64,000 nucleotides of DNA from NCBI RefSeq assembly GCF_017498545.1, contig NZ_CP071793.1, positions 7,308,256 to 7,372,255 on the forward strand, read 5' to 3'. The position numbers were made by a program, and so were the translations under genes. How positions within the stretch are numbered: the first letter of the stretch is position 1; the number at the start of each line of letters is the position of its first letter. Below, in pieces: positions 1 through 64,000 of the stretch. The DNA is from Sulfidibacter corallicola (GTDB lineage: Bacteria; Acidobacteriota; Holophagae; Acanthopleuribacterales; Acanthopleuribacteraceae). The notes beneath the pieces were generated by a model. It had not been told where the DNA came from and made no database searches. It saw only the letters and a program-made list of their open reading frames with translations.

Positions 1-3000
1 ACGCCCGTCACCGTCGATGCGGTGCTGCGCGACGATCTGGTGCGCCGGTTGGATGGCGAACCGGGCATCGCCGATGCGGCCATCGCGTTGATGTGCGACG
101 GCGAGGAACGGACCCGGGCACTGGCCTACGTGGTGCCCAACGGGGCCTTGGACCTGCAGGCCCTGCGGACTCGGTGGCTCGAGGCCAATCCCGAATTGCG
201 TGAATTTCTGGGAGCGATCGTGCCGGTGACCGCGATTCCCCTGACCGCGGAGGGTCGGGTGGATCTGGGCGCCCTGCGCGGCATGGCCCATTGGGAAGCG
301 TGCGACTTGGATCACTGGCAAGGCCAGGCCGCCAAGATCGACGGTGTGCGTGACGCGGCCGTGGTGATTGCCGAGGAGCGTCCCAAGTTGGCGCGCCTCC
401 ACCTGGACGATCTGCTGCCCTCCGAGGCGCGTCGCCAGGCCGAGGCAGCCCAATCTGCGACGCCCGAACGGGACGGGGCGGAAGCGGGCGAGGGTGCCGC
501 GCGCGAGTTGGCACTGGCCGACGGCGGCCCTCTGCAGCTCGAAGGCGACGAGCCCGCCACTTTGTCCGCCGCCTTTTTGCGGACGGCGCGGCTACACGGC
601 GAACAAGCCATCATCCACGCCTTCTCCGACGGCACCGAATCCGTGCAGAGCTATCGTTCGCTGTTCGACGAGGCCTGCCGCGTGCTGGGTGGCCTACAGG
701 CCCAAGGGCTGGGTCCCAAGGATCGCGTGGTGCTGCAGATCGTCGATCCTCCTCGTTATTTCGCCACCTTCTGGGCCTGCATTCTTGGCGGTATCCAACC
801 GGTGACGGTGGCCATCCCGCCGGCCTACACCAAGGACCACGCCTTGGTGCAGAAGCTCCACAACGCCTGGCTGTTGCTGGCGCGGCCGACGATTCTTGCT
901 TCGGCCGGCCTGGTCGAGCCCTTGGACGCGCTGCGCGATCAATTCGACATGGCCGACCTGGCCGTGATCGACGTGGACGCCCTGGCCGATCACGCGCCCA
1001 GCGAGCGCTTCCACGAGCCCGCCCCCGACGACACCGCCTTTTTCCAGTTGACCTCGGGCAGTACCGGCACGCCCAAGTGCATCCAGGAGCGCCACAAGAG
1101 CATCGTGGCTCACATTCTCGGTTCCAAGCAGCACAATCGCTACGTGCCCGGCGATCGCTTCATGAACTGGCTGCCCATGGACCACATCGGCTCCATTCTC
1201 AAGTACCACACCGGCGTGCTCTACGGCGGCTACACCCAGGTCCAGGCCGCCACCGACCTGGTTCTCACGGATCCGCTCCAGTGGCTCGATCTCATGGCGC
1301 GCCACAAGGTCACCCACAGTTGGTCGGCCAATTTCGGGTTCAAACTGGTGGTGACGCACCTGCGCAACCATCCAGAGCGGACCTGGGACCTGGCCCATCT
1401 CAAGTTCCTGCTCAACGCCGGCGAACAAGTCACCATGCCGGTCCTGCGCGATTTCCTGGAGTTGGTCGCCCCTTTCGGCATCGGACCCAAGGTGTTCCAG
1501 CCGGCGTTCGGCATGGCCGAAACCTGCACCGGCATCAGTTACCAGACCGATTTCGCGCTGGATTCCGGCGTGGCCCGCGTGGATAAAGGTTCCCTGGGCG
1601 GTGCCCTGCGCTTCCACGACCCTCGGGCGGACGAGGATCCCGCGACGATCGCCCACTTCGTGTCGCTCGGTCCGCCGATTCCCGGCGTCAAGCTGCGCAT
1701 CGTCGACAACGACGGGGCGCTGGTGCCCGAGGGCGTGATCGGGCGTTTTCAGGTCCTCGGCGACATGGTGCATCCCGGCTACCTCAACAACGAGGAAGCC
1801 AACCGCGAGGCCTTCCTGGGCGACGGCTGGTTCAATACCGGTGACCTGGGGTTCATTCGCGACAAGCAGTTGTTCATTACGGGTCGCGAAAAAGAAACGA
1901 TCGTCATCAACGGTGCCAATTTCTATTGCTATGAGATCGAGGAGTTGGTGAACGACGTGGACGGGGTGGAACCGACCTTTTCCGGTGCCTCTGCCGTGGT
2001 GGTCCCGCCCAACGACCAGGAGGAACTGGCGATTTTCTTCGTACCCGAGCCCGGCTGCGAGGATTTTGGCCTCGTGGAGCGGATTCGGGCCAAGGTGGCC
2101 GCGGCGATGGGCTTGTCGGCGACCTACGTGGTGCCGATGACACGCGACGATTTCCCCAAGACCACCAGCGGCAAGATCCAACGCGGGCAATTGCGCAAGC
2201 GCTTCGAAAGCGGCGCTTTCGCGGATATCCTCAAGCAGGTCGACCTGCATCTGGGCAATGCCCGAACCCTGCCCAACTGGTTCTATCGGCCCCTGTGGCG
2301 GCGCGACGATCGGCTCGGCCCGGTCGCTGCCGACGGGCGGACCTTGGCCCTGTTTCACGACGGCGACGAGGCGGGTCGTCGCCTGGAATCGATGGATTTC
2401 GGCTTCGACCGGACCCTGGTCGTCGTCAGCGGTTCCCATTTCGAGCGAATCGACGCGTACCGCTTCCAGGTGGACCCCGCCGATCCGGCGCAATGGGCCG
2501 AATTGTTCGACCAATTGCATGCGGACCATTTGGTCCCCGATAAAATGTGCTGCGCCTGGTTGCTGGGTGATCATTCGTTGGATCGGCGTGTCGCGCGGTG
2601 GTTGCCGCTGCTGCAAACCCTGGGGCGGCGCGCGGAGCCCCGGTCGCTGCACCTTCAGTGGTTGTCGCTGGGGGCCCAGGCCGTTCTTGCCGGCGAGAGT
2701 GGCGATCCCGACAGCGCCGCCATCCGCAGCCTGCTCGCGACCGCGGCCGGCGAGGTCTCCGAATTGACGGCCAGTTCGGTGGATGTGGACCGCCTGGATG
2801 GCGATGGCATGGTCTCGGTGGTGGCGGAAGTATCGCGCGGTGAGGTCCGCGATGTGGCCTGGCGCGACGGAATGCGTTACAGCTTGACCTTGTCCCACGC
2901 GGCGCCGAACACGATGAAGCGGCGTCCCCTGCCGCTCCGCCCGAACGCGATGGTGCTGGTGAGCGGTGGTCTGGGCGGTATCGGGACCCGATTGGCGAAC

Positions 3001-5355
3001 TTCCTGGTCGAGCGCCTTGGCCTCAGGCTGCTGCTGATCGGGCGAACGCCGCTGGAGGCACTCTCCGACGAACGGCGCCAGGACTGGGCGGTCCTGAGTG
3101 GTCGATCCCAAACGGTGGCCTACGAGGCCGTCGACATCACCGATCGCGACGTCCTGGCCGACGCCGTGGCCCGCTGGGAACGGATCTGGTCGTGCCGGCT
3201 CGACGCCGTGTTCCACCTCGCCGGTGCCTCCGGTGAGTGTCCGCTCGCGGAAGAGACTCCCGCCCATTTTCAGGCGACGCTGGCCGCCAAGGTGCAGGGC
3301 GCACGGGTGCTCCACGACCTGCTTCGCGATCGGCCCGAAGCTCTTTGGGTCGCGTTCAGTTCCGTCAACGGTCATTTCGGCGGCAATCGCTACGGGGCCT
3401 ATGCCACCGCCTGTGGGTTCCTCGACGCCTTCGCGGCCTGGCGCCGCGCCCAGGGTTTCGCCAACAGCCATACCCTGGCCTGGACCCAGTGGCACGAGTT
3501 GGGGATGAGTGCCGGTTTCCGTTTCACCGAGGCCGCGCGTGCGCGCGGTTTCCTTCCGTTGGATCCCGAAGAGGGCATGCACTCGCTCCTGGCGGCCTTG
3601 TGCCGCGAGCCGGGCTTGCAGTTGATCGGTCTCGATCACGGCAATCCGCAGCTCGGTGGCGCGGTCGCCGCACCGATTCGTGCCCTGCAAACGGTGCGGG
3701 GGTTCTACGAAGGCGATGCCGCGGCAATGATGACCCTGAATCGCCTATACGTCTGCAACGCTTTCGGTTCGCCGGTGCCCTGCACCTGGCGCAGGGTGGA
3801 GACGCTGACGCGCGATGCCGAGGGCCTGCCCGATGTGGCCCACCTCATGGCCCTGGATCGGGAAGGGGCCCAGAAGCAGGCCTACCTGGCGCCGCGCACC
3901 GATCTGGAGAAGGAACTCGCCGCGATCTGGCAAGAGCTGCTGCAAGTGGCCAAGGTCGGCGTGCACGACCACTTCTTCGAGCTGGGTGGCCATTCGATCA
4001 CGGCGACCCAGTTGGTACTGCGAATTCGCAAGGCGCTCGGTCTGGAGATGAGCATCCAGCAGTTGTTCGACGCGCCGACCGTCGCCCAACTGGCCGTGGT
4101 ATTGGGTGGCGAACCGATAGAGACGCACGACGGAGAGCGCGTCGTCGCTGCGCCGTTCGAGTCCGACCTGCAGCTCGATCCGACCATCACCGCGGAAGGT
4201 TGCGAGGGGGCGTCCGAACAACCGCGTCGCCTTTTGCTCACCGGAGCCACCGGGTTCGTGGGCGCCTTCCTGCTGGATCGACTGCTGCGCGAGCCGGATG
4301 TGGACCTGTGGTGTCCCGTTCGGGCCACCGACCCAGCGGCCGCCCGGGCCCGTCTCGACGAAAGCCTGGCGCGCTACCGCATCGACTTGGGCGCGCGGCG
4401 CGCGCGGGTCCACGTGGTGGTCGGCGATCTGGAGCAACCGCGATTGGGTCTGTCCGAGGCGGCATGGACCGAGCTGGCCGAGAACCTCGATGCGATCTAC
4501 CACAACGGCGCGCGTGTCAACTTCGTGCTGCCCTACAGCGCCTTACGCGCGGCCAATGTGACCGGAACGGTCGAGATCCTGCGCCTGGCCACCACCATTC
4601 GCCTCAAGCCCGTGCACTACGTGTCCACCCTGAGTGCGATTCCCGCCGAACTCCACGCGGATCGGCCCTTCCCCGAGGAGGGCGAAGCCCGTGCCGCTCA
4701 CGGCGACATGAACGGCTACGAGCGATCCAAGTGGGTGGCCGAGGCCCTGGTCGGCCAGTCCATGTCGCGCGGCCTGCCCGCCACGATCCTGCGTCTGGGC
4801 CGGGTCAGCGGCCACTCCGTCAGTGGTGCTTGCGCCAGCGACGACATGATGGTGCGCCTGATCCAGGGATCGGTCATGGCCGGTGTGGCGCCGCGCGTGC
4901 CGCTCTCGTTGCAGATGGCGCCGGTCGATTTCATCTGCGGTGCGATGGTCGCCTTGACCCGCGACGACACCTGTTTCGGCAAGGCGTTCCACCTTTTCAA
5001 CCGGCACGGCGCCGACCTGGACACCTTGTTCGACGTGGCGCGCGAAGCGGGCTTCGCCATCGAAAAGGTGGCGCCGGATCGTTGGCGCGAGCGGGTCGTC
5101 GCCCTGGCCGCCGCCTCGCCCGACAATCCCCTGTTCCCGCTGCTGGCCTCGCTGGTGCCCGGCGAGAGCGCCGGTGGGGGCACGGATCGGACGGGTGGGA
5201 ACGCACCCTCGGGCGAGCCCTACGCCGACACCCGAACCCGCGCGGCCCTGGCGGCCGCGGGCATCACTTATCCGCCCGTCGACGCCGATTTGCTTCGGGC
5301 CTATTTCCGTTATTTCCGCGAGGCCGGGTTGTTGATCCCGCCGAACGCAACCTGA
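1..5355 (+). CDS. NRPS/PKS-like megasynthase, 5' partial. The first ~110 aa resemble the C-terminal subdomain of an adenylation domain. Then come a FAAL-type AMP-binding domain, a ketoreductase (SDR), a PCP/thiolation domain and a terminal thioester reductase (R) domain.
   Basis: Frame 1 is open from base 1, so the ORF probably continues upstream of the window. Motifs seen in the translation: TSGSTGTPKC (AMP-binding core); GWFNTGDLGF...GREKETIVINGANFYCYEIE (FAAL-like); VLVSGGLGGIGTRLANFL (KR Rossmann fold); FFELGGHSITATQL (phosphopantetheine attachment Ser); LLTGATGFVGAFLLDRLL (R-domain NAD(P) binding). Third codon positions are strongly G/C-biased. Confidence 0.8.
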   Translation, partial: TPVTVDAVLRDDLVRRLDGEPGIADAAIALMCDGEERTRALAYVVPNGALDLQALRTRWLEANPELREFLGAIVPVTAIPLTAEGRVDLGALRGMAHWEACDLDHWQGQAAKIDGVRDAAVVIAEERPKLARLHLDDLLPSEARRQAEAAQSATPERDGAEAGEGAARELALADGGPLQLEGDEPATLSAAFLRTARLHGEQAIIHAFSDGTESVQSYRSLFDEACRVLGGLQAQGLGPKDRVVLQIVDPPRYFATFWACILGGIQPVTVAIPPAYTKDHALVQKLHNAWLLLARPTILASAGLVEPLDALRDQFDMADLAVIDVDALADHAPSERFHEPAPDDTAFFQLTSGSTGTPKCIQERHKSIVAHILGSKQHNRYVPGDRFMNWLPMDHIGSILKYHTGVLYGGYTQVQAATDLVLTDPLQWLDLMARHKVTHSWSANFGFKLVVTHLRNHPERTWDLAHLKFLLNAGEQVTMPVLRDFLELVAPFGIGPKVFQPAFGMAETCTGISYQTDFALDSGVARVDKGSLGGALRFHDPRADEDPATIAHFVSLGPPIPGVKLRIVDNDGALVPEGVIGRFQVLGDMVHPGYLNNEEANREAFLGDGWFNTGDLGFIRDKQLFITGREKETIVINGANFYCYEIEELVNDVDGVEPTFSGASAVVVPPNDQEELAIFFVPEPGCEDFGLVERIRAKVAAAMGLSATYVVPMTRDDFPKTTSGKIQRGQLRKRFESGAFADILKQVDLHLGNARTLPNWFYRPLWRRDDRLGPVAADGRTLALFHDGDEAGRRLESMDFGFDRTLVVVSGSHFERIDAYRFQVDPADPAQWAELFDQLHADHLVPDKMCCAWLLGDHSLDRRVARWLPLLQTLGRRAEPRSLHLQWLSLGAQAVLAGESGDPDSAAIRSLLATAAGEVSELTASSVDVDRLDGDGMVSVVAEVSRGEVRDVAWRDGMRYSLTLSHAAPNTMKRRPLPLRPNAMVLVSGGLGGIGTRLANFLVERLGLRLLLIGRTPLEALSDERRQDWAVLSGRSQTVAYEAVDITDRDVLADAVARWERIWSCRLDAVFHLAGASGECPLAEETPAHFQATLAAKVQGARVLHDLLRDRPEALWVAFSSVNGHFGGNRYGAYATACGFLDAFAAWRRAQGFANSHTLAWTQWHELGMSAGFRFTEAARARGFLPLDPEEGMHSLLAALCREPGLQLIGLDHGNPQLGGAVAAPIRALQTVRGFYEGDAAAMMTLNRLYVCNAFGSPVPCTWRRVETLTRDAEGLPDVAHLMALDREGAQKQAYLAPRTDLEKELAAIWQELLQVAKVGVHDHFFELGGHSITATQLVLRIRKALGLEMSIQQLFDAPTVAQLAVVLGGEPIETHDGERVVAAPFESDLQLDPTITAEGCEGASEQPRRLLLTGATGFVGAFLLDRLLREPDVDLWCPVRATDPAAARARLDESLARYRIDLGARRARVHVVVGDLEQPRLGLSEAAWTELAENLDAIYHNGARVNFVLPYSALRAANVTGTVEILRLATTIRLKPVHYVSTLSAIPAELHADRPFPEEGEARAAHGDMNGYERSKWVAEALVGQSMSRGLPATILRLGRVSGHSVSGACASDDMMVRLIQGSVMAGVAPRVPLSLQMAPVDFICGAMVALTRDDTCFGKAFHLFNRHGADLDTLFDVAREAGFAIEKVAPDRWRERVVALAAASPDNPLFPLLASLVPGESAGGGTDRTGGNAPSGEPYADTRTRAALAAAGITYPPVDADLLRAYFRYFREAGLLIPPNAT

Positions 5356-5434
5356 ACCGTCCATCAACGATACGAGGCCGAACCCGCCTCGCGAAAGCGC
5401 CCGACGGGCGTGTTTCATCAGGGAGTGACCGCTC

Positions 5435-6850
5435 ATGCACCACATCGAAGAACCCCAGATCGCCCAAGAGCTCGACGAGCGCGTGCTGGACTACCACCGC
5501 GAACTCTGCCCGGCGAGCGCCGATTACATCCAATTCATGTGTGCCGACCCGGCGCGGCTCGACGGCCGCCGCTACCGCATCGCACGCTACGAGGACCAAC
5601 TGGCGCACCTGGTGCTCCAGTTCTGGCCGACCTTGGTGGGGAGCCGGTTCCGCGATCGATTGGCGCACGTGTCGACCGGTTTGAAGAAGTTGTTCTGTGC
5701 GGTGCCGGAGCGGGTGTTTCAGATGGATGCGACCCGAATCTCGGACTATTTCCGCGAGAACCCGGACTTCGTGCGGGACATGGTGTTGCCGGGCATGAAA
5801 CAGGTCGATGGCGTGGTCGCGAGAGGTGATTTCCTCGATACCGAGGACGGATTGAAGTGCATCGAAATAAACCTGGGCGGGAACCTCGGTGGATTCGACG
5901 GCCGCATCATGGCCAACGCCTTTCTGCGGGACCCCCTGTTCCTCCAGTTCTGCCGTGAGTACGGCCACCGGCTCGAGTTCCGCGATCCGGTGATGTTGGC
6001 GGCGCGTCATATTCTCGAGGACACGCGGGCCCGGATCCCGCTTCACGACCGCGAGCTGAACATCTGTGCCTATTCCGCCGACTACAGTCCGGCCTTGGGC
6101 ATGCTGTACGACCAAATGTTGAACGAGCCCTATCAACGTCTGCTGAAGGCTCTTCCCGGCAACTGGAAAGGTAGCTTCCGGACGGCCGAATACCGCAACC
6201 TGCGCCATCAGGACGGCGCGCTCCATTTGGGAAGCATGCGCATCCACGCGGCCTGGGAGTTCACCGACACGATGGTCACGCCGTCGGTCGTGTTCGAGAA
6301 CTTCCTGAGAGGGCGCAACACCCTGTACAACGGGCCGGCGGGCATGCTGCTCTCCAACAAGTTCAACATCGCCGCGTTGTCGGAGAACGAGCACGGCACC
6401 ATGTTCGACGAGGCCGAGCGGACCTTGATCCAGAATCACATACCCTGGACGCGTAAGGTCAAGAAGGGCGCGAGCAGCTACCGCGGCGAGCCGATCGATT
6501 TACCCGCGTTCATCGGCGCGCGGCGCGAGTCGTTCGTGTTGAAGCCGGTGGCCGAGCACAGCGCCAAGGGTGTGACGGTGGGGCGGTTCAGCACGACGGA
6601 CACGTGGGCGACCACGTTGCGGAAGGCCTTGGACGAAGGCAACTGGATCGTGCAGGAGACGGTGACGCCGCGGCAACTCTACTACTATCACGAGGGGACC
6701 TGCATTCCCCACGCGGTCAACTGGGGTCCCTTCATCTTCGGCGGCACCTTCGGCGGCATGTTCATGCGGGTCCAGCCGGCGATGTTCGACAAGCCGATTT
6801 CGCGCGGGTGCGGCGCTTCGGAAGGGATCATGTTCGAGGTGGCCGAGTGA
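5435..6850 (+). CDS. ATP-grasp-like ligase family protein (circularly-permuted ATP-grasp / GSP-synthase-like), function unknown. Probably co-transcribed with the megasynthase.
   Basis: ATG at 5435, only 80 bp after the megasynthase stop and on the same strand. The C-terminal segment FVLKPVAEHSAKGVTVGRF...WIVQETV resembles the ATP-grasp nucleotide-binding core. Coding-type GC3 bias. Confidence 0.4.
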   Translation: MHHIEEPQIAQELDERVLDYHRELCPASADYIQFMCADPARLDGRRYRIARYEDQLAHLVLQFWPTLVGSRFRDRLAHVSTGLKKLFCAVPERVFQMDATRISDYFRENPDFVRDMVLPGMKQVDGVVARGDFLDTEDGLKCIEINLGGNLGGFDGRIMANAFLRDPLFLQFCREYGHRLEFRDPVMLAARHILEDTRARIPLHDRELNICAYSADYSPALGMLYDQMLNEPYQRLLKALPGNWKGSFRTAEYRNLRHQDGALHLGSMRIHAAWEFTDTMVTPSVVFENFLRGRNTLYNGPAGMLLSNKFNIAALSENEHGTMFDEAERTLIQNHIPWTRKVKKGASSYRGEPIDLPAFIGARRESFVLKPVAEHSAKGVTVGRFSTTDTWATTLRKALDEGNWIVQETVTPRQLYYYHEGTCIPHAVNWGPFIFGGTFGGMFMRVQPAMFDKPISRGCGASEGIMFEVAE

Positions 6851-7545
6851 GTCCACAAAAACTGTCCACTAAAAACACGAAAAAACACGAAAAAGCAGAT
6901 CCCGGCAGGGTCGGTTCCTTCCCGCGGTGGACTGCGAACGACCTATGTTTTTTGTCCACGAATCACACGGACTGACACGGATAAATAGGACCCATGGACG
7001 CCACACGGCAGATACTCTGGGGAGAGTCTGAACTTAAAATCAAACGTATCAAGTGCTTATGCAGATTTAGTTGTCATTTTGAATTATATGGGTTTGTGTT
7101 CCGTTCCGTGGCCAACAAAGCAATCGGCCTCGAACGGAATGACTGTGTTTGTATTCGTGTGGATCTGTGTGATCCGTGGACAAGTCGTCAACTGCCGTGC
7201 GTGACGAGTCGGCAGGCAGGAACCAAACCCGTCGGCCCTTTGGGCAAGGTTCAAGTAATCAGATCTAACATACTGAAAAACAACAGAATGGGTTCCGGAA
7301 ATCCATCGAGAAAGCCATCGCCTCACTGGGCAGGCCATGCAGGAAGTTACCATTTTGTGTTTTTGTCCACGAAAGACACGAAAAGACACGAAAAACCTCA
7401 TGAGTAGCTTCCTAGATCTCAGAGGTAACCTACTGAGAAACAACAGAACAGACTCCAGAAATCCATCGAGAAAGCCATCGCCTCACTGGGCAGGCAATGC
7501 AGGAAGTATCCATTTCGTGTTTTTTCGTGTTTTTAGTGGACAAAA
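6851..7545. repeat. Low-GC noncoding element bounded by 22-bp inverted repeats (TGTCCACTAAAAACACGAAAAA at 6863-6884, and its reverse complement at 7521-7542). It contains a tandem duplication of a ~110-160 bp unit (7261-7420 and 7415-7546) and three copies of a phased 10-bp dimer, ACACGAAAA(A/G)ACACGAAAAA.
   Basis: Direct reading. The unit CAACAGAA..CCGGAAATCCATCGAGAAAGCCATCGCCTCACTGGGCAGGC(C/A)ATGCAGGAAGT occurs twice. GTCCAC/GTGGAC motifs recur throughout. GC is far below the flanking genes. Confidence 0.7.
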
Positions 7546-7574
7546 AACGCGCGCCCCTTGCGAGGCGCGCGTCG
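7541..7574 (-). terminator. Intrinsic terminator for the metalloprotease gene (GC hairpin ACGCGCGCCCC..GAGGCGCGCGT followed by a T-run on the minus strand)
   Basis: Perfect 10-11 bp GC stem with a 5-nt loop. AAAAAA at 7542-7547 is T6 on the minus strand, immediately 3' of the stop at 7597. Confidence 0.6.
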
Positions 7575-7596
7575 ATTCATCCGATCGTGACCGGGA

Positions 7597-9831
7597 TTAT
7601 TCGTAGTTCGCTTCCAGCGTCAAACCGGAGTAGGAGCGGTAGGCGCGGATGCTGAGGTACCAGGTACCGGCAGTGGGGTTGGTGAACTCGCACTGCTCGT
7701 TGTTGCCGTTGCGGTAGGGACGACAGTCGTAGCTGCTGGTGGTGGGTTGCTGGCCGTATCTCACGTAGAGATCGGCGTCGCCGCTGCCGCCCGAAATGCT
7801 GACGACCAGGCTGCTGGCGCACTCGGGCACTTCGAAGCGGTAGTGTTCCCAGCTACCGCGGCTGTCACTGATGTTGGACACGGAGCCGCCATCGGCGCAG
7901 TCACCGCCGGTGTCTTCGTCGAAAGAGGCCGTCAGGGTCAGGCCAGCGAACGAGCTGTAGGCGTAGATGCCCACGTGCCAGACGCCGGAATCGGGGGTGT
8001 CGAAAGTGCAGGTCTCGTTGCTGGAAGACGACCAGGAACGGCAGTCGAACTGGCTGCGGCTGGGCTCGCTGCCGCGGCGGATGTACATGTCCGCATCGGG
8101 ATCGTTGCCGCGCAGGGCGAACGTCAGGTTGGTGGCACCGGCGGGAACTTGGATGGTGTAGCGCAGCCAGGTTCCGGTGCCGGCGCTCAGGCCGCTGACG
8201 GGCACGCCGTTCTGCAGCTCGTCGCCGCCACCGCCGCCGCCGTCGGTGACGGTGACGCTCGCGGAGTGCGTATCGCTGGCACCGTCGTCGTCGGTGACCG
8301 TCAGGGTCACGGTGTAGGTGCCCGCCGAAGCGTAGGTGTGGTTGGGGTTGGTGGCGCTGGAAGTGCCGCCGTCGCCGAAGTTCCAGGAACGGGAGGCGAT
8401 GGTGCCGTCCGAATCGGAGCTGGTGTCGGTGAAGCTGGCGGTCAGGCCGCTGGTGGCGCTGGTGAAGCCGGCCGAGGGCGGGTTGTTTTCGCCGCCACCG
8501 CCGCAGGTGGTGAGGCAGGAGGCGCCGCTGACGCGATTGCGGATCAGGTTGCCGGGAACCGGGCCGAAGCCGGTGGTCAGGTCGATGCCGGCCGAGGTGA
8601 GGTGGCAGTAGCTCATGACGGTGCCGCCGGAAGAGGGCGGTGCCGGACCGGGCGAGCAGTTGCCTTCGGGGGTGTAGCAGTTGTCCAGCGCACCGCCGGG
8701 CCAGGAGCAGCTATGGGTGTGGGGCGAGCCCAGGTTGTGACCCATTTCGTGGGCGACGACGCCGACGGTCCAGGAGTAGTTGGGCAGGTTGCTGTAGCTG
8801 CTGCCGATGTTGCTGTAGGCGTAGCCGTAGTTGCTGTTGCAGAGCACGTTGACCCAGGCGACGCCGCCGAGGCCGCTGCCGCCGCGTGCCAGCAGGTGGG
8901 CCAGGTCGGAGTTGTGGTTCGTGCCCTGGAACTGGTTCAGCGCCTGGGAGGAAGAGGAACGCGAGTAGCTGTCACGGGTCGTCCAGACTTTGGTTTCCTT
9001 GATGGTGGTGGTGATCTGTTCGTTTTGGTAGATGGCCGCCACCACGTTGTACATGCCGGTGACCCAGTTCAGGGTTTGGTTCACGTTGCTGCCACGCTCT
9101 TGGTACAGCGCGTAGTCGCACTCCAGGTAGACCTGGACGCAGTTGTCCACCAGGGCCGTGCGGTTCTCATTGGCGAGAATCTCGGCGACTTCCTCGTGGT
9201 AGTTGGGGCCTTCCTGGGCACCGCAGATGAAGACCTGGTTGTCGGTCAGGTCGCCCGTCTTGTAGAAGACGTGGCGGTCGACGCGCAGATCGTCGCGGTA
9301 GGGGCCGAGCACCATGTCGCCGTCTTCCGGCGTGTGAATCACGGCCATGACCTTGTCTTCGTAGAGACTGATGGCGACCATGGTGTCTTCGCGACCGTCG
9401 ACGATGCCGCGGTAGTGCACGCCATCCACGTAGTCCACGAGGGCGCCCTCGGAAGTGGTGGCCACGAAGTCGTCGCTGAGTACTTTCGCGCGTACCAGAT
9501 CGAGCGACAATTCGCGAGCCATCTTGTTTTCGGTGGCCGGCAGCGGAAGCTGCAGGCGCAGGTGTTCGGGACCCTCTTCGACGAGGGCGGCGAGCTGGTC
9601 GTGGTCCGGCGACAGCCAGCGCGCATCGGCCACGGGTGCCCGTTTACCCCAATGTAGGGGATGAGATTGATCGGAATCTGCGGAGAGGGGGGACGCGACG
9701 GGGAATTCGGTACCTGCGTCGTATTTGTGCGTCACCTTTTCGGCGACGCTGAGAAGTTCGCCCGCGGATGCGAACGGCAATTGAACGAAAAAGAAAATCG
9801 AACACACAAAACTCATGAAAGCAAGCCTCAT
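7597..9831 (-). CDS. Secreted zinc metalloprotease (metzincin, reprolysin/M12B-like) with C-terminal PKD and pre-peptidase C-terminal (PPC)-like domains
   Basis: ATG at 9831 with a GGAGGAA RBS. N-terminal signal peptide MRLAFMSFVCSIFFFVQLPFASA. HEMGHNLGSPH (HExxHxxGxxH). PKD-like segment WNFGDGGTSSATNPNHTYASAGTYTVTLTVTDDDG. Repeated C-terminal beta-domains. Confidence 0.75.
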   Translation of the reverse strand: MRLAFMSFVCSIFFFVQLPFASAGELLSVAEKVTHKYDAGTEFPVASPLSADSDQSHPLHWGKRAPVADARWLSPDHDQLAALVEEGPEHLRLQLPLPATENKMARELSLDLVRAKVLSDDFVATTSEGALVDYVDGVHYRGIVDGREDTMVAISLYEDKVMAVIHTPEDGDMVLGPYRDDLRVDRHVFYKTGDLTDNQVFICGAQEGPNYHEEVAEILANENRTALVDNCVQVYLECDYALYQERGSNVNQTLNWVTGMYNVVAAIYQNEQITTTIKETKVWTTRDSYSRSSSSQALNQFQGTNHNSDLAHLLARGGSGLGGVAWVNVLCNSNYGYAYSNIGSSYSNLPNYSWTVGVVAHEMGHNLGSPHTHSCSWPGGALDNCYTPEGNCSPGPAPPSSGGTVMSYCHLTSAGIDLTTGFGPVPGNLIRNRVSGASCLTTCGGGGENNPPSAGFTSATSGLTASFTDTSSDSDGTIASRSWNFGDGGTSSATNPNHTYASAGTYTVTLTVTDDDGASDTHSASVTVTDGGGGGGDELQNGVPVSGLSAGTGTWLRYTIQVPAGATNLTFALRGNDPDADMYIRRGSEPSRSQFDCRSWSSSSNETCTFDTPDSGVWHVGIYAYSSFAGLTLTASFDEDTGGDCADGGSVSNISDSRGSWEHYRFEVPECASSLVVSISGGSGDADLYVRYGQQPTTSSYDCRPYRNGNNEQCEFTNPTAGTWYLSIRAYRSYSGLTLEANYE

Positions 9832-10470
9832 GGAGTTCCTCCAACTTGTGATGTCTCTGCTTCAGTTCTGCACAATGCCCTCTGTGCGCGGTCACCGAGG
9901 AGCGGGATCGCGCAAGCGACAAAAATACCCAGTCGATGCGGTCCGGCATCGAAGGCACGATCTAATAAGGGCTGGTATGTGACTGAATCGATGGAAATGA
10001 GTAACCAGGACGGAGCATTTGAAGGATCGTAGATATCGAACGACCGGCCAGCATTCGGTCGTCAACCTGAAATGGATCGTGTGATGAATGTAAGAACCTG
10101 GACGTGGCGATGAGCGATGGAAATGACCTGATTGGTGCGACCCGCCAGCGATGGGTCGTCGAAAACAAGGGTTCAGGAAGTGACTGATCCTTGGTGAGGA
10201 TCATACACAGCCCGCCCGACGGTCCAAAGTTCCAATCATTGAAAGCTTGTGAATATCACAAAATTAACAAAACTTTTGCTTGCGAAAAGGTGTGTTTTGG
10301 GCGTGGTTGACGCAAGAAGGCCGCGACAATCCCGGTGTCACCCAAGGAATCGCGGCCTTTTGAAGGGGGTTTCGGACCCCGCGGGGCCTCCCGCGTGGCG
10401 AACGAGAGGTCCCCAAATGTGATGCCTGTCGCAGCCGACGCGGGCTGGAAACGTCTTGCGAGGTGCCGAA

Positions 10471-10968
10471 TCAATCGCCTTCGGGCAGGCTGTACGTGAA
10501 CGTATAGGAGTGGGCACCCTTGTCGATGTGGATCAGGAAGGTGCCGGACAGCCCTTTCAGCGCACCGGTTGCGGAATCGGGCACCACGGTGATGTCTTGG
10601 GATTGGCCGCCGCCGCTCATGGTGGCGCTGTGTTGGAGCACGAAGCTGCCTTCGCGGCCGTGCAGTGTGCCGGTGATGCGTTCCATGGCCACGTAACCGG
10701 CGGAACCCTTGACCTGGGTGATGGCGCTGACCATCAGGCCCCAACTGGTGGCTTCGAGATCGCCCGACAGCGTTTTGTCGATGACCATGGTGCCGACCGT
10801 GGTGTCGCCTTCGCCGTGTTCCAGGGGCTGCGGTGTCAGTTTCACTTCGAACGTTCCGGTCGCTTCTCTTGTCATGTCGGTTCCTTTCTTGGTGGGCTTG
10901 GTGTCCTGTGCCGAGAGGAAGGCGCAGGTCACCAGCATGAGGGCGATGCCCAGTGATTTGCGGTACAT
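10471..10968 (-). CDS. DUF3224-family small secreted protein (start taken at an internal ATG that gives a signal peptide)
   Basis: Signal-like MYRKSLGIALMLVTCAFLSAQ. The remainder matches the general DUF3224 pattern (G.F.V......G...... then GS.G...E). The ORF track extends the start to 11052. Confidence 0.45.
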   Translation of the reverse strand: MYRKSLGIALMLVTCAFLSAQDTKPTKKGTDMTREATGTFEVKLTPQPLEHGEGDTTVGTMVIDKTLSGDLEATSWGLMVSAITQVKGSAGYVAMERITGTLHGREGSFVLQHSATMSGGGQSQDITVVPDSATGALKGLSGTFLIHIDKGAHSYTFTYSLPEGD

Positions 10969-11174
10969 ATGAATCCTTTCGGAAGGGGTCGAACAGCGGA
11001 GCGGCACGGTCGCTGCCGGGTTCGAACGGCTGAAGATCGTGTCTAAAAGCATGCTACCATTTCGGTTGTCGCTCAGCGTACCGGAACGGAAGAGGTTGTG
11101 GCGAATCAGACGGATTCGCCGCGGTTTTCGGGAAGGTCACGACCCGCGCAGCGGGTGATTCAAGGAGGGGTTCG

Positions 11175-11741
11175 ATGTCTCCCCACATTCTGGAAGTGTA
11201 CCGACGCCAGGCGCGCAACAACGCCCTGTGCAATTTGCGCCTCTTTCGGGCCTGCAAGGCGCTGACCCCGGAAGCCTATCTGGCTCCGCGCGCTTCGTTC
11301 TTCGGCTCCATCCACAACACGCTGGATCACATTCTCCTGGTGGACGAGCGCTACCTGCTCCGCCTGGCCGGCGTGGTTCCCGGGCCGGCTCGCGCCGAAG
11401 GATCGCTTTACCTCGATCTGGAATCGTTGCGTGAAGCGCGTCACCGGGTCGATCGCGAAATCTGGGACCGAGTGACAGCCTCGACCGAAGCCGATCTATC
11501 GAAGCCGGCGGTGCTGGTGGACGATCATGGCCAGACCGTCAGGGAACCGCGGCTCATCGTGTGGGAGCACCTGTTTCACCACCAGGTCCATCACCGCGGT
11601 CAGGTTCACGGGCTATTGTCCCAGACGTCGGTGGCACCGCCCCAACTTGACGAATTCTTCCTGGGCATCGATCACCAGCGCCGTGTGGCCGACTTGGCCG
11701 AGTTACGGGACCTGGGTTTTTCCGACATCGCGAAAGCGTGA
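11175..11741 (+). CDS. DinB/YfiT-like metal-dependent hydrolase family protein (DinB_2)
   Basis: ATG at 11175 preceded by AAGGAGGGG. HxxxH-type motif FHHQVHHRGQ. Size ~188 aa. Confidence 0.6.
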   Translation: MSPHILEVYRRQARNNALCNLRLFRACKALTPEAYLAPRASFFGSIHNTLDHILLVDERYLLRLAGVVPGPARAEGSLYLDLESLREARHRVDREIWDRVTASTEADLSKPAVLVDDHGQTVREPRLIVWEHLFHHQVHHRGQVHGLLSQTSVAPPQLDEFFLGIDHQRRVADLAELRDLGFSDIAKA

Positions 11742-11875
11742 AACGCGAGTGTGATGCACCATTTCGGTAATGGTTGACATAACGATTGTCGTTTCCGAAT
11801 CGGTGCCAATGGCAATGGCCCGCCGGGGTGAACGACCCGCTCGGCCTGCCGGGCTCCGCTCCTCCGAGAGGCCGC

Positions 11876-12802
11876 TCAGTCCAGGTTCAATCGCCAGTGG
11901 CAATCGTGGACGCCATCCTCGTAGAAATCCATCAACCTGCCACAAGTGACGAAACCCGCCGCCTCCAGGCGCGGACCCACCGCCGGAATGTCCGAAGGGA
12001 AGCTGCAGAAGACGACGCGCGCCTTCCATTCCCGCGCCTTGTTGATCGCCTTTTTGAGGTTTTTTTCGGTAAACATGCTGCCGTCTTCGGTGTATTGCCA
12101 GTCCAGGCCATAGGCGTCCTGGGTTTCGGGAATTTCGGAAATCCCCGTCAATCGCGCTCCTGGCACCACACCGTATTCCGTTTCCTCGCCCTCTTCCGCG
12201 GAGGGATCCTGCTCTGCGGGCAGCGGTGGAAGACCTTCCGGGTCGGCGCTTTCGTGTCCGGTCGCCTCCATACGGTGTTCTTCGGGGCAGGCCGGGCGTT
12301 CCTGCACGGGTTCCAGTGCGCGCGCGTAATAGAGCATCGCTTCGCCGGGGCGGTAGAAGTCGCGGTGGGTCAATTCGGGCTCGAAACCCAGCGATTCGTA
12401 GAACCGCCGCGCGTCGGCGTAGACGTCGCCGTCCTCCGGGTCGCGGTAATCGCTGGTGGTCAAAAAGATCTTGCGGGCGCCGCGCTGCTGGAGGCGCTCG
12501 AACAGGCAGTCCAGCATTTTGCGTCCCCAACCGCGCGACCGGTAATCTTCGTCCAGGTAGGTCCAGGATAACCAGTAGGTTCGGTCGCTGGCCTCGACTT
12601 CGTTGAAACCCGTGGTGCCGACGATGTCGCCATCCACCTCGAGCACGAATTTATTGCGCAGACCCATGGTCTTGTAGGTTTGTCGGGCGACTTCGGCGTC
12701 GTCTTCGTCGTGGTCCTCGATGATGACCAGGACTTCTTCGACATCGGCACCTTTCATATTTCGGAACTTCCAGTCCGCGGCGTCGTGAACCTCTTTGCTC
12801 AC
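11876..12802 (-). CDS. GNAT-family N-acetyltransferase with an additional C-terminal domain of unknown function. Last gene of the ACP operon.
   Basis: GTG start at 12802 with an AAGGAAA RBS. The N-terminal ~165 aa have a GNAT-like layout (VGTTGF...RSRGWGRKML...FLTTSDYR). Confidence 0.55.
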   Translation of the reverse strand: MSKEVHDAADWKFRNMKGADVEEVLVIIEDHDEDDAEVARQTYKTMGLRNKFVLEVDGDIVGTTGFNEVEASDRTYWLSWTYLDEDYRSRGWGRKMLDCLFERLQQRGARKIFLTTSDYRDPEDGDVYADARRFYESLGFEPELTHRDFYRPGEAMLYYARALEPVQERPACPEEHRMEATGHESADPEGLPPLPAEQDPSAEEGEETEYGVVPGARLTGISEIPETQDAYGLDWQYTEDGSMFTEKNLKKAINKAREWKARVVFCSFPSDIPAVGPRLEAAGFVTCGRLMDFYEDGVHDCHWRLNLD

Positions 12803-12874
12803 ATGGTTTCCTTTCCGGCAGCGTGCCCGGTGCAGTGATCGGGCCGCACCCGTTGGGGCTCACGGCGGTTCCTG

Positions 12875-13423
12875 CTAGGATGCGCGTCGTGGCGCCCCCT
12901 TGGAATGAGGCATCGGGCGGGCGGGAACGCCAATCGCCGTGACATCTGGCGGGATGTTCGTGACCACCAGAGAATTGGCGGCGATCATGGCGCCGTCGCC
13001 CACGGTCACCGGGCCGAGGATTTTCGCACCGGCTCCGATGAACACGTCGTTGCCGATACAGGGCGCACCCTCTCTGCCCGGACTCATGCCCAGGGTGACA
13101 TCGTGCATCATACCGCATCGCTCACCGATTTCGGCAGCGGGATGAATTTTGATGTTGCCGGCGTGAATCAGGTGCAGCCCTTCGCCGATTTTGGCCCGTC
13201 GATCGATCTCGATACCGTTGACGATCCCGATCGAGAAAAACAGAAGCCCGTAGATTTTGCCGACGAACCAGCGCCAGGGCGGGAAGCGCCGCTCCAGGGT
13301 CCAAGCTCCGAAGCGGTAGATCGCGATGGCCCACCAGGCGGTGTTGCGCAAACGCGCACCGTGCAGGTGGTAATCCTCCCGCCAGGTACGCCACAATCCT
13401 TTGCCATTGCGGTGCTCACCCAT
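12875..13423 (-). CDS. Serine O-acetyltransferase-like hexapeptide-repeat acyltransferase (CysE/EpsC-like)
   Basis: Left-handed beta-helix hexapeptide repeats (IHAGNIKIHPAAEIGERCGMMHDVTLG...IGNDVFIGAGAKILGPVTVGDGAMIAANSLV). The SAT-like N-terminus has a WAIAIYRFGAW motif. It overlaps the ACP stop by 8 nt. Confidence 0.65.
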   Translation of the reverse strand: MGEHRNGKGLWRTWREDYHLHGARLRNTAWWAIAIYRFGAWTLERRFPPWRWFVGKIYGLLFFSIGIVNGIEIDRRAKIGEGLHLIHAGNIKIHPAAEIGERCGMMHDVTLGMSPGREGAPCIGNDVFIGAGAKILGPVTVGDGAMIAANSLVVTNIPPDVTAIGVPARPMPHSKGAPRRAS

Positions 13424-13679
13424 TCAATAACTCGAAAACCTTGGCGGCGATGCCGCTGATGCTGGTGAAGGTCGGGTCGAACAGAACCTCGTCCGGCAGG
13501 CGCAGGTCGTAGCGCTCCTCGAGGAACGCCACGACTTCCACGGCGCCGGTGCTGTCGACGTAGCCTTCTTTCCACAGGTGGAGGTCGCGATTGAAATAGG
13601 TATCTTCCGCGGCCACGTGGAAGTGTTTACGGATATAGGTCTCCAAATCGAGGGAGATGGAGGCGGTCGTATGGCTCAT
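13416..13679 (-). CDS. Acyl carrier protein (stand-alone, 87 aa)
   Basis: GGAG RBS 5 nt upstream. Size and helical pattern fit an ACP, with a candidate phosphopantetheine serine in GYVDSTGAVEVV. Embedded in the operon with the AMP-ligase. Confidence 0.55.
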   Translation of the reverse strand: MSHTTASISLDLETYIRKHFHVAAEDTYFNRDLHLWKEGYVDSTGAVEVVAFLEERYDLRLPDEVLFDPTFTSISGIAAKVFELLNG

Positions 13680-13693
13680 GTGTGCTCCGGGAA

Positions 13694-15037
13694 TCAGGAA
13701 AAAATCAAATCGAATGAAGTGGGTACGCGATAGCGACCCGCATGGATGAGACGATCCACAGCGGTCGGCTCGGTGTGGAACAGTTCGCAGAATCTTCGAT
13801 GGAGATCGTCGCCCACCACGCCGCGATCGACCAGAGCGGCGAGCGTGCCCCCGACCTGGGTCGAATCGCCGATCTGGGCGCGCACCTTGGGTCGGTCGTA
13901 AATTTCTGCGGGGATGCGGTCACCCATGACCGCACGGGCCAGCGCACTCTTGGCGCCGTCACTTTCCAGCAAGGGTTCGGGGAGGGCAGTATACACTTCG
14001 GCACAATGGGCATAGGGCTGAAGCGTATCGCATCCAAAATGGTGAAAAATACCGACTTCGCGGTCACCGCTGTCCAAGCCCGCCACCAGGAATCGGCGCA
14101 GCCGGCCAGCTTTCAGGCGCGGCAACGGGTAATAGGTCTGGCCGCGGTAGGGGACCGGGCTGTAATCGGCGACCAATTCGTTCATGGTGTCGCCGGTCAG
14201 GAGGAGCGGGGGTTCGTCGTCCGAAGCGGTGTCCTGCAATATCCGCTCGCGAAGGTAGGCGCCGATGGCGGCGTTCACCAGGCCGCAATGGACGTTGAAA
14301 TCGCGCCAATCCTGTCCGCGAACCAGCACCGGATCCAAGAGCGAGACCAGTTGGTCCGGTTCGAAATGGATTTCGTGGAGGGGGACGTCCAGGTGGCGCG
14401 CCAGACGCCGCGCGAAATGGAGATCTTCGCCCTCGCCCACCGTGCGGCCTTCGGCGCCCAGCGAGAAGGTGACGCCCTCGAACGGGCCCAGCCATTCGCG
14501 CGTCAGGACGGCGATGGTGCTGCTGTCCAACCCGCCGGAAAGGGTGACGAACAATCGGCGTCCGGTGCAAAGGGTGCGCAACCGTTCGAACGTATCTCCC
14601 AGCCCTTTGCGCACATCGCCGGCGAGGTGGGTCAGCGGCTGGGCCTCGCGGCCGCCGTAGGGCAGTCTGCTGTAGCGTTCCAGGCGCCAGGTGCGTTGCG
14701 CCACGTTCAGGTAGGCCCAATAACCGGAGGGGACGGACCAGATGCGCGCCAGCTCGATGCCCGCGTGAACCAGGTCCCAGAGGTAGTTGCCGCTGTGGAC
14801 GTGACCCGCGTCATCCACGGCGAAAAACAGTTTATTGACGCCCAGTGGATCGCGCGCGAACCAATGGCCGCCCTGGTCGTCCCGCTGGTGGATGGCGAAT
14901 TGGCCGCGAAGGCGATGCAGTATGGCGGAGGGATCCGCCGCCCCTGCCAAATCCAGTTGGTGGCACCAGTCGCCCGTGGTGGGATCTACGATGAAGTTGG
15001 TGACCGGTGCCTGTTGTCGTGGCGGGTCGCAACTCAT
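13694..15037 (-). CDS. Asparagine synthetase (AsnB)-family amidotransferase homologue. It has the PP-loop ATP pyrophosphatase domain, but its N-terminal glutaminase-like region lacks the Cys1 nucleophile position.
   Basis: Real start is the ATG at 15037, which overlaps the aminotransferase stop as ATGA. The long ORF-track extension to 16390 is compositional junk. SGGLDSS PP-loop. RDPLGVNKLFFAV resembles the AsnB RD.iG.KPLYY motif. The protein begins MSC rather than MCG. Confidence 0.7.
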   Translation of the reverse strand: MSCDPPRQQAPVTNFIVDPTTGDWCHQLDLAGAADPSAILHRLRGQFAIHQRDDQGGHWFARDPLGVNKLFFAVDDAGHVHSGNYLWDLVHAGIELARIWSVPSGYWAYLNVAQRTWRLERYSRLPYGGREAQPLTHLAGDVRKGLGDTFERLRTLCTGRRLFVTLSGGLDSSTIAVLTREWLGPFEGVTFSLGAEGRTVGEGEDLHFARRLARHLDVPLHEIHFEPDQLVSLLDPVLVRGQDWRDFNVHCGLVNAAIGAYLRERILQDTASDDEPPLLLTGDTMNELVADYSPVPYRGQTYYPLPRLKAGRLRRFLVAGLDSGDREVGIFHHFGCDTLQPYAHCAEVYTALPEPLLESDGAKSALARAVMGDRIPAEIYDRPKVRAQIGDSTQVGGTLAALVDRGVVGDDLHRRFCELFHTEPTAVDRLIHAGRYRVPTSFDLIFS

Positions 15038-16209
15038 GAACAGCACCCCGCCAGGACACGTCGAAAGATCGGCAGGGCCCGATTCAGCATATCGTCGTTG
15101 CAGGTCAGGGAAATGCGGAAATGACCGGGGTGGTGGAACAGGGTGGAGGGCACCACGAGCACGCCCTCGCGGGCCAACATGCTCGCGAAATGGAAGTCGT
15201 CGGTTTCCGGTGCCCGGGGGTACATGAAGAACGTGGCCTGATTGGTTTGCACCTCGTAACCCGCTTTGCGCAATTCGCCGAGAATCAAGTCGCGACGTTG
15301 GCGGATGCGCTCGAGATCGGGTGTCTCGTCCAACAATTCGCGGATGGCGATCTGCATCAGTGCCGTGGGCGTGCAGAACCCCATGATCCGGCACAGCCGC
15401 TCCATGATGTGGGCGTAGTGGTCGGCCCGCTCCATGCGGGGACTGACGGCCACGTAGCCGATGCGTTGACCCTGGATTTGCAGGCTCTTCCCGAAGGAGT
15501 AGACGATGCAGGTGTTGTCGTAGAACTCGGCCGGCGAGCAAAAGGCTTCCGGTTCCAACAGGATGCCGCGGTGACACTCGTCGGAGACCAGCACCGGTCG
15601 GGTGGGGCTCTCGTCGAGGATCCGTGCCAACTGGCGCAGTTCGTCGGCATGGTAGATCAGGCCGGTGGGGTTGGCCGGTTGGGACAGGATGATGCCCTGT
15701 ACCTGGTCGTCCAACGCCTCGCGAATGGCCTCCAGGTCCAACCGCATGGTGTCCCGGCACAGCGGTACGAACACCGGTTCCAGACCCAGGTTCGCGAGGT
15801 ACAGGGGGTAGTCGAACCAGCACGGCGTAATGACCACGACCTTGCTTCGGTAGCTCTTGCGCGACATGGAGCGGAAAACCAGGTTGAGCGCGGCCATGGA
15901 GCCCGGGGTCAACACGATCTGGCGCCAGTGAAAATTCAGTCGATGGCTCTTGCCCAGGTGCTGGGCGACCAGGCGCCGGGTGATGGTATTGCCGCCGTAG
16001 GGCGTGTATTGGAGGTTGAGTCGGTTCTGGGCTTCGAGCGCGGTGCGCATGGCGTTGACCGCCTGGGGAATCGGGCCGTCGTAGGGATTGGCGTACGCGA
16101 GATCGCAAAATTGGCGGCCGACCTTCTGAATGGTTTCCAATCGAAGGGACTCGAACCGCTCTTGTGCATCCAGGTAGTGCAGGACGTCTTCTTCGAGGAA
16201 TCTTCTCAT
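15034..16209 (-). CDS. Class I/II (fold type I) PLP-dependent aminotransferase
   Basis: NPTG motif (SQPANPTGLIY) and lysine motif SFGKSLQIQGQRIGY. Start ATG at 16209 overlaps the ligase stop as ATGA. Confidence 0.75.
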   Translation of the reverse strand: MRRFLEEDVLHYLDAQERFESLRLETIQKVGRQFCDLAYANPYDGPIPQAVNAMRTALEAQNRLNLQYTPYGGNTITRRLVAQHLGKSHRLNFHWRQIVLTPGSMAALNLVFRSMSRKSYRSKVVVITPCWFDYPLYLANLGLEPVFVPLCRDTMRLDLEAIREALDDQVQGIILSQPANPTGLIYHADELRQLARILDESPTRPVLVSDECHRGILLEPEAFCSPAEFYDNTCIVYSFGKSLQIQGQRIGYVAVSPRMERADHYAHIMERLCRIMGFCTPTALMQIAIRELLDETPDLERIRQRRDLILGELRKAGYEVQTNQATFFMYPRAPETDDFHFASMLAREGVLVVPSTLFHHPGHFRISLTCNDDMLNRALPIFRRVLAGCCS

Positions 16210-17720
16210 GGGTGCACCTGCTCTCGAGCGATCTTCCCCGTTGCGGTGCGGGGGAAGCTGGCGTGAACTTGGAGTTTGGCCGGCACCATGTAGCGCGGCA
16301 TATGGCCTTTGCAGTAGGCCAACAGATCCCGGGGCTGAAAGGCCTCGGGATCGCGCGGCACCACGTGCAACACCAGGCGAACGCTCCCATCGCGCTCGGT
16401 TTGCGGCTTCGCGATGGCCTCGTGGGCCAACCCCGAGGCGTAGGCGATCTCTTCCACTTCTTCGGGGTTCAGCCTGAAGCCGTTTATTTTGAGCATTTTG
16501 TCGCCACGGCCCACGAAGGTGAAGTAACCCGCCGCATCGCGCCTGACGCGATCTCCCGAGTGCACCATGCGTGTGCCGGCGCGGTCGCTGAAGGGATCCG
16601 GTCGAAAGGTGGCGGCGGTTGCCCGCGGATTGTTCCAGTAGCCCATGGCCACGGTCGGCCCCGAGTGGACCAGCTCGCCGATCTCGTCGGGCCCGCAGGC
16701 ATCACCCTGGGGGGCGAGAACTTCGAGTCGGGTTTCGGGAATCGCGATGCCCATCGAGGTGGGCCGGAGATCCAACTCCTCGGGAGGCAAATAACTGGAT
16801 CGAAAGGCTTCGGTGAGGCCGTACATGAGGAATATTCGGGTGTGCGGTAGCCGCTGGCGGATTTGGTCGAGGACCGAGACGGGGAAGGCACCGCCCGTGT
16901 TGGTCAAGTAGCGAAGATGGGGAAAGTCCATGGTGCGAAACGGGGAGAAGCGGCCGACCAGTTGTAGCCAGAGCGGCGGCACGCCCGCCAGACCCGTGAT
17001 GCGATGCGCGATCAGGGTGCGACAGATTTCGGCCGGCAGACCGGTGCGTTCCAAAACCAAGGTCGCGCCTCGGTAGACGCTGGTCAGCAGTTGGTTGAGC
17101 CCGTAATCGAAATTGAAGGGCAGCACGCTGAGAATGCGTTCCTCGGATGAGAGTTCCAGATACCGGGCCACGATGCGGGTCCCAGCCTCCAGATTGTCGT
17201 GCGACAGGCAAATGCCCTTGGGTTTTCCGGTCGAGCCGGAAGTGTAGAGAACGATCGCCGGATCGCCGCCTTCGATCTGCGGTGGTTCGTCGAAATGGCT
17301 CGGAGCCGCTTCGAGCTGTTCGGGAACGAGCAATACGTGTCCGTGAATGGATTCGGGCTTCAGGCGCGCCAATCGACGGGGTTCCGTGACGAAAAACTGG
17401 CAACCGCTGTCGTGTCCGATATGGGTCACCTGTGCGTCGCGCAGCTCCGGAAAAAGCGGGACCGCCACACCGCCGGCCAGCCAGGTGCCGTACAGCGCCG
17501 CGACCAGGGCGACCGACTTGTCCAAAAAGAGGCAGACCCGATCGCCGAACTGTAATCCGTTCTTTTGCAGGGAGGCGGCATAAGCGGCCGCCATCTGGTC
17601 GAGCCGTCGGTAATCGACGATGCTCGTGCCGTCGACAATCGCCGGATGGTGCGGCTTTTCCAGCCCCATTCGACGCAAGTGTGCCGTGGTTCGACTTATG
17701 AGAATGGGCAAATTTTCCAA
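16206..17720 (-). CDS. AMP-dependent synthetase/ligase (acyl-CoA or acyl-ACP synthetase family). First gene of the operon.
   Basis: YTSGSTGKPKG AMP-binding motif. YGLTE; GDRVRRDAAGYFTFVGRGDKMLKINGFR. C-terminal TGKI. AT-rich promoter-like region directly upstream (17721-18060). Confidence 0.8.
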   Translation of the reverse strand: MENLPILISRTTAHLRRMGLEKPHHPAIVDGTSIVDYRRLDQMAAAYAASLQKNGLQFGDRVCLFLDKSVALVAALYGTWLAGGVAVPLFPELRDAQVTHIGHDSGCQFFVTEPRRLARLKPESIHGHVLLVPEQLEAAPSHFDEPPQIEGGDPAIVLYTSGSTGKPKGICLSHDNLEAGTRIVARYLELSSEERILSVLPFNFDYGLNQLLTSVYRGATLVLERTGLPAEICRTLIAHRITGLAGVPPLWLQLVGRFSPFRTMDFPHLRYLTNTGGAFPVSVLDQIRQRLPHTRIFLMYGLTEAFRSSYLPPEELDLRPTSMGIAIPETRLEVLAPQGDACGPDEIGELVHSGPTVAMGYWNNPRATAATFRPDPFSDRAGTRMVHSGDRVRRDAAGYFTFVGRGDKMLKINGFRLNPEEVEEIAYASGLAHEAIAKPQTERDGSVRLVLHVVPRDPEAFQPRDLLAYCKGHMPRYMVPAKLQVHASFPRTATGKIAREQVHP

Positions 17721-18065
17721 TTCCTAAACCTCTGAGCAATGCCGATAAATGATGGGAGAGAGAAACTATCGAGGGGCCTGTGCGAGATTTAATGAGAGCG
17801 TGTAGAATAGGGAAAATTCAAATTTTTACAACTGCTGTACCTGTGCAGGGTAGCACTTATTTGTTGGTGGACGCAATGGTGAGTTCGGGATGTCTATGAA
17901 TAAACTTGAAATTTTTTCTGTGGCGAATGTCACGCTTTCGAGACCTCTCATGAAAAATAAGCGTGAAACACCACCGTTTTGGCTCAGGAAATTTCCTAAA
18001 CGCGGAATTGGCGAAGAATCGCGTCTCGATGGGGAATCTTTGGGCACCCGTCATTGGGCCGGGCT

Positions 18066-19424
18066 TCAGGGGTTCGCGCCCGATTGGCTGCTGGATCCAG
18101 CCCGTTCCTTGCCTTGTCGCTGACGTCGTACTTCGTAGCGTTGGTACAACGCCTGGCCTTTCTCTTCCTGGCCGGTGGCCTTATAGACGGCGTAGAGCCG
18201 GTAGAACAGCATGTTGGGCGACACCCACAGAAAGCGGTCGGCCCGTTCCAGGTGGTGTTGGCAGCTTTGGGCCTCGCGGGCTTCCCAGGCTTGCAATCCG
18301 GCGCGGTAGTGGTAGTGGCCCAACCCGTCTTTGACCACCGCGGCCCATAGAAGAACGATCAAACCCGCCGCCGCCCATCCGGATCGGAATCGTTTGGAAA
18401 GGAGCTGGGGCACCCAAACTATCGTCAGCCATCCCAGACACATACCCATGCAAAATGCGAGGAAGATGCCGATCCCGTAGAGCTCCGAATAGATCAACCC
18501 GACCGCGGCGGTCATGGCCCAGAATCCCAGTTCGACGGCCAGTGGCACCGGTTCGAGACCGTCGGGTAGGGCGCGCTTCTGCGGTTCTCGATTCTCCTTG
18601 GCGGGCGAACTCATGCTGAGCGCGTCGGTGGGACAGGCCGCCACACAGGACATGCACCCGGTACAGCCGATCGCGGCCACGTGGAAACGCGTGTTGACCA
18701 TGCGCGAGACATCGAGGTCCATGGGACAGGCCGTGCTGCAATTACCGCAAGCCGTGCAGTCTCCGGTCCGCCGGACCTTGTAGCGGGCGGCGCGCTGCCC
18801 CAATCCGAAAAGGACGCCCCATGGGCACAGTGTTCGGCAGAATACGCGTCTTCCCAAAAAAAGAGGCATGATCGCCAATACCATTAATAATGTAAGAGAG
18901 CCTTGGAGCCAGCCTGGCAATAATTCCCACGGCTCGGTCAATGTCAAATCTATCGAAACCGGCGGAAGTGTGCGCGTCCATCGATTGGCGATCGCCTCCC
19001 AAGCGAAATACCAGATAAGCACGAAGCCGGCGGCGAGCGGGCCGAATCGCAACGGGAATCCGCGCATGCGAATGCCCAGTTTGTGGTAGAGCGATTCCAG
19101 CAGGTCGTAGCTCAACCCGATGTGACAGATCCAGCCGCAGAACCAGCGACCCCAGACCAGGGTCAACCCCAAAAAGGTGAGGAAGAACAGGCCGCCGGCG
19201 GTGAGCACGTTGCGTTCGATGAAATTGCGGAAGAGCTCCTGCATGTCGATGGCGCCGATGTGGTGCCAGCCGCGCGCATACCACAACCACAGATGCAGTC
19301 CGATGAGTCCGTGGACCACGCCGAAGGCCACCAGCCGGCGCCACGTCAGGCGGCGCATCCTGATGGAAATCGGCGTACGCGGGGAAGAGGGTTCGGCGGC
19401 GTGTTCGGCAAGAGGTCGGGTCAT
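18066..19424 (-). CDS. Polytopic membrane 4Fe-4S polyferredoxin (NapH/MauN/CcoG-like)
   Basis: Two CxxCxxCxxxCP clusters (CTACGNCSTACP, CTGCMSCVAACP). Several hydrophobic helices. I place the start at the internal ATG at 19424 with a GAGGA RBS. The ORF track starts at 19568, and its first 48 residues look non-coding. Confidence 0.6.
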   Translation of the reverse strand: MTRPLAEHAAEPSSPRTPISIRMRRLTWRRLVAFGVVHGLIGLHLWLWYARGWHHIGAIDMQELFRNFIERNVLTAGGLFFLTFLGLTLVWGRWFCGWICHIGLSYDLLESLYHKLGIRMRGFPLRFGPLAAGFVLIWYFAWEAIANRWTRTLPPVSIDLTLTEPWELLPGWLQGSLTLLMVLAIMPLFLGRRVFCRTLCPWGVLFGLGQRAARYKVRRTGDCTACGNCSTACPMDLDVSRMVNTRFHVAAIGCTGCMSCVAACPTDALSMSSPAKENREPQKRALPDGLEPVPLAVELGFWAMTAAVGLIYSELYGIGIFLAFCMGMCLGWLTIVWVPQLLSKRFRSGWAAAGLIVLLWAAVVKDGLGHYHYRAGLQAWEAREAQSCQHHLERADRFLWVSPNMLFYRLYAVYKATGQEEKGQALYQRYEVRRQRQGKERAGSSSQSGANP

Positions 19425-20111
19425 GGGGCAATCCTCGACATGGCGGGGTGGCGCGCGTATGCCGCGCAACGATCGGATCGATGGACCGCCGATCGTGGGG
19501 GTATCGAACGCGACGTGAATCGGAAATGGATTTTTTCCCAATCTGCGGTCACGGTGAGTTTTCGCCACGGAGGAAACGGAAATTAGACGCTGTTCGCGCT
19601 GTGTTTTATGGATTTATGTGCTCGTTTCCCTCTGTGGTTCCTGTCCGCGGTGGTTTGGAAGGACCTTGGTTTGCAGAACGATTTGACGGGACACGTTCCC
19701 GACTCGCGTCGAGCTACCATTAAATCACGAAACTTTCGGATGGCCGCGCTCTTTAGCCCAACCAGCGGTGGGTAGGGTCCGGTGCCACGTCCCATGACCC
19801 GTGGTTTCGGTTAGGATCGGCTCGGGCGAGGAGACCGATCTGCCGTGCCGGCACCGGAGATCCGGCTCATCGCACCGGGCTCCTCATGGGTGCTGCGGCA
19901 TCCGGTCTTTCAACCACCACAAATTCAAGCGGGAAGGCATTCTTGTCGTATGATTGGAAGATCTCCCCCCTCAAAGACTCAATGGTTTCGATCATCTCGA
20001 TGTTGCCGCTTCTCGGCAGGGCTCCTCGTGCTAGAATGTCCGGCCGCTCTGCCATACCTGGCGTGGCTGTAAATACCTCGATGTTCGATAAATCACGATT
20101 ATTGTGGAAAG

Positions 20112-23015
20112 TTGTTGACCGTGACTGTGACCAAGGTCCCCGATGCACAACGAAATCTTTTTCTTCGCCAGCTCCACGGTGCCGCCTTCTACCCCGGCAC
20201 CTCCAAACGCGCCCTGAGTCGGCTGTTGTGGCGTGCCGGCGAGTACGGGTTCGCGGAGGCTGGAACCTCGATCCTGGAAGCGCTCAAATCTCGCTATCCG
20301 ATGGTGTTGTATTGCGGGGCCTGGGCCGCGGGGCGGTGTGAGATCGATGGTGCTCGAACTCGTCTGGACTCGATTCAGCGAACGCAGCAACTTCCCGATT
20401 ACGTTCGCTTCATGGCGGGAGAAGCGTGGCGCCATCTCTTGACGCCCGATGAGAAAGCGACTTTGCGAGACCGTGGGTTCGGTGATCTCCCGGCCTGGTT
20501 TCGCGAAGTCTGCCAAGAGCCCGATTCCTTCGTGATGCGATTCCGCGAAATGCTCTCGCAACAGGCGGGGTTTCATCACGCCGCTCTCATCTGGGATTTG
20601 TACCGGATCGACGATCCGGAAGATCGGCGGGTGCGGCATTGCCTGCTCGCCGCGCTTACGGAGTTGCCACTGCGACCCCCGCTCTTCCGATTCCTGCGGC
20701 GAATTTTCAAGGCGGCGATCTTCCGCGGCGATGCGGAAGTGTTCGGAATCCTCGCCTATCGTTTCGAAGTGGAGCGTGCGCAGCGGGTTTCGGGGTGGGG
20801 TTGGGTGACCGACGGGCCCCAGGTCTTCAAGGTCCGGCTGCCTGACGAGTTCGCCAAGGACGGTTGTAAAATCGGCTTTCTCTCGTCTTCCAAAGATTAC
20901 TTGCGGCGCGCGTCCTGGCGCACGCTGAAGCGGATGGCCGAAACCGACGGTGCCACCTACGTTCGGTTTGCGGCGGAGCTGCTGCGTCACTATCGCGACG
21001 AAGACGGCAAAGAACCACGGAGCTATCGCCACTACGACGGCATCGAGGAAACCTGGCACGAAGTGGTGGCCGACCGTTTCGCCGCCTGTTTTCTGATGAA
21101 CCAGGTCATCTACGGGCGGAGCCCGCGCTACCGGCGCCCCCCCGGCCGCCTTCACTGGCGCTGTCGCGGCGATTGGGTGCCCGGCGATGCACCGCCCGAC
21201 GTGCGCGAGGAGGCCTTTCCCGAACTTTGGGATCAACGCCCCGATTTGTTGCGCATGCTTCTGCTGCGCGGTCGTTGCCACCGGGTTCACCAGTTCGCGG
21301 CAAAGGCGCTCGCCGATCGGGCCGACACGACCTGGACCCTGCAGGATCTGGTCGCGCTGCTGAACGGGCCCTTTCCGGAAACGCGGGCCCTGGGCTTCCA
21401 CTTGGTGCGGCATCGCCATGCCGACCTGATCGATGAGCCGGAGATCGCCACGGCGTTGCTGTTGTGCCCGGAACCCGAGGCCCATCGCCTCGCACTCGAT
21501 CGCGCGCCCGATCCCTCCTGGCCGGCCGGTCACCCAACCGTGGTGGTGCGTTGGGCGCTCAGCACCCATCGCGACGTTCGACGAGCCTGTCTCGACTGGC
21601 TGGCCACCAACCCGCTGCAGCCCGATTTCGCCGAACACATTTTGCACCGTCTGACCGTGCGGCTGGCCTCCGGCTTGTCCGGGACCCTCGAGACGGCCTG
21701 GGCTCGGGATGTGGCCGCGATCGTCGAAACCCTGGGTGAACGCGTCGAAGCCACGGGGGACCTGGCGCGGGCGGGCTTCGCGCCCAGTGAGACCGTCGCC
21801 TTGGAGATGATGGACCATCCTTGCGAGGACGTGGGACGCCTTGCCCTGAGGCTTTTGGCGCGTTTCGCGGCAACGCCCGAATCGCTTTCCGATGGCTTTT
21901 GGATGGCGGTCTGGCGGGCCGAGGACCGCTACGAATTGGGTTTGGACTTGTTGGGCCGCCTGCCGGATTCGGCACTCCTGCGTCACGCCGCCGCGCTGGT
22001 CTTCTTTTGCCGCGATTCGCGCGCGGCCGTTCGCGAGCGTGCGGGCCTGCTGCTGGATCGGCTGTATTCGATTTCCCCGGAGTGCCGCGAACTGGCGGTT
22101 CAACTGCTGTGCCGCGATCTGCTGCGGGCACCCGATTCGCCGGAGGCGCACCAGGCGCGCCTGGAGGTCCTGTGCGGTCCCCTGCAGTGCGGCCTCGTCG
22201 CGGTGGACGATGCCCTGCTGCGACGCCTCTTGGCGGTGCCCCATGCCGCGGCACACCGGCTCGCGGCACAGATCATCCGCCATTTTCGCGATGTGGCGGA
22301 TTTCGAAGAGCGCGACCTGGTGCGGCTGGCGGATCACGTCTTGCCGGAACTGCGGGTGTTCGCGGCCTCGGCCGCCCTGCAGTGGTTCGAGCCGGAGACG
22401 CGACGTTGCTCCGCCGTCTGGGCATCGTTGTTGGACAGCGAATGGGAGGATACCTTCGAATTCGCCACGGCCCTCTTCGAAGAGCTTTTGGCGGAAGGCA
22501 AGCTGTCGGCCGATGCCTGGCTCGCATTGCCTCGTGCCAAAAGTGACCGGGGTCGGGATTTCAGCCGGCGATTGCTCGATTTCGCGCTGAATGACGTCGG
22601 ATCTTGGCCGCATCTGGTCGAACTCGCGAATCGTGCATCGGGTGCGCTTCTCGAACGAATCGCCGTCCGGATGCTGGCCGAGGTGGACCGGGCGCCCAAA
22701 CACGTGGCCGAATTCGGCCCCGTCATGGGTGCCCTGTTGACGAACCGCGCCGCTTCTGGAACATTGCGTCGCCGGGCCCTGGAACCGGTTTTGGACGGCA
22801 TGGTCGGTGGCCGGTTGGCGCCCTCCGTCGGTTGGTCCTGGTTGAACCGCTTACAGAGCCGGCTGCCCGCCAGGCGGCGCGGCGAATTGGTCGCGGCCCT
22901 CGCGGCCAAAGGGCTGGTGTGGGCACCGGGCGCCAAGAAAAAATCTCCGCCTTTCGGGTTGATGGTACAGCGGGTTCCCGTTCCCGTTCGCGAAAGCCGG
23001 CGCGTCACGACCTGA
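20112..23015 (+). CDS. Large (967 aa) predicted all-alpha/HEAT-ARM-like protein of unknown function. Candidate partner or effector of the downstream retron-type reverse transcriptase.
   Basis: TTG/GTG start region. Very strong GC3 bias along the whole plus-strand frame. The overlapping 890-aa minus-strand ORF is R/Q/G/P-rich and looks like an antisense artefact. Leu/Ala/Arg-rich with helical periodicity. No catalytic motif recognised. Ends 494 bp before the RT ORF on the same strand. Confidence 0.55.
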   Translation: MLTVTVTKVPDAQRNLFLRQLHGAAFYPGTSKRALSRLLWRAGEYGFAEAGTSILEALKSRYPMVLYCGAWAAGRCEIDGARTRLDSIQRTQQLPDYVRFMAGEAWRHLLTPDEKATLRDRGFGDLPAWFREVCQEPDSFVMRFREMLSQQAGFHHAALIWDLYRIDDPEDRRVRHCLLAALTELPLRPPLFRFLRRIFKAAIFRGDAEVFGILAYRFEVERAQRVSGWGWVTDGPQVFKVRLPDEFAKDGCKIGFLSSSKDYLRRASWRTLKRMAETDGATYVRFAAELLRHYRDEDGKEPRSYRHYDGIEETWHEVVADRFAACFLMNQVIYGRSPRYRRPPGRLHWRCRGDWVPGDAPPDVREEAFPELWDQRPDLLRMLLLRGRCHRVHQFAAKALADRADTTWTLQDLVALLNGPFPETRALGFHLVRHRHADLIDEPEIATALLLCPEPEAHRLALDRAPDPSWPAGHPTVVVRWALSTHRDVRRACLDWLATNPLQPDFAEHILHRLTVRLASGLSGTLETAWARDVAAIVETLGERVEATGDLARAGFAPSETVALEMMDHPCEDVGRLALRLLARFAATPESLSDGFWMAVWRAEDRYELGLDLLGRLPDSALLRHAAALVFFCRDSRAAVRERAGLLLDRLYSISPECRELAVQLLCRDLLRAPDSPEAHQARLEVLCGPLQCGLVAVDDALLRRLLAVPHAAAHRLAAQIIRHFRDVADFEERDLVRLADHVLPELRVFAASAALQWFEPETRRCSAVWASLLDSEWEDTFEFATALFEELLAEGKLSADAWLALPRAKSDRGRDFSRRLLDFALNDVGSWPHLVELANRASGALLERIAVRMLAEVDRAPKHVAEFGPVMGALLTNRAASGTLRRRALEPVLDGMVGGRLAPSVGWSWLNRLQSRLPARRRGELVAALAAKGLVWAPGAKKKSPPFGLMVQRVPVPVRESRRVTT

Positions 23016-23544
23016 ACCGGCTCGGTGGCGTGCCCGTCACGCCGTCCATTCTTTTTCTGGATTTGATTGTCATGAAGATCGAAACGAACATGCGACGACG
23101 TCCCGGCTCGACCGTTCGGGACCTATCGAAACCGGGTGATCGGTGGCACCCCTTCTTTGGGCGGTGGGCACCGGTTAGGATAATGGCGAGGCTGGCTTCG
23201 GGCGCCGGTGCCGGGCTCGCTCGGAGCGAGTCGCGCGTTACCGTTTTCCAAAAATCCGTTTTGGGCTATGATGTGCGCACCCCGATCGGGGGATGCGACA
23301 CCGACCGACCGCCTTGCATCCCGGATGGCGGATCGCCATCCCTGCTTTCAGCCACGACATGCATCACCGGCCGGCCTTTGGCACACCGGGGCCTTTTCCG
23401 AAATCCGCATTACGGTCTGAATTCCGTGAACTTAATGCGTGCTTTCGGCACGACCCCGCCGATGGCTGAGCCGTCCGGTTCCGAGAAGTCGACGAAGGTT
23501 TCGGGTCGGTGTCGCCCTTGCTCGGGCAGGGGAGGTGCGGTGCT
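23016..23544 (+). ncRNA. Candidate retron non-coding RNA (msr-msd) region upstream of, and overlapping, the RT start. Exact boundaries not determined.
   Basis: Noncoding stretch rich in local hairpins: GCTCGCTCGGAGCGAGTC, GATGGCGGATCGCCATC, GGATGCGACACCGACCGACCGCCTTGCATCC, CGTGCTTTCGGCACG. Its position is what retron architecture predicts. The a1/a2 repeats and the branching G were not pinned down. Confidence 0.3.
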
Positions 23545-24882
23545 GTGATCGATCCGCATACATCCCCCGACCCCTCCGGCTTCGCACCTTCCGGACCTGA
23601 AGCGTCTTCGGACCAAAGGTTGCCGACCGTCGATTCGCAGGACCAGGTGGTGGATCGCGATCTTTGTCTCGATCCCTTGCGAACCGAGTTGGAACAACGC
23701 CTGGGCGATGAGGCCCGGCGCCGACTTCGTCGTGAAAGGAACCTGGCTGCCCGACGGAGGTCCCGTACACCTCGACCCACGCCGCCAAGGGTCCCAACCC
23801 AAACGCTGACCTACCTCGGTGATCGCCTGAGTGGCGGGCTCCAAGATCGGCGCTCGCGACTGGATCGTCTGGCCGACCACCCCCAGTTGCCGGTGCTCCA
23901 CGATGCCGATGACCTGGCTGCGGCGATGGGAATCGAGATTTCCGAACTTCGGTTCCTGGCGTTCGCGCCGACGCATTCAAGAGTGAACCACTACCAGCGA
24001 TTCCTGCTGCCCAAGAAAACTGGGGGACATCGCCAGATTTCGGCACCGATGCCGCGCTTGAAGGCCGCCCAACACTGGATCTACCAACGGATTCTGGCTC
24101 AAGTTCCCGTCCACCGGGCCGCCAAGGGGTTTCTGCCCGGCCATTCGATCGTGGACAACGCCAGACCGCACGTGGGCGCCGACGTGGTGATCAACATGGA
24201 TCTGGAGAACTTCTTTCCCACCATTACTTTCGCCCGGGTCAAGGGTCTCTTTCGCACCTTGGGGTACAGCGAGCAGGTCGCCACCATCCTGGGCCTGCTC
24301 TGTACCGAACCCGAAGTGGAGACCTACGAGTGGTTGGGCGAGCGATACCACGTGGCGCGCGGGCCAAGGTTTTTGCCCCAGGGGGCGCCTTCTTCGCCAC
24401 CGGTCACCAACCTTCTGTGCCGGCGCCTGGATCGCAGGCTCGACGGACTGGCGCGAAGCCTGGGATTCCATTACACCCGGTATGCCGATGACCTGACGTT
24501 TTCCGGTTCGGGCGAGGCCACCGACCGGGTGGGCAAACTGCTGGGCAAGGCGCGCGACATCATCGAACACGAGGGTTTCAGGCCTCATCCGAAAAAGACC
24601 CGCGTTTTGCGAGCCGGCCGCCAGCAGGAGGTGACCGGCATCGTGGTCAATCGAAAGTTGTCTCTGGATCGAAAGACGTTGCGCCGGTTTCGAGCGGTTC
24701 TGTTCCAGGTCGAGCTCGACGGGCCCGCCGGCAAACGCTGGGGTAACGGCGGAGATCTGCTGGCTTCGTTGGAGGGTTACGCCCATTTCGTGCACATGGT
24801 CGACGCGGAGAAGGGCCGCGCGTTTTTGGATCGGGTCGAAGCCATCAAAGCGCGTTACGGATCGGATTCGATCGAGTTGTGA
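23509..24882 (+). CDS. Retron-type reverse transcriptase (RNA-directed DNA polymerase)
   Basis: RT domain 1 LPKKTGGHRQISAP. NAxxH (VDNARPHVG). Domain 3 VINMDLENFFPTI. QGxxxSP (LPQGAPSSPPVTNLL). YADD catalytic box (YTRYADDLTFSG). VTG (QQEVTGIVVN). The ORF-track start is a GTG at 23509. An alternative GTG at 23545 has a GGGGAGG RBS. The ~150 aa N-terminal extension may partly be msd DNA rather than protein. Confidence 0.85.
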   Translation: MSPLLGQGRCGAVIDPHTSPDPSGFAPSGPEASSDQRLPTVDSQDQVVDRDLCLDPLRTELEQRLGDEARRRLRRERNLAARRRSRTPRPTPPRVPTQTLTYLGDRLSGGLQDRRSRLDRLADHPQLPVLHDADDLAAAMGIEISELRFLAFAPTHSRVNHYQRFLLPKKTGGHRQISAPMPRLKAAQHWIYQRILAQVPVHRAAKGFLPGHSIVDNARPHVGADVVINMDLENFFPTITFARVKGLFRTLGYSEQVATILGLLCTEPEVETYEWLGERYHVARGPRFLPQGAPSSPPVTNLLCRRLDRRLDGLARSLGFHYTRYADDLTFSGSGEATDRVGKLLGKARDIIEHEGFRPHPKKTRVLRAGRQQEVTGIVVNRKLSLDRKTLRRFRAVLFQVELDGPAGKRWGNGGDLLASLEGYAHFVHMVDAEKGRAFLDRVEAIKARYGSDSIEL

Positions 24883-24938
24883 GGCATGCGGCAACGTCAA
24901 TACCTCGGCTCACGGGCACTTCGAAGCGGTTTGTTTCG

Positions 24939-25305
24939 CGAGAATGAACCCCGATCGCGTTCTGATCCGGCGTGCGCCCAGCTCGATTTCGAGAATGAAA
25001 CATCGCGAAGCGAGCCGCTTCGAAGAGCCTCCACATGCGCAAGAGACGTAAAGCCTGTAGGTTGAGCAGCTTGCTCAACCAGTCGTAGCAACCCAGGCAG
25101 CGACAATCAATTACGCCAAAGAGCGAAGCCGATCATTCTCCTCACGACCCCAATCGAAAGCCGTGAGGTCCAAAGTTCCCGCATCGGGAGAGCGGCGTCA
25201 GGCCTGTAGATTGAGCAGCTTGCTCAACCAGTCGTAGCAACCCAGGCAGCGACAATCAATTACGCCAAAGGGCGAAGCGCACCCTTCCCCGGATCGCGTT
25301 CCGAT
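24939..25305. repeat. Cluster of MITE-like family-A repeats. A 77-bp unit with the palindrome TTGAGCAGCTTGCTCAA is directly repeated at 25052-25128 and 25201-25277, and the leader part (24956-25060) recurs at 48303-48387.
   Basis: Direct reading: two near-identical 77-bp copies with 2 mismatches, flanked by the related motifs CGCGTTCTGATCCGGCGTGCGC and CGCGTTCCGATCCGGAGTGCGGG. Confidence 0.75.
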
Positions 25306-26224
25306 CCGGAGTGCGGGATCCCATGAATTCGCCGCTTCAGGGGCCGTCATTTCATAGTGATCGTCGCATCGAGTCGCGATGTGGAAGCGATGGGAACCGA
25401 AACTATGCGTTTCCGCTTGTGAAACTATGGATGATTCCTCATGGGGTAATAAAAGTGGTGCGCGTAAATGGACGAGACCGACGTTCGAGCGCGCGGGTCC
25501 TGCGGTCTACGGCAACGCAACCGGTGAAGCCCGATCGAGCGCCTTGTTCAGCCGGAAGAAGGCCCGATTCGCGCGCATCGTGGTCGACTCTCTCATGAAA
25601 ATGGCTGTCCCGTTCGGGTCGGTTCTGTGTTAAGTGTCTTTAGTGCACTTGAAATATTGTATTTACGTTGAGGTTGTTAGGGCTCATCGGAAGATGAACC
25701 CTGTTGTAGAGCGATGCCCGGAAAAAAATACCGAGGCGACAAGGCGGTCGTTTCGCGCCACTGGAGAGGGAAAAAATCGGGCACATGCTGTCGCATCGAC
25801 GAGCGACATAGGGCTTGCGAGCGTCCCTGAAACCCGAGCCGGATGAGGCGAAGCGTCTGAAAGGCACGGATTTGGATTCCGGCGCTGCCGGTTCGGAGGT
25901 GGGCTGTACGGGTGGATTTCGGCTGCGATCCGGGCTGCGTCGCGCATCGATGGATTGTCGCCCAGGGAGGACCAGCAAATAGGCCCGAGATTTGCTTTGT
26001 GATGTGGCATACGGTCTGTAAAGACATTCGGATTTCTGAATATTAATCATCGAATTGCATGTCAGAAGAATGGAGTCAAAGCCATCCACACATTGATCGG
26101 TTAGGATGCGAAGGCCGCCATGAATCGCCAATTCTTTCAATGAAAACGGCCGTTGAATCGCATCTCCATACTTTCATCAATTTCTTTGTTTAACCTAAGC
26201 ACTGTTCCGCAAAGGGAGGGTTCC

Positions 26225-28519
26225 TTGAGTAAGTTGGAGTGGGCGAGTTCCGCCAAACGTCTTCTTCTAACGGTGGTGTTCACCGGAATCATGCTTCTGC
26301 CGAGTGCGTTGATGGCTCAGTCGTTCAGCGTCACCAATCGAACGTCCTCGGCATCCAATTTCGCCGAGAGGGACGGTTCGGTAACCGTCACCGTCGATGT
26401 CCGCAATACCGGTTCTCAGACCTTGACCAATGTCGTACCTCACTTAGTAGCACCCGCTTGTGCCGAATATCTAGGCTCGACCATTTTTAATACTACTTAT
26501 CTTGGGTATGGAAGTTCGCAGGTGCTCGCGCCCGTACCTTCATGGGGTCCCAATACCACCCAGTCACTGACCTTCAACATCCATATGGTCGACAACAGTT
26601 TCATGTGCCCCGATCTGGGTCCGGCCAATCTTCCGGCCGATTGCTTGACGTTCGAAGTGGGGTTCACCCACGCCGCCAACCCCAACCTGGTTTTCGCGTC
26701 CGATTCGTCCAATCAATTGCGTTTCTCCAATCCTCCCGCCGATGGAATTCGGGTCGTCGACGTCATCTCCGACACCAACCCGGCGCCGCGGACGGAAGGC
26801 GGCGGTTGCAGCCTCTACAACTCCTCGAGCTGGACCGTCCCCATTCGCGACCAGGGCCTCAACCGCTCGCAGGTGGACAACACCAGCTATCGCCTTTTCC
26901 TGGGCATCGATTGGAACCTCAACGTCAACAACGTGCCCAGCGGCGAGAATCTCGAGTGGTGGAACGGCCTCGCTTCCTTCCAGTATCCCCTCGGTAACTC
27001 CTATTACGACCTCTGGGTCGCCCTGGTGCGCGAGGAAATCGCGATGATCGACCCCTCGACCCAAATCTTCGACGCTTCCAATCGCCTGTTCCCCCAACGC
27101 GAGTTGGGCGGGCATGGTCTCTTCAACCAAATCGACTGTGACAGCGAGACTTGGAACTTTTTCGACATTACCGAGCAAGAGGTCAACGGTCAGACGGTAC
27201 GCGAAGTCCTGACGTCCCCGGTTTCCATTCCGGTCCGTTTCCAGCAACGCAACACCCGCGTCAATTTCCGATCCGCCGCACTGTACGTGATGAACGTCAA
27301 CGGCTGTACCCAAGCCTCGGCGTTCGGGGATATCGCCAATCTGAATGCGTTCCAGTTCACCCAATTCGCGATGGACGAGGACGGCAACGCCGAAGCCGCG
27401 GTGAGCGTTCCCGCGGCCTGGCGATCTGGGAATCAGTTGACCGGCAGTTACACCATCGAGTGGTACTATCGCCAAACCGACAGTTTCGCCCGGGCTACCC
27501 GCATCGGTGGCGGTACCACCGACCCCCGCGCCCTGAGCACCGATCTGAGCCTGCCTTCCGGCGAGCCTGGCGAATACCAGATCGAAGCGCGCATCAAACA
27601 CAGCTCGGGTGCGGTGATCTCGGTCGTCTCGCCGGCCCACGGTTTGACCTATCAATCACTGGTGGAGCCGCTCTTCCTGGACGCCGAAGATCCCATCGCC
27701 GACACCTACCTGGACTTGGGCGAGATTCTCGAACAACCGTTCAGCTTCCGCAACGACACGGGCGCCAACGCCACGGTGCGCATCACCTTGGGTTCGGTGA
27801 GTCCCGCCGACGCGCAGATCGCGTTCGGCACGGACAGCCAGGGCCTGGTTCACGGGGCCTGTGCCGACAGTCGCCAGGTGATCAGTGTGGGCGTAAACAA
27901 CGGATCGACCTTGAATCTGGGGCTCTGGTACCGCCTGCTGCAGTTGTCGCGGGAATGCGAGTCCCTGCGGTTCTCGATCGACGTGGCCTATACCCAGGGC
28001 AGCTTCACCTCGAGCTACAAGCAGACCTTCTCCGTGTTGGGCAACTGCCAGGACGAGGCCGCCAAGTGGTTTGAAAGCGACTTCGAAAAGGCCGGCGCCA
28101 CGGTGCCCGACAATCCCTTCAACGTGGACCTGGACGGCCTGCTCGCGTTCTGGGGTTTCTGTCCCAACACCCCGCTCGCGTTCCCCGTGTTAGGGCAGGG
28201 CAACTACCGAATGCGTTGGTTCGACGGTGCCGAAAGCCTGTGCAGCGATGCCCCCGAAGCGGGTGTGAACGGCGCGGTCTGGGCCGATCCCGATCTCACC
28301 GAGACAGGCGATATCTTCGTGGAAATTCGCGATCTCGACAACGATGTCACGCGGGTCTATCCCTTCCGAATCGTGGTGGTCGACGTGTTGCCGGCCCGCG
28401 AGGACCTGCTGCCTCGTTGGCGCGAATCCACCAACGACGACGTGGACATGAACGGCGACGGTTTCGTCGACCTGCTCGACATGCTGATTTTCTATAGCGC
28501 AGGCGGCTGCGGCCGCTGA
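26225..28519 (+). CDS. Large secreted protein of unknown function with a C-terminal dockerin-like Ca-binding repeat
   Basis: Proposed TTG start at 26225 after an AAGGGAGGG RBS (the ORF track starts at a TTG at 26153). Signal peptide KRLLLTVVFTGIMLLPSALMAQS. C-terminal DVDMNGDGFVDLLDMLIF. Confidence 0.5.
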   Translation: MSKLEWASSAKRLLLTVVFTGIMLLPSALMAQSFSVTNRTSSASNFAERDGSVTVTVDVRNTGSQTLTNVVPHLVAPACAEYLGSTIFNTTYLGYGSSQVLAPVPSWGPNTTQSLTFNIHMVDNSFMCPDLGPANLPADCLTFEVGFTHAANPNLVFASDSSNQLRFSNPPADGIRVVDVISDTNPAPRTEGGGCSLYNSSSWTVPIRDQGLNRSQVDNTSYRLFLGIDWNLNVNNVPSGENLEWWNGLASFQYPLGNSYYDLWVALVREEIAMIDPSTQIFDASNRLFPQRELGGHGLFNQIDCDSETWNFFDITEQEVNGQTVREVLTSPVSIPVRFQQRNTRVNFRSAALYVMNVNGCTQASAFGDIANLNAFQFTQFAMDEDGNAEAAVSVPAAWRSGNQLTGSYTIEWYYRQTDSFARATRIGGGTTDPRALSTDLSLPSGEPGEYQIEARIKHSSGAVISVVSPAHGLTYQSLVEPLFLDAEDPIADTYLDLGEILEQPFSFRNDTGANATVRITLGSVSPADAQIAFGTDSQGLVHGACADSRQVISVGVNNGSTLNLGLWYRLLQLSRECESLRFSIDVAYTQGSFTSSYKQTFSVLGNCQDEAAKWFESDFEKAGATVPDNPFNVDLDGLLAFWGFCPNTPLAFPVLGQGNYRMRWFDGAESLCSDAPEAGVNGAVWADPDLTETGDIFVEIRDLDNDVTRVYPFRIVVVDVLPAREDLLPRWRESTNDDVDMNGDGFVDLLDMLIFYSAGGCGR

Positions 28520-28554
28520 GTGCCTCGCTCTCGAAGGAACCTCGATACATGAGA

Positions 28555-28584
28555 GGCCGGGTCTCGTACCCGGCCTTTTTTATT
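28555..28584 (+). terminator. Intrinsic terminator (GGCCGGGT-CTCGT-ACCCGGCC followed by TTTTTTA)
   Basis: Perfect 8-bp GC stem plus T-run 36 bp after the stop at 28519. Confidence 0.7.
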
Positions 28585-29207
28585 GCCGAGTCTGCCTTTG
28601 GGCAAAAAAAAGGGCACCGGCTCGTCGCCGGTGCCTGGAATGAGAAGGTTGGGAGGTGTTCCCGTGCCCGTTGATGAGGTTTGGTGAAGGGACTCACCGG
28701 TTCGTGAGGGTTGGGGCACGGAACTGCTTTGAGGAGAAGCACGTGATCGCTCAAGGAGTAAAGGGATCACGCGTTTGGCTTCTGGTGAGGTAAACCATCG
28801 CCGTTCTCAAGTAGTAGGGCGTGGGATCGCGAAAAAAAGTGCCGCCTTTTTTCACATTTTTTGGAGATGAGATTCAGCCTCGGTTTCCTTGGGGAGGGCC
28901 CGAGTCGGAGTGGCTGTCCGAACCGGATTCGAGGAGGGGAGAAACTCTTTGGCATCGGGCTCACGCAGGAATCAGAAATCCACTGCCCTCAAATTCGAGT
29001 TGCGTTAAGGTTGCGCAAGTAGGGGAGTTATGGCCCAAAGTTGAGTTCCGGGGCGGCGTCGTCGAAAAGAGGAAAGAGACACAGTTTGTCACAAAACGCG
29101 TGTTCCACTATCTCTTTCGGGTCTCGGACCTTTCGAGGTGGATGGGATTCCGGAGGGGCCCACGCAAATCTTTCACGGACGAGAAATCCATACCCAAGGA
29201 TGGGACC

Positions 29208-30428
29208 ATGCACATTACCTCCGCCGCCATTCAGCTCGGCAGCGGCAGACAATATGCCGAGCAACGCCAGGAGCGCGAGTCCCTGCGCATCCGCCAGGGG
29301 AACCGCACCCTCGACTTTCAACGCGAATCCACCAGCCTGACCGCCTTTCAATCGCGCGAAAACCTCGTTTTCGGTCGACTATCCGACCGGATGGAGCTTT
29401 CGGGTCAGGCTCGGCGAGCCGCAACCCAGTTGCGCGATCAGGCCGCCGAGGATCTGATGGATGTCGCCGAACACACCGTGACGACCAAGGAAGAACTGGT
29501 CAAGGTTCTTTTGGAAAAGATCCTGGGCAGTAAATTCAAGGTCAAGGAATTCGAAGAACCCGAAACGGATACCGAAGAACTGGCATCCCAATTCGGGCTC
29601 GGTCCCGCCGAATCGGGCAACGGTCCCAGTGGACCGGCTGGCCCACCCGGATTCGGTTTGGCCTACGACTATCACGAATCCTATCTCGAGACGGAACGAA
29701 CCGCCTTCCAGGCCTCCGGCACCGTGAAGACGGCCGACGGTCGCGAGATTCAATTCGATCTCGATCTCGAGATGTCGCGTGAGTACTATACCGAGCAGAA
29801 CCTGTCGATCCGCATCGGTGAACAACTCACGGATCCCCTGGTCGTCAACTTCGGCGGGGGTACCGCCCAACTCAGCAACGCGCGCTTCAGCTTCGATCTG
29901 GACTCGGACGGCACCGAAGAGGAGATGCATTTCCTCGCCGGAGGAAGTGGGTTCCTCGCCTTGGACTTGAACGGGGATGGCAGCATCAACAATGGATCCG
30001 AGCTGTTCGGAACCCAATCCGGTGACGGGTTCGGCGATCTGGCGGCTTATGACGAAGACGGAAACGGCTTCATCGACGAAGGCGATTCGGTATTCGACCA
30101 GCTCCTGCTCTACAACAAGGATGCGCAGGGCACGGATCGGCTGCAATCGTTGGCCGACCAGGGCATCGGCGCCATCTACCTGGGCAGTGCCTCCACCGAA
30201 TTCAGTCTCAAGGATACCGACAACCAAACGCTCGGCCAGGTGCGGCGCAGCGGTGTGTTCCTGCGGGAGAACGGCAGTGTCGGCTCCGTGCAACAAGTGG
30301 ATTTGGCCACTTTTGACGGAGACGAACGCAGCCAGGACGACGCAGGCGAATCCGGTGCGCTCGACGCGGTCGGTGCCGCAACCGACGCCGACCAGGAAGC
30401 TCCGCCCTTCTTGGATCTGAGTGTGTAA
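29208..30428 (+). CDS. Hypothetical acidic protein with EF-hand/dockerin-like Dx[DN]xDG calcium-binding motifs
   Basis: ATG at 29208 with an AAGGA RBS (the ORF track starts at a GTG at 28821). Motifs DLNGDGSINNGSE, DEDGNGFIDEGD, DLDSDGTEEE. No signal peptide seen. Confidence 0.4.
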   Translation: MHITSAAIQLGSGRQYAEQRQERESLRIRQGNRTLDFQRESTSLTAFQSRENLVFGRLSDRMELSGQARRAATQLRDQAAEDLMDVAEHTVTTKEELVKVLLEKILGSKFKVKEFEEPETDTEELASQFGLGPAESGNGPSGPAGPPGFGLAYDYHESYLETERTAFQASGTVKTADGREIQFDLDLEMSREYYTEQNLSIRIGEQLTDPLVVNFGGGTAQLSNARFSFDLDSDGTEEEMHFLAGGSGFLALDLNGDGSINNGSELFGTQSGDGFGDLAAYDEDGNGFIDEGDSVFDQLLLYNKDAQGTDRLQSLADQGIGAIYLGSASTEFSLKDTDNQTLGQVRRSGVFLRENGSVGSVQQVDLATFDGDERSQDDAGESGALDAVGAATDADQEAPPFLDLSV

Positions 30429-30624
30429 CCCTTGCCCATCCAGAACGGAATGCCGCCAAGCTTGGCTTGGACCGCCTGGATGGGCAATGATCCCGCCAAA
30501 GGCGGACCATTGTGCGCATGTGGGCGGTCGCGTCGGATGCCTCGATCGTCTCATCTTCTGGGTCGATTCGTCCGCGGTGTCCGCTTGAATTTGCGGTCGG
30601 GTTTCGAGCCCGGTTCGCGTCGGC

Positions 30625-31278
30625 TCAGACCGGTGGCACGAACGACGCCCGCATGGCCAACAGCGGCTCGCGGCAGTGGCAGCCTTCCAGATGATCGTTG
30701 ACCAGACCCATGGCCTGCATGAACGCATAGGCCGTGGTGGGGCCCACGAAACTCCAGCCCCGTTTCTTCAAATCTTTGGAGAGTGCCGTGGATTCCTCGG
30801 TCTTGGCCAGTTTGGAAAGGGTGGCGTAGGTGAAGGATGTGGGCCGATTTTCGGGTTTGGGCTCGTAACGCCAGAAATAGGCGCCCAGTGATCCGAACTC
30901 CGCGCGCAGGGCCTTGGCGCGACGGGCGTTGTTGATGGTGGACTCGATCTTGCGGCGGTGACGTACGATCCCGGCGTCTTCCAGCAGTCGCTCGACGTCC
31001 GATTCACCGTACTCTGCGACGGTGTCGATGTCGAAATTGGCGAACGCGGCGCGGAAATTTTCCCGTTTACGCAGAATGGTCAGCCACGACAGGCCGGATT
31101 GGAAACCCTCCAGGCATATTTTCTCGAAAAGGGTGCGGTCGTCGCTGACCGGACGGCCCCACTCTCCATCGTGATAGGCGATGTACATCTCGTCCTTGGC
31201 GCCCCACCAACAACGGGTCAAGCCATCGTTTCCACAGTGTAGGCCTTCCTTCTGCTCCGTCACGTTCGCGTCTGTCAC
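30625..31278 (-). CDS. tag: DNA-3-methyladenine glycosylase I
   Basis: YIAYHDGEWG...FEKICLEGFQSGLSWLTILRKRENFRAAF...GIVRHRRKIESTINNA...KRGWSFVGPTTAYAFMQAMGLVNDH is collinear with E. coli Tag. Likely GTG start at 31278 with a GGAGGA RBS. The ORF-track ATG is at 31299. Confidence 0.85.
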   Translation of the reverse strand: MTDANVTEQKEGLHCGNDGLTRCWWGAKDEMYIAYHDGEWGRPVSDDRTLFEKICLEGFQSGLSWLTILRKRENFRAAFANFDIDTVAEYGESDVERLLEDAGIVRHRRKIESTINNARRAKALRAEFGSLGAYFWRYEPKPENRPTSFTYATLSKLAKTEESTALSKDLKKRGWSFVGPTTAYAFMQAMGLVNDHLEGCHCREPLLAMRASFVPPV

Positions 31279-31384
31279 CTGTGATCCTCCCCGTAACATC
31301 TTTCAAAGCAGATCTATCAAATCACATTCACGCGCCCTGAAGAGCACAAATTCGGGTTCCGATACCGTACCCCGGGCGAGGGGC

Positions 31385-31432
31385 CCCACAAAAGAAGAGT
31401 GCCGCGCCCGGTGAGACACCGAAACGCGGCAC
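31385..31432 (-). terminator. Putative intrinsic terminator after the SPFH gene (stem GTGCCGCG/CGCGGCAC with a T-rich tail on the minus strand)
   Basis: 8-bp inverted repeat at 31399-31406 and 31425-31432. On the minus strand it is followed by CTCTTCTTTTGTGG. The 18-nt loop is long for a canonical terminator. Confidence 0.35.
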
Positions 31433-31439
31433 GATTGGA

Positions 31440-32561
31440 TCATTCACGCTTGTGACCGCTCATGAGGGTGGCGGTCAGTTCCTTGACGATATCGCCGCTG
31501 CCCATGATGAAGGTCGACTCGGTTCCGTCCATGACCTTCTCCAGGGTTTCCAGCTCGCGCAGACGCATCAAGGTGGGGTTCTGGGCGTACAGTCGGGCCG
31601 TGTTGGCCTGGCTGCGCGCGGCGGCGGTTTCTTCACGCCGACGAATCAAGTCGGCCTCGGCCCGTTTTTGGGCCTCGGTGACCTGGTTCAACAGGTGTTT
31701 CATGTCGCCGGGCAGGATGATGTCGCGGACACCGGCACTGATCACGTCCAGACCCAGGCCGGCGGCGTGCGCCTTCAGGCTGGCCTCGATCTCACCCCCG
31801 ATGGCGTGTTTGTCCGCCAGCAAGTCGTCCAGCGGACGGGTGCCGACGGCCGCCCGCAAGATCATTTGCGCGGTGCGGTACAGCGCCTGGCTGTAGTTCT
31901 CCACCACCACGGCGGCCTTGATCACCTCGACCACGCGGTAGTTGACCAACAGGTTCAGTCGCAGCGACACCTTGTCGGCCGTCATGATTTCCTGGCCACC
32001 GATGTCCAGGTACTGCTCCTGAACGACGACACGGGTCATGGCGATCTTGCCGACGTCCTTCCAGTAGACGTGCTGACCCGGATCCAACACCACCTCGACC
32101 TGACCGTCGCGCGTGAGAATCACGCGTTCCGAACTTTCGACGATGATGCGTTCCAGGTGCAGTCGGCTTTCGGGCAAGGTGAAGATCGCGTCCATCGAGG
32201 CGTGCTCGAAGGGCACGGGCCCGATGTCCAGGCGTTCGACTTCGAGAACGCCCGCATCCTTCCAGAACGCGTGGCGGCCGGGGCCGAGGAACCAGCGAAC
32301 GCGATGGTCCAACCGGACGATGGCCCGCTCGCGATCACCCAGCTCGATGACTTCCAAATAGGGCTTCAGAAGTTCGTCGCGGACCAGCGCATCGAAACGC
32401 GGGTGGGTGAAGCGGGTGTTGGCGGTGTTGATCACCAGGCATTCTTCTTTTGGAAAACGCGCACGCAGCCAATGGCTTCCGGGCGCCAAAACGCGCGCGA
32501 GATCGCCTCGCCGGAAGACGAGGCCCAACTGACCCTTACAAATATGAATGTTCCGCAACAT
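31440..32561 (-). CDS. SPFH/band-7 (stomatin/slipin-like) domain protein
   Basis: ATG at 32561 with an AGGAG RBS 9 nt upstream. The ORF-track 5' extension to 32915 is non-coding-like. The central region is the SPFH core, and the C-terminal part is coiled-coil (AEADLIRRREETAAARSQ). Confidence 0.7.
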   Translation of the reverse strand: MLRNIHICKGQLGLVFRRGDLARVLAPGSHWLRARFPKEECLVINTANTRFTHPRFDALVRDELLKPYLEVIELGDRERAIVRLDHRVRWFLGPGRHAFWKDAGVLEVERLDIGPVPFEHASMDAIFTLPESRLHLERIIVESSERVILTRDGQVEVVLDPGQHVYWKDVGKIAMTRVVVQEQYLDIGGQEIMTADKVSLRLNLLVNYRVVEVIKAAVVVENYSQALYRTAQMILRAAVGTRPLDDLLADKHAIGGEIEASLKAHAAGLGLDVISAGVRDIILPGDMKHLLNQVTEAQKRAEADLIRRREETAAARSQANTARLYAQNPTLMRLRELETLEKVMDGTESTFIMGSGDIVKELTATLMSGHKRE

Positions 32562-33015
32562 GTCGAGAACTCCTGACACGCCTTTCGATACACCGCAATG
32601 GTGTCGAACGGCTTCTGATTGAATGTTGAGATGGATGGTGGTGCGCCTTCGCGAACCACGGTTGAATGGGCGGTAGGGAAGGGGAGGCGGCGAAGAGGTC
32701 GATCGGATTCTGGGGACAAGTCCCCGGCGCGGGGCGCGGCGACGGATCACTTCGCTCGAATCGGCGCACCACGACTCGAGACGGGCGGCTCCCGAAGGAG
32801 ACCGGCCGCCGGAGAAGGGCGGTCCTTTTCGATGTCCGTAACCCGATGTCACCGTGCCGCAGGGCGCCTGAATCCGTTCCCGCGTCACCGTTCGGCTCGG
32901 AGACCAGGTCTTCAAACCGAATCGGTGCCGCTCGGATCGAGGTGCTCTCCACCACCAAGAAAAAGTTTCGGAGTTTCAGTCCGAGGTTGACGAGTCGTTA
33001 TCCTAAAACGATGTC

Positions 33016-33091
33016 TGGTTGACGAGATTGGAGTTGAACCAATGCCACGCAGGTTTTCAATCTGCTGCTCTATCCACTGAGCTACACGCCT
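33016..33091 (-). tRNA. tRNA-Phe(GAA)-like sequence, 76 nt with encoded CCA. Possible pseudogene or integration-site remnant because the stems are imperfect.
   Basis: Reverse complement reads AGGCGTGTAGCTCAGTGGATAGAGCAGCAGATTGAAAACCTGCGTGGCATTGGTTCAACTCCAATCTCGTCAACCA. U8, A14, G18G19, the T-loop TTCAACT and anticodon GAA (U33, A37) are canonical. There are three stem mismatches: A1·A72, U6·U67 and A31·C39. Confidence 0.45.
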
Positions 33092-33406
33092 GAGGGTGAA
33101 AAACAGAAGCCTTGGAACCCGTTCGCGGAACACACCGACCTGATTCGCAAAGAAAGGGAGTGCGCCGCCGGAAACTCCAGCCTTTCGCCGGGAAAACGCT
33201 AAGGCATGGCTGATGCCAAGCCTCGCTCGATGGCCTGAGTTTTCAGGTAACATTATGAAAAAAATGGGGTTATGGTGCGTGGGTGGATACTGGTCAGAAT
33301 CGCCGGGTCTGCGGGAATGGCGCTGCCCATATAGGTGATTAGCCGTTTGTATCGAAATGTAACATTCTGAAACATTTTGACCGAGCCCCCGGCCCGCGGC
33401 ATCCAA

Positions 33407-33437
33407 CAAAAAAGCGGATCGCAATCCGCGATCCGCC
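33407..33437 (-). terminator. Intrinsic terminator for the M36 protease gene (GCGGATCGC-GGATT-GCGATCCGC followed by T6 on the minus strand)
   Basis: Perfect 9-bp stem. AAAAAA at 33408-33413 on the plus strand. Lies 50 bp 3' of the stop at 33486. Confidence 0.7.
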
Positions 33438-33485
33438 GTTGGGTACTGAGTTTGTTGGTGTTGCCCGGAATGGACGGGTCTGGAA

Positions 33486-36400
33486 TCAGGGCACGTCGAT
33501 GCGTGCGACCGGAACTTCCATGCAGCCGATCATCTCGAGGATGTCGTACTGCGGCCACATGGGCATGACCTGCCCCATCGTCGGACAGGCTTCGCTTCCG
33601 TCGCACTCGCTGCTCTGGAAAACCAGGAAGTCGTCGACCCACCAACCGGTGGAGGCGACTGAGCTGTCACAGGCCATGCGCCAACGGAACACGACGCTCT
33701 GGCCTTCGAAGTCGCTCAGGTCGACGGTTTCCTTGATGTACCCGCCCGAGTTGCCGGTAAAGGCTTGGCGACCGCCGATCGGGCTGTTGTAGGAGGTACT
33801 GATGGTGCCCGTGTAGCCGTTGCCCTGGAAGCGTTCTTCGTTGGCCGGGATGGCGCCGCCATCGCCGGCGAGGATGTCGTGCCAGGTGGTGCCGCTGTCG
33901 ACCGAGTACTCCAACACGCCGCCGTCATAGGTGTTCTCGGTGACGAAATTGTGGTGGAAGCTCAGGGTCGGTGAGGTGCCGGCCTGGAAGGTCATGGCCG
34001 CGCTGGTGACCAGCATCTGGTCCTTGATGACCTCTTCGTCGCTGGCGAACCAGGCGTGACCGCCGCCGTGACCGCCGCTAGCGTCGCGGTTCCAGATCGC
34101 GGTGCCGGTGTCGGCCGAACCGGTTTCCAGGGTGAAGGTCGCGTTGTCGGTTTCCACGTCGTCCTGTAGCAGGGTGGCGTCCGGACCGGAAGGCGTGGCC
34201 GCGATTTCGACCCTGTTCAAATCCTCGTTGCCGGTGCAGTTGGTGCCGCTGACGTCGTCCTCGGCGCGAACCAGGTAGTAATAGGTAGTCAGCGAATCGA
34301 CCTGGACATCGAGATAGCTGCTGCCGGTGATGCAGGAGGCGATCCGGTTGGCCGGGCTCGGCGTGAAGCCGGAAACCGTGTCGCGGTAGATGTTGTAGGT
34401 CAGGTTGTCACCGCAGTAACCGGTGGCGGCGTTCCAGCTCAGCATGACGCTGCACTGTTCCTGTTCCTGGTTGACGGCCGCGACCAATCCGGCGAAGCCC
34501 GGCGGACGGATACAGGCACCGGTTGCGGTTTCGGTGATGCAGTTGCTGCTCTCGGTTTCGCAGAAGCCGGTTTCGTCCTTGGCGCGGATGGCGAAGGTGT
34601 AGGTGGTGCCGCCGGAGACGGTCTGGTCGGAATAGCTGGTTTCGGTGAGGTTTTCTGCCACCAGTTCCCAGGTGTCGGACGCGCAGCCGTCGTAGCTGCG
34701 GTAGACGTTGTAGTGGGTGGCGCCACTGGCGGCCTGCCAGGTCAGGTCGATGCGGTTGTCGCCGTTGTTCTGGCCCTGGAGGCCGGAGGGCGTGGCCGGC
34801 ATGGTGCACAGGCAGGCCTGGGGTTGGGAAAATCCGTTGGTCGGGCTGGTGCTGTCGGAGCCGCCGCTGACGGCATCCTCGCCCAAACCGAACTCCGCGA
34901 AGGCGCGCCACAGGGTGCAGACGTCCTCGCCGCCGTGGTTGTCCAATGCGGCCGAGATGATGCCGTCGCGCACATCGGTGAAGGTGGGGTTACAGGCCGA
35001 GTTTTTCAGGCCCTCCATCACGTAGAGCATCATGCGCTGGTTCCCGGCGGTTCCGGTCGCGTTGTAGAGGTCGGGATCGAACCCGTGCTCGTCGACCAGT
35101 GCCCAATAGGCTTCCCAAGCGGCCTGGGCCCAGACTTCGCCGACGCCGTGCGGGACGAAGGCGCCGTCGATGCTTTCGTAAGTGTGGGTGTTGATGCCAG
35201 GGTCGGTGCTGTAGGGTTGGGTGCGGATGCCGGGGCCGTCGGGCGCCTGATAGAGGGCGAAGGTACCTACGCCGCGCCGATCGGTACCCAGGTCACCCAC
35301 TTCCGCGGTGAAGAACAGCGACCACCAGTCGCTCAAACCTTCACCCGGTTGCTGGCGGTTGAACAGGCAATCGGTCGTGTTGGGTCCGCCCACCAAGCGG
35401 TTCGAGATGCCGTGGCCGTACTCGTGAACGACGATGCCGCTGTCGAAGTCGCCGTCGCGGTTCGGGGTCTGGTCGGTCCAGATGAACATCTGCATGCGGG
35501 GCCGCGAACCATCGGGCGGGGTGGCGAAGTTGGCGTTGTTGGCGTTGCCGATTTCGCGACCGTCCATACTTTCGGCCTGAACCGCGTCGTTGCCCTGGCC
35601 GGCATCCGAATAGTTGGTTTGCTGAAAGTTGCCGCCGGCCTCGTCGAAGCCGTACTGGTAGGCGACGTCGTGAATGATGTTGTTCCAATAGAACAGGTTC
35701 ACGACCGATGCTTCCATGTTGGTCTGGGGCGTGGCGTTCAGATCCAGCGAGGGTTCGAAGACCAGGTCCTGGCCGCCGTCGGGCTCGTCGCCCGAACTGC
35801 TGTTGTTGTTGCGGGGATCTTCGTACGCATGGACGTTGTTGCCACGGGTGATGGTGTGTTCGGCACCGGGCTCGCCATTGGTGTCGTGCCAGCCGAAGGG
35901 AGAAGCCGTGGCGTCCGCGGGATCCTCAACTACCACGCGGGCGTCCTCGGGCGGTCCCGGCGCCGTGTGAATGGGGCTCTCCACCGGCATCGGGTAGACC
36001 TTGTAATTGTCGGAAGCCACCCAGTCCACGCGGGTCCACACCTTGGACTCGACCGCGTCGATGTTGAAGTTGAAGACGTGCTGGCCGTTGGGCAGCCAGG
36101 CCGCGAAATTCCACACCAGGCGAACCCGGCCCTTGCTGATTGGCAGCCACATCAGGCCCGCCTCGATCGGTTTGGTCGAAAGCGCGGCGGACTGGAGGAC
36201 CGTACGTTGGGTGGGACCCTCGGCGGGGCTGGTAACTGTCGGCGGCTGAAATTGATCCAGCTCCAGGCTGCGGGCCGAAGCTCCCAGGGCCGAAGCGGCG
36301 TCGATGGCCGGCGTCAAACTGTTGACGTGGCCCGCCAAGTTGCGGACGAAGGCGTTGTTGACGCTGATGATGCGGCCCTCGCGGTTGACGTTGACGTGCA

Positions 36401-36923
36401 ACTGCCCGTTGAACACCGGAATCCCGCGATGCATCTGGCGCAGGTAGATGTGGGATGCGCCGGTGACCGCCGAGAACACGTTGTCGGTCACTTCGTATTC
36501 GGCCATGTCGGCGCTGTCCAGGCCCAAGGCGGCCAGGTTGGCGTCGATGTAGGCCAATGCGATCTGCAGGTGGTCGCCGGTTTTGGGTGAGGTCAGGTAC
36601 TCGGTGTTGCTCACGAGACTACGGGTGACGCCGGTGCGGGGATCGATGGAGTAGCGGAAGCCGTTGACCTTTTGGCCCAATCGCGTCAGGGCTTCCTGTT
36701 GGGTGCCGACCAGTTCGGTACGCTGGGTTTCCAGTGCAGCGGGTCGGGCGTCGATGTTGCGGTCCTCATGTTTGGGGTGGCTTCCCGGACGGCTGTTGAG
36801 CTGAGCCATCAGGGAAAGGAAACAAGTCAGGCCGGTCACCATGCCGGCCCGTGCAAGCCATTGGAATTTCAAGATATAATCTCCCTCGGTGAAGCAGAAT
36901 GATCCTCTGATGAACAATCGCAA
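33486..36923 (-). CDS. Secreted M36 (fungalysin-type) zinc metalloprotease with an FTP-like propeptide and C-terminal FN3/Ig-like beta domains
   Basis: VHEYGHGISNRLVGGP (HExxH plus fungalysin-type context). An N-terminal hydrophobic segment (LARAGMVTGLTCFLSLMA) could act as a signal peptide. Long C-terminal beta-rich repeats. The ORF-track start is a TTG at 36923, and an in-frame ATG lies at 36842, so the true start is uncertain. Confidence 0.8.
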   Translation of the reverse strand: MRLFIRGSFCFTEGDYILKFQWLARAGMVTGLTCFLSLMAQLNSRPGSHPKHEDRNIDARPAALETQRTELVGTQQEALTRLGQKVNGFRYSIDPRTGVTRSLVSNTEYLTSPKTGDHLQIALAYIDANLAALGLDSADMAEYEVTDNVFSAVTGASHIYLRQMHRGIPVFNGQLHVNVNREGRIISVNNAFVRNLAGHVNSLTPAIDAASALGASARSLELDQFQPPTVTSPAEGPTQRTVLQSAALSTKPIEAGLMWLPISKGRVRLVWNFAAWLPNGQHVFNFNIDAVESKVWTRVDWVASDNYKVYPMPVESPIHTAPGPPEDARVVVEDPADATASPFGWHDTNGEPGAEHTITRGNNVHAYEDPRNNNSSSGDEPDGGQDLVFEPSLDLNATPQTNMEASVVNLFYWNNIIHDVAYQYGFDEAGGNFQQTNYSDAGQGNDAVQAESMDGREIGNANNANFATPPDGSRPRMQMFIWTDQTPNRDGDFDSGIVVHEYGHGISNRLVGGPNTTDCLFNRQQPGEGLSDWWSLFFTAEVGDLGTDRRGVGTFALYQAPDGPGIRTQPYSTDPGINTHTYESIDGAFVPHGVGEVWAQAAWEAYWALVDEHGFDPDLYNATGTAGNQRMMLYVMEGLKNSACNPTFTDVRDGIISAALDNHGGEDVCTLWRAFAEFGLGEDAVSGGSDSTSPTNGFSQPQACLCTMPATPSGLQGQNNGDNRIDLTWQAASGATHYNVYRSYDGCASDTWELVAENLTETSYSDQTVSGGTTYTFAIRAKDETGFCETESSNCITETATGACIRPPGFAGLVAAVNQEQEQCSVMLSWNAATGYCGDNLTYNIYRDTVSGFTPSPANRIASCITGSSYLDVQVDSLTTYYYLVRAEDDVSGTNCTGNEDLNRVEIAATPSGPDATLLQDDVETDNATFTLETGSADTGTAIWNRDASGGHGGGHAWFASDEEVIKDQMLVTSAAMTFQAGTSPTLSFHHNFVTENTYDGGVLEYSVDSGTTWHDILAGDGGAIPANEERFQGNGYTGTISTSYNSPIGGRQAFTGNSGGYIKETVDLSDFEGQSVVFRWRMACDSSVASTGWWVDDFLVFQSSECDGSEACPTMGQVMPMWPQYDILEMIGCMEVPVARIDVP

Positions 36924-37451
36924 GATATACCTTCCCCATGAGAATGCGGGCCGACCAAAGGAGTCGGCCTATCGGGGAAAAAAGAGCGAGTCGAAAAAGC
37001 GACGCTTTGGATTGTATGGAGGACTTGCAATTAACCGACGATCATATGGGGTCACCTGGAAAAAATCAAGCGATAGAAGACGGTAGTGTGAGAAGTTTCG
37101 CCGTTGAGATATAGTAAGGCTGATTTGAGAAATAATTTCAAAAGATAATGTAATTCGATATGTGTACGCGTGGTCTTGTTTGTAAATTTGTTATTTGTTT
37201 TTATTTGGATATGACATTTGTTTTTGATGCAGGAAAAGATCTGTCGAGGTTGGTGCTCCGTGTGAAAAAATGCCTCCATTGGGCTCTTCCGGATCTGAAA
37301 AAGGAATTCAGGTTCATGTCTAACACTTTATTTTGTAGAGGTTTGGAAAGAAAATGCATTTTTTTTGACTTTTCTGTCACGCGCCGCATCGCTACCTCGT
37401 CTTGTCTCCGAACACCCGGAAGACCGGGTACAACACATCGGAGGAATCCAC

Positions 37452-38012
37452 ATGAATGCACAAGTCGTTTCCAAGCTCGATGCCCGTGAAGCCCTGAATG
37501 AAGTCACCGCCATGGAAGCCCACGTGGGGCAAACACTCACCTATCTCCGCGATCTCGCCGAACACAACACCGAAGGCCTGGCCAAATTCCTGAACTTCAT
37601 GCCGCTCGCCTATCACCGGGCCGAAGCCAGCAACGAAGAATTGGCCGTGGTCAAGTTGGCGACGATGGTAAACGAGGACTGCGGGCCCTGCCTGCAAATC
37701 AATATTCGCCTCGCCATCATGGCGGGCGTCAATCCCGAGCTGGTTCGGGCGGTGGTCGAAGGCCGGGTGGACGACATTCGCGATGACGGATTGCGTGCGC
37801 TTTACCACTACGCCAACGCGGTCGTTCGCAATACGGCCGACCTGGCCGAGCACGTCGACAAAGTGGAGACGATGGTGGGTTCGACCCGTCTGGGGGATCT
37901 GGCCATCGCGATCGCCTCGGCACGTGTGTTCCCCACGCTGAAAAAGGGCATGGGCCACGGGGTATCCTGCAGTGTGCTCAACTTCGATTTCGAACCGGAA
38001 TCGGAACTGTGA
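37452..38012 (+). CDS. Carboxymuconolactone decarboxylase / AhpD-like family protein
   Basis: ATG at 37452 with a GGAGGAA RBS. CGPC motif inside an all-alpha protein of ~186 aa. AT-rich promoter region upstream. Confidence 0.55.
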   Translation: MNAQVVSKLDAREALNEVTAMEAHVGQTLTYLRDLAEHNTEGLAKFLNFMPLAYHRAEASNEELAVVKLATMVNEDCGPCLQINIRLAIMAGVNPELVRAVVEGRVDDIRDDGLRALYHYANAVVRNTADLAEHVDKVETMVGSTRLGDLAIAIASARVFPTLKKGMGHGVSCSVLNFDFEPESEL

Positions 38013-38439
38013 GCGTTGGCCTGCAACAGGGCACGCGACATCCTGGAACGGGGGTGGTCGTCCCCGGGCGGCCACTTCGCTCCGGGATGTCCGAGCCGGA
38101 GGGTTCGGCACCCTGCCGGAAACAGGTGCCCGACCTGTGGTATCGATCTCGAGGTTGTCGCTTTCAGGTCCACCTCTAGTCCCCATCCAGGAACGGAGGG
38201 GTGGTGACCGCCGAGATCGTTCGCCTGGATGCGTACGGCATCGGGTATCAGGCGTCAGGTTTCGGCAAGGATCTTATTTACTGGTGATTAGCTGGAATTT
38301 ATAACCTGGCGGCCGAAACCGCATCACGTCGAGGTTCCCGCCGATTCAGAGCACACAACTGATAGACCGCTGTTTCTGGATGGGTACCAGTTATCATGAA
38401 GAATCAATGGTTTCCGGTTCGCCCGGATGAGGAGTATCT

Positions 38440-39345
38440 ATGAATGCCAAAACGGACGACGCGCCCTTTTCGATCGACGAGCAGAACCGCAGAACTTCGG
38501 TCTTCGAGGCCCATCGATCGATGTTGATGGGCCTGGCCTACCGAATGACGGGATCCTGGGCGGATGCCGAGGACGTGGTGCAGGATACGTGGATGCGCTG
38601 GGAAGCTTCGGCTCCGGAGCAGGTCGCTTCCGCTTGGGCCTGGCTGGCCCGAACCGCTTCGCGATTGTGCCTGGACCTGATGAAATCCGCCCGAAAGAAG
38701 CGCGAAGTCTATACGGGGCCCTGGCTACCCGAGCCGGTACCCGACCTGATCCCCGGCGAGACGGCCGCCTCGGAGCGGGGATCGATGGTGTCCTACGCGC
38801 TGTTGGTGGTGCTGGAGCGGTTGAGTCCCTTGGAGCGAGCCGTGTACCTGCTGCGCGAAGTCTTCGAGTTCCCCTATGGGGACATCGCCGAGTGGCTCGA
38901 GATCCGGGAGGATCACGCGCGTCAGGTGGGCCGCAGGGCCCGCAACCGGTTGGGAACCGGCACACCGATCCGAAAGGCGAAACCGAGCCATTTGGAAGAA
39001 TTGCTGAATCGATTCCTACGAGCCACCCATGAAGGTGACTTCACCGATCTGCTGGCCCTGTTCCACCGCGATGTGGTGATGTTCGCCGACGGCGGCGGCA
39101 AAGTGCCCAGCGCGCTGCGTCCGGTGTACGGTTCGGATCGCGTCAGCAAGTTCTTCGTGGGGCTGGCGCGCAAGCGGTCGGAAACGCTGACGCACAGCAT
39201 CGATTGGGTGAACGGCGCCCCGGCGATGATCTTCCGCGAAGGTCCCCTGACGGGAACCGTGCTCATGCTGGACGTCGACGGCGATCGGGTTCGGACGGTC
39301 TACGTCATGCGAAATCCGGACAAACTGGAACTGTTCCAGGGGTAA
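38440..39345 (+). CDS. ECF-type RNA polymerase sigma-70 factor with a C-terminal SnoaL-like extension (ECF41/56-like)
   Basis: GAGGAG RBS. Sigma region 2 (LMGLAYRMTGSWADAEDVVQDTWMRW) and region 4 (ERAVYLLREVFEFPYGDIAEWLEIRED), plus a ~130 aa C-terminal extension. Confidence 0.75.
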   Translation: MNAKTDDAPFSIDEQNRRTSVFEAHRSMLMGLAYRMTGSWADAEDVVQDTWMRWEASAPEQVASAWAWLARTASRLCLDLMKSARKKREVYTGPWLPEPVPDLIPGETAASERGSMVSYALLVVLERLSPLERAVYLLREVFEFPYGDIAEWLEIREDHARQVGRRARNRLGTGTPIRKAKPSHLEELLNRFLRATHEGDFTDLLALFHRDVVMFADGGGKVPSALRPVYGSDRVSKFFVGLARKRSETLTHSIDWVNGAPAMIFREGPLTGTVLMLDVDGDRVRTVYVMRNPDKLELFQG

Positions 39346-39374
39346 TTGGTGGCGAGGCCCGATCAGGTCTCGCC

Positions 39375-41369
39375 CTACTTGCCGAACACCCCGTTCAATC
39401 CCAGGGAATTGGCCAAGGGTCGGAAGCGGGGATCGGCGTGCAGGCGATCCAGCCGGGGATCCACCTCGAGAAACACCAGCCAGGTGTCGGCGTGGGCCTG
39501 ATCCAACCAGGTGAAAGCCTCGTCGATCGATCCCAACTGAGCGCAGTACATGGCCATTTCCAGGGCATATCCCGAGGGATCGCCCTGGACTTCCCGCAAT
39601 CGCTTTTCCTTCTGGACGGAAAGCGCATCGAACCAGGCCCGTCTGGGGTTGGGGCCGTCCAAAAATGCCGTCTCGGTCTCGCTCCAGCCGTCCAGGTGTA
39701 GCGATTTGCGCAGGGTGTAGCAGGCCTGCTTGTAGAGACCCAATTCGAAATAGGCCTGGGCCAGGCCGCCCATCGCCCAACCGTAGTGCTCGTTGCGGGC
39801 GAGCGTTTCCTTGAAGGCCGTCACCGCTTCCTCGGGACGATCGGCGAACAGAAAGTACCAACCCAGATCCGAACGCAAGCTGAGCGAGACCGGGTCGAGC
39901 CGCAGCGAGGTCTCCATGGCCGCGATCGCCTCGTCGTGGCGATTGCGCGCCGAGAGCAGGCCCGCGTACCAGTGATAGGCCATGGCGAAACCGGGGTTCA
40001 GGTCGACCGCTTTCCGGAAATGGAACTCGGACTGCACGAAATCGCGATCGTGGTAGAGCAGGGCGAAGGCCAGGGCGTTGTGGGCCTCGGCCGAGTCCGG
40101 ATCCCGTTGCAGGCCTTCGTGTGCGGTGGACTTGGCCAGTTCGAAGGCTTCGGCCTGGTTCATCTTGGACGTGAAGGCGAGCAGGTTGTAGGTGTCGGCG
40201 AGGCCCGCGTACACGATGGCCGCATCCGGTGAAATGGTCAGGGCCTCCTCGAAATGGGCCACGGCCCGTAGGTAGGCGTCGCCGTTGAATTGGAACCAGG
40301 CGTTCCGACCCCGCAGGAAGGCGTGGTAGGCGCGGGTGTCGGCCAGGCTGGCGCGGGCGATGGCGGGCATGGCTCCGTCGAGGAGTTCCAAGGTCAGCGT
40401 CTTGGCCACCTGGTGTGCGACCCGGTCCTGAATGGCGAGCATGTCGCCCGGCTCGAAGTCGTAGTTTTCGGCCCACAGGTGGGTCTGGTCCGCCACCTGA
40501 ATCAACTGGGCGGTGATGCGACCCCGGTTGCCGCTGCGACGCAGGCTTCCTTCCAATATATAGTGGACCCCCAGCTCCTGGCCGATTTCCGCGATGGTCT
40601 TGGGCGCGTCGCGGTAGGTCATGGCCGAGATCCGCGAGATGACGCCCAACCGTTCCGGCTGCAGGCGGCCCAGATGGGTGATCAGTTCCTCCGTGAGGCC
40701 GTCGGCGAAATCGTTCTCGCGCGCGTCGCCGGTGTAGTTCTGGAAGGGAAGGACCGCCAACATGATTTTGCCCTCGGGTGGGTTGGCGACGGTCGCCCTG
40801 CCGCGCCAAAAGGCGGCGACGCCGAGGACGACCAGGACCAACGAAACCGTGAGGTACGGCCAAGGCCCGCGCGAACGGCGGCGAGGCTTCGTTCGCGCGG
40901 GGTTGGGGGCCGCTGTTTGGGCATCGGCTTGGGTCGGTGGGGGTGCGGTCGGTTCCGGCGGGACCGGCACCTGCTCCTCTTCTTCCCGGTTGGCCGTGTG
41001 GGGTTCCTCTTTCTCCGGCGAGGGTGGCGCTTGGACAAGGTCGATCATCTCGACCGGCACGATCAAGCGATAGCCCTTGCGAGGGATCGTTTCCACGTAA
41101 TGGGGATCGGCGGCCTGATCGCCCAACGCGTCGCGCAGTCGCTTGACCGCGGCGTTCAAATTATTCGAGAAATCCACGTGGGTGTCCTCGGGCCAGAGCC
41201 GCTTTTGCAAGGCGTCCCGGGTCACGACCTCGCCTTCGTGGGCGGCCAGTGCCTGAAGCACTTGGCCCGGCTTGTCGTGGAGCCGAATCGTCCCCGCGGG
41301 ACCGGCCAGGTCGCCGGAGGCGGGGTCGTATTCGAATTCGCCAAATTTCATTTTCACGTGAACGGTCAT
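39375..41369 (-). CDS. CadC/OmpR-winged-helix-type transcriptional regulator with a transmembrane segment and C-terminal TPR repeats
   Basis: N-terminal trans_reg_C-like segment (LQKRLWPEDTHVDFSNNLNAAVKRLRDAL...TIPRKGYRL). One TM helix (YLTVSLVLVVLGVAAFW). Multiple TPR-like repeats after it. Confidence 0.6.
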   Translation of the reverse strand: MTVHVKMKFGEFEYDPASGDLAGPAGTIRLHDKPGQVLQALAAHEGEVVTRDALQKRLWPEDTHVDFSNNLNAAVKRLRDALGDQAADPHYVETIPRKGYRLIVPVEMIDLVQAPPSPEKEEPHTANREEEEQVPVPPEPTAPPPTQADAQTAAPNPARTKPRRRSRGPWPYLTVSLVLVVLGVAAFWRGRATVANPPEGKIMLAVLPFQNYTGDARENDFADGLTEELITHLGRLQPERLGVISRISAMTYRDAPKTIAEIGQELGVHYILEGSLRRSGNRGRITAQLIQVADQTHLWAENYDFEPGDMLAIQDRVAHQVAKTLTLELLDGAMPAIARASLADTRAYHAFLRGRNAWFQFNGDAYLRAVAHFEEALTISPDAAIVYAGLADTYNLLAFTSKMNQAEAFELAKSTAHEGLQRDPDSAEAHNALAFALLYHDRDFVQSEFHFRKAVDLNPGFAMAYHWYAGLLSARNRHDEAIAAMETSLRLDPVSLSLRSDLGWYFLFADRPEEAVTAFKETLARNEHYGWAMGGLAQAYFELGLYKQACYTLRKSLHLDGWSETETAFLDGPNPRRAWFDALSVQKEKRLREVQGDPSGYALEMAMYCAQLGSIDEAFTWLDQAHADTWLVFLEVDPRLDRLHADPRFRPLANSLGLNGVFGK

Positions 41370-41748
41370 GAAGGGATCCCGAAATGAACGGCTTCGCTGA
41401 TCGGGGAAGCCTCGCGCTTCGGCGCGATTTGGGTTCCCGTGAGGTCGAACGGGAAACCGGGCCGGAGCCGTGCGACGAGGTGCGGCCGTCCGAAACTGCC
41501 TGACAGAAAAGCTCGGTGGACGCCCTCATTTTATCCCAATCGGCGGTGATTGGGGGATCGAACCAAATCCTTGAGATAAAGAGGTAAACACATTTGAATA
41601 AACCAGTTACGTTTTTCCTTTCAGTCATTTAAGAAACGTTTAAGACGCATTTAAGGGCCCCGCCATCGCCAGGCTCGGCCGCGCCCGCCTAATCTGGCTG
41701 CAACCCAACCGCATTTCGGTTCATTTCCAACCTTCGGGAGGATTTCCG

Positions 41749-43866
41749 ATGAAGTACGCCATTCAGGCAGTCCTGATGATTCTGTGTACGAGCCTGTCGG
41801 TGCCGTTGACGGCCGGCACGCTGACCCAACCCGTCGCCAAACGGGTCCCCGTTTCCAACGAGTATCACGGCCACACCGTGGTCGACCCCTACCAATGGCT
41901 GGAGCAGATGAGCGACGATGCCGTCCGATCCTGGGTCATGGATCAGGACGCCTTCGCCCGCCAGTTCATCAAGAACGTGCCCGGCCGCGAGGGGCTGCGG
42001 GCCCGGTTGAAGCGCATCAACGACGTGGCGCGTATCGGGCGCGCCACCTTGGCCGGCGGCAAGCTGTTCTTCGCCAAATCCCGTCCCGGTGTGGGAATTC
42101 TCTCCGTGTGGGTGCAGCCCGAGGGTGGTGAGGCGCGTCGCCTCCTGACCCGCAACGGGGTGGAGAAAGGCTCCGTCCTCAAGGGGTTCGTGCCCAGTCC
42201 CGACGGCCGTTACTTGGCCTATTACTTCGGCCCTTCTTCCTCCCGCTGGGTGCGCATCAAGATCATGGACCTCACCCGCGGCGCGGTGCTGGGCGAGGTC
42301 GTCACCGGCCTCAATACGCGCATGGCTTCGCTTACCTGGGCGCGCAACAGCCAGTCCTTCTATTACGAGCGCTTCAAGCTCCCCAAAAAGGGCGGCGAGC
42401 TGACCGAGACCTTCCACTATCTCGGAATCTATCAGCACCGCCCCGGTCAACCCCAGGCCAAGGACCAGCGCATATCCGTCGGCGAAGGTGAAACCAATTG
42501 GTATTTCGCCAAGAGTGTGCTCGGCGAAGGCCGGTACCTGGTACAAATCGGCCGAAACGACAAGCTTCGCGTGGTCTCCATTCGCGAAGAGGGCCGCGAG
42601 GACGCGACATTTCGGGAACTGTTCCATCTCCACGATCCCGTCGGTTTCGTGGGCGACTACCGCGGGCTGTTGTACTTTCAGACCAACGATGGCGCCTCGC
42701 GCGGACGGATCGTGGCCGTCGATCCCAAATCGCCGGAGCCCGAGCATTGGAAAGAGGTGGTCCCGCAGTCGGAACACACCCTCGTCAGCGCCTCGCTCGA
42801 GGGGGATCGGCTCCTGCTCTCCTATCGCGTCCACGCCCGGCCGGAACTGCACATCCAGAGCCTGAGCGGCAAGCGAATGAAAGTCCCGATTCCCAACGGC
42901 GGCTTCTTCGGCGTCGGTCCGGGTGCCTACGGCGACGGCCTGGCCACCATCGGCAGCAGCAGCCTGGTGGATCCTGGCAGCATCTACCGCCTGGATGTGA
43001 AGCGCGGCAAGGTGACCCTGTTGGCGCGAACCGAGAGCAGTCAGGACCCGGACGATTTCGTGATCCGCCAGGAGTTCTTCCAAAGCAAGGACGGCACGCG
43101 GGTGCCGATGTTCATCGTCGAGCGCAAGGGCGCCGACAACAAGGAGCCGGGACCGCTGTTCATGTACGGCTACGGCGCGGGGAGCTGGTCGGCCTTTCCC
43201 TGGTACCAGCCGCACCTGGTGGCGTGGCTGGAAATGGGCGGACGTTACGCGCTGCCCGGCTGCCGTGGTGGCGGTGAATACGGCGCCACCTGGCACCAGG
43301 CGGGCATCCGCCACCACAAGCAGAACGGCATCGACGACTTCATCGGCGCGGCCGAACACCTCATCCGCAAGGGCTACACGACCAACAAGCTGCTGGCCAT
43401 CAACGGCGGCAGCGCCAGCGGGCAATTGGTGGCCGCGGCCCTGGTTCAGCGGCCCGACCTGTTCGGTGCGGCCCTGATCGAATGGCCCGCGATCGACATG
43501 TTGCGGTTCAAACAGTACCCCGGTGGCAAGTACTGGGTCTGGGGCAACGGCGATCCCGACGTGGCCGAGGACTTCGCGGTACTTCGCAAATGGTCGCCCT
43601 ATCAAAACGTGGCCGAGGGGACCTGCTACCCACCGACGATGCTGTTGCTGGGTGAAAAGGACGAATCGACCGTGGCCGCCCACGGCTACAAGTTCCAGGC
43701 GGCCCTGCAGCACGCCCAGCGCTGCGAGGCACCGATCCTGACCCGCATGATTTGGGATGGGGGCCATTATCAGTACGGCAATCACGAGGAGCAGACCCTC
43801 GATTCCTGGATCGACATCCTCTCGTTCCTGATCAAGGTGCTGGACATCGATACCACGTCGTCTTGA
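41749..43866 (+). CDS. Prolyl oligopeptidase (S9A) family serine peptidase, secreted
   Basis: GGGAGGA RBS. Signal peptide. N-terminal beta-propeller region (DPYQWLE). Catalytic domain with GGSASG around the nucleophilic Ser and a conserved Asp/His region at the C-terminus. Confidence 0.85.
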   Translation: MKYAIQAVLMILCTSLSVPLTAGTLTQPVAKRVPVSNEYHGHTVVDPYQWLEQMSDDAVRSWVMDQDAFARQFIKNVPGREGLRARLKRINDVARIGRATLAGGKLFFAKSRPGVGILSVWVQPEGGEARRLLTRNGVEKGSVLKGFVPSPDGRYLAYYFGPSSSRWVRIKIMDLTRGAVLGEVVTGLNTRMASLTWARNSQSFYYERFKLPKKGGELTETFHYLGIYQHRPGQPQAKDQRISVGEGETNWYFAKSVLGEGRYLVQIGRNDKLRVVSIREEGREDATFRELFHLHDPVGFVGDYRGLLYFQTNDGASRGRIVAVDPKSPEPEHWKEVVPQSEHTLVSASLEGDRLLLSYRVHARPELHIQSLSGKRMKVPIPNGGFFGVGPGAYGDGLATIGSSSLVDPGSIYRLDVKRGKVTLLARTESSQDPDDFVIRQEFFQSKDGTRVPMFIVERKGADNKEPGPLFMYGYGAGSWSAFPWYQPHLVAWLEMGGRYALPGCRGGGEYGATWHQAGIRHHKQNGIDDFIGAAEHLIRKGYTTNKLLAINGGSASGQLVAAALVQRPDLFGAALIEWPAIDMLRFKQYPGGKYWVWGNGDPDVAEDFAVLRKWSPYQNVAEGTCYPPTMLLLGEKDESTVAAHGYKFQAALQHAQRCEAPILTRMIWDGGHYQYGNHEEQTLDSWIDILSFLIKVLDIDTTSS

Positions 43867-44058
43867 TCGCGGCTTCCGGAAACGACAACCTCGTCCTCGA
43901 CCTTTGTGCCAACGCCCGCGAGGGCCAGCCCGAGCAAGTTACCGAACCAATTCGGTTGCAACTCCGCCCCTGATATCTTAAGGTTCAAGTCCTGAAGAGC
44001 GGGTGGTGAGTTGCAACGCCGGTTTTTGATTTGGATGGGCTGAGGTTCAAGGGTTTTT

Positions 44059-46071
44059 ATGTCGAAGGTGGTGCAGGTCGTTTCCGGACCCTTGGAGGGC
44101 ATATCTTACGTGGTGGGCGAGGCCGAGCCGTTGTCGATCGGCCGCAGCAAACACAACCACATGATCATGGGTTACGACCCGTGGATTTCGGGCAATCACG
44201 CGCTCGTCAAGCTGGTGGACGACGAGCTTCACTTGATGGACATGAATTCTTCCAACGGGTCCTTCGTCAACGGAAAAAAGGTTTCGCCCAACAAGTTCGT
44301 GCCGGTCGACGATTTTTTCGTGGTGGGATCGACGGTCCTGCGCATCGCCTCCGGTGCCAAGCTGGTTCAGGGCAAGCCGATGCCGCTGCGGCGCCCGCAG
44401 ATGGAGGCCTATGCCCAGCACCCCCTGCTCCAGGAGGCGGTGGCCCAGGCGGAACGACGCGATTCGCCGATGGTCGGCACGCTCCACCTGTTTCTGGCCA
44501 TGCTGGAGAGCGAGCAGGTAGAGGTGTTCCGCTTCCTCCAGTCGCTGAAATACGACGTGGCCAAGCTCCGCCACCGCATCGACAAGTTGCACCTCTTCGA
44601 AGGCAACCTACGCTGGATCAACGACTTCCTCGTGTACCAGTACAAGATCACCAAAAAGACCGAAACCGTGATCTCGCCGATGGTCCAGGCCATGATGGAA
44701 CAGGTCATCCGCCTGGGGGACAGCGAGTGGCTGCCGCACCTGAAGTTGCTGCTCAGCGATACCTTCAACCTGCTTTTTCCGCTTTTGGGCATTCAGGAAA
44801 ACGAATACGAGGACGAAGATCCGCTGGAGTGCACCGACAAGGTCACCCTCACGCCCTACGACAGCGACGTCAAGGAGATCATTCTGCCGGCCCGGTTCTG
44901 GCGCCATTTCGATCACGCCCTGCGGCAGACCCGCGTCGTGTTGCTGACGGGCCGCAAGGGGACCGGCAAGACCACGATCCTCAAACAGTGTTTCCACGCG
45001 CTGCCCAAGGTCGACATTTCGCTGTTCAAGGCGCAGAACAAGCGGCTGTTCGATCCGCAGATGTTCGCGATCTTCAATGAAATGGAGTTCCTGGGCAGCT
45101 ACCTGCGCAATCTCGAATCCGACCTACAGGATTCGCTGACGGTCGGCATCGATCATTTCGGGTTCCTGGTGCGGTTAATGGAGTCCCAGCAACGCGATCC
45201 CCAGGCGCTCATCCACGCCGTGCACCGCCGTCCGCACGCCACCGTCCTGGCCATCGACTCCAATTTGCTGCCCGCGATCCAAAGCCGGTTCTCCTCGGTG
45301 ACCGTGGTCCACCTGGACGATTACCTGGGCAAGGTCGATCGCGACATCATGACCAACCTGGTTCAGGAATTCGAGCGAATCACCAAGTGTCGCATCTCCG
45401 AAAAGGCGCTGAAGTACCTGCGCCGTACCTTGCTGGTTCGCCACAACTTCATGGCGTTGGAGAGTTTTTTCGATTTCTGCGCGACGCGGTTGGAGCAACT
45501 GAGTTTTCTCTACGCGGAACTCTCGTTCGGGCCCGAGGCCAACCGCAAGACCTTGTCCTGCAATTTTTTCAGAGCGATGTTGGAGGATTGGGATCAGGCG
45601 CGTTTCGGCGCCGGTTCTCTACTGCCGGGCAACCACGACAGCCACATCACCGGCAAGCAGGTCGCCATGACCGATCGTTACCCCAGCCTGCGCAACCAGG
45701 AGGGGGCCCTCTACCTGCGGATGGCCAGCATGCTGCGCGCCTTTTTGGAGAAGCGGTTCGGTGCCGAAATGGCGCGCGACGTGTTGGACGTCCTCGAGGA
45801 CAAGGAGCAGGCCGACCGCGAAGACGCGCTGAAAGAGCGGCTACGGGTGCTGTTGGATTCCTTCGGCGAGGCGTTCACCCTGTGGTTTCGCGACTTCCAG
45901 CAGGAGATCGGGCCGCGCGCGCTGGAGAAGGTGGTCGCGGTAAGTGACGATGCCGAAGCGCTTTGGGCCGAGTACGACTACCGCTTCGGCCTGATGGACG
46001 AGCTGTTTGTCTCCGAGAAGTTCTTCGACACGGCCGGCAAGATTTTCCTCCAACGCATGAACGAGATCTGA
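44059..46071 (+). CDS. FHA-domain protein fused to a Clp-N-like segment and a P-loop NTPase (AAA+-like) domain
   Basis: N-terminal FHA signature (SIGRSKHNHMIMGYDPWISGNHALV...NGSFVNGKKV). Walker A LLTGRKGTGKTT. No clear Walker B recognised. Confidence 0.55.
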   Translation: MSKVVQVVSGPLEGISYVVGEAEPLSIGRSKHNHMIMGYDPWISGNHALVKLVDDELHLMDMNSSNGSFVNGKKVSPNKFVPVDDFFVVGSTVLRIASGAKLVQGKPMPLRRPQMEAYAQHPLLQEAVAQAERRDSPMVGTLHLFLAMLESEQVEVFRFLQSLKYDVAKLRHRIDKLHLFEGNLRWINDFLVYQYKITKKTETVISPMVQAMMEQVIRLGDSEWLPHLKLLLSDTFNLLFPLLGIQENEYEDEDPLECTDKVTLTPYDSDVKEIILPARFWRHFDHALRQTRVVLLTGRKGTGKTTILKQCFHALPKVDISLFKAQNKRLFDPQMFAIFNEMEFLGSYLRNLESDLQDSLTVGIDHFGFLVRLMESQQRDPQALIHAVHRRPHATVLAIDSNLLPAIQSRFSSVTVVHLDDYLGKVDRDIMTNLVQEFERITKCRISEKALKYLRRTLLVRHNFMALESFFDFCATRLEQLSFLYAELSFGPEANRKTLSCNFFRAMLEDWDQARFGAGSLLPGNHDSHITGKQVAMTDRYPSLRNQEGALYLRMASMLRAFLEKRFGAEMARDVLDVLEDKEQADREDALKERLRVLLDSFGEAFTLWFRDFQQEIGPRALEKVVAVSDDAEALWAEYDYRFGLMDELFVSEKFFDTAGKIFLQRMNEI

Positions 46072-46261
46072 TCCGCGGCTCGCGGCGGGTGAAGCAGTCT
46101 GGGACCAAAGCTGAGTGTGCCCGCTTGGGCCATTCGCATGCCAAGAGATGCGTCGCCAAGGACCGGTGCGGCCGGGCAGGCTCTTCAGGGGTGGTAGGTC
46201 CTCCGGGTGGCTTGAAGGAGGCCCTGGCCGGTTGAGTCGGGCTGGACCGCACCTACATCGG

Positions 46262-46550
46262 TTCATTAGAGCCACGAACAAACGGGGCGGGCGTTCGGCT
46301 CGATTTCGAGCAAGAAACGCCATACCTGGTTTCTGGCGAAGGGTCATGGGTCATTCTCCTGAAAAATGGAACATGAACCCATGAAGGTTGGAAACCAGGA
46401 AAAGATGGGCATTTGGTGGCACACCATGTCCATTCTTTCCTGGTTTCAATTTTTCCTGGTTTCCTGATAAAGATTCGACGGTGGTAAGACCCCTCTCTGG
46501 TTGAATGCACACCAACTCGTCTCTAGAGCGCGAGGCGAGAGAATCACCTC
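46262..46550. repeat. Family-B repeat, copy 1 (~280 bp). Contains the imperfect hairpin GAAACCAGGAAAAGATGG...CCATTCTTTCCTGGTTTC.
   Basis: Near-identical (~90%) to 48025-48300 by direct comparison. Its 5' part (CTCGATTTCGAG...GAAAC) is related to family A. Confidence 0.75.
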
Positions 46551-46890
46551 TTCGCGAATATCCTCAAAATTGCCAACGCTCTGAATCCTTCCGCAGTCGA
46601 CCTGGGGAATAAACCGGGCTTCAATGCTTCCCATTCCGCTTTTCAATTTGAATAAAACGGAAATGCGGGTACAGGGAGGCGCCGACCCTTCAGGGTGGTG
46701 TCCAGCTCTGCATTTGTTGAAGGCAGTTCAGAGGCTCCTGTGGCTGCACGCGCGGGAAATCGTTCAGCTCGGATGTTGTCCTCCTTCCGTGATACGGCTG
46801 CTTTGGCTCTCTAAATCCCGACGGTCGCGGATACGAGTGTCTTGACACTCTACTTACTAGTTGGTAGAGTGGGTGAAAGGAGGAGCAACG

Positions 46891-47451
46891 ATGCCGGATC
46901 GAAAAACGGAAATACTGACCCGAACTCTCGAACTCGTTCAAACCATAGGGTTTAATGCACTAAGCTATCAGCATTTATCCAATCGTTTAGGGATCAGCAA
47001 GGCGAGCATCCATCACCACTTCTCCAAAAAAGAAGACTTGTGCCAGGCCGTGCTCTCCATGATGAAGGCAGGTTTGGAGGGCTTCTCTGAAGCTGTTTTG
47101 AGCAGTGAGGGATCTGCCGTTCTAAAGCTTGATCAATTCTTTGCTCACTCTATTGAAAATTGCGATAAGGCAATAATATGTCCGGTGACTTCTCTGTTGT
47201 CTGATCGAGACAAGTTGTCTCAGGAGAATCTATCTGCCTTGAAAGAAATTACCGATCTCGAAGTTGATACTATGGCTGAGATCATCCGGCAAGGACAACA
47301 AGAAGCCGTATTCAAAGTATCTGGGGATCCGCATGCACTCGCGTCCATGGTTTTAAGTGCCTCGAAGGGGGCGATGGCTTACTCGAGGGTGAAGGGCTCG
47401 GGATTCGGCAGGCAAGTTCATTCACGCTTGAAAGCGATGTTAATTGGTTGA
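46891..47451 (+). CDS. TetR-family transcriptional regulator
   Basis: ATG at 46891 with an AAGGAGGAG RBS. N-terminal HTH (LTRTLELVQTIGFNALSYQHLSNRLGISKASIHHHFSKKEDL). Lower GC than the surrounding genes. Confidence 0.7.
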   Translation: MPDRKTEILTRTLELVQTIGFNALSYQHLSNRLGISKASIHHHFSKKEDLCQAVLSMMKAGLEGFSEAVLSSEGSAVLKLDQFFAHSIENCDKAIICPVTSLLSDRDKLSQENLSALKEITDLEVDTMAEIIRQGQQEAVFKVSGDPHALASMVLSASKGAMAYSRVKGSGFGRQVHSRLKAMLIG

Positions 47452-47477
47452 AGCCTTTTGAAAATGGAGATTTGAAA

Positions 47478-47870
47478 ATGAAAAATAAAATAGCGTACTA
47501 TTTTTCGACGGGTGCCTTTTCCCTTATGGCGCTGGGTGGCTCGTTTATGTATTTGTCCATGAGTGATGTGGTTGTCCATTCGTTCAGTAGTGAACTCGTC
47601 GATGGCTTTAATGCTCTTGGCTTTCCAGCTTGGCTGATTATTCCAATGGGGATCGCCAAATTGTTGGGTGTTGTGGCCCTTTGGGCACCGCTTCCCAAGC
47701 TCATCAGGGAGTGGGCCTATGCAGGCTTTTTCTTTAACTCCCTTCTTGCAATCGGGGCTCATGTTTTTAATCCAATCAACCCTAACGATACTGAGTTTGG
47801 CGGGGCAGTTGTCGCTCTGATTTTGATTCTCGTTTCTCGAATCACGCTGCATGTGAAGGAGCTGAAATAA
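47478..47870 (+). CDS. DoxX-family small membrane protein
   Basis: ATG at 47478 with a GGAGA RBS. Four hydrophobic helices. Overlaps the TetR stop region. Low GC. Confidence 0.55.
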   Translation: MKNKIAYYFSTGAFSLMALGGSFMYLSMSDVVVHSFSSELVDGFNALGFPAWLIIPMGIAKLLGVVALWAPLPKLIREWAYAGFFFNSLLAIGAHVFNPINPNDTEFGGAVVALILILVSRITLHVKELK

Positions 47871-48021
47871 AAGGTATTTCGTTTGATGCGGGAACATGGG
47901 TTGGTCGCCATCCGACCGGTGACTGCGCCTGCCATACGGCCGTGATGGATCGACAGGGCCTCACTGCGCCTGCACGACGAATCTCTCGGTCTATGGGCAC
48001 TCCAAACCTATTCGTTTCAAA

Positions 48022-48415
48022 GGAGAGCCACGAACAAACGGGGCGGGTGCCCAGCTCGATCTCGAGAAAGAAACGCCATACCTGGTTTCTGGCGCAGGGC
48101 CATGGGTCATTCTCCTGAAACATGAAGCAGAAACCCATGAAGGTTGGAAGCCAGGAAAGGATGGGCATTTGGTGGCGAACCATGTCCATCCTTTCCTGGT
48201 TTCAATTTTTCCTGGTTTCCTGATAAGGATTCGACGGTGGTAAGACCCCTCTCAGGTTGAACGCACCAATTCGTTTCAAGAGAGCCACGAACAAGCGGGC
48301 AATCCCGTTCGATTTCGGGAAAGAAACAACGCGAAGTGAGCCGGTTCGGAAAGCCCGTACGTGCGTAAGAGACGTAAAGCCTGTAGGTGGAGCAGCTTGC
48401 TCCACCATTCGAAGT
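48022..48415. repeat. Family-B repeat copy 2 (48025-48300) immediately followed by a family-A copy (48290-48412). The A copy has compensatory changes in the palindrome (GTGGAGCAGCTTGCTCCAC versus TTGAGCAGCTTGCTCAA).
   Basis: Direct sequence comparison with 46262-46550 and 24956-25090. Confidence 0.75.
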
Positions 48416-48888
48416 GACCTAGCATGGATTGAAATCAATCATCGAGAGACCTAGAGGCTCGACTTACCTGCTTCGCTCTTTTACCACCCGATCTTGCGAA
48501 GCCTGGGCCGCTCCGAAGTGTCGGCCGAGCCGGCCAACTTACTGCCGCGCCGACCCTCGAAGCGTGCGGGAACTCCTCGGATGGATCACTTCGAAAAGTT
48601 CATCGGGCCGATGAACCCACCTGGCACGATGAATCTCTCGACATTCGGGCACTCCGAGCAACATTGCTTCAAATGAGCGAGGCGAGAGAAATATCTCCCA
48701 TTTCGAGGGAGATACCTGCAAGGCCAGCATCTATCAATACCTTTTGAGAGAAAGCGGGGCAATTCAGGGAGCGTATCCCGCTCGAAAAAGGTCAAGCTCC
48801 CCACTTGAGTCAAAACACCCTCGGATTTCGCACTAGAAATTGACGGTTGGCTATTGCCAACGAATGCCAAAACGAGGAGAGGGTGCAC

Positions 48889-49209
48889 ATGGCTGACAAA
48901 TGGGAATTCTACCGTGATCGAGCGGGAGAGTGGCGCTGGCGCCGGATTGCTCCCAATGGGAACATTGTTGGTGCCTCCAGTGAGGGCTACTCGAATAAGA
49001 GCAATTGCATCGAAAATACACGGCGCCATGGATATGGCGGGGCTTCAGATAAAGGGGCCAGGGATCGCTGGGAGTTTTACACGGATCGTTCCGGGAAGTG
49101 GCGCTGGCGCCGAATCGCTCCCAATGGGGAAGTCGTAGGCGCAGCAACCGAAGGCTACTCCAACAAACCTGATTGTGAGTCAAACGCAATCCGGAATGGG
49201 TACCATTAA
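48889..49209 (+). CDS. Tandem DUF1508 (YegP-like) domain protein
   Basis: Two repeats of WEFY.DR.G.WRWRRIAPNG..V..S.EGYSNK. ATG at 48889 with a GAGGAGAGGG RBS. Confidence 0.65.
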   Translation: MADKWEFYRDRAGEWRWRRIAPNGNIVGASSEGYSNKSNCIENTRRHGYGGASDKGARDRWEFYTDRSGKWRWRRIAPNGEVVGAATEGYSNKPDCESNAIRNGYH

Positions 49210-49527
49210 AAAGATATGAGCCCGTTAAGCGCTGAAGACTGCCACGTGAATGTCTGCTTCGTTGACTGAAAGTAGCCAGTGTAAGGTGAACCTTGAACAG
49301 GCAATTTCACCACTCGAGTTTGGACCTAATTTGTGACCTGGTGATAGGACCTGCTCGCAGTTTACTCATACACCGTGATCAACAATTTTTTTTTCAAAAT
49401 GTTAGAAACTAAAACCTATCAGAAGGTGGCACACCGGCGAATGGCGCCATGATCACGGAAGGACCAGGAACGATCGGGGCGACGTTGCGGTACACCCCGA
49501 TCTCCATGGTCGGACGGCCACGTCGGG

Positions 49528-52008
49528 TCAGTGGCCGACCGAAACCGCGCGCGCCATCGAAGGCTGGCGCATCAGGTTGAACAGGAACGTGGTCCCGGCG
49601 ATCAGGCTTCCATCCTCGGCCACGGCCGTGAGCGAGCTGTTCGCGGGCAAGGGCGTGTCGGGGAACAAGTCGACCAGCAGGATTGCGGTCGGCCGATTCC
49701 CCTCCAACACCAGCTCGCGCGTATTCAGCGGTGATTGTTGGTCGTCGTACAGGGTGAGCGTCACGCGGGTGACGTCCTCGGTTGATTCACCCGCCACCAG
49801 CGCGATGGCGCCGATTTGATCGCCTGGCAGGTAGCCGAACACGAGTTCCGAGGTCAGCGAGGCGGTGAGCGGTGCCGTCGTTTGGGATGGCGACATGCCG
49901 CCGGACACTTCCTCCGTGTTGAAGGTCAGGAAAGAGGCCTCCACCGGGAGGTCGGTGTGCAGGTACAGCGCGTAGCCACTCAGGCCCGGGAACAAGGTGT
50001 CCGCCTGCCAGGTGGCGACCGCCAAGGCGTTCACGGTCACCATCCGCTCGCGGGTCTCGCCCTGCTGGTCCACGGCGCGAACCAGGATGTCGCCCGTTCG
50101 CGTACCCTGGTTGAAGATCGCGATGCGGCTGGTCCATTGGTCGTTGTGCACCACCCAGGGTACCACCGCGCGAAGCGGATGCGTCGGCTGCGCGACCGCG
50201 AACGTGTCGGTGCTGCGATACAAGCGATTTTGAGGATCCAAGGCGACCAGTGTCCCGTCATGGGCGGCCAGGCTCGCCAATTCCCCTTCGAACGCGTTGA
50301 CGTGGTGGGTCCAGTTTAGGAGATCCTCGCTGGCGTACAGATCGCCGGAGGACGCGGCCAGGAGGTAGGACGATCCGGTCCAGGTCAAGGAGCGGGTCAT
50401 GGCGAGGCGGTCGACGGTCCGGAACAACCACGATTGACCGTCGTCGAGGCTGATCAAGACGTCGCCGCCAGGGCTGGTGACCACCCATTTTCCATCCCGG
50501 TACAGAGCACGCACGGGTTGGAAATATCGTTGCTCGGGATAATCGAATAAACGCTCCCAGGCGATGCCGTCCTCGCTGACGGCCACGCCAGCGGTGTCGA
50601 AGCCGAAGAACCGGCCGCCCTGGAAGGCCATGGCCAGAAACTCTTGGCGGTCGTCCGACACCTGAATCCAATCCTCGGCGTCGGTCGCGGACCACACCCG
50701 TCCCGCGCTGTCGAGGGCCAAGGACCGATCCTCACCGCGGACCAATTGGGCGATGTCGAAATCCAAGGCCTCGTGAGTTTCCCAGTTCAGGCCGTCCTCA
50801 CTCGAATGATAGGAACGACCGTTCAAGATCGCGAAATCGCGTCCGGTCCACAGGAGGTCGAGCTGGCTCGATGAAACCGAAACGAAGGTGGTTGTCCAGT
50901 CGCGGCCGTTTTCGCTGGCTGCGATGCGCCCCAGCTCATCGACGACGACGAAGACGCCATTGCCTTCCGCCATTTCCACGATTTCCCAGGAATGGGTGGA
51001 TACGCGGCATGTCCACTGGTCACCATCGGCGCTGTACCACGTCGAGCCGTCGGAACCGCCGGCGATGAAGCGGCCCCCGAACCAGGTCACGCCGGTCAAC
51101 ACGTTGGGCACCGCCGAACCGCATTGCGATTGCCGTGCATGGGCGGCCCAGTTCATCCCGTCGGCGCTCTTCAAGACCTGATTGGCATCGGTGACGATCA
51201 GCCATTGGGAGCCGTTCCGGGCCATGCCGGTCAAACTCCCGGTCGACAGGGAACTCAGGTTCTGCCAGGTATCGCCGTCGTCGCTGATGCGCAATCTTCC
51301 CTCGGGAAATCCCGCATAGAAGCGGCCCTCGAAGCTCTCCAGGAACAAGGGGTTGTCGGACCAACGCTGGCCGTCGTCGCCTCGTTGCCAGGTGTGCCCA
51401 TCGGTCGTGATCCGCGGCGGCGCGTTCTTGGACGCGAACACCAAAACCGTTCCGTTGAAATGCAGGCGAGCTCTGTAGGAATCGATGAAGAGATCGTCGA
51501 ATCCGATTTTTTCCCAGTGAATGCCGTCCGAACTGCGCGCCAGATCGCCGGGGACCACGCACCACCAGGAACCAAAGGCCCAGACCGGGCTTCCCGCTCT
51601 CAACAATTCGGTCGGGTATGGTTGCCATTGAAGGCCTTGCTGGCCGTCGACACCATGCCACACCACCGAACTCCCGGTGGTCGCCAGCAATTGGGTGCCG
51701 TTGTCGGCGATGCCGGTCACCGAGTAGAGCTCACCCTCGAGCAGGTTTTGCCAGGTGTCGCCGTCCGCACTGGTCGCCAGGATGCCCGTGCTGCTCGCTT
51801 CGAAGAGGCTCGCCCCTCCGGCCGAAAGCAACGTTTCGCCGCGGATGTGGAAACGGGCCACGTTGAAGGGACTGCCGGATGGGGTCCAGCCGCCGAAAGA
51901 CGGCCACCCGCTCGTGACGAGAACCAGAATACACAGGCGGAAAAGGATGAGGGGACGGCTCGACAACGAGAGCCGTCTTGGGGATTGCCTATCGATTAAT
52001 CGTCTCAT
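49528..52008 (-). CDS. BNR/Asp-box repeat beta-propeller protein (sialidase-like fold) with a signal/anchor. Paralogue 1.
   Basis: At least 8 SxDGxxW-type motifs (SSDGIHW, TDGHTW, SDDGDTW, SADGMNW, SADGDQW, SEDGLNW, SEDGIAW, LDDGQSW). N-terminal hydrophobic segment. Start overlaps the upstream paralogue's stop as ATGA. Confidence 0.6.
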   Translation of the reverse strand: MRRLIDRQSPRRLSLSSRPLILFRLCILVLVTSGWPSFGGWTPSGSPFNVARFHIRGETLLSAGGASLFEASSTGILATSADGDTWQNLLEGELYSVTGIADNGTQLLATTGSSVVWHGVDGQQGLQWQPYPTELLRAGSPVWAFGSWWCVVPGDLARSSDGIHWEKIGFDDLFIDSYRARLHFNGTVLVFASKNAPPRITTDGHTWQRGDDGQRWSDNPLFLESFEGRFYAGFPEGRLRISDDGDTWQNLSSLSTGSLTGMARNGSQWLIVTDANQVLKSADGMNWAAHARQSQCGSAVPNVLTGVTWFGGRFIAGGSDGSTWYSADGDQWTCRVSTHSWEIVEMAEGNGVFVVVDELGRIAASENGRDWTTTFVSVSSSQLDLLWTGRDFAILNGRSYHSSEDGLNWETHEALDFDIAQLVRGEDRSLALDSAGRVWSATDAEDWIQVSDDRQEFLAMAFQGGRFFGFDTAGVAVSEDGIAWERLFDYPEQRYFQPVRALYRDGKWVVTSPGGDVLISLDDGQSWLFRTVDRLAMTRSLTWTGSSYLLAASSGDLYASEDLLNWTHHVNAFEGELASLAAHDGTLVALDPQNRLYRSTDTFAVAQPTHPLRAVVPWVVHNDQWTSRIAIFNQGTRTGDILVRAVDQQGETRERMVTVNALAVATWQADTLFPGLSGYALYLHTDLPVEASFLTFNTEEVSGGMSPSQTTAPLTASLTSELVFGYLPGDQIGAIALVAGESTEDVTRVTLTLYDDQQSPLNTRELVLEGNRPTAILLVDLFPDTPLPANSSLTAVAEDGSLIAGTTFLFNLMRQPSMARAVSVGH

Positions 52009-54590
52009 TGTTGGACCTCCAGGGAAATCGCGGCGGCCATCGAGGGTTGCCGATTGTCGTTGAACACGAAGGTCGTGCCGGTGATGGGGGCGCCGTCTTG
52101 GGCGGTCGCCATCACGGTCCAGTGGCCCTCGGGGTCGCTCGGCCCGATCCAGTGGGTGGGGAAAGGAATCGCGGTCGGCTGGTTGCCCTCCAGATGGACC
52201 TCACCGGTTTCGATGGTGACGCCATCCTTGAAATACTCCAGCACGACGGGCGTACGGGTGGCGCCGAGTTCGGGGCAGACCAAGACCAGGGCCGCGTGCC
52301 CGTCGGTGGGCAGGTAACCGAAAAGGGCCCGGGAGCTCAGGGACTCGACGGAAACCGCGGTCGCTTGGGACGGAGACGAACCACCGGACAGGGCCTCGCG
52401 GTTGAAGGTGATGTAGGAGGCGGTGACGTTCGTTCCGTCGCCGATCAGGAACAGGCTGTACCCGGTCATGTCACCGAACAGCTCGTTCCCGGTGTAGGCC
52501 CGAACCGCCTGGCTCGGCAGCGTCAGCTCGATGTCGCGGGTCTGGCCGTCCTGGTCCACGGCCCGCAAAACCAACTCTTTGGGGAATTCGTCGGCATTGA
52601 AGAAGGTCACGCGGCTAGACCACTGATCGTTGTTGACGATCCAGGGCAGCACGATGGCCGCCGGATCCGAAACCGGCACCTCCACTTCGGGTTGCCACTG
52701 TCCGGTCGCCAATTTACCAAACTGATCGAGGGCGATGGTGGCAGAGGGGGTCGTGAACAGGGCGTGGGGTTGGAACGGCAGCTCAGGCGAGGGGACCTCG
52801 GTCCAGGTGCGGCCGTTCTCGCTGATGAAGGTCCCGCTGTCGGCCAGCATCAGGAAGGTGTCGCCGAACAGGTCCAAGGAGCGAATGGCGTCGCCCGAGA
52901 GGTGACCGGGTCGATAACTGTCCGCCCAGTGAATGCCATCCACGGAGGCCATCAATCGGTCGGTTCCCTCGATGCTCAAGTGGAGCCGTTCATTGGTCAC
53001 GGGAAACACGGGAACGGGACCAGTCCGTCGTTTCGCGAGCCAGACGTCTTCTTCTTCGCGCACCCTGAATTCCGAGGTGGAGATGGCTGCGATTCGGTCA
53101 TCATGACTTACCAGGCCGACGCGTTGGTCAGACGTGAAAAGGGTCGTGGAAAACAGGGTTTCTTGTCGCGTCAGATTCATCGCATCGTCGAGGACGTGGA
53201 GAGCGCCCAGCCTGTCGAGAATCCAAAATCGATTTTGGGCGTAGGTGATCGAAATCAGGTCGCGTTTGGTGCCCAGGTGGTGCGGCTCCCAAACTTCGCC
53301 GTCAGGGGAACTGAAGGCCCGGCCATAGGAGGAGACCGCCACGTAACGGCTGCCACTCCAGGCCACGTCGAAGAATGCGTAGTCGTCCAGGGCGGGGGGA
53401 GGAAGCGTTTTGTACCAACGAACGCCATCGGTCGTATTCAGCAGCGCGTTTCCGAGGAAAAACAAGCGGGAACCCAGACGTTTGGATAGGTGTCGTCCAG
53501 AGCGCAGGCGAGGGGCCGCCTGTAACCACCGAATGCCGTCCATACTGGTCAGCATGTGACCCGCTGCGGTCGGGAGCCAAAGACGTCCGCCCGCAACCAT
53601 GAGGGTCAGGTTCGGTCGGTGCGGCTGGCCGGTGACTTCGTCCATTGGCGCGGAAATCCGTTGCCAATCGCGTCCGTCATCACTCACCATCGTGCCCGCT
53701 TGGTTCAACTCCACATACCGGGTTCCATCCCACGCCAGGCCGACCGGATCCTGAATCACGTTCGTTTCGAACGTGGTCCAGGTGAGACCGTCGGCACTCG
53801 TGGCCGCATGCCCGTCCGTCCCGCGCAACAGGAATTCCGTCCCGGTCCATACGGCGTACAGCCAATCGGTTCGGGGTTCTCGAAGGGCCTCGATGTCCGG
53901 TGTCCAACCGTTGGCTTCGTCGTAGGCATGTACCTCGTTGCGGGAGATCACCAGAAACCGCTCACCGTTGCCGACCAGCTTCAGGTCGTCGGTGGTTCGC
54001 TCCACGGAATGGTCGATGAGTTCCTGCCAGACCTGGCCCGTGGCATCGGACAAGAAAATTTGATGGTCGAAGGTACCCGTGATGGCGATCAAACGGGTGC
54101 CATCCCACAAGAGATGGGTCGCCGTGGTCGGCGATTCAGGCACGGGCTGCCAAGATCTGCCATCGCTGCTGGTGTGCATGCCTCCGGCACCTGCGGCGAC
54201 ATAGCGTTGCCCGGTCCAGACGACGGCGATCGGCGTGTGCTCGGACAGGGCGACGCCGGCCCAGTGCCATCCGTCTGCACTGAACCAGAATCCGCCGTTG
54301 TTGTTCACCGAATTCCCGCAGGCGACGAACCCCGGGTCACCATGGGCGATGCCGTGAAAGTCTCCCTCGAGCAGGGACGTGGTCCATGTATCGCGGGCGA
54401 ACAGGCCGTTGGAACCGGCAACGATCAGCATCGCGAGAAGTGCGACATATCGAATTCGGTGGGCGAGGCGGGGTCCGGTTCCCGGTTGGGGGATGTTGCC
54501 CGCGTTGCGTGACCAACCCGAGTTGGGGTTGGAAGGGTGAGCGTCTCCGGATGGAGGGCGAACCTCGGTTCGCGGAAGGAGAATTGCCAT
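52005..54590 (-). CDS. BNR/Asp-box repeat beta-propeller protein. Paralogue 2, sharing its C-terminal ~250 aa domain with paralogue 1.
   Basis: Motifs SADGWHW, SSDGRSW, SADGLTW, SDDGRDW and others. C-terminus LPWIVNNDQWSSRVTFFNADE...LRAVDQDGQTRD aligns with PWVVHNDQWTSRIAIFNQGT...VRAVDQQGETRE of paralogue 1. Confidence 0.6.
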   Translation of the reverse strand: MAILLPRTEVRPPSGDAHPSNPNSGWSRNAGNIPQPGTGPRLAHRIRYVALLAMLIVAGSNGLFARDTWTTSLLEGDFHGIAHGDPGFVACGNSVNNNGGFWFSADGWHWAGVALSEHTPIAVVWTGQRYVAAGAGGMHTSSDGRSWQPVPESPTTATHLLWDGTRLIAITGTFDHQIFLSDATGQVWQELIDHSVERTTDDLKLVGNGERFLVISRNEVHAYDEANGWTPDIEALREPRTDWLYAVWTGTEFLLRGTDGHAATSADGLTWTTFETNVIQDPVGLAWDGTRYVELNQAGTMVSDDGRDWQRISAPMDEVTGQPHRPNLTLMVAGGRLWLPTAAGHMLTSMDGIRWLQAAPRLRSGRHLSKRLGSRLFFLGNALLNTTDGVRWYKTLPPPALDDYAFFDVAWSGSRYVAVSSYGRAFSSPDGEVWEPHHLGTKRDLISITYAQNRFWILDRLGALHVLDDAMNLTRQETLFSTTLFTSDQRVGLVSHDDRIAAISTSEFRVREEEDVWLAKRRTGPVPVFPVTNERLHLSIEGTDRLMASVDGIHWADSYRPGHLSGDAIRSLDLFGDTFLMLADSGTFISENGRTWTEVPSPELPFQPHALFTTPSATIALDQFGKLATGQWQPEVEVPVSDPAAIVLPWIVNNDQWSSRVTFFNADEFPKELVLRAVDQDGQTRDIELTLPSQAVRAYTGNELFGDMTGYSLFLIGDGTNVTASYITFNREALSGGSSPSQATAVSVESLSSRALFGYLPTDGHAALVLVCPELGATRTPVVLEYFKDGVTIETGEVHLEGNQPTAIPFPTHWIGPSDPEGHWTVMATAQDGAPITGTTFVFNDNRQPSMAAAISLEVQQ

Positions 54591-55010
54591 GAAACATACC
54601 TTTTGGTCTTACAGCCCGAAGGCCATGAATTTGACGCGTCATTCGGCTCGGCGTGGCGATTTGAGGAAATCACCCGAAAGTCGTTGGGCTCGTCGAACTT
54701 GTTTGATGCCCACGAGCAAAAGAGCGCGAAGTCACGATGACCTTCGTCTCTTTTCCCAGGGCCTAGCGGCACACGCTCGCGCTCTGTCAATGAAAAGCGC
54801 AATTTTTTCGGCGAAAGGGTCAATGGGTTCGAGAGAGATCGGGTGTGGATGTCGTCCTCTCAGGCAGGTCGTCCTCGCCCTTCGCATCGACCCCCAATCC
54901 GGGCCCATCCAGCCCGGGGGCCCGCGCTCCAGTCGTAGGCAAATCCTTGGGGATTTGATAAGGTAGGCCATCCGACGTTTTTTTATGATGTGTGTTTCGA
55001 TTACCATAGG

Positions 55011-56642
55011 ATGGCTTCCATGCTCTTGAGCTTTGACTGGGTGACCTCGATCCGGGCAATGGCCGTGACGGCCTGTTTTCTATTACTTTCCTGCGGACCG
55101 ACCGACTCCGCCAAAAAAGAAGATGTTAAGGACGATTCCCGCCCGCGCCAGGCCCAAGCTGCGCCGGCGCGCGCCGTCATTCTCGCCATCAACGATGTCT
55201 ATCGCATCGAAGGGGCCGCGGACGGAACCCTCGGGGGGCTGGCACGGGTTCGGACGTTGCGTCGTCAATTGAACGATGGTGGTGATCCGGTTTTGGTGTT
55301 GCACGCCGGAGACGCCCTCGCACCCGCGCTGATGAGCAAAAAATTCAACGGCGGAGAGCAGATGATCGACGTGCTCAACCTGCTGGACGGCGATGGCGAG
55401 GCTTTCGACCCCCACATGGTGATGACGTTCGGCAATCACGAGTTCGACCTGAAGACGGCCGAACTCCTCGACGCCCGGGTGGAGCAGTCGCAATTCACCT
55501 GGCTGGACACCAACATCGACTGGGCCGACGGAGAAGCGGGCGAGGAAGTCGTGGCTGCCGATCACCTGGTCAAGACCCACCGGGTCGAAATGGGTGGCCT
55601 GACCATCGGCCTGTTTTCGCTGACCACCGACGAAGCCCACCCAGAATACATTGCGGAATTCGGGGACCTGAGTGCCACCGCCCGCACCACGGTCGCCCAT
55701 CTACGCGGATCCGGTTGTGACGTGGTGGTCGGCCTCACCCACCTGCGCGTCTCCCAGGACCAGGCGCTGCTCGAGGAGCTGGGTGCCGAAGGTCCCGACC
55801 TGATCGTCGGCGGCCACGACCACGTGGCGGTGGAGCGCAATGTCGACGGACGTTGGCTGGTCAAGGCCGATGCCGATGCGCTTTCGGCACGGGTGATCGA
55901 GTTGGAACGCGATGCCGGCACCCTCAAGATCAAACAACGCCTGGTTCGGTTGGGCGCGGAAGGGCTCGACGTCCTCGATCCCACCGTCGACGAGCGCGTC
56001 CAGTCCTGGCTGAAACGCTTCGATCCCGACGGCGCCTTGGCCGAACCGGTCGGCGTCACCCAGGTCGAACTCAACGCCGAAGAACTCACCATCCGGCGCT
56101 ACGAGACGAATCTGGGCAGTTGGGTCGCCGATCAGATGCGCGACGCCATCAAGGGCAAGCCCGCCCAAATCGCCCTGGTCAATTCCGGCAGCCTGCGCCT
56201 CAACGACGTGATCCCGCCAGGAAACGTTACGCGCGGACACTTGAAGGAACTCCTGCCCTACGCCACCGATCTGGTGATGGTCTCGTTGACCGGTGCCGAT
56301 ATCGATCGGGCCCTCCAACACAGCGTGTCGGACTGGAACGCCAGCGGGCACTTTCTGCAGGTCAGCGGTCTCAAGTTCGACCACCTCGTCGCCGAGAGCA
56401 AGGCCGCCAACATCCACTACCGCGATGGCGATGCCTGGGTGCCGCTCGATCCGGCGGCGACCTACAGCGTCATGCTGTCCGGGTATATCGCGGGTGGCAA
56501 GGACGGCTATCCGCATTTCGCCGAGGCCAAGCGCCTGGGTGAAGGTGGCGATTTGGAAAAATTGCTCATGGCGAGACTGAAGGTCGCCGGGAAAGCGGGC
56601 ATCGCGCCCAAGGTCATGGGCCGCATTCAGACCATCGAATAG
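55011..56642 (+). CDS. Lipoprotein 5'-nucleotidase / UDP-sugar hydrolase family metallophosphoesterase
   Basis: Lipobox LLLSCG after an ATG at 55011 (the ORF track starts at a GTG at 54990). Metallophosphatase motifs (LHAGD, GNHEFD). C-terminal 5'-nucleotidase substrate-binding domain. Confidence 0.8.
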   Translation: MASMLLSFDWVTSIRAMAVTACFLLLSCGPTDSAKKEDVKDDSRPRQAQAAPARAVILAINDVYRIEGAADGTLGGLARVRTLRRQLNDGGDPVLVLHAGDALAPALMSKKFNGGEQMIDVLNLLDGDGEAFDPHMVMTFGNHEFDLKTAELLDARVEQSQFTWLDTNIDWADGEAGEEVVAADHLVKTHRVEMGGLTIGLFSLTTDEAHPEYIAEFGDLSATARTTVAHLRGSGCDVVVGLTHLRVSQDQALLEELGAEGPDLIVGGHDHVAVERNVDGRWLVKADADALSARVIELERDAGTLKIKQRLVRLGAEGLDVLDPTVDERVQSWLKRFDPDGALAEPVGVTQVELNAEELTIRRYETNLGSWVADQMRDAIKGKPAQIALVNSGSLRLNDVIPPGNVTRGHLKELLPYATDLVMVSLTGADIDRALQHSVSDWNASGHFLQVSGLKFDHLVAESKAANIHYRDGDAWVPLDPAATYSVMLSGYIAGGKDGYPHFAEAKRLGEGGDLEKLLMARLKVAGKAGIAPKVMGRIQTIE

Positions 56643-57031
56643 CATGCGAAACCGGGCGACCCCTGGACTGGGCTCGTGTGGCGACCGGCACCGGTCGCTT
56701 CACCGGGATGATCGGCACCAGGCATCCAGGTGGCTGAGGGTTTTGGGGTTCCGCTTCGGTTATGGGGATTGACAAACCGGGGGTGACCTACCTACAGTTT
56801 CAGGTTTACTCCCGGTTTTGGTTTCAGCTCGACACGAGTGCGGGTGGCATCACGACGCCCCGCCAATGGGTTCCGGAAGGTGCGCTGCCTATATCCACGG
56901 CGCGCCTCGGCCAGCGAGTTCTGCGATGCCGCCTTCGAGCGAGGGGGTTCGTTCCCGTTCCCGGTCTCTCCCAAGCCAACCTGCCGAGGTCCATCGGTGC
57001 CTCGGATGAATCACGACACTTAATATAGAGG

Positions 57032-58501
57032 GTGGATCTCGTGAAGTACGTCAAGCGTTCAATCTCTGCCAATCTCCGCCGTGGTCGCCAATCGCGCGCG
57101 ACCCATTATTTGTTCTGGGTTCTGGGCGCCCTGCTGTGGTGCGCGTCGGGTTCGGGTCTCGCCCTTGCCGGCGATGCCGCCGCCAAGGTCGCCGCGGGTC
57201 CCATGTTGGGACATGTAGACATCGTCGAAGCCACCATTTGGCTGCAGACGCGCGTTCCGGCCCGCGTCTCGATTCGTTACCGGGCCGAGGGCGGCCAGTC
57301 GCTGACCTCCGCGTCGGTCGAAACCGAGCCGGAAACCTATCACACGGCCCACGTTCGCCTGCCAAACCTCAAAGAGAATACCGAGTACAGCTATCAGGTC
57401 CTGGTGGACGGCGAGGAGATCTCCCAGAGCCATCGTTTCAAGACCCAGGCAAATTGGAAGTGGCGGCGCCACCCGCCCGACTTCCGCTTCGCGTTAGGCT
57501 CCTGTTACTTCAACAACGAGAAGGAGTTCGATCGCGATGGCAAACCCTACGGCGACAAGTTCCACATTTTCGACAACATCGCCGCCCAGAAACCGGACTT
57601 CATGATCTGGATGGGGGACAACACCTACTTCCGCGAGTCGGACTTCTTTTCGGTGACCCGTCTCAACCGCCGCATGGCCCGCGATCGCGGCATGCCCTTC
57701 CTGCAAAAGCTCCTGGCCAGCACGGCCCATTACGCCACTTGGGATGACCACGACTTCGGTCCCGACGACGGCGACCGCTCCTACCAACTCAAGGACGAAA
57801 CCCTGCGGATGTTCAAGCTCTACTGGGCCAACCCGGCTTACGGTTTGCCGGAGGCCAAGGGGGTTTTCGGCAAATTCGAGTGGGCCGATTGCGAATTTTT
57901 TCTGTTGGACGACCGCTATCACCGAGCGCCCCACCGCGATCCGGATCCCGACAAACCCTACCTCGGGCCGGTTCAGCTCCAGTGGCTGAAGGATCAATTG
58001 ATCACCAGCCGCGCCACCTTCAAATTCATCGTCAACGGCAATCAGGTGGTCAATACCTACAGCCGTCACGAGAGTTACTACCTGTACCGCACGGAGCACC
58101 AGAACCTGATGAACTGGTTGAACGACCACGCCATCGAAGGTGTCGTGTTCCTTTCCGGTGATCGCCACTACTCCGAGCTGCTCAAGATGGAACGCCCCGG
58201 CAGCTATCCGTTCTACGAGTTCACCAGTTCGCCGCTGACCAGCGGTACCATTTACGGAATGGGCGATGAGGCCGACAACCACATGCGGGTGCCGGGCGCG
58301 CTGCTCACCGACGACCGCAACTTCGGCATCGTCGAAATCACCGGCGAGGGACAGAAGAACCGCGTGCTGACGTTCAAGTCGTACGACTCCGAGGGCAAGC
58401 TTCGGTTCGAGCACCAGGTCAAGCGATCCGATCTCGAGATCAAGAAGCGGAAGAGAATGCCGCCCAAGTTCCCCTCCATCCCCAAAAAGAAAAAGAAGTG
58501 A
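57032..58501 (+). CDS. phoD: PhoD-like alkaline phosphatase. Probable Tat substrate.
   Basis: PhoD-family layout (WDDHDFGPDDGD; GDRHYSEL). N-terminal RR-containing signal region (NLRRGRQSRATHYLFWVLGALLW). An alternative GTG start at 57041 has a GGGTGG RBS. Confidence 0.8.
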   Translation: MDLVKYVKRSISANLRRGRQSRATHYLFWVLGALLWCASGSGLALAGDAAAKVAAGPMLGHVDIVEATIWLQTRVPARVSIRYRAEGGQSLTSASVETEPETYHTAHVRLPNLKENTEYSYQVLVDGEEISQSHRFKTQANWKWRRHPPDFRFALGSCYFNNEKEFDRDGKPYGDKFHIFDNIAAQKPDFMIWMGDNTYFRESDFFSVTRLNRRMARDRGMPFLQKLLASTAHYATWDDHDFGPDDGDRSYQLKDETLRMFKLYWANPAYGLPEAKGVFGKFEWADCEFFLLDDRYHRAPHRDPDPDKPYLGPVQLQWLKDQLITSRATFKFIVNGNQVVNTYSRHESYYLYRTEHQNLMNWLNDHAIEGVVFLSGDRHYSELLKMERPGSYPFYEFTSSPLTSGTIYGMGDEADNHMRVPGALLTDDRNFGIVEITGEGQKNRVLTFKSYDSEGKLRFEHQVKRSDLEIKKRKRMPPKFPSIPKKKKK

Positions 58502-58535
58502 TCGATGGCCGGGGGGCCATGGCGCCCTCCACGAA

Positions 58536-58570
58536 AAAGGCCCCCGAGGGAAGATCCCACGGGGGCCGGT
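58536..58570 (+). terminator. Putative terminator hairpin after phoD (GGCCCCCG-AGGGAAGATCCCA-CGGGGGCC)
   Basis: 8-bp GC stem 35 bp after the stop. No strong T-run, so confidence is modest. Confidence 0.35.
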
Positions 58571-58634
58571 TCGGTGGGTGACCGAACGGCTGCGATGCCG
58601 GTCGATCACCTCTATCTGCTCGTTCTGGAACGGA

Positions 58635-61600
58635 TTATTGAGTCGGGAGGTTTTTGCCCCATCTCCATTTGGCTTTGAAGGTGCCGGTCGCGTGGCCCTT
58701 CTTCTCGATGATCCAATTTTTTTCGTTGGTGATACCCTTCCACATGCCGTTGACCAACGCCTCCGCAAAGGCATCGTCGTCGAGGGTCTCAATGGATTCT
58801 TCGAAAGTGTAGAGCTCGACAAGGTGGCCGTCCTCTCGAATGGTGAAGATGGCATTCCGTGAGGGGCGGTAGTACAGTTCGATGGACGTGGCGTCGACAG
58901 GCACGATGATGGCGTTGTGTTCATCCCACATGGCCGCGACTTTTCCTCCTCGGAATTCCACTTTGATCAGGTGATCTCCCGGTAGAAAGTCTACGGAGGT
59001 GTTTTTCAGCATATCGAAATACCAGTCGAGCGTCTGTTTTTCCGCTTCACCCCACACTTCATTCCACACGAAACTCGAGATGACAAAGTACAGAAACGAA
59101 TGTTGGGGAATACTGGTGGCACCCTTTCCGGCTGCGATGGCCATGCCCACCATATTGTTCACCCCGGTGAGGGCCTCGTTGTAGGCTTGGCCGTAGTTGT
59201 TGTGTATCTTACTCACCATTCCGGCTAGGCTCGGTGAAAAGATGTGGATTTCTTGAGTTTCGAGGGCCAGCCATTCGAGAGCTTTCACATTCGTGATGCG
59301 ACGTGCTTGTTTTTTCTTGTCCTTTTTCTGGCTCGTCAACCCATCGGGATCGATGCGGTTGACCGGATTGTTACGAGCGTATTGGTAGAGGTTGTGGCTT
59401 ATCGGGGTCAGGCCGAAATCCCGGGCCGGATCGGGCCGCGTGAAGGCGAAGTGGAACGGCGCGTAGGAGCGCTTCATCATGTACACCAAGCCGGCGGCTG
59501 GATCGTTGGCGTGGCCGGTAAAACCGCCTTCACCACTTCGGATTCCACCGGAGGGCATGGCTTCCCCGAACGGCGTATAGCCGTACGCCTGGTGTTGTTT
59601 CGACTGGTCGATGGTGTACACCACGCTGCCCAGGTAATCGCTGAACAGCAGGCGGTGCCCTGCGGTTTCGTCGGTTGCGCTTTCGAACACCCGCTCCCCG
59701 TTGAATTGGACGTAGGCCTTCCAATGGTTTTCGCTACCTTCGCCCGTCACGAATGCTTCCGCGGTTTGCTCCTGCACCCGGAAACTGTAGGTGGTTCGAT
59801 TCGTGGTCGTGACACGGACCCGATTCCCGAAGGGATCGTAGACCGCCTGTTGCACGGGCGAGCCGTCCTGATCGGTGACGAGCACCAGCCGGTCCAAGGC
59901 GTCGTACCGGTAGCGGTAGGTGCCGTCGTCCAACAGGTTCCCGTTGGGACTGTACCGGTGACCTTCGAGGCGATTGTCGACGTAGGCCGGCGAGGAGCCG
60001 CCGCCATAGTCGAAACTGTCGATGCCACTCAACGAGGACGTGCGCTGCAGCATGTTGCCGAAGGCATCGTAGCCGTAGTCGATGGATTCCTGGCCGAGCT
60101 GGAAACGGGTCAACTGGCCGAATGTGTCGTAGGTGAACGTGCTCGCGACGGGGCCGTTGCCATCGGTTTGGGTCTGGTAACCCGTCAAATGGCCGCGCAG
60201 GTCGTAGGCCATCGCATCGGTGACGTGATGCGCCCACAGGGTTTCCCGTTGGGACCAGGTCCCGGTGGCGCGCAGGTCCCGGCCGACGGGGCGACCGAAG
60301 GTGTCGTTGCGGTAGAAGACGTCCGCGAAGCGGGTGCCGAAGGCGCCCTTGTAACGGAAGTGTCGTACCCCACCGTCGCGGCCGTAGCCGTTTTGACCCA
60401 GGGCCGCCATCTCGATCACGGCTTCCGCGATGGGGATGGATTGGCTGCCGGACTCCAAAAAGGCGGCCATGTGGTTGCCGATCTGGTCGAAGGTCCAGGA
60501 TTGGGCGCGCCCGGAAGGCATGGTCAGGCGCTTCAGGTTGCCGAAGGCGTCGTACTCCATGGCGAATCTACCGTGCAGGGTCGTGGCGGGGTTGTAGTCG
60601 GGAACACTGTCTCCGCGGGTTCCTCCGGCCGCGTCCGGCTCGGGAAAATGGGCGCTGAGGTAGAGTCGCACGTCTTCGCCCTCATCGTAGGGGCACATGC
60701 CGTTGTTGGAAGTTGCACAGAACGTCGATTCGACCTCTACGTCGACTCGACCCTGGTAGGCGGCCTGCCAATCACAGGCGATGCGAATGGGAAACCCGTT
60801 CATCGGGAAGCTGGCCAAGGTCATCGACCTGCCGTCGATTTGGATATGGTCTCCATAGGCCAAGCCCGCATAGTAGGCCGCGTCCCAGGAGAAGGGGCCT
60901 TCGCCCAGGGTCAGGGTCCCGTTGAGTGCCTGGTTCTCGCCGTGCAGGTCCCGAAGCGTCGTCGTCAGGCGGTCGTCACCATTTTCGGCCGAACCGAAAT
61001 CGAGGACCGCGTCGTCATAGGCCAGCCGATCGGTCACCACGAAGGATACCGGCATGGTCAGGGTCGGAGTGTTGAAGAAGGCGTCGCGGGTCTGGCCACT
61101 CGCTGGATCGTAACTGCCGTAGTAGGAGCGAGCGATCGGTTCCAGGGTTACGCTGCCACGCGTGACGCCCATATGGGCCCAGGTGATCCAGCCCTGGAGG
61201 GGGAACGCGTGGCTTTTAGCCAAACCGGCGCCGCCCGTGACCTTCCATTCGAAACTGGATGCGGTATCGAAGAAGTCGTCGAATTCGGACGAGAAGGTGA
61301 CCTGGTATTGCACCCAGTCGGCGTGTCGGGAGGCCAAAAAGATGTTGGGGTCCACCGTGTTGTAGGTGTGTTGGCCCAACATGTGGGACTGGAAACGCAA
61401 CTCCGAGAGCGGGTTGCCTTGGGTGTCCACGAATTCGGTCGGGGCTGCGACAGAAGAATCCAGAACCCGAACCGACACACTGAAGTAGGAACGGCCGACC
61501 GGGATGTCGTCGGGATCGCCGGGACCGTCGTAGCCGTTCACGACCACGATGGAATCGAGCCGCACGTTGTTGGTGAACGTGGCTTCGCCAGGCTCACCCT

Positions 61601-63956
61601 CGTACCGGAGGTAGACCTTCAGATAATTGGATGGTGCGACCAGAAGCCCCTGGAACCATCCTGGCCGGCTTTCCCCGTTGAAATCGATGCTTTCCCGGTG
61701 CTCGATGACGTGACTGGGTCCCAAAAGGGTCCAGGGGCCCGAAACCATGATGGAACCGCGGATGGAATTGTCGGCAAGGGGATTGCGGACCCAGAGTTCG
61801 ATCACGTCACCGCGCATCAGGGTACCCAGATCCAGGTGGTGCGCCAGCAAGGTGTCGTCATCGGGTCGCGTCAGGAACATCTTGCCGATATCGGCGGCCT
61901 CGCCGGCCAGAGGGATTTCGAAGGTTTGCGGACCACGCAGATCCTGCGCGTAGTGAATGCGCAGCAAGCCCTCGCGGCGACCGGTGGTTCCATTGGGATG
62001 GAACTGGACCCGCATCGTGTGTCCCCAGGCGCCGTAACTGTAGGGCAGCGTATTGGCGAAGGTTCCCGTACCGTTGTCGATCACGCCCCCAAAACTGAAG
62101 TATTGGCTGGTGCCTGCCTGAACCTGCCCGTTTACCACGTCGTGAACGGTAATCTGTAGGTCGGATATGGGGATGGACGAGGTTTCGGTGCCGTTGTTGA
62201 TGCGCCGGGTTTGGCTGACCGTTCCGTGGGGTTCGCCAGTCCCGCCGAAATCGATCGAATCCGTGGCGAGCAACAAGGTGCCTCGGGTCTTTTCCTCGTC
62301 GATGCAGGCCAGGGTGTAGCCGGGCAGTGCCGTACTTCGCGGTCCGTCGACCGTGCCGACGGCGAAGGTTTCCTCGGTGTAATGACCACAGAAGCTCGGA
62401 TCGTCGTAGGTGAAACGGGTGACGAGGATGCCGTTCTCGTCGGTCCTGTTCTGGCCATGGGGTAGGGGGGCATCGGCCAGCTCGAGAAAACCGTCTCTCT
62501 TTCGGCGGACGAACACGGGTTGATTGGGCTGTGGCGGGACCGTGCGGATTTCGAGACGAACGATGTCGCCCAGTCGATATTGGGGGAAGGAGCTGTCGTT
62601 GCGGGTGGCGTAGACCCGGAAATCAGGGGAATCGCCGTCGCCGGGGCCGATGTCCAGGGATTCGGTCCGCCAGGATGTCCAGGTCGGGGTCCCGCCGTTG
62701 TCGCGATAGCCCCGGACGCGCCAGGAGTAGGCCTGCTCCTCGATCAACATGGGCCAGGGAATTTCGGCCCGATTCTCGGTCAGGCCGAATTGCGACCAGA
62801 GCAGGGCGCCATTTTCCAGCAGCTCCAGATCATAGGTCCAGCCGGCACCCATCGAGGCCCAGATAAAATGTGTCTGGCTTCCTTTGGTCACACTGCCGTT
62901 GGGCCTCAGTCCGACCGGCCCTTCCGGCTGCCGGGGAATGAGCACGTCGAGCGTGCTGGGCCGGTTGGCGGTGTCGTAGCCGAATTGGTAGGTCACACCC
63001 TCGGCCGTCGTGGCACTTGCCAGGAGATCGTTGGTGGGATCGTAATGGTATTCCCGCAGGGGGGTCACCTGGGGTTCGATCTGTTCCAACCCGATATTGC
63101 GGTCCGCGTTGTCGTAGAGGAACCGAGTCGTGTGTTCCGGGGTGGTGCGGCTTGCCAGACGGCCGTAGCCGTCGTAATGGTAGACGATGTCGCCTTCGAT
63201 TTCGGGATGGCGCTCCCACTGGATGCGGCCCAGGAGGTCGCGGGCTACGGTACGGACCTGGCCCTCGTCGCAGTAGGGTCGCGTTTGGGTTTCGATGCCG
63301 GTGCCGGTCTGGGTGTGACTGTAGCAGACGAAATCCTGAACGGCGCCCATGTTCCTGCCCGTCCTGACCAGGCGACCGAGAGGATCCGTCTCGGAATAGG
63401 TGGTTTCGAAGTCCAGGTCTCCCGGTTGTTTGGATACCCGCTCGGTGACGACGGTGTGTCCCTCCGGCGTCATGTCGTACGTCGTTTCGGCGTACTTGTG
63501 AACCGCGCCCTGGTCATCCAGAAGCAGGATCTCGCGCTCTCGGCCGAAGACGTCCTTCGAAACCAGGACCTCACCGCCGTAGGCGTTGCGGCTCTTTACC
63601 AGTTCCGCTCCTTCGTACAGCTTTTCGTCGGCGCGTTTCCATAGGTCGTGGCCGTGCGAGACCAGGGTGTCGCGATACTGCTCGCGACCGAATCGGTCGA
63701 GCACCTGGGTGGTGGCCGAGCCGGCGCCTTCCTGGACCTGTTTGCTGAAAATATTGCCGTTGAGGATGTCGGTCGGACTCGGGTAGATGTGGCGCAGGGG
63801 CTCCACGGCGTCGGGAGACTCCCAGAGCGGGCGGCCGACGTCGTCGTAGGTGTAGGTCACGGCGGTGCCGTTCTGAACCACGCGAACCGGTCGACCCAAC
63901 GCATCGAATTGGGTTTCGGTTTCGAGGGGTGAATCGCTGGTGCGTTCGGTGTCCAC
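58635..63956 (-). CDS. RHS/YD-repeat polymorphic toxin. A core with many YD repeats ends in the DPxGL motif, followed by a ~280-aa C-terminal variable toxin domain of unknown type.
   Basis: Dozens of YD motifs (TYTYDDVGRPL, YHYDGYGRLASR, YRYDALDRLV...). Core end ...RNNPVNRIDPDGL. The C-terminal tip (58635-59330) has clearly lower GC than the core. The N-terminus lies near the window end and may extend beyond it. Confidence 0.85.
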   Translation of the reverse strand: MDTERTSDSPLETETQFDALGRPVRVVQNGTAVTYTYDDVGRPLWESPDAVEPLRHIYPSPTDILNGNIFSKQVQEGAGSATTQVLDRFGREQYRDTLVSHGHDLWKRADEKLYEGAELVKSRNAYGGEVLVSKDVFGREREILLLDDQGAVHKYAETTYDMTPEGHTVVTERVSKQPGDLDFETTYSETDPLGRLVRTGRNMGAVQDFVCYSHTQTGTGIETQTRPYCDEGQVRTVARDLLGRIQWERHPEIEGDIVYHYDGYGRLASRTTPEHTTRFLYDNADRNIGLEQIEPQVTPLREYHYDPTNDLLASATTAEGVTYQFGYDTANRPSTLDVLIPRQPEGPVGLRPNGSVTKGSQTHFIWASMGAGWTYDLELLENGALLWSQFGLTENRAEIPWPMLIEEQAYSWRVRGYRDNGGTPTWTSWRTESLDIGPGDGDSPDFRVYATRNDSSFPQYRLGDIVRLEIRTVPPQPNQPVFVRRKRDGFLELADAPLPHGQNRTDENGILVTRFTYDDPSFCGHYTEETFAVGTVDGPRSTALPGYTLACIDEEKTRGTLLLATDSIDFGGTGEPHGTVSQTRRINNGTETSSIPISDLQITVHDVVNGQVQAGTSQYFSFGGVIDNGTGTFANTLPYSYGAWGHTMRVQFHPNGTTGRREGLLRIHYAQDLRGPQTFEIPLAGEAADIGKMFLTRPDDDTLLAHHLDLGTLMRGDVIELWVRNPLADNSIRGSIMVSGPWTLLGPSHVIEHRESIDFNGESRPGWFQGLLVAPSNYLKVYLRYEGEPGEATFTNNVRLDSIVVVNGYDGPGDPDDIPVGRSYFSVSVRVLDSSVAAPTEFVDTQGNPLSELRFQSHMLGQHTYNTVDPNIFLASRHADWVQYQVTFSSEFDDFFDTASSFEWKVTGGAGLAKSHAFPLQGWITWAHMGVTRGSVTLEPIARSYYGSYDPASGQTRDAFFNTPTLTMPVSFVVTDRLAYDDAVLDFGSAENGDDRLTTTLRDLHGENQALNGTLTLGEGPFSWDAAYYAGLAYGDHIQIDGRSMTLASFPMNGFPIRIACDWQAAYQGRVDVEVESTFCATSNNGMCPYDEGEDVRLYLSAHFPEPDAAGGTRGDSVPDYNPATTLHGRFAMEYDAFGNLKRLTMPSGRAQSWTFDQIGNHMAAFLESGSQSIPIAEAVIEMAALGQNGYGRDGGVRHFRYKGAFGTRFADVFYRNDTFGRPVGRDLRATGTWSQRETLWAHHVTDAMAYDLRGHLTGYQTQTDGNGPVASTFTYDTFGQLTRFQLGQESIDYGYDAFGNMLQRTSSLSGIDSFDYGGGSSPAYVDNRLEGHRYSPNGNLLDDGTYRYRYDALDRLVLVTDQDGSPVQQAVYDPFGNRVRVTTTNRTTYSFRVQEQTAEAFVTGEGSENHWKAYVQFNGERVFESATDETAGHRLLFSDYLGSVVYTIDQSKQHQAYGYTPFGEAMPSGGIRSGEGGFTGHANDPAAGLVYMMKRSYAPFHFAFTRPDPARDFGLTPISHNLYQYARNNPVNRIDPDGLTSQKKDKKKQARRITNVKALEWLALETQEIHIFSPSLAGMVSKIHNNYGQAYNEALTGVNNMVGMAIAAGKGATSIPQHSFLYFVISSFVWNEVWGEAEKQTLDWYFDMLKNTSVDFLPGDHLIKVEFRGGKVAAMWDEHNAIIVPVDATSIELYYRPSRNAIFTIREDGHLVELYTFEESIETLDDDAFAEALVNGMWKGITNEKNWIIEKKGHATGTFKAKWRWGKNLPTQ

Positions 63957-64000
63957 CTTACCGTCGGGTCGGTTGATTTTGCCGGGTCGACCGAAACGGT

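Follow-up and report, generated by a model that had tools for sequence, protein, structure and literature searches.

Six open reading frames, all on the minus strand, fill exactly positions 11876–17720 of the window (the whole 64-kb stretch of DNA analysed here, from Sulfidibacter corallicola, phylum Acidobacteriota), and probably represent a portable four-gene ‘building-block’ cassette that is joined, in this lineage, to two lineage-specific acyltransferases. On our best reading, the cassette would yield an aminoacyl-S-ACP that has been tailored by amidation or lactamisation of its free carboxylate, to be passed on by a context-specific transferase. What is observed directly is which genes are present and in what order, how far they are conserved, which motifs they retain and how the partner genes vary. 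From the upstream end, the features are as follows.

17721..18065, minus strand: AT-rich intergenic leader/promoter region, 345 nt, upstream of the ligase gene
16206..17720, minus strand: stand-alone adenylation enzyme, putative amino acid–ACP ligase, 504 aa, TTG start (AMP-binding, E=6e-72)
15034..16209, minus strand: class-I (AspAT-fold) PLP aminotransferase, 391 aa (Aminotran_1_2, E=4e-47)
13694..15037, minus strand: glutaminase-less AsnB-superfamily adenylating enzyme, 447 aa (Asn_synthase, E=3e-16)
13416..13679, minus strand: dedicated acyl/aminoacyl carrier protein, 87 aa (weak PP-binding and ACP-model matches)
12875..13423, minus strand: left-handed β-helix (hexapeptide) acyltransferase, CysE/EpsC-like, 182 aa (Hexapep, E=8e-12)
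11876..12802, minus strand: two-domain GNAT N-acyltransferase, 308 aa, GTG start (GNAT, E=1e-12)

Read from the sequence, the ligase and aminotransferase genes share an ATGA overlap (16206–16209), as do the aminotransferase and AsnB-like genes (15034–15037); a 14-nt gap with GGAG ahead of the ATG separates the AsnB-like and ACP genes (13680–13693), and the ACP gene overlaps the SAT-like hexapeptide acyltransferase gene by 8 nt (ATGGGTGA, 13416–13423). The last junction is a 72-nt gap (12803–12874), followed by the GTG start of the GNAT gene. The ORFs and junctions bear out the six minus-strand genes, overlaps and short gap of the initial annotation, whose junction list is correct at four of five places and leaves out the 72-nt gap. 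NCBI annotation gives identical 447-aa and 308-aa products, and no terminator-like site is found on the coding strand within the six-gene block. The region ahead of the ligase gene had been called AT-rich and promoter-like: its GC content (45.3% over 17721–18060, against 61.1% for the window, within the lowest 1% of 340-nt windows) upholds the first term. A sigma-70 consensus scan of the region returned no site. By eye, a weak TTGTAA–16 nt–TATTCT is visible at ~17831–17804, and nothing better. An Rfam search of the same region gave no meaningful match, and no motif common with the related loci L005 or L010 was found there.

The order ligase, aminotransferase, AsnB-like protein and ACP, on one strand, is kept at 44 of 67 loci, and the four-gene cassette occurs in at least eight bacterial phyla: the loci with the core come from Myxococcota, Acidobacteriota, Planctomycetota, Gemmatimonadota and Actinomycetota, with further examples in Rokubacteria, Chloroflexota, Gammaproteobacteria and one spirochaete MAG. 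The ACP gene comes after the AsnB-like gene in all 44; the AsnB-like proteins are a small family of their own, counted at 104 clusters for E≤1e-30, that always adjoins an ACP, and a more distant clade (L058–L064, ~32% identity) still does so. The full six-gene order recurs in Acanthopleuribacter pedis and a Holophagae MAG (L005, L010) within different flanks. Judged by synteny, the evolutionary unit is four genes rather than six, and the SAT-like and GNAT genes are lineage-specific add-ons; the ACP-centred six-gene operon first described is compact and moves as one block in L005 and L010, but only four of its genes make up the conserved unit. That the six are merely neighbouring metabolic genes with no common pathway, for which one could cite the 72-nt gap before the GNAT gene and a sequence scan that defined no promoter or terminator, has next to no probability and is effectively refuted by synteny, given four junctions that overlap or nearly abut, a core order kept in 44 loci across phyla and a six-gene order kept in two relatives with unrelated flanks. 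Our survey of the literature and curated families found no characterised pathway, paper or family that covers either the four-gene cassette or the six-gene set, in agreement with the earlier view that no known pathway could be assigned.

The ACP has different downstream partners in different loci. In L002, L011, L012, L018 and L025 the next gene encodes a one-module NRPS (C-A-T(-TE)), with A-domain codes that are Gly-like in L002, L012 and L018 and β-Ala-like in L025; another downstream partner is a protein of about 365 aa that carries no annotation, and the protein labelled F7 directly follows the ACP in 11 loci. A SAT gene occupies this place, on the same strand, in the window and seven further loci (L003, L005, L010, L027, L031, L044 and L052), with SAT paralogues near the cassette in L008, L009 and L040; the pairing of SAT-like protein and two-domain GNAT after the ACP is seen in the window and the two Holophagae relatives. 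Elsewhere, sugar-nucleotide or polysaccharide genes come after the ACP. In nine actinomycete loci the cassette comes immediately behind genes for Gfo/Idh/MocA, DegT and UDP-sugar-dehydrogenase-like proteins and for proteins with a polysaccharide-deacetylase domain, and the Rokubacteria/Gemmatimonadales cassettes have as neighbours genes for full-length AsnB, heparinase II/III-like proteins, GT4 proteins and deacetylases.

The ligase has the look of an enzyme that adenylates amino acids, not of a plain carboxylic-acid ligase. Its best curated match is the XrtA/exosortase A-associated ligase TIGR03098 (505 bits, below the 592.35 cutoff), followed under their own cutoffs by the amino-acid adenylation model TIGR01733 (260 bits against 317) and, far under, the DltA models (167–168 bits). 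Matches in the PDB are NRPS A domains and the stand-alone enzymes CmiS6, VinN, IdnL1 and HitB; once the two-A-domain chains of LgrA are set aside, these four stand-alone ACP-loading enzymes are the closest relatives. The A-domain core motifs are present, with equivalents of Asp235 in 43 of 43 orthologues and of Lys517 in 42 of 43, and the ten-residue code D-Y-N-G-T-[ST]-M-R-S-K, with Arg at position 330, is near-invariant across the 43. In VinN and in A domains for amino acids, the residue at the Asp235 position contacts the amine of the substrate (PMC11253843), and its invariance here, together with PDB relatives that load amino acids on an ACP, speaks against the plain carboxylic-acid ligase of the initial annotation. 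Code and Asp235 together point to one amino substrate shared by all 43, plausibly acidic. VinN-type enzymes are marked by a bulky residue 236 (GrsA numbering), Ser/Thr at 301 and a basic residue at 330/331 (PMC11253843); the ligase has Y236, S/T301 and R330, with Ser rather than Arg at 331. The VinN-type β13–β14 loop, one residue shorter than in α-amino-acid A domains, is not seen here: the loop aligns without gaps to six canonical NRPS A domains, VinN itself being compared by description.

In the aminotransferase (PRK06836, 278 bits, below its cutoff of 376), the PLP Lys (SFGKS), the NPTG Asn and the C-terminal Arg that binds the α-carboxylate all align with Thermus AspAT. Met occupies the position of K109, the AspAT-type Lys for an acidic side chain, which weakens the case for an acidic substrate and leaves Arg330 of the ligase as its remaining support. 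The ACP matches the PP-binding model weakly (18.6 bits, below the 20.8 cutoff) and NCBIfam ACP models as well, the second-best of these being the cispentacin ACP AmcB. Its GY(V/L)DS motif, with a Ser invariant in 44 of 44 orthologues, supplies the D-S-x expected at the start of helix 2, and this Ser is the predicted phosphopantetheine site.

The AsnB-like protein had been described as Cys-less, which holds and understates the case, since about 105 N-terminal residues have gone too. Its alignment begins at AsnB residue ~110, so that the first ~105 residues of the glutaminase domain are absent, no N-terminal Cys is conserved among the 15 family members compared, and Cys3 of its own MSCDPP start is not kept. 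The Asn_synthase match spans only residues 160–239, the PP-loop region; invariant in the family are SGGLDS, GD.MNE, GDRE and RPK.RAQ, the RPK aligning by eye with the Lys449 region of AsnB. The SGGxDS PP-loop and two-domain fold place it in the AsnB superfamily. Its AF2 model (pLDDT 86) is about equally similar to AsnB, β-lactam synthetase, CarA and TsnB9 (Foldseek E=8e-18 to 1ct9 and 1e-17 to 1mc1, TM about 0.65), and a profile search matches 1jgt at 7e-11. As a candidate for the Lys among the β-lactam synthetase residues placed for intramolecular ring closure (the Tyr–Glu dyad Y348 and E382, and K443), the family has the conserved Lys of RPKxRAQ, in an alignment made by eye. A glutamine-hydrolysing AsnB (TIGR01536) was considered and ruled out: the score is 61 bits against a cutoff of 267, there is no Cys nucleophile and the Ntn glutaminase domain is incomplete.

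For the SAT-like protein the best curated models are EPS EpsC and WcaB-type. It has the hexapeptide fold, but scores under the curated cutoffs for the serine O-acetyltransferases (CysE/EpsC), with 112 bits to EpsC NF041874 (cutoff 150) and 97 bits to cysE TIGR01172 (cutoff 211). The AF2 model of the GNAT (pLDDT 88) has an N-terminal domain resembling RimI, phosphinothricin acetyltransferase and 2r7h, suggesting a fold like that of N-α-acetyltransferases, and a further domain formed by about 95 aa at the C terminus. Apart from the window, L005 and L010 are the sole loci where it accompanies the cassette. GNAT homologues elsewhere sit in polyamine gene clusters, and one that is 44% identical adjoins an ORF that is heparinase II/III-like by eye.

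We infer every catalytic step of the route that these proteins would follow. The class-I aminotransferase would make or supply a polar, probably acidic α-amino acid from a 2-oxo acid, and the adenylation enzyme would activate this amino acid and thioesterify it onto the dedicated 87-aa ACP. The AsnB-type enzyme would then adenylate the carboxylate that is still free on the tethered unit, for coupling to an amine (ammonia or another) or for lactam closure on the unit's own amine. For Sulfidibacter and the related Holophagae, the proposal adds N-acetylation of the free amine by the RimI/PAT-like GNAT and transfer, by the hexapeptide acyltransferase, of the completed acyl group from its ACP to an acceptor for which the locus has no gene. 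The hexapeptide fold class is that of the acyl-ACP-using LpxA and LpxD; the SAT-like protein and the GNAT may each draw on the ACP thioester or on acetyl-CoA alone. In other phyla the same cassette would hand its product to an NRPS C-A-T-TE, the unannotated 365-aa protein, or sugar-nucleotide/polysaccharide pathways. Alternatively, the aminotransferase might act on a unit already tethered to the ACP through its side-chain carboxylate, as VinN-type logic permits, and this would present a different carboxylate to the AsnB-like enzyme. The initial proposal, that an acid is loaded and then aminated, amidated and acetylated, keeps its ACP-centred tailoring here, but amination after loading is the less likely order, because of the invariant Asp235 equivalent and the stand-alone amino-acid-loading PDB relatives.

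In the fullest form of that order, an unlikely one, the ligase would load a 2-oxo-dicarboxylic acid (for example 2-oxoglutarate, via its distal carboxylate), the aminotransferase would aminate the keto-acid end on the ACP, the AsnB-like enzyme would amidate the α-carboxylate to an iso-amide, the GNAT would acetylate the new amine and the SAT-like protein would transfer the unit. Gene order would then equal reaction order, and the α-carboxylate Arg kept in the aminotransferase would suit a side-chain-tethered unit, which still presents that carboxylate. The second-ranked NCBIfam match of the ACP, to AmcB, also speaks for it: AmcH, the ligase for AmcB, loads 2-oxoglutarate, and TIGR03098 is paired with a PLP decarboxylase, which likewise needs a free α-amino-acid end. 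Tyr236 of the ligase, moreover, mirrors the bulky Phe231 of VinN (PMC11253843). The amine-contacting Asp235 equivalent (PMC11253843), present in every one of the 43 orthologues, argues that the amine is already there at loading, and the gapless β13–β14 loop resembles canonical α-amino-acid A domains and not the shortened loop of VinN. Somewhat less doubtful, though still improbable, is that the operon adds an unusual amino-acyl amide to a glycan of the cell surface (EPS, capsule or an O-antigen-like polymer), by analogy with carrier-protein systems such as DltABCD, AlmEFG and the V. cholerae O1 tetronate cassette. The best curated matches of the ligase (XrtA/PEP-CTERM EPS-associated) and the SAT-like protein (EpsC/WcaB-type) lean this way, as do the sugar and polysaccharide genes beside the nine actinomycete and the Rokubacteria/Gemmatimonadales cassettes and the heparinase II/III-like neighbour of the 44%-identical GNAT homologue. 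Yet every curated match is below its cutoff, at least five other loci have the cassette plainly supplying an NRPS module instead, and neither the 64-kb window nor the surroundings of the L005 and L010 blocks hold a glycosyltransferase, flippase, exosortase or sugar-nucleotide gene. Comparison with exosortase-associated sets, which the initial annotation had advised, was apt in that TIGR03098 is the best curated ligase match; that match is sub-cutoff, and no exosortase (XrtA/EpsH), PEP-CTERM or EPS Pfam domain was found in the 40 flanking ORFs of the window or beside L005 and L010. Glycan or lipid decoration, as first suggested, is one of several contexts of the cassette, but the window has no glycan pointers and partners in other genomes include a one-module NRPS.

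For the third step of the preferred route, we hold it quite improbable that the AsnB-like enzyme closes a ring within its substrate, as β-lactam or carbapenam synthetase does, turning the tethered amino acid into a lactam (for example of pyroglutamyl type, or an aspartate-derived 4-oxoazetidine-2-carbonyl). The cassette has neither a glutaminase domain nor a partner glutaminase, Foldseek puts β-lactam synthetase (1mc1, 1jgt) level with AsnB, with the profile match to 1jgt besides, and an α-linked acidic aminoacyl thioester would have its amine and carboxylate rightly placed for ring closure. Likeness to AsnB is equally strong, however, the missing glutaminase half is accounted for equally well by amidation that depends on ammonia or an amine, and we know of no natural product with such a lactam unit. 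A bolder version, to which we give little credence, makes the enzyme a carrier-protein-dependent lactam synthetase that at the extreme would convert aspartate to the monocyclic β-lactam 4-oxoazetidine-2-carbonyl-S-ACP, for installation on peptides, glycans or amines by NRPS modules, GNAT-like or hexapeptide transferases; if true, it would be a phylogenetically widespread and unrecognised route to lactam-bearing metabolites.

Among known systems, the XrtA set (TIGR03098 ligase, PLP decarboxylase TIGR03099 and ACP) likewise brings together, in a compact cassette, an AMP-forming ligase that stands alone, a PLP enzyme and a small ACP of its own, in which the decarboxylase takes the place of our class-I aminotransferase and the AsnB-like enzyme is lacking; to our knowledge, that ligase set is itself functionally uncharacterised. 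With AsnB, β-lactam synthetase, carbapenam synthetase and TsnB9, the AsnB-like protein has in common the two-domain fold and the carboxylate-adenylating chemistry of the PP-loop (SGGLDS), but it is only 18–20% identical to members of the superfamily, has an N terminus ~105 residues shorter, no Cys and a C-terminal half too divergent for Pfam. Amidation of ACP-tethered acyl carboxylates, or use of amines other than ammonia, has precedents in the AsnB homologues OxyD, those of glutarimide malonamyl-ACP formation and PdmN, which ligates an amino acid; these precedents differ from our enzyme in that none of their length is missing, the glutaminase Cys is kept and they work with PKS systems. DltA/DltC and AlmE/AlmF also use an A-type ligase to load an amino acid on a small carrier, with a further transferase that modifies a polymer or lipid of the envelope, whereas the present operon has no DltB/DltD or AlmG homologue and its amino acid would be tailored further on the carrier. 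In the VinN/VinL/VinO-type macrolactam starter pathways and with AfcQ of AFC-BC11, a stand-alone A enzyme likewise charges a stand-alone ACP with an acidic amino acid, and a PLP enzyme tailors the unit on its carrier before it is handed to an assembly line (PMC11253843, PMC12186527). Our ligase has the bulky residue 236 and the basic residue in the β13–β14 loop in common with VinN-type enzymes, and differs from those systems in its unshortened loop, its aminotransferase as PLP partner, an AsnB-type enzyme instead of decarboxylase logic and the absence of a PKS.

Six minus-strand ORFs fill positions 11876–17720, and ORF calls together with domain matches bear out the six-gene block proposed there by the initial annotation. 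In order of transcription they are:

16206–17720, minus strand: AMP-binding ligase (Pfam E = 6e-72), first
15034–16209, minus strand: class-I/II aminotransferase (E = 4e-47), second
13694–15037, minus strand: Asn_synthase-related protein of 447 aa, third
13416–13679, minus strand: carrier protein (ACP) of 87 aa, fourth
12875–13423, minus strand: hexapeptide-repeat acyltransferase, fifth
11876–12802, minus strand: GNAT of 308 aa, sixth and last

The junctions, read from the sequence, comprise the two ATGA overlaps, 14-nt gap and 8-nt overlap already described; the 14-nt gap contains a GGAG. To these must be added a previously omitted gap of 72 nt ahead of the GNAT gene, which starts with GTG. 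No terminator-like site was found by a scan of the coding strand within the block. The region before the ligase gene (17721–18060) is indeed AT-rich, at 45% GC versus 61% for the window, which places it among the bottom 1% of windows of that length. Scanning this leader for consensus sigma-70 sites returned none, Rfam gave no credible regulatory or leader RNA, and no motif is held in common with the leaders of the Acanthopleuribacter pedis (L005) and Holophagae MAG (L010) loci, so that no conserved operator was found.

To survey related loci, an alignment of the AsnB-like family was scanned against one genome per GTDB species, yielding 67 loci. In 44 of these, one strand carries the genes for ligase, aminotransferase, AsnB-like protein and ACP in this order; 11 more have a partial core, mostly at a contig end or with a split gene. 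Other neighbours are far less constant (clustering of all neighbouring ORFs placed each non-core family in at most 11 loci), and the complete six-gene arrangement recurs only in L005 and L010; the conserved unit is thus four genes rather than six. Hosts of this cassette are mostly MAGs from Myxococcota, Acidobacteriota (Holophagae, Vicinamibacterales), Planctomycetota, Gemmatimonadota, Rokubacteria, Chloroflexota, Gammaproteobacteria and one spirochaete, with cultured actinomycetes including Streptomyces canus, Nonomuraea, Virgisporangium, Cryptosporangium and Asanoa. A distant AsnB-like clade from Alphaproteobacteria (~32% identity) is encoded without the ligase and aminotransferase genes, and still adjoins an ACP and a full-length AsnB. 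Two apparent fusions were dropped as functional clues: P0261 looks like read-through of a frameshifted aminotransferase and AsnB, and P0258 is an unrelated chimera.

The synteny check proposed at the outset shows the six-gene block recurring in L005 and L010 amid different flanks (a TetR regulator upstream; an ECF sigma factor and Ser/Thr kinase downstream), and because these flanks differ from those of the window, we regard the block as a self-contained unit. Directly upstream in the window, on the same strand and set apart by the AT-rich region, lies a gene (18066–19568, minus strand) whose 500-aa product, predicted to be a membrane protein, has Fer4_5 and 4Fe-4S dicluster domains. This gene and those for DinB, DUF3224 and an M12B protease were considered as members of the unit and rejected, none adjoining the block in L005 or L010. 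The M12B reprolysin-like protease (7597–9831, minus strand) is likely secreted and carries PKD and PPC domains. Convergent with the operon and ~6.5 kb away is a 1777-aa megasynthase-like ORF (22–5355, plus strand) with AMP-binding, KS-N fragment, KR, PP-binding and NAD_binding_4 (terminal reductase) domains, followed by a 471-aa ORF lacking a Pfam match (5435–6850, plus strand); neither L005 nor L010 revealed a link between megasynthase and operon.

Elsewhere in the window, a reverse transcriptase (RVT_1, 23509–24882) sits within a region (20112–30428) of ORFs without Pfam matches (967 aa, 20112–23015; 788 aa, 26153–28519; 535 aa, 28821–30428), and Rfam detected no group II intron RNA. Other large peptidase genes encode an M36 fungalysin that carries a MAM domain (33486–36923, minus strand) and an S9 prolyl oligopeptidase (41749–43866, plus strand). 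Close to the window end is the gene for a 1773-aa RHS-repeat protein (58635–63956, minus strand). Low GC (48–54%) marks 46000–49500, which holds a TetR-family gene (46861–47451) and short ORFs without Pfam matches.

The ligase has as its top curated match the exosortase-A-associated ligase TIGR03098 (505 bits, below the 592 cutoff), and as second best an amino-acid adenylation domain model. Its PDB relatives are NRPS A domains and, among stand-alone enzymes, the ACP-loading CmiS6, VinN, IdnL1 and HitB. Stachelhaus positions, mapped by motif in 43 orthologues, give a nearly invariant code, D-Y-N-G-T-[ST]-M-R-S-K. With Asp invariant, the substrate probably bears an amine; Arg330, also invariant, and a polar pocket lining suggest that its side chain is acidic or polar. 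A resemblance to VinN-type enzymes, in which an acidic amino acid binds 'backwards' (PMC11253843, PMC12186527), is seen at Tyr236 and Ser/Thr301. The β13–β14 loop, however, shows no shortening relative to canonical A domains, so that either carboxylate may be the one thioesterified. The aminotransferase has an AspAT fold in which PLP Lys, NPTG Asn and α-carboxylate Arg are all retained. AspAT-type recognition of an acidic substrate was considered and set aside: the position of the acid-binding Lys109 of Thermus AspAT is Met, so it lends no support to an Asp/Glu assignment.

The AsnB-like protein has 100% identity to one from Sulfidibacter corallicola (Acidobacteriota, Holophagae), which identifies the source of the window. 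Its alignment to AsnB begins only at around residue 110, and the family alignment contains no conserved N-terminal Cys. Its invariant motifs are SGGLDS, GD.MNE, GDRE and RPK.RAQ. A confident AF2 model of it (pLDDT 86) is about equally close to E. coli AsnB, β-lactam synthetase, carbapenam synthetase and TsnB9 (TM ~0.65, 13–20% identity). It belongs to a distinct family of modest size, with 104 clusters at E ≤ 1e-30 out of 1.84 billion representatives. The serine of the ACP motif GY(V/L)DS is invariant among orthologues.

What follows the ACP differs between loci. A single NRPS module (C-A-T-TE or C-A-T) begins 34–109 nt past the ACP in L002, L011, L012, L018 and L025; the A-domain codes are DIL[AC]LG[LM]IWK in L002, L012 and L018, which we take to be Gly-like, and VDWFISLGDK in L025, presumably β-Ala-like. 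A hexapeptide transferase resembling CysE/EpsC comes directly after the ACP in seven loci as well as in the window, with paralogues close by in three more. F7, an unannotated protein of ~365 aa, adjoins the cassette in 11 loci; it has no Pfam or NCBIfam match, and hhalign and a PDB profile search gave marginal GNAT-like signals only. In one Gemmatimonadaceae MAG (L017, 8879–13627), a gene downstream of cassette and F7 encodes a 1582-aa protein with a formyltransferase domain, a PCP, and an A domain into which a luciferase-like monooxygenase domain is inserted.

Nine actinomycete loci have, ahead of the cassette, genes for an APH-like kinase, a Gfo/Idh/MocA oxidoreductase and a DegT aminotransferase, and also a UDP-sugar-dehydrogenase-like gene and one whose 640-aa product contains a polysaccharide-deacetylase domain. 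With the cassette at their end, these genes make up a conserved cluster of some nine genes (L041, L046, L049, L050, L055, L056, L065 and L066; about 1000–11500) that is common to actinomycetes of several families and suggests an N-acylated amino-sugar product. Rokubacteria and Gemmatimonadales combine the cassette with full-length AsnB, heparinase II/III-like, GT4 and deacetylase genes.

The N-terminal domain of the GNAT has a predicted structure similar to those of N-α-acetyltransferases of amino acids and peptides (RimI, phosphinothricin acetyltransferase and 2r7h); an additional ~95-aa C-terminal domain and a disordered acidic linker complete the protein. Full-length homologues (~37% identity) from Gammaproteobacteria and Phycisphaerae belong, in all four long contigs examined, to a conserved cluster of AdoMet decarboxylase (or rhomboid), GNAT, a 200–236-aa hypothetical protein and a ~510-aa spermine-synthase-like gene (L068 6602–11131; L070 7537–11584; L072 5573–9368; L073 3871–7542). 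The family's acceptor may accordingly be an amine or polyamine. One homologue, P0213, is a rhomboid–GNAT fusion.

As the likeliest mechanism we propose that the aminotransferase would provide a polar or acidic amino acid, the ligase would place it on the ACP, and the glutaminase-less AsnB-type enzyme would adenylate the remaining free carboxylate, giving an amide or lactam; a context-specific enzyme would then unload the carrier. In the window, N-acetylation of the amine may fall to the GNAT, while the hexapeptide transferase may shift the acyl group to an acceptor with no gene nearby. That downstream partners vary is our best reason for thinking that the cassette ends in an ACP thioester for transfer, the clearest case being an NRPS condensation domain straight after the cassette. 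The order given in the initial annotation, with a 2-oxo acid loaded and then aminated on the carrier, seems rather unlikely, the invariant Asp235 of the ligase disfavouring it.

That the AsnB-like enzyme is a lactam synthetase seems improbable. A role in glycan decoration draws support from cassette context in other phyla, yet Pfam scans of flanking ORFs found nothing in the 64-kb window to favour a glycan, and we rate it as somewhat unlikely. These scans found no exosortase or EPS genes in the window, and with the TIGR03098 cutoff missed, the suggested exosortase-associated set fails. The original observation is confirmed, and its interpretation is supported in part.

The gene order and near-invariant ligase code span Streptomyces to Planctomycetota, Myxococcota, Gemmatimonadota and Acidobacteriota, and the cassette feeds at least three kinds of downstream chemistry, in which NRPS, glycan pathways or free-standing acyltransferases take part. 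Interest rests on this wide distribution, on modular reuse and on the chemistry of a truncated AsnB homologue. Naming the product would identify a building block of many uncharacterised gene clusters together and define the role of an AsnB homologue that lacks the glutaminase and is coupled to an ACP. Both S. corallicola and Streptomyces canus are in culture, which makes the question accessible to experiment.

The initial annotation could assign the genes to no known pathway, and no characterised one was found to match: none of the four core proteins has an above-cutoff match in curated families (NCBIfam, Pfam), and a full-text literature search found no description of the cassette. Because all scores fall below cutoffs and the glutaminase is absent, the operon lies outside TIGR03098, AsnB, CysE/EpsC and DltA, and agreement is at superfamily level alone (A-domain motifs, PP-loop fold, ACP serine, hexapeptide and GNAT folds). 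It is an uncharacterised yet recognisable system, a variant of ACP-dependent precursor tailoring, which we liken to the carrier-protein building-block pathways VinN/VinL/VinO, AfcQ, Dlt and Alm, to the XrtA-associated ligase–decarboxylase–ACP set and to malonamyl-ACP formation by AsnB homologues.

Follow-up and report, generated by a model that had tools for sequence, protein, structure and literature searches.

Does the reverse transcriptase (RT) gene of Sulfidibacter corallicola that lies beside a large HEAT-like gene belong to a new defence system, or to a retron type already described? We analysed the two genes within a 64,000-nt stretch of the genome, hereafter the window. Results showed that the locus is no new defence system but an already-catalogued type XIII retron. 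Most probably it represents this lineage (RT clade 10) in a reduced two-gene form, with the architecture of an msDNA-making element. What remains novel is the absence from the locus of both the WGR domain and the SWIM/DEDE protein (cluster 114_1, the 'primary' associated protein of the type). Two intact ORFs lie on the + strand, the HEAT-repeat protein upstream and the retron RT downstream, with about 500 nt between them, and the order is HEAT/ARM accessory gene, msr-msd ncRNA, RT. The main features are as follows.

20115..23015, + strand: HEAT/ARM-repeat accessory protein, cluster-216-like, 966 aa (public annotation).
23024..23056, + strand: terminator-like hairpin with T-run, 9 nt past the HEAT stop codon (consensus scan).
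23245..23272, + strand: promoter-like site TTTCCA-16-TATGAT, ~20 nt upstream of the a1 repeat (consensus scan).
23288..23520, + strand: type XIII retron ncRNA (msr-msd), including the a1/a2 terminal stem (nucleotide conservation, covariation and fold).
23545..24882, + strand: retron reverse transcriptase, RT clade 10 / RT_XIII, 445 aa as annotated, GTG start (public annotation).

The longest RT ORF spans 23509-24882 (+, 457 aa, GTG start), but the start at 23545 is more likely because the GTG at 23509 sits within the a2 arm of the ncRNA. All four hallmarks named in the initial annotation (NAxxH, QGxxxSP, YADD and VTG) were present, as NARPH at residue 217, QGAPSSP at 291, YADD at 325 and VTG at 375. 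The PADLOC models for type XIII are RT_XIII, WGR_XIII, HEAT-ARM_XIII and SWIM_XIII, and the RT matched RT_XIII (5.5e-165, 547.9 bits; runner-up RT_other, 323 bits) as well as Pfam RVT_1 (5.1e-19). Retron models scored about 200-550 bits, and the group II model scored 49 bits against a cut-off of 300; the reading as a retron-type RT was thus confirmed, and a group II intron, DGR or Abi RT was rejected. In canonical WGR-HEAT/SWIM/RT loci, drawn from many phyla, the RTs share 50-63 % identity with this one.

The partner ORF was present as first described (20112-23015, +, 967 aa, TTG start), and its product is identical to hypothetical protein SCOR_03580 of S. corallicola. Composition (Leu 13.7 %, Ala 12.9 %, Arg 12.1 %) and the AlphaFold (AF2) model (pLDDT 88.4, 66 % helix, 4 % strand), which predicts a HEAT-type solenoid, both agreed with the description of a Leu/Ala/Arg-rich, HEAT/ARM-like protein. 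The further description as 'all-alpha' was nearly but not strictly right, because the model contains one small beta-containing insert (residues ~220-365). Pfam gave no match, NCBIfam assigned no family, and the predicted structure matched no enzymatic or catalytic fold, in keeping with the reported lack of a catalytic motif. The profile search that the initial annotation had called for placed the protein in a known type: PADLOC WGR_XIII matched at 3.6e-135 (residues 30-822 on profile positions 109-843 of 973), which makes it the type XIII HEAT/ARM accessory protein, cluster 216, and not a partner outside the known retron effector classes.

The gap between the ORFs (23016-23508) measures 493 nt and had been described as a hairpin-rich gap of 494 bp. 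The whole gap folds no better than shuffles (z = -0.96), whereas its 3' 233 nt do (z = -3.0), and their own MFE fold reproduces the ncRNA architecture. A single-sequence nhmmer search with the gap recovered a ~200-nt element upstream of the RT in ~50 other loci (E 1e-15 to 1e-5). A profile search then placed the element in 73 of 85 sequences, once in the window (23297-23503) and in two to four copies in 14 of the 73 ncRNA-bearing sequences. Compensatory changes occur at 39 of the 54 pairs in its RNAalifold consensus; 93 % of alignment cells were paired, compared with 35-43 % when partners were slid, and the covariation score was 0.508 compared with at most 0.106. An Rfam search with the ncRNA gave no match. 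The msr-msd ncRNA anticipated beside the RT was therefore found as a conserved, structured type XIII ncRNA, with the following parts.

23295..23315, + strand: a1 arm, comprising a 12-nt perfect repeat (23295-23306), an internal loop and a conserved CCUU (23312-23315) (inverted repeat, covariation).
23316, + strand: candidate branching (priming) guanosine, first base past the a1/a2 stem (invariant G, position).
23323..23341, + strand: msr hairpin (GGAUGGCG-GAU-CGCCAUCC) (helix 3).
23366..23479, + strand: long msd stem-loop, the msDNA template (helices 4-8).
23495..23515, + strand: a2 arm, comprising AAGG (23495-23498), a loop and the 12-nt repeat (23504-23515) (inverted repeat, covariation).

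The 12-nt inverted repeat of a1/a2 (I4) is 100 % complementary, and CCUU/AAGG form helix 1 of the consensus. The a1/a2 duplex of the window (-34.6 kcal/mol) was matched by none of 38 non-cognate 3' arms; across the family the cognate mean was -29.0 and the non-cognate mean -13.7 (sd 5.5), each locus having its own stem. A G at 23316, directly 3' of the terminal stem, was invariant in 39/39 aligned ncRNAs, and by analogy with general retron architecture we infer it to be the candidate branching guanosine. The msr hairpin has 8 pairs (99.4 % paired, 4 with compensatory changes). In the msd helices, compensatory changes occur at 34 of the 39 pairs, and the inner msd stem is hypervariable in sequence and keeps its pairing.

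The type XIII family includes the earliest retrons discovered, from myxobacteria. Type XIII was defined as RT clade 10 with a HEAT/ARM protein (clusters 216, 259, 1688 and 3262) and a distinctive ncRNA, with the SWIM/DEDE/winged-helix protein of cluster 114_1 as primary associated protein; members of the clade 10 family are Retron-Mxa1/Mx162, Mxa2/Mx65, Nex2/Ne144 and Sau1/Sa163 (Mestre et al. 2020, PMC7736814). The window shares with this type the RT family (547.9 bits to RT_XIII), the HEAT/ARM accessory family (aligned nearly full length to cluster-216-type proteins), the ncRNA family and fold, and the order and strand, with HEAT upstream and the ncRNA immediately 5' of the RT. It differs in having no cluster 114_1 protein, a HEAT protein without the WGR domain at its N-terminus, and a single ncRNA copy where some relatives have several.

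Among 80 loci fetched by RT similarity, the canonical order on one strand, where upstream sequence suffices, was WGR-HEAT, SWIM/DEDE, ncRNA(s), RT; the exceptions were L067, with an inverted HEAT gene, and RT-only loci. In Nannocystis the order is HEAT, SWIM, RT, and PADLOC recognised SWIM_XIII, full-length WGR_XIII and RT_XIII; the N-terminal extension of the window RT is shorter than there (445-457 aa versus 514 aa). Acanthopleuribacter pedis (L001/L002) and a second Acanthopleuribacter genome (GCA_030429565, L003), which we take to belong to the same order as Sulfidibacter, Acanthopleuribacterales, have the architecture of the window: a WGR-less HEAT protein (939-942 aa), then the ncRNA, then the RT (418-436 aa). 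Their HEAT proteins are the nearest to that of the window (35 % identity; others 22-30 %), and their RTs share only 47-49 % with it. Unlike the window's, their HEAT C-terminus still follows the PADLOC profile to position 963. The co-occurrence of the two genes, raised as a check in the initial annotation, was thus seen in Acanthopleuribacter, in Nannocystis and in the loci fetched by RT similarity, and this conserved synteny supports the HEAT/ARM protein as the partner of the RT. An undescribed retron or DRT-like type with a novel effector class, for which a partner without a Pfam or NCBIfam family or an enzymatic fold had seemed to speak, is refuted by the type-XIII-specific profile matches of both proteins (E < 1e-130), by the type XIII ncRNA in the gap and by partner homologues inside canonical type XIII operons, and its probability is negligible.

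The missing components were then weighed. A SWIM homologue sought across the 64-kb window was not found at E <= 1, nor was a WGR domain in any frame, and the WGR part of the WGR_XIII profile (positions 1-108) was unmatched by the HEAT protein. In alignments with 11 and 53 homologues, the first ~95 residues were missing only in the HEAT proteins of the window and of the two Acanthopleuribacter genomes; the ORF of the window cannot be extended towards the N-terminus, 20112 being the first start codon that follows a stop. In one homologue (P0055, 841 aa) the N-terminus is apparently encoded apart, by an ORF of 210 aa.

If the locus were the decaying remnant of a type XIII retron that once had three genes, with SWIM and WGR deleted and function lost, this would account for two missing components, for the C-terminal ~145 HEAT residues beyond the PADLOC match and for the 8 of 54 ncRNA pairs mismatched in the msd stem. 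Yet both ORFs are full length with all catalytic motifs kept, the 12-bp a1/a2 match is perfect, 46/54 ncRNA pairs are retained, and the gap between the genes bears no trace of a SWIM pseudogene. The architecture also persists in two Acanthopleuribacter species, whose loci show dN/dS of ~0.1 (HEAT 0.11, RT 0.09), so both genes are under purifying selection in this sister lineage. These results indicate a maintained locus, and a remnant is highly improbable.

It is also improbable, though less so, that the system is a complete three-protein type XIII retron, with the SWIM/DEDE protein encoded elsewhere in the 11.8-Mb genome and acting in trans, perhaps along with a WGR protein from a gene of its own. 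SWIM is the family's most conserved component (~70 % identical across phyla; mean column identity 74 %) and is present in every examined HEAT-bearing locus outside the Sulfidibacter/Acanthopleuribacter lineage. A database search with the SWIM protein returned 6,163 matches, and a Sulfidibacter SWIM was sought among the best 120 of these. Tight linkage is not absolute, because 1.3-3.8 kb separate the RT from the ncRNA and SWIM gene in some loci of cyanobacteria. Against an action in trans, no SWIM gene occurs in the window or within 8 kb on either side of L001/L002 and L003, and three genomes share the same SWIM-less, WGR-less arrangement at only 35 % HEAT identity, which argues for a stable architecture and not a recent rearrangement.

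For the reduced two-gene retron that we favour, the HEAT gene would end at its own terminator-like hairpin, of which only the position is suggestive because such sites are no commoner in the region than in shuffles. A promoter just upstream of a1 would drive the ncRNA-RT transcript; the site at 23245..23272 is a candidate, weak alone (1 found, 1.3 expected), and both signals lie at the expected places. In the folded ncRNA, a1/a2 would present G23316, and the RT would prime on its 2'-OH and copy the msd stem-loop (~23366-23494). The product would be multicopy single-stranded DNA of ~110-140 nt, a length taken by analogy, still joined to the msr RNA. No catalytic fold was seen in the HEAT solenoid, and co-evolution of cluster 216 with the RT was reported (Mestre et al. 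2020, PMC7736814). Most likely the solenoid is a scaffold or sensor that attaches to the RT-msDNA particle. As in characterised retrons, the particle would restrain the activity of its partner until a phage disturbs the msDNA. Defence is the least secure step, because the usual candidate effector, SWIM/DEDE, is missing and the output would be carried by the HEAT protein itself or be absent.

Ec86/Eco1 (type II-A), Ec78/Eco7 (type I-A), Eco2, Eco8 and Kva2 (type IX) share the retron RT core with the window, whose RT has the Ec86 RT as its closest solved structure (7.9e-43). Also common to both are the msr-msd logic, in which an a1/a2 stem is followed by a G that carries the 2'-5' branch (a candidate G here), and the tripartite idea of an RT-msDNA particle plus a partner protein. 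Unlike type XIII, these solved defence retrons have structures and phenotypes. Their partners are enzymes or toxins (NDT, PtuAB, Toprim, OLD-like ATPase-nuclease, HEPN), whereas the only partner here is predicted to be a non-enzymatic HEAT solenoid.

Our literature search found no experimental function or defence phenotype for any type XIII retron, so an anti-phage role is assigned by analogy and can be put forward only tentatively. The locus might instead be a real retron outside anti-phage defence: a domesticated element, passed on vertically, that produces msDNA for some role in the cell and whose HEAT protein handles this msDNA; we consider this rather unlikely. Partly vertical inheritance, with a moderate correlation to host 16S and possible domestication, was suggested for type XIII (Mestre et al. 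2020, PMC7736814). The locus also has no copy of the putative nuclease-like effector, its HEAT protein matches no catalytic fold, no type XIII defence phenotype is published as far as our search found, and the flanking genes are housekeeping-like, with no defence genes found by PADLOC within 10 kb on either side. On the other side, Sulfidibacter and Acanthopleuribacter have different genes around the locus, which therefore does not occupy one fixed ancestral site, and the hypervariable msd stems and locus-specific a1/a2 arms resemble the diversification of defence retrons. To our knowledge, from the cited and general literature, every retron type tested so far acts in defence, which we also count against a domesticated element.

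Downstream of the RT, the lack of coding sequence reported in the initial annotation was borne out: 24883-26224 has no called gene and contains only a 100-nt repeat, present twice (25042-25141 and 25191-25290) and nowhere else in the 64-kb window. The next gene past the RT spans 26225-28519, also on the + strand.

The locus, a HEAT-repeat protein gene followed by a noncoding RNA (ncRNA) and a reverse transcriptase (RT) gene, belongs to the type XIII lineage of retrons, in a reduced version that has neither SWIM gene nor WGR domain and that it shares with Acanthopleuribacter. Both open reading frames lie where the initial annotation had placed them, at 20112-23015 (+; 967 aa, TTG start) and 23509-24882 (+; 457 aa, GTG start), and both were intact with all motifs. 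In the public gene calls, the large protein (hypothetical protein SCOR_03580 of S. corallicola) begins one codon later at 20115 (966 aa), and the RT begins at GTG 23545 (445 aa). The organism, a member of the Acidobacteriota, has a genome of 11.8 Mb. As had been described, the large protein has a high content of Leu (13.7 %), Ala (12.9 %) and Arg (12.1 %), and the RT carries NARPH at residue 217, QGAPSSP at 291, YADD at 325 and VTG at 375. The large protein matched no Pfam family.

These motifs and the retron RT profiles, which scored the window RT at 200-550 bits, bear out its earlier assignment to the retrons. In PADLOC, the RT matched RT_XIII near end-to-end (5.5e-165, 547.9 bits; next model 323 bits), its closest relatives were RTs from canonical type XIII operons, and its closest solved structure was Ec86. 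Judged from its sequence, the RT is thus predicted to belong to clade 10. Its best profile match did not fall among group II intron, DGR, Abi or DRT (UG) RTs: the group II maturase model reached 49.3 bits (cut-off 300), Drt2 and Drt3a gave 25.8 and 16.7 bits, far under their cut-offs, and the profile search rejected a DGR identity together with these two. An Rfam search at E <= 1 found no intron in 18000-27000.

Mestre et al. 2020 (PMC7736814) define type XIII by a clade 10 RT and a distinctive ncRNA, together with a "primary" associated protein and a HEAT/ARM accessory protein whose gene usually lies upstream. The primary protein, cluster 114_1, combines a DEDE motif and a winged helix with a SWIM zinc finger at its C-terminus; the accessory protein belongs to cluster 216_1 (WGR-like plus HEAT/ARM repeats) or to 216_2, 259, 1688 or 3262; and the members known experimentally are Mx162, Mx65, Ne144 and Sa163 (PMC7736814). 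The large protein of the window matched WGR_XIII (PADLOC, 3.6e-135, profile positions 109-843) and, more weakly, three HEAT-ARM_XIII models, and is therefore, in its HEAT/ARM body, the catalogued type XIII HEAT/ARM accessory protein rather than the unrecognised effector class suggested by the initial annotation. With this match and that of the RT to RT_XIII, the proposal of a retron or DRT type not yet described falls, nor does the locus open up a novel class of RT-based immunity.

The protein database holds 57 homologues of the large protein, and in the three genomic contexts retrieved the homologue is syntenic with an RT, which confirmed the large protein as the partner of the RT. Nannocystis radixulma has the order WGR-HEAT (1065 aa), SWIM protein (550 aa), gap and RT (514 aa), and PADLOC called this trio WGR_XIII (full length), SWIM_XIII and RT_XIII. 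Acanthopleuribacter pedis and another genome of this genus both show HEAT (939 and 942 aa, respectively), gap and RT (418 and 436 aa), without a SWIM gene. A census by alignment of the RT against one genome per species gave at least 552 relatives, of which the best 80 were fetched and their loci queried by tblastn with HEAT, WGR and SWIM. Where enough upstream sequence was available, WGR-HEAT, SWIM and RT followed each other on one strand, with the exception of L067, whose HEAT gene is inverted, and of loci with an RT only. This order spans Cyanobacteria, Myxococcota, Bacteroidota, Acidobacteriota, Planctomycetota, Verrucomicrobiota, Massilia and a Vibrio. Among the loci examined, only those of the window and of Acanthopleuribacter combined HEAT and RT without SWIM; the other short HEAT homologues considered as SWIM-less forms (P0055 and P0057) were rejected, as SWIM adjoins both.

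The linked cluster 114_1 (SWIM) gene of the type XIII definition is absent from the window locus. A tblastn search of all 64 kb with about 50 SWIM_XIII proteins returned noise only (best E = 0.009, 30 bits, at an unrelated position), which also ruled out a SWIM pseudogene in the gap, and tblastn found no SWIM gene in the Acanthopleuribacter loci. SWIM is by far the most conserved type XIII component, with 74 % mean column identity across phyla in an alignment of the proteins of eight related loci (L004, L005, L018, L030, L031, L046, L055 and L079), compared with about 55 % for the RT and 25-30 % for the HEAT protein across the family; a remnant would therefore show easily. A SWIM profile gave 6,163 matches in the protein database. 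For a presumed defence effector, conservation of this kind is unusual.

The WGR domain is missing as well. Alignment showed that the first ~95 residues, which correspond to this domain, are absent from the window HEAT protein and its two Acanthopleuribacter relatives, and that beyond this region all three align with the family through the C-terminus; correspondingly, the PADLOC match of the window protein begins only at profile position 109. A search of all frames of the window gave no WGR-like sequence (best E = 0.2, noise), and the N-terminus cannot be extended, as no start lies between the preceding stop and 20112, so that the frame search and the start position rule out a frameshifted or separate upstream WGR ORF. 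The window protein may represent a WGR-less subcluster such as 216_2. In a metagenomic type XIII locus (L086:5437-8539), the HEAT gene is apparently in two pieces, overlapping ORFs of 210 and 841 aa, which could be a frameshift, a sequencing error or a WGR/N-terminal part encoded separately.

The initial annotation had placed the ncRNA in a hairpin-rich gap upstream of the RT. Its location was right, since a conserved, covarying element occupies 23288-23520; as to structure, the gap as a whole folded no better than shuffles (z = -0.96), and the signal was confined to the 3' 233 nt (z = -3.0), whose minimum free energy fold reproduces an architecture of a1/a2 inverted repeats (the terminal complementary arms), an msr hairpin and a long msd stem-loop. 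The features of the gap are as follows; the terminator-like and promoter-like sites are consensus matches only.

23024-23046: terminator-like hairpin plus T-run, after the HEAT stop codon
23245-23272: promoter-like site, upstream of a1
23295-23315: a1, with a 12-bp perfect repeat and a conserved CCUU
23316: invariant G
23323-23341: msr hairpin
23366-23479: long msd stem-loop
23495-23515: a2

Because the GTG at 23509 falls within a2, the RT more plausibly starts at 23545, as annotated. Single-sequence nhmmer with the gap as query showed that a segment of about 200 nt (window ~23298-23500) is conserved 5' of the RT in about 50 other loci (E 1e-15 to 1e-5). When 85 sequences were searched with a profile built from 39 copies, 73 contained the element, with one copy in the window at 23297-23503. 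The window ncRNA is homologous at the nucleotide level to the element that separates SWIM from RT in canonical loci, that of Nannocystis (L004) among them. RNAalifold gave 54 pairs with compensatory changes in 39 of them. In an explicit count, 93 % of cells were paired, versus 35-43 % with partners slid, and the covariation score of 0.508 (versus <= 0.106) was reached by none of 500 shuffles. The a1/a2 arms vary in sequence by locus and always keep their mutual complementarity: cognate duplexes averaged -29.0 kcal/mol and non-cognate ones -13.7 kcal/mol (sd 5.5), and the window duplex reached -34.6 kcal/mol, which no non-cognate arm equalled. Comparison of these sequences points to the type XIII-specific structure for the window ncRNA. 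Rfam (18-27 kb, E <= 1) returned only a chance pRNA match outside the locus and nothing at the ncRNA, so type XIII ncRNA has no Rfam family.

The window carries a single ncRNA copy, and two to four tandem copies lie between SWIM and RT in 14 of the 73 ncRNA-bearing sequences (L010:6758-7738, L041:6721-7691, L032:6864-7716, L005, L008, L026, L037, L038, L048, L061, L065, L069, L077 and L082). The four copies of L010 have the conserved msr and outer msd in common, each has its own a1/a2 arms, and their inner msd stems differ yet are self-complementary, a pattern suggesting that several different msDNAs could come from a single RT. In several cyanobacterial loci (e.g. L020, L016 and L055), the ncRNA directly follows SWIM, with the RT core another 1.3-3.8 kb downstream; the RT is therefore separable from the rest of the system. 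Twelve RT-only loci (L013, L019, L029, L034, L043, L056, L060, L066, L068, L072, L074 and L081) encode clade-10-like RTs with about 55 % identity to that of the window; their examined flanks, which covered the full 8 kb upstream in 8 of the 12, held no type XIII ncRNA, HEAT or SWIM.

Between the two Acanthopleuribacter genomes, both genes are under clear purifying selection (dN/dS 0.11 for HEAT and 0.09 for RT; dS is saturated and the ratios are approximate). The reduced locus, which retains only RT, ncRNA and HEAT under such selection, serves as a useful natural experiment. It lends support to the published inference that RT evolution is coupled to that of the HEAT protein and not to that of the SWIM protein, and offers a smaller construct for probing the role of the HEAT partner. 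In an RT-core tree (neighbour-joining, midpoint-rooted, without outgroup), the Acanthopleuribacter pair and, after it, the window split off outside every canonical three-gene locus. This outside position may be a long-branch effect after secondary loss. A tentative and rather improbable reading is that the Acanthopleuribacterales form, with ncRNA, RT and WGR-less HEAT, is a self-sufficient minimal type XIII core, possibly ancestral. If so, the RT-msDNA particle would have the HEAT solenoid as its only functional partner, and the lineage would have gained the SWIM/DEDE protein and the WGR domain later; the true effector logic of type XIII would then lie elsewhere than in the predicted nuclease.

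For the HEAT protein, Pfam and NCBIfam profiles gave nothing useful. An AlphaFold model (pLDDT 88.4, pTM 0.73) had 66 % helix and one small beta-containing insert; Foldseek against the PDB matched it only to generic HEAT solenoids (CAND1, karyopherins, SF3B1 and RRP12; TM ~0.2), a PDB sequence search returned only designed alphaRep/HEAT proteins, and these searches found no solved structure for a type XIII component. The best-supported role is therefore that of a non-catalytic scaffold or sensor, which the protein would play on the RT-msDNA particle.

The earliest retrons to be discovered (Mx162 and Mx65) are of type XIII, and a 2026 survey treats it as an established, abundant and taxonomically broad type; the literature searched gave no experimental phenotype, demonstrated function or mechanism for it. 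Within 10 kb of the locus, PADLOC found no defence genes, and the neighbours are metabolic or unknown genes. A defence role of the locus would thus be an extrapolation from other retron types, and a domesticated role instead of defence is a serious alternative.

Downstream of the RT, an imperfect 27-nt inverted repeat (24915-25029; 85 % complementary, 61-nt spacer) starts 33 nt past the stop codon and might be a terminator or regulatory hairpin. The 1.3-kb gene-free stretch 3' of the RT also holds two direct copies of a 100-nt element (25042-25141 and 25191-25290; 89 % identical, 149 nt apart), which has no further copy in the 64-kb window; each copy includes the palindrome GGTTGAGCAGCTTGCTCAACC.

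Follow-up and report, generated by a model that had tools for sequence, protein, structure and literature searches.

A probable msr-msd gene of a type XIII retron in a reduced locus lacking an adjacent SWIM/DEDE gene

Genes flanking the candidate msr-msd segment

In the window (the whole 64-kb stretch of DNA analyzed), the segment 23016–23544 lies between a gene for a HEAT/ARM-repeat protein and a retron reverse transcriptase (RT) gene, both on the forward strand (Table 1). The RT matched the PADLOC model RT_XIII at 5.5e-165 with 548 bits, compared with 323 bits for the next model, which places it in clade 10, that is, type XIII. Its open reading frame (ORF) is intact, and the translation, which matched Pfam RVT_1, carries the NAxxH (NARPH), VTG, and YADD motifs. 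The classical myxobacterial retrons Mx162, Mx65, Sa163, and Ne144 belong to type XIII, which is characterized by a distinct ncRNA structure and by two partner proteins, one of the SWIM/DEDE kind and one with HEAT/ARM repeats and a WGR-like N-terminus (PMC7736814). The SWIM partner, cluster-114, combines a DEDE motif, a winged helix, and a C-terminal SWIM zinc finger; the HEAT/ARM accessory protein with its WGR-like N-terminus is cluster 216 (Mestre et al. 2020).

The 967-aa protein encoded upstream matched the PADLOC profile WGR_XIII/HEAT-ARM_XIII (3.6e-135) over profile positions 109–843 of 973, and in a tblastn search with the Nannocystis exedens HEAT homologue, only residues 133–926 of that query were matched. 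The HEAT/ARM accessory gene of type XIII is therefore present, though its product (start at 20112–20220) lacks the WGR-like N-terminus, roughly 100–130 residues. The gene upstream of it (18066–19568) lies on the opposite strand. As the segment is flanked by an RT_XIII and a WGR_XIII/HEAT gene, an msr-msd beside the RT was expected. To our knowledge, no function has been established for retrons of type XIII.

The mechanically called RT ORF (23509–24882, forward strand) begins with a GTG at 23509 inside the a2 repeat described below, of which it overlaps only 7 nt with its first bases. The sequence points to the GTG at 23545 as the most likely true start: GGGAGG precedes it by 9 nt, and a 97%-identical database protein (P0001) has an annotated start at this same position and an equal length of 445 aa, as an earlier reading made from the sequence alone had proposed to check. 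That sequence-only reading had also suspected that the long N-terminal extension of the RT might be msd sequence. This candidate was rejected: the extension aligns with the one conserved at the N-terminus of type XIII RTs and is thus protein, and the RNA model described below ends at 23497. An extended N-terminus is a known feature of type XIII (myxobacterial) RTs (PMC6868368). Within this region (23545–23850), the window RT lacks the TREELYxRIRxSSKDEVILEEMIRLGFWP motif found in nearly all of 23 aligned relatives, and its basic coiled-coil stretch falls ~11 residues short of theirs. One type XIII RT homologue with 39% identity (L023) comes from a contig assigned to a Candidatus Thorarchaeota archaeon MAG; the assignment could be a binning artefact or reflect transfer.

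Table 1. Features of the retron locus, with coordinates in the window.
Feature	Position	Strand	Basis
HEAT/ARM-repeat accessory protein of type XIII, 967 aa	20112–23015	+	PADLOC WGR_XIII
Terminator-like hairpin and T-run just 3' of the HEAT stop	23024–23056	+	Weak consensus match
Promoter-like TTTCCA-16-TATGAT, 22 nt upstream of a1	23245–23272	+	Weak consensus match
a1, 5' arm of terminal inverted repeat, GCGACACCGACC	23295–23306	+	Perfect 12-nt complement of 23504–23515
Small internal loop	Between a1 and inner helix	+	
Inner helix, 5' strand GCCUU, ending directly before the priming G	23311–23315	+	Pairs with 23495–23499 in MFE and centroid folds
Predicted branching (priming) guanosine, in UUGC	23316	+	Invariant G at inner stem end
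msr stem-loop, GGAUGGCG-GAU-CGCCAUCC	23323–23341	+	Helix 1: 8 pairs
Single-stranded 3' part of msr, with conserved GCAUCAC	23342–23365	+	Conserved columns 50–56
Predicted msd (msDNA-coding), ~145 nt	23350–23494	−	Retron geometry and N. exedens alignment
Long msd stem-loop, template of the msDNA hairpin, 114 nt	23366–23479	+	Helices 2–5
Conserved tip hairpin of the msd stem-loop	23420–23432	+	
3' tail	23480–23494	+	
Inner helix, 3' strand AAGGU	23495–23499	+	MFE and centroid folds; compensation in relatives
a2, 3' arm, GGTCGGTGTCGC (RNA: GGUCGGUGUCGC)	23504–23515	+	Repeat search
Shine-Dalgarno-like GGGAGG of the RT	23530–23535	+	9 nt before GTG 23545
Type XIII retron RT, 445 aa from the likely start	23545–24882	+	PADLOC RT_XIII, Pfam RVT_1

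Anatomy and folding of the ncRNA

The sequence-only reading had flagged the DNA upstream of the RT as a candidate msr-msd without a credible ORF. The ORFs across 23016–23544 are indeed only high-GC read-throughs with no homology. A repeat search, for which terminal arms of 12–20 nt had been suggested, revealed a perfect 12-nt inverted repeat (a1/a2) whose arms lie 197 nt apart, with the end of a2 29 nt before the RT start on the same strand. The enclosed stretch, 23295–23515, folded better than expected by chance (z = −3.36; 1 of 200 shuffles as good), and the a1/a2 stem closed both the minimum free energy (MFE) and the centroid folds. Only these 3' 221 bases of the flagged segment were retained as msr-msd. 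The remainder, 23016–23294, folded no better than chance (z = −0.90; 44/200 shuffles as good) and is an unstructured spacer outside the RNA, containing terminator-like and promoter-like sites. Four terminator-like sites were found in the region, compared with 2.9 expected, while the promoter-like site was the sole one in 22900–25500, compared with 0.6 expected. The ncRNA and the RT are probably co-transcribed from a promoter near 23245–23272. Two other explanations of the spacer were discarded: neither nhmmer nor the covariance model found a second, degenerate copy of the ncRNA in it, of the kind seen in relatives with tandem copies (L002 and L057), and tblastn showed no similarity that would mark it as a remnant of a SWIM gene.

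Pairing can extend beyond a1/a2, with 23273–23307 opposite 23503–23540 (−49.7 kcal/mol, z −3.4). GGGAGG, the ribosome-binding site of the RT, would be partly hidden by this extended pairing. Among the relatives, long composite a1/a2 stems occur commonly.

All four palindromes listed in the sequence-only reading are present, and two of them proved to be elements of the ncRNA. GATGGCGGATCGCCATC (23324–23340) is the conserved msr hairpin, and CGTGCTTTCGGCACG (23439–23453) is part of the msd stem, in its 3' arm, and its pairing there is long-range, not local. The other two do not belong to the structure: GGATGC..GCATCC (23291–23296/23317–23322) overlaps a1 and the priming G, lies outside the consensus fold, and competes with it, and GCTCGCTCGGAGCGAGTC (23216–23233) lies outside the RNA, between the terminator-like and promoter-like sites, with no comparative support.

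Inside the a1/a2 stem, the inner CCUU/AAGG helix is compensated in relatives, reading CCUA/UAGG in L055 and CUUC/GAAG in L090. The G at 23316 is located directly 3' of this helix, and both it and the following C are invariant in 24/24 aligned sequences. By the published rule, the priming guanosine is found where the a1/a2 stem ends on its inner side (PMC6868368), and the position of G23316, as a predicted priming site, matches this geometry. The base before it is U in 21 of the aligned sequences, A in 2, and C in 1. The window reads UUGC, as do 21/24 sequences, and not (T)AGC; among the 24 sequences, a UAGC context was found only in the two Nannocystis-like RNAs, L050 and L055. Most validated retrons have a (T)AGC context, but deviating contexts, ACGC for example, have been described before (PMC6868368). 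We therefore regard UUGC as a variant and not as grounds for exclusion.

Homologous RNAs upstream of related RTs

Related loci were gathered from genomes (47) and metagenomes (80), and three more were obtained by exact protein look-up. A metagenome scan with the single RT protein gave no match; the alignment-based scan succeeded. With an nhmmer profile of the RNA core, homologous stretches of 185–188 nt were found, each of them upstream of a related RT and on the same strand as that RT. Directly outside the core, all 25 of the 25 full-length homologues carry complementary, a1/a2-like flanks with duplex energies of −20 to −57 kcal/mol, and the flank pairs of different homologues are unrelated in sequence. 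Complementary flanks of differing sequence in 25 homologues are the signature of a1/a2.

The consensus fold of a 24-sequence alignment contains 47 pairs. Standard pairs occupy 91.5% of its cells, compared with 67% in shuffled alignments and 34–43% when the partners were slid by 1–3 columns, and the covariation score was 0.621, compared with about 0.1 in the controls. Compensatory change was observed at 39/47 consensus pairs. In helix 1, the msr stem-loop, 99% of cells are paired and 4 of the 8 pairs show compensatory change; helices 2–5, which build the msd stem-loop, contribute 39 pairs, 35 of them with compensatory change. The window itself forms 39/47 of the consensus pairs, and the 8/47 broken ones lie in the msd stem, which makes it one of the less regular members. 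Its own MFE fold still builds the long msd stem, with the register slightly shifted.

A covariance model trained on 22 relatives and excluding the window matched 23312–23497 on the forward strand with 107 bits (E 6.3e-23). The match is unique in the 64 kb; nothing else there was significant, the next match having an E value of 1.8. A folding or covariance search of this kind was what the sequence-only reading had called for, and its central proposal, an msr-msd directly 5' of the retron RT and bracketed by a1/a2, is borne out by the 12-nt repeat, the covariation, and this single match. No retron family was found with Rfam 15 in 19000–27000 at E <= 10, and an AAC_AAD_leader match inside the HEAT gene was dismissed as chance. 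Perfect inverted repeats alone were discarded as a detector, as they gave false candidates; one was 4214–4480 in L008, a locus in which the covariance model placed the RNA elsewhere.

The window RNA is homologous to RNAs beside other type XIII RTs. Collectively, the comparative set provides a model, supported by covariation, for the RNAs of the Ne144-like branch of type XIII retrons, in which the usual priming context is UUGC, not UAGC. We conclude, with a probability of about 0.88, that the msr-msd gene of a type XIII (Mx162/Ne144-like) retron lies at 23295–23515 on the forward strand. It is an element of known kind, an ordinary additional member of its family in an unusual, reduced type XIII locus.

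Two further arrangements were observed among the relatives. Tandem ncRNA copies, each with its own a1/a2 sequence, precede a single RT in L002 (4052–4290 and 4314–4538) and L057 (4314–4499 and 4564–4748). In planctomycete relatives (L008, L009, L012, L013, L014, L017, L018, and L043), homologous RNA scoring 35–49 bits is not adjacent to the RT but lies ~2.4–3 kb upstream of it, and another gene therefore stands between the two.

These arrangements also bear on an alternative, in which the RT mRNA simply begins with a structured 5' leader, acting for example in translation or attenuation, and this leader is never reverse transcribed. Partial cover of GGGAGG by the extended pairing 23273–23307/23503–23540 would suit such a leader. 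However, the element shows all the structural hallmarks of an msr-msd and is homologous to the RNA beside the N. exedens type XIII RT. A simple RT leader is impossible in the planctomycetes, given the distance and the intervening gene, and the two tandem copies in L002 and L057 likewise speak against it, leaving this explanation highly improbable.

Comparison with known retrons and predicted msDNA synthesis

The closest comparison is with the N. exedens locus (L050). This species carries Retron-Nex2/Ne144, and L050 may not be the published Ne144 itself. There, too, the RNA immediately precedes a type XIII RT, which shows 61% identity across 80% of the query, and the RNA core is nearly equal in length to that of the window (186 versus 187 nt). 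The msr hairpin of L050, GGGCGGCG-GAU-CGCCGUCC, is the same hairpin as in the window, and both RNAs share a GC(A/U)UCAC(U/C)GG motif, the long msd stem, and flanking a1/a2. The two differ in the priming motif (UAGC in L050, UUGC in the window) and in the length of the perfect a1/a2 (17 versus 12 nt). Moreover, L050 has a gene for a 550-aa SWIM protein between HEAT and ncRNA and an RT with the full N-terminal motif, both of which the window lacks.

Retron-Mxa1 (Mx162) and Retron-Mxa2 (Mx65) of Myxococcus xanthus belong to the same RT clade with its extended N-terminus (PMC7736814, PMC6868368). Judged by their descriptions, they resemble the window in having msr-msd upstream of the RT, a long a1/a2, and a long msd hairpin. 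Their priming contexts are CAGC and GAGC (PMC6868368), in contrast to UUGC in the window. In both, the msDNA has been shown experimentally and a 2'-5' branch forms at the conserved G, whereas the msDNA and the branching G of the window retron are predictions. Retron-Eco1 (Ec86) and other enterobacterial retrons follow the same design, with a1/a2, a priming G at the stem end, msr hairpins, an msd stem-loop, and a downstream RT. However, their RTs belong to a different clade and are shorter, without the N-terminal extension, their effectors differ, and their RNAs show no sequence similarity to the window RNA, which had no Rfam match at E <= 10.

By analogy with characterized retrons, the steps of msDNA synthesis can be proposed. 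Pairing of a1 with a2, and of GCCUU with AAGGU, would bring the invariant G23316 to the stem's inner end. The RT would recognize the msr hairpin, and the 2'-OH of G23316 would prime cDNA synthesis on template base 23494. The RT would then copy leftwards across the msd stem-loop, from 23479 to 23366, and stop at ~23350; reverse transcription is expected to end in the single-stranded stretch 23342–23365. The predicted product is a hairpin single-stranded DNA of ~145 nt branched to an msr RNA of ~60 nt. We infer the msd limits from this geometry and from aligning the window position by position with the N. exedens locus; the 5' end of the DNA would be complementary to 23494, and the 3' end is approximate. 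The predicted msDNA (~145 nt, 23350–23494) folds with z = −2.87. Production of msDNA, the priming and stop sites, and the transcript ends are thus predictions, and any downstream role of the window retron is likewise something we infer.

For the locus, this analysis fixes the annotation of the ncRNA boundaries, a candidate priming G, and the likely RT start, with no hidden ORF. The interval 23245–24882 offers a ready construct to test msDNA production.

A reduced locus and apparent continued selection on the RNA and RT

A tblastn search of the whole 64 kb with the N. exedens SWIM protein found no SWIM/DEDE gene (best E 0.16), so that the HEAT/ARM protein is the sole partner in cis. Among 74 related loci with at least 3.5 kb of upstream sequence, 60 have SWIM, and the window is the only one with HEAT but without SWIM. 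The gene order is HEAT-SWIM-ncRNA-RT in every ncRNA-bearing relative with enough upstream sequence, whereas between HEAT and ncRNA the window has only 280 nt of non-homologous spacer. Given the absence of SWIM and of the WGR-like N-terminus of the HEAT protein, the system may be partly decayed.

Two metagenome contigs (L048 and L049) carry an RT that is 97% identical to that of the window. Compared with L048, the ncRNA differs at 1/221 positions and the 98 nt upstream of a1 at 1/98, whereas 25/446 third-codon positions of the RT and 11/247 positions of the downstream intergenic DNA differ. The ncRNA is therefore about 10 times more conserved than either RT third-codon positions (Fisher p = 5e-4) or downstream intergenic DNA (p = 7e-3). 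Differences in the RT fall mostly on third codon positions (25, compared with 8 at first and 9 at second positions) and comprise 25 synonymous and 15 non-synonymous codon changes. Both the conservation of the ncRNA and this distribution argue for ongoing selection, and on these sequence comparisons RNA and RT both appear to be under purifying selection.

We consider it unlikely, on this evidence, that the retron is a decaying one in which the RNA gene is recognizable by descent but no msDNA or activity is left, the SWIM/DEDE gene and parts of RT and HEAT having been lost. Such decay would account for the window being the sole locus of 74 with HEAT minus SWIM, with no SWIM in 64 kb, and for a HEAT protein without profile positions 1–108, an RT whose N-terminal motif is gone and whose coiled-coil stretch is shortened, and an msd stem with 8/47 consensus pairs broken. 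However, it is at odds with an intact RT ORF containing all catalytic motifs, with RT codon differences confined mostly to third positions, and with the roughly tenfold greater conservation of the ncRNA; in addition, the SWIM gene could sit elsewhere in the genome.

Tentatively, and with more doubt than confidence, we suggest that this lineage keeps the type XIII RT, ncRNA, and HEAT/ARM protein under purifying selection without a SWIM/DEDE gene in cis or the WGR-like domain. If so, this minimal form would suggest that an RT-msDNA-HEAT module works without the presumed nuclease or, alternatively, that the retron has been co-opted for another cellular role. Absence of SWIM together with continued selection on RNA and RT makes the locus a natural test for which of the type XIII components are required.

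Repeats downstream of the RT

Downstream of the RT, a unit of ~100 nt with the hairpin GGTTGAGCAGCTTGCTCAACC is tandemly duplicated (25042–25141 and 25191–25290, spaced by 149 nt); the 97% relatives L048 and L049 have a single copy. Since a related copy, 82% identical, occurs at 48309–48422, the unit is a dispersed intergenic repeat. It gave no Rfam or ncRNA-profile match, and the possibility that the two ~100-nt repeats were msr-like copies, raised because UAGCAACCCAGGCAGCG occurs in them, was rejected, as nhmmer --max found no match and they are part of the dispersed repeat. Just 3' of the RT stop, a 27-nt inverted repeat with 85% complementarity (24915–24941 with 25003–25029) forms a long hairpin.
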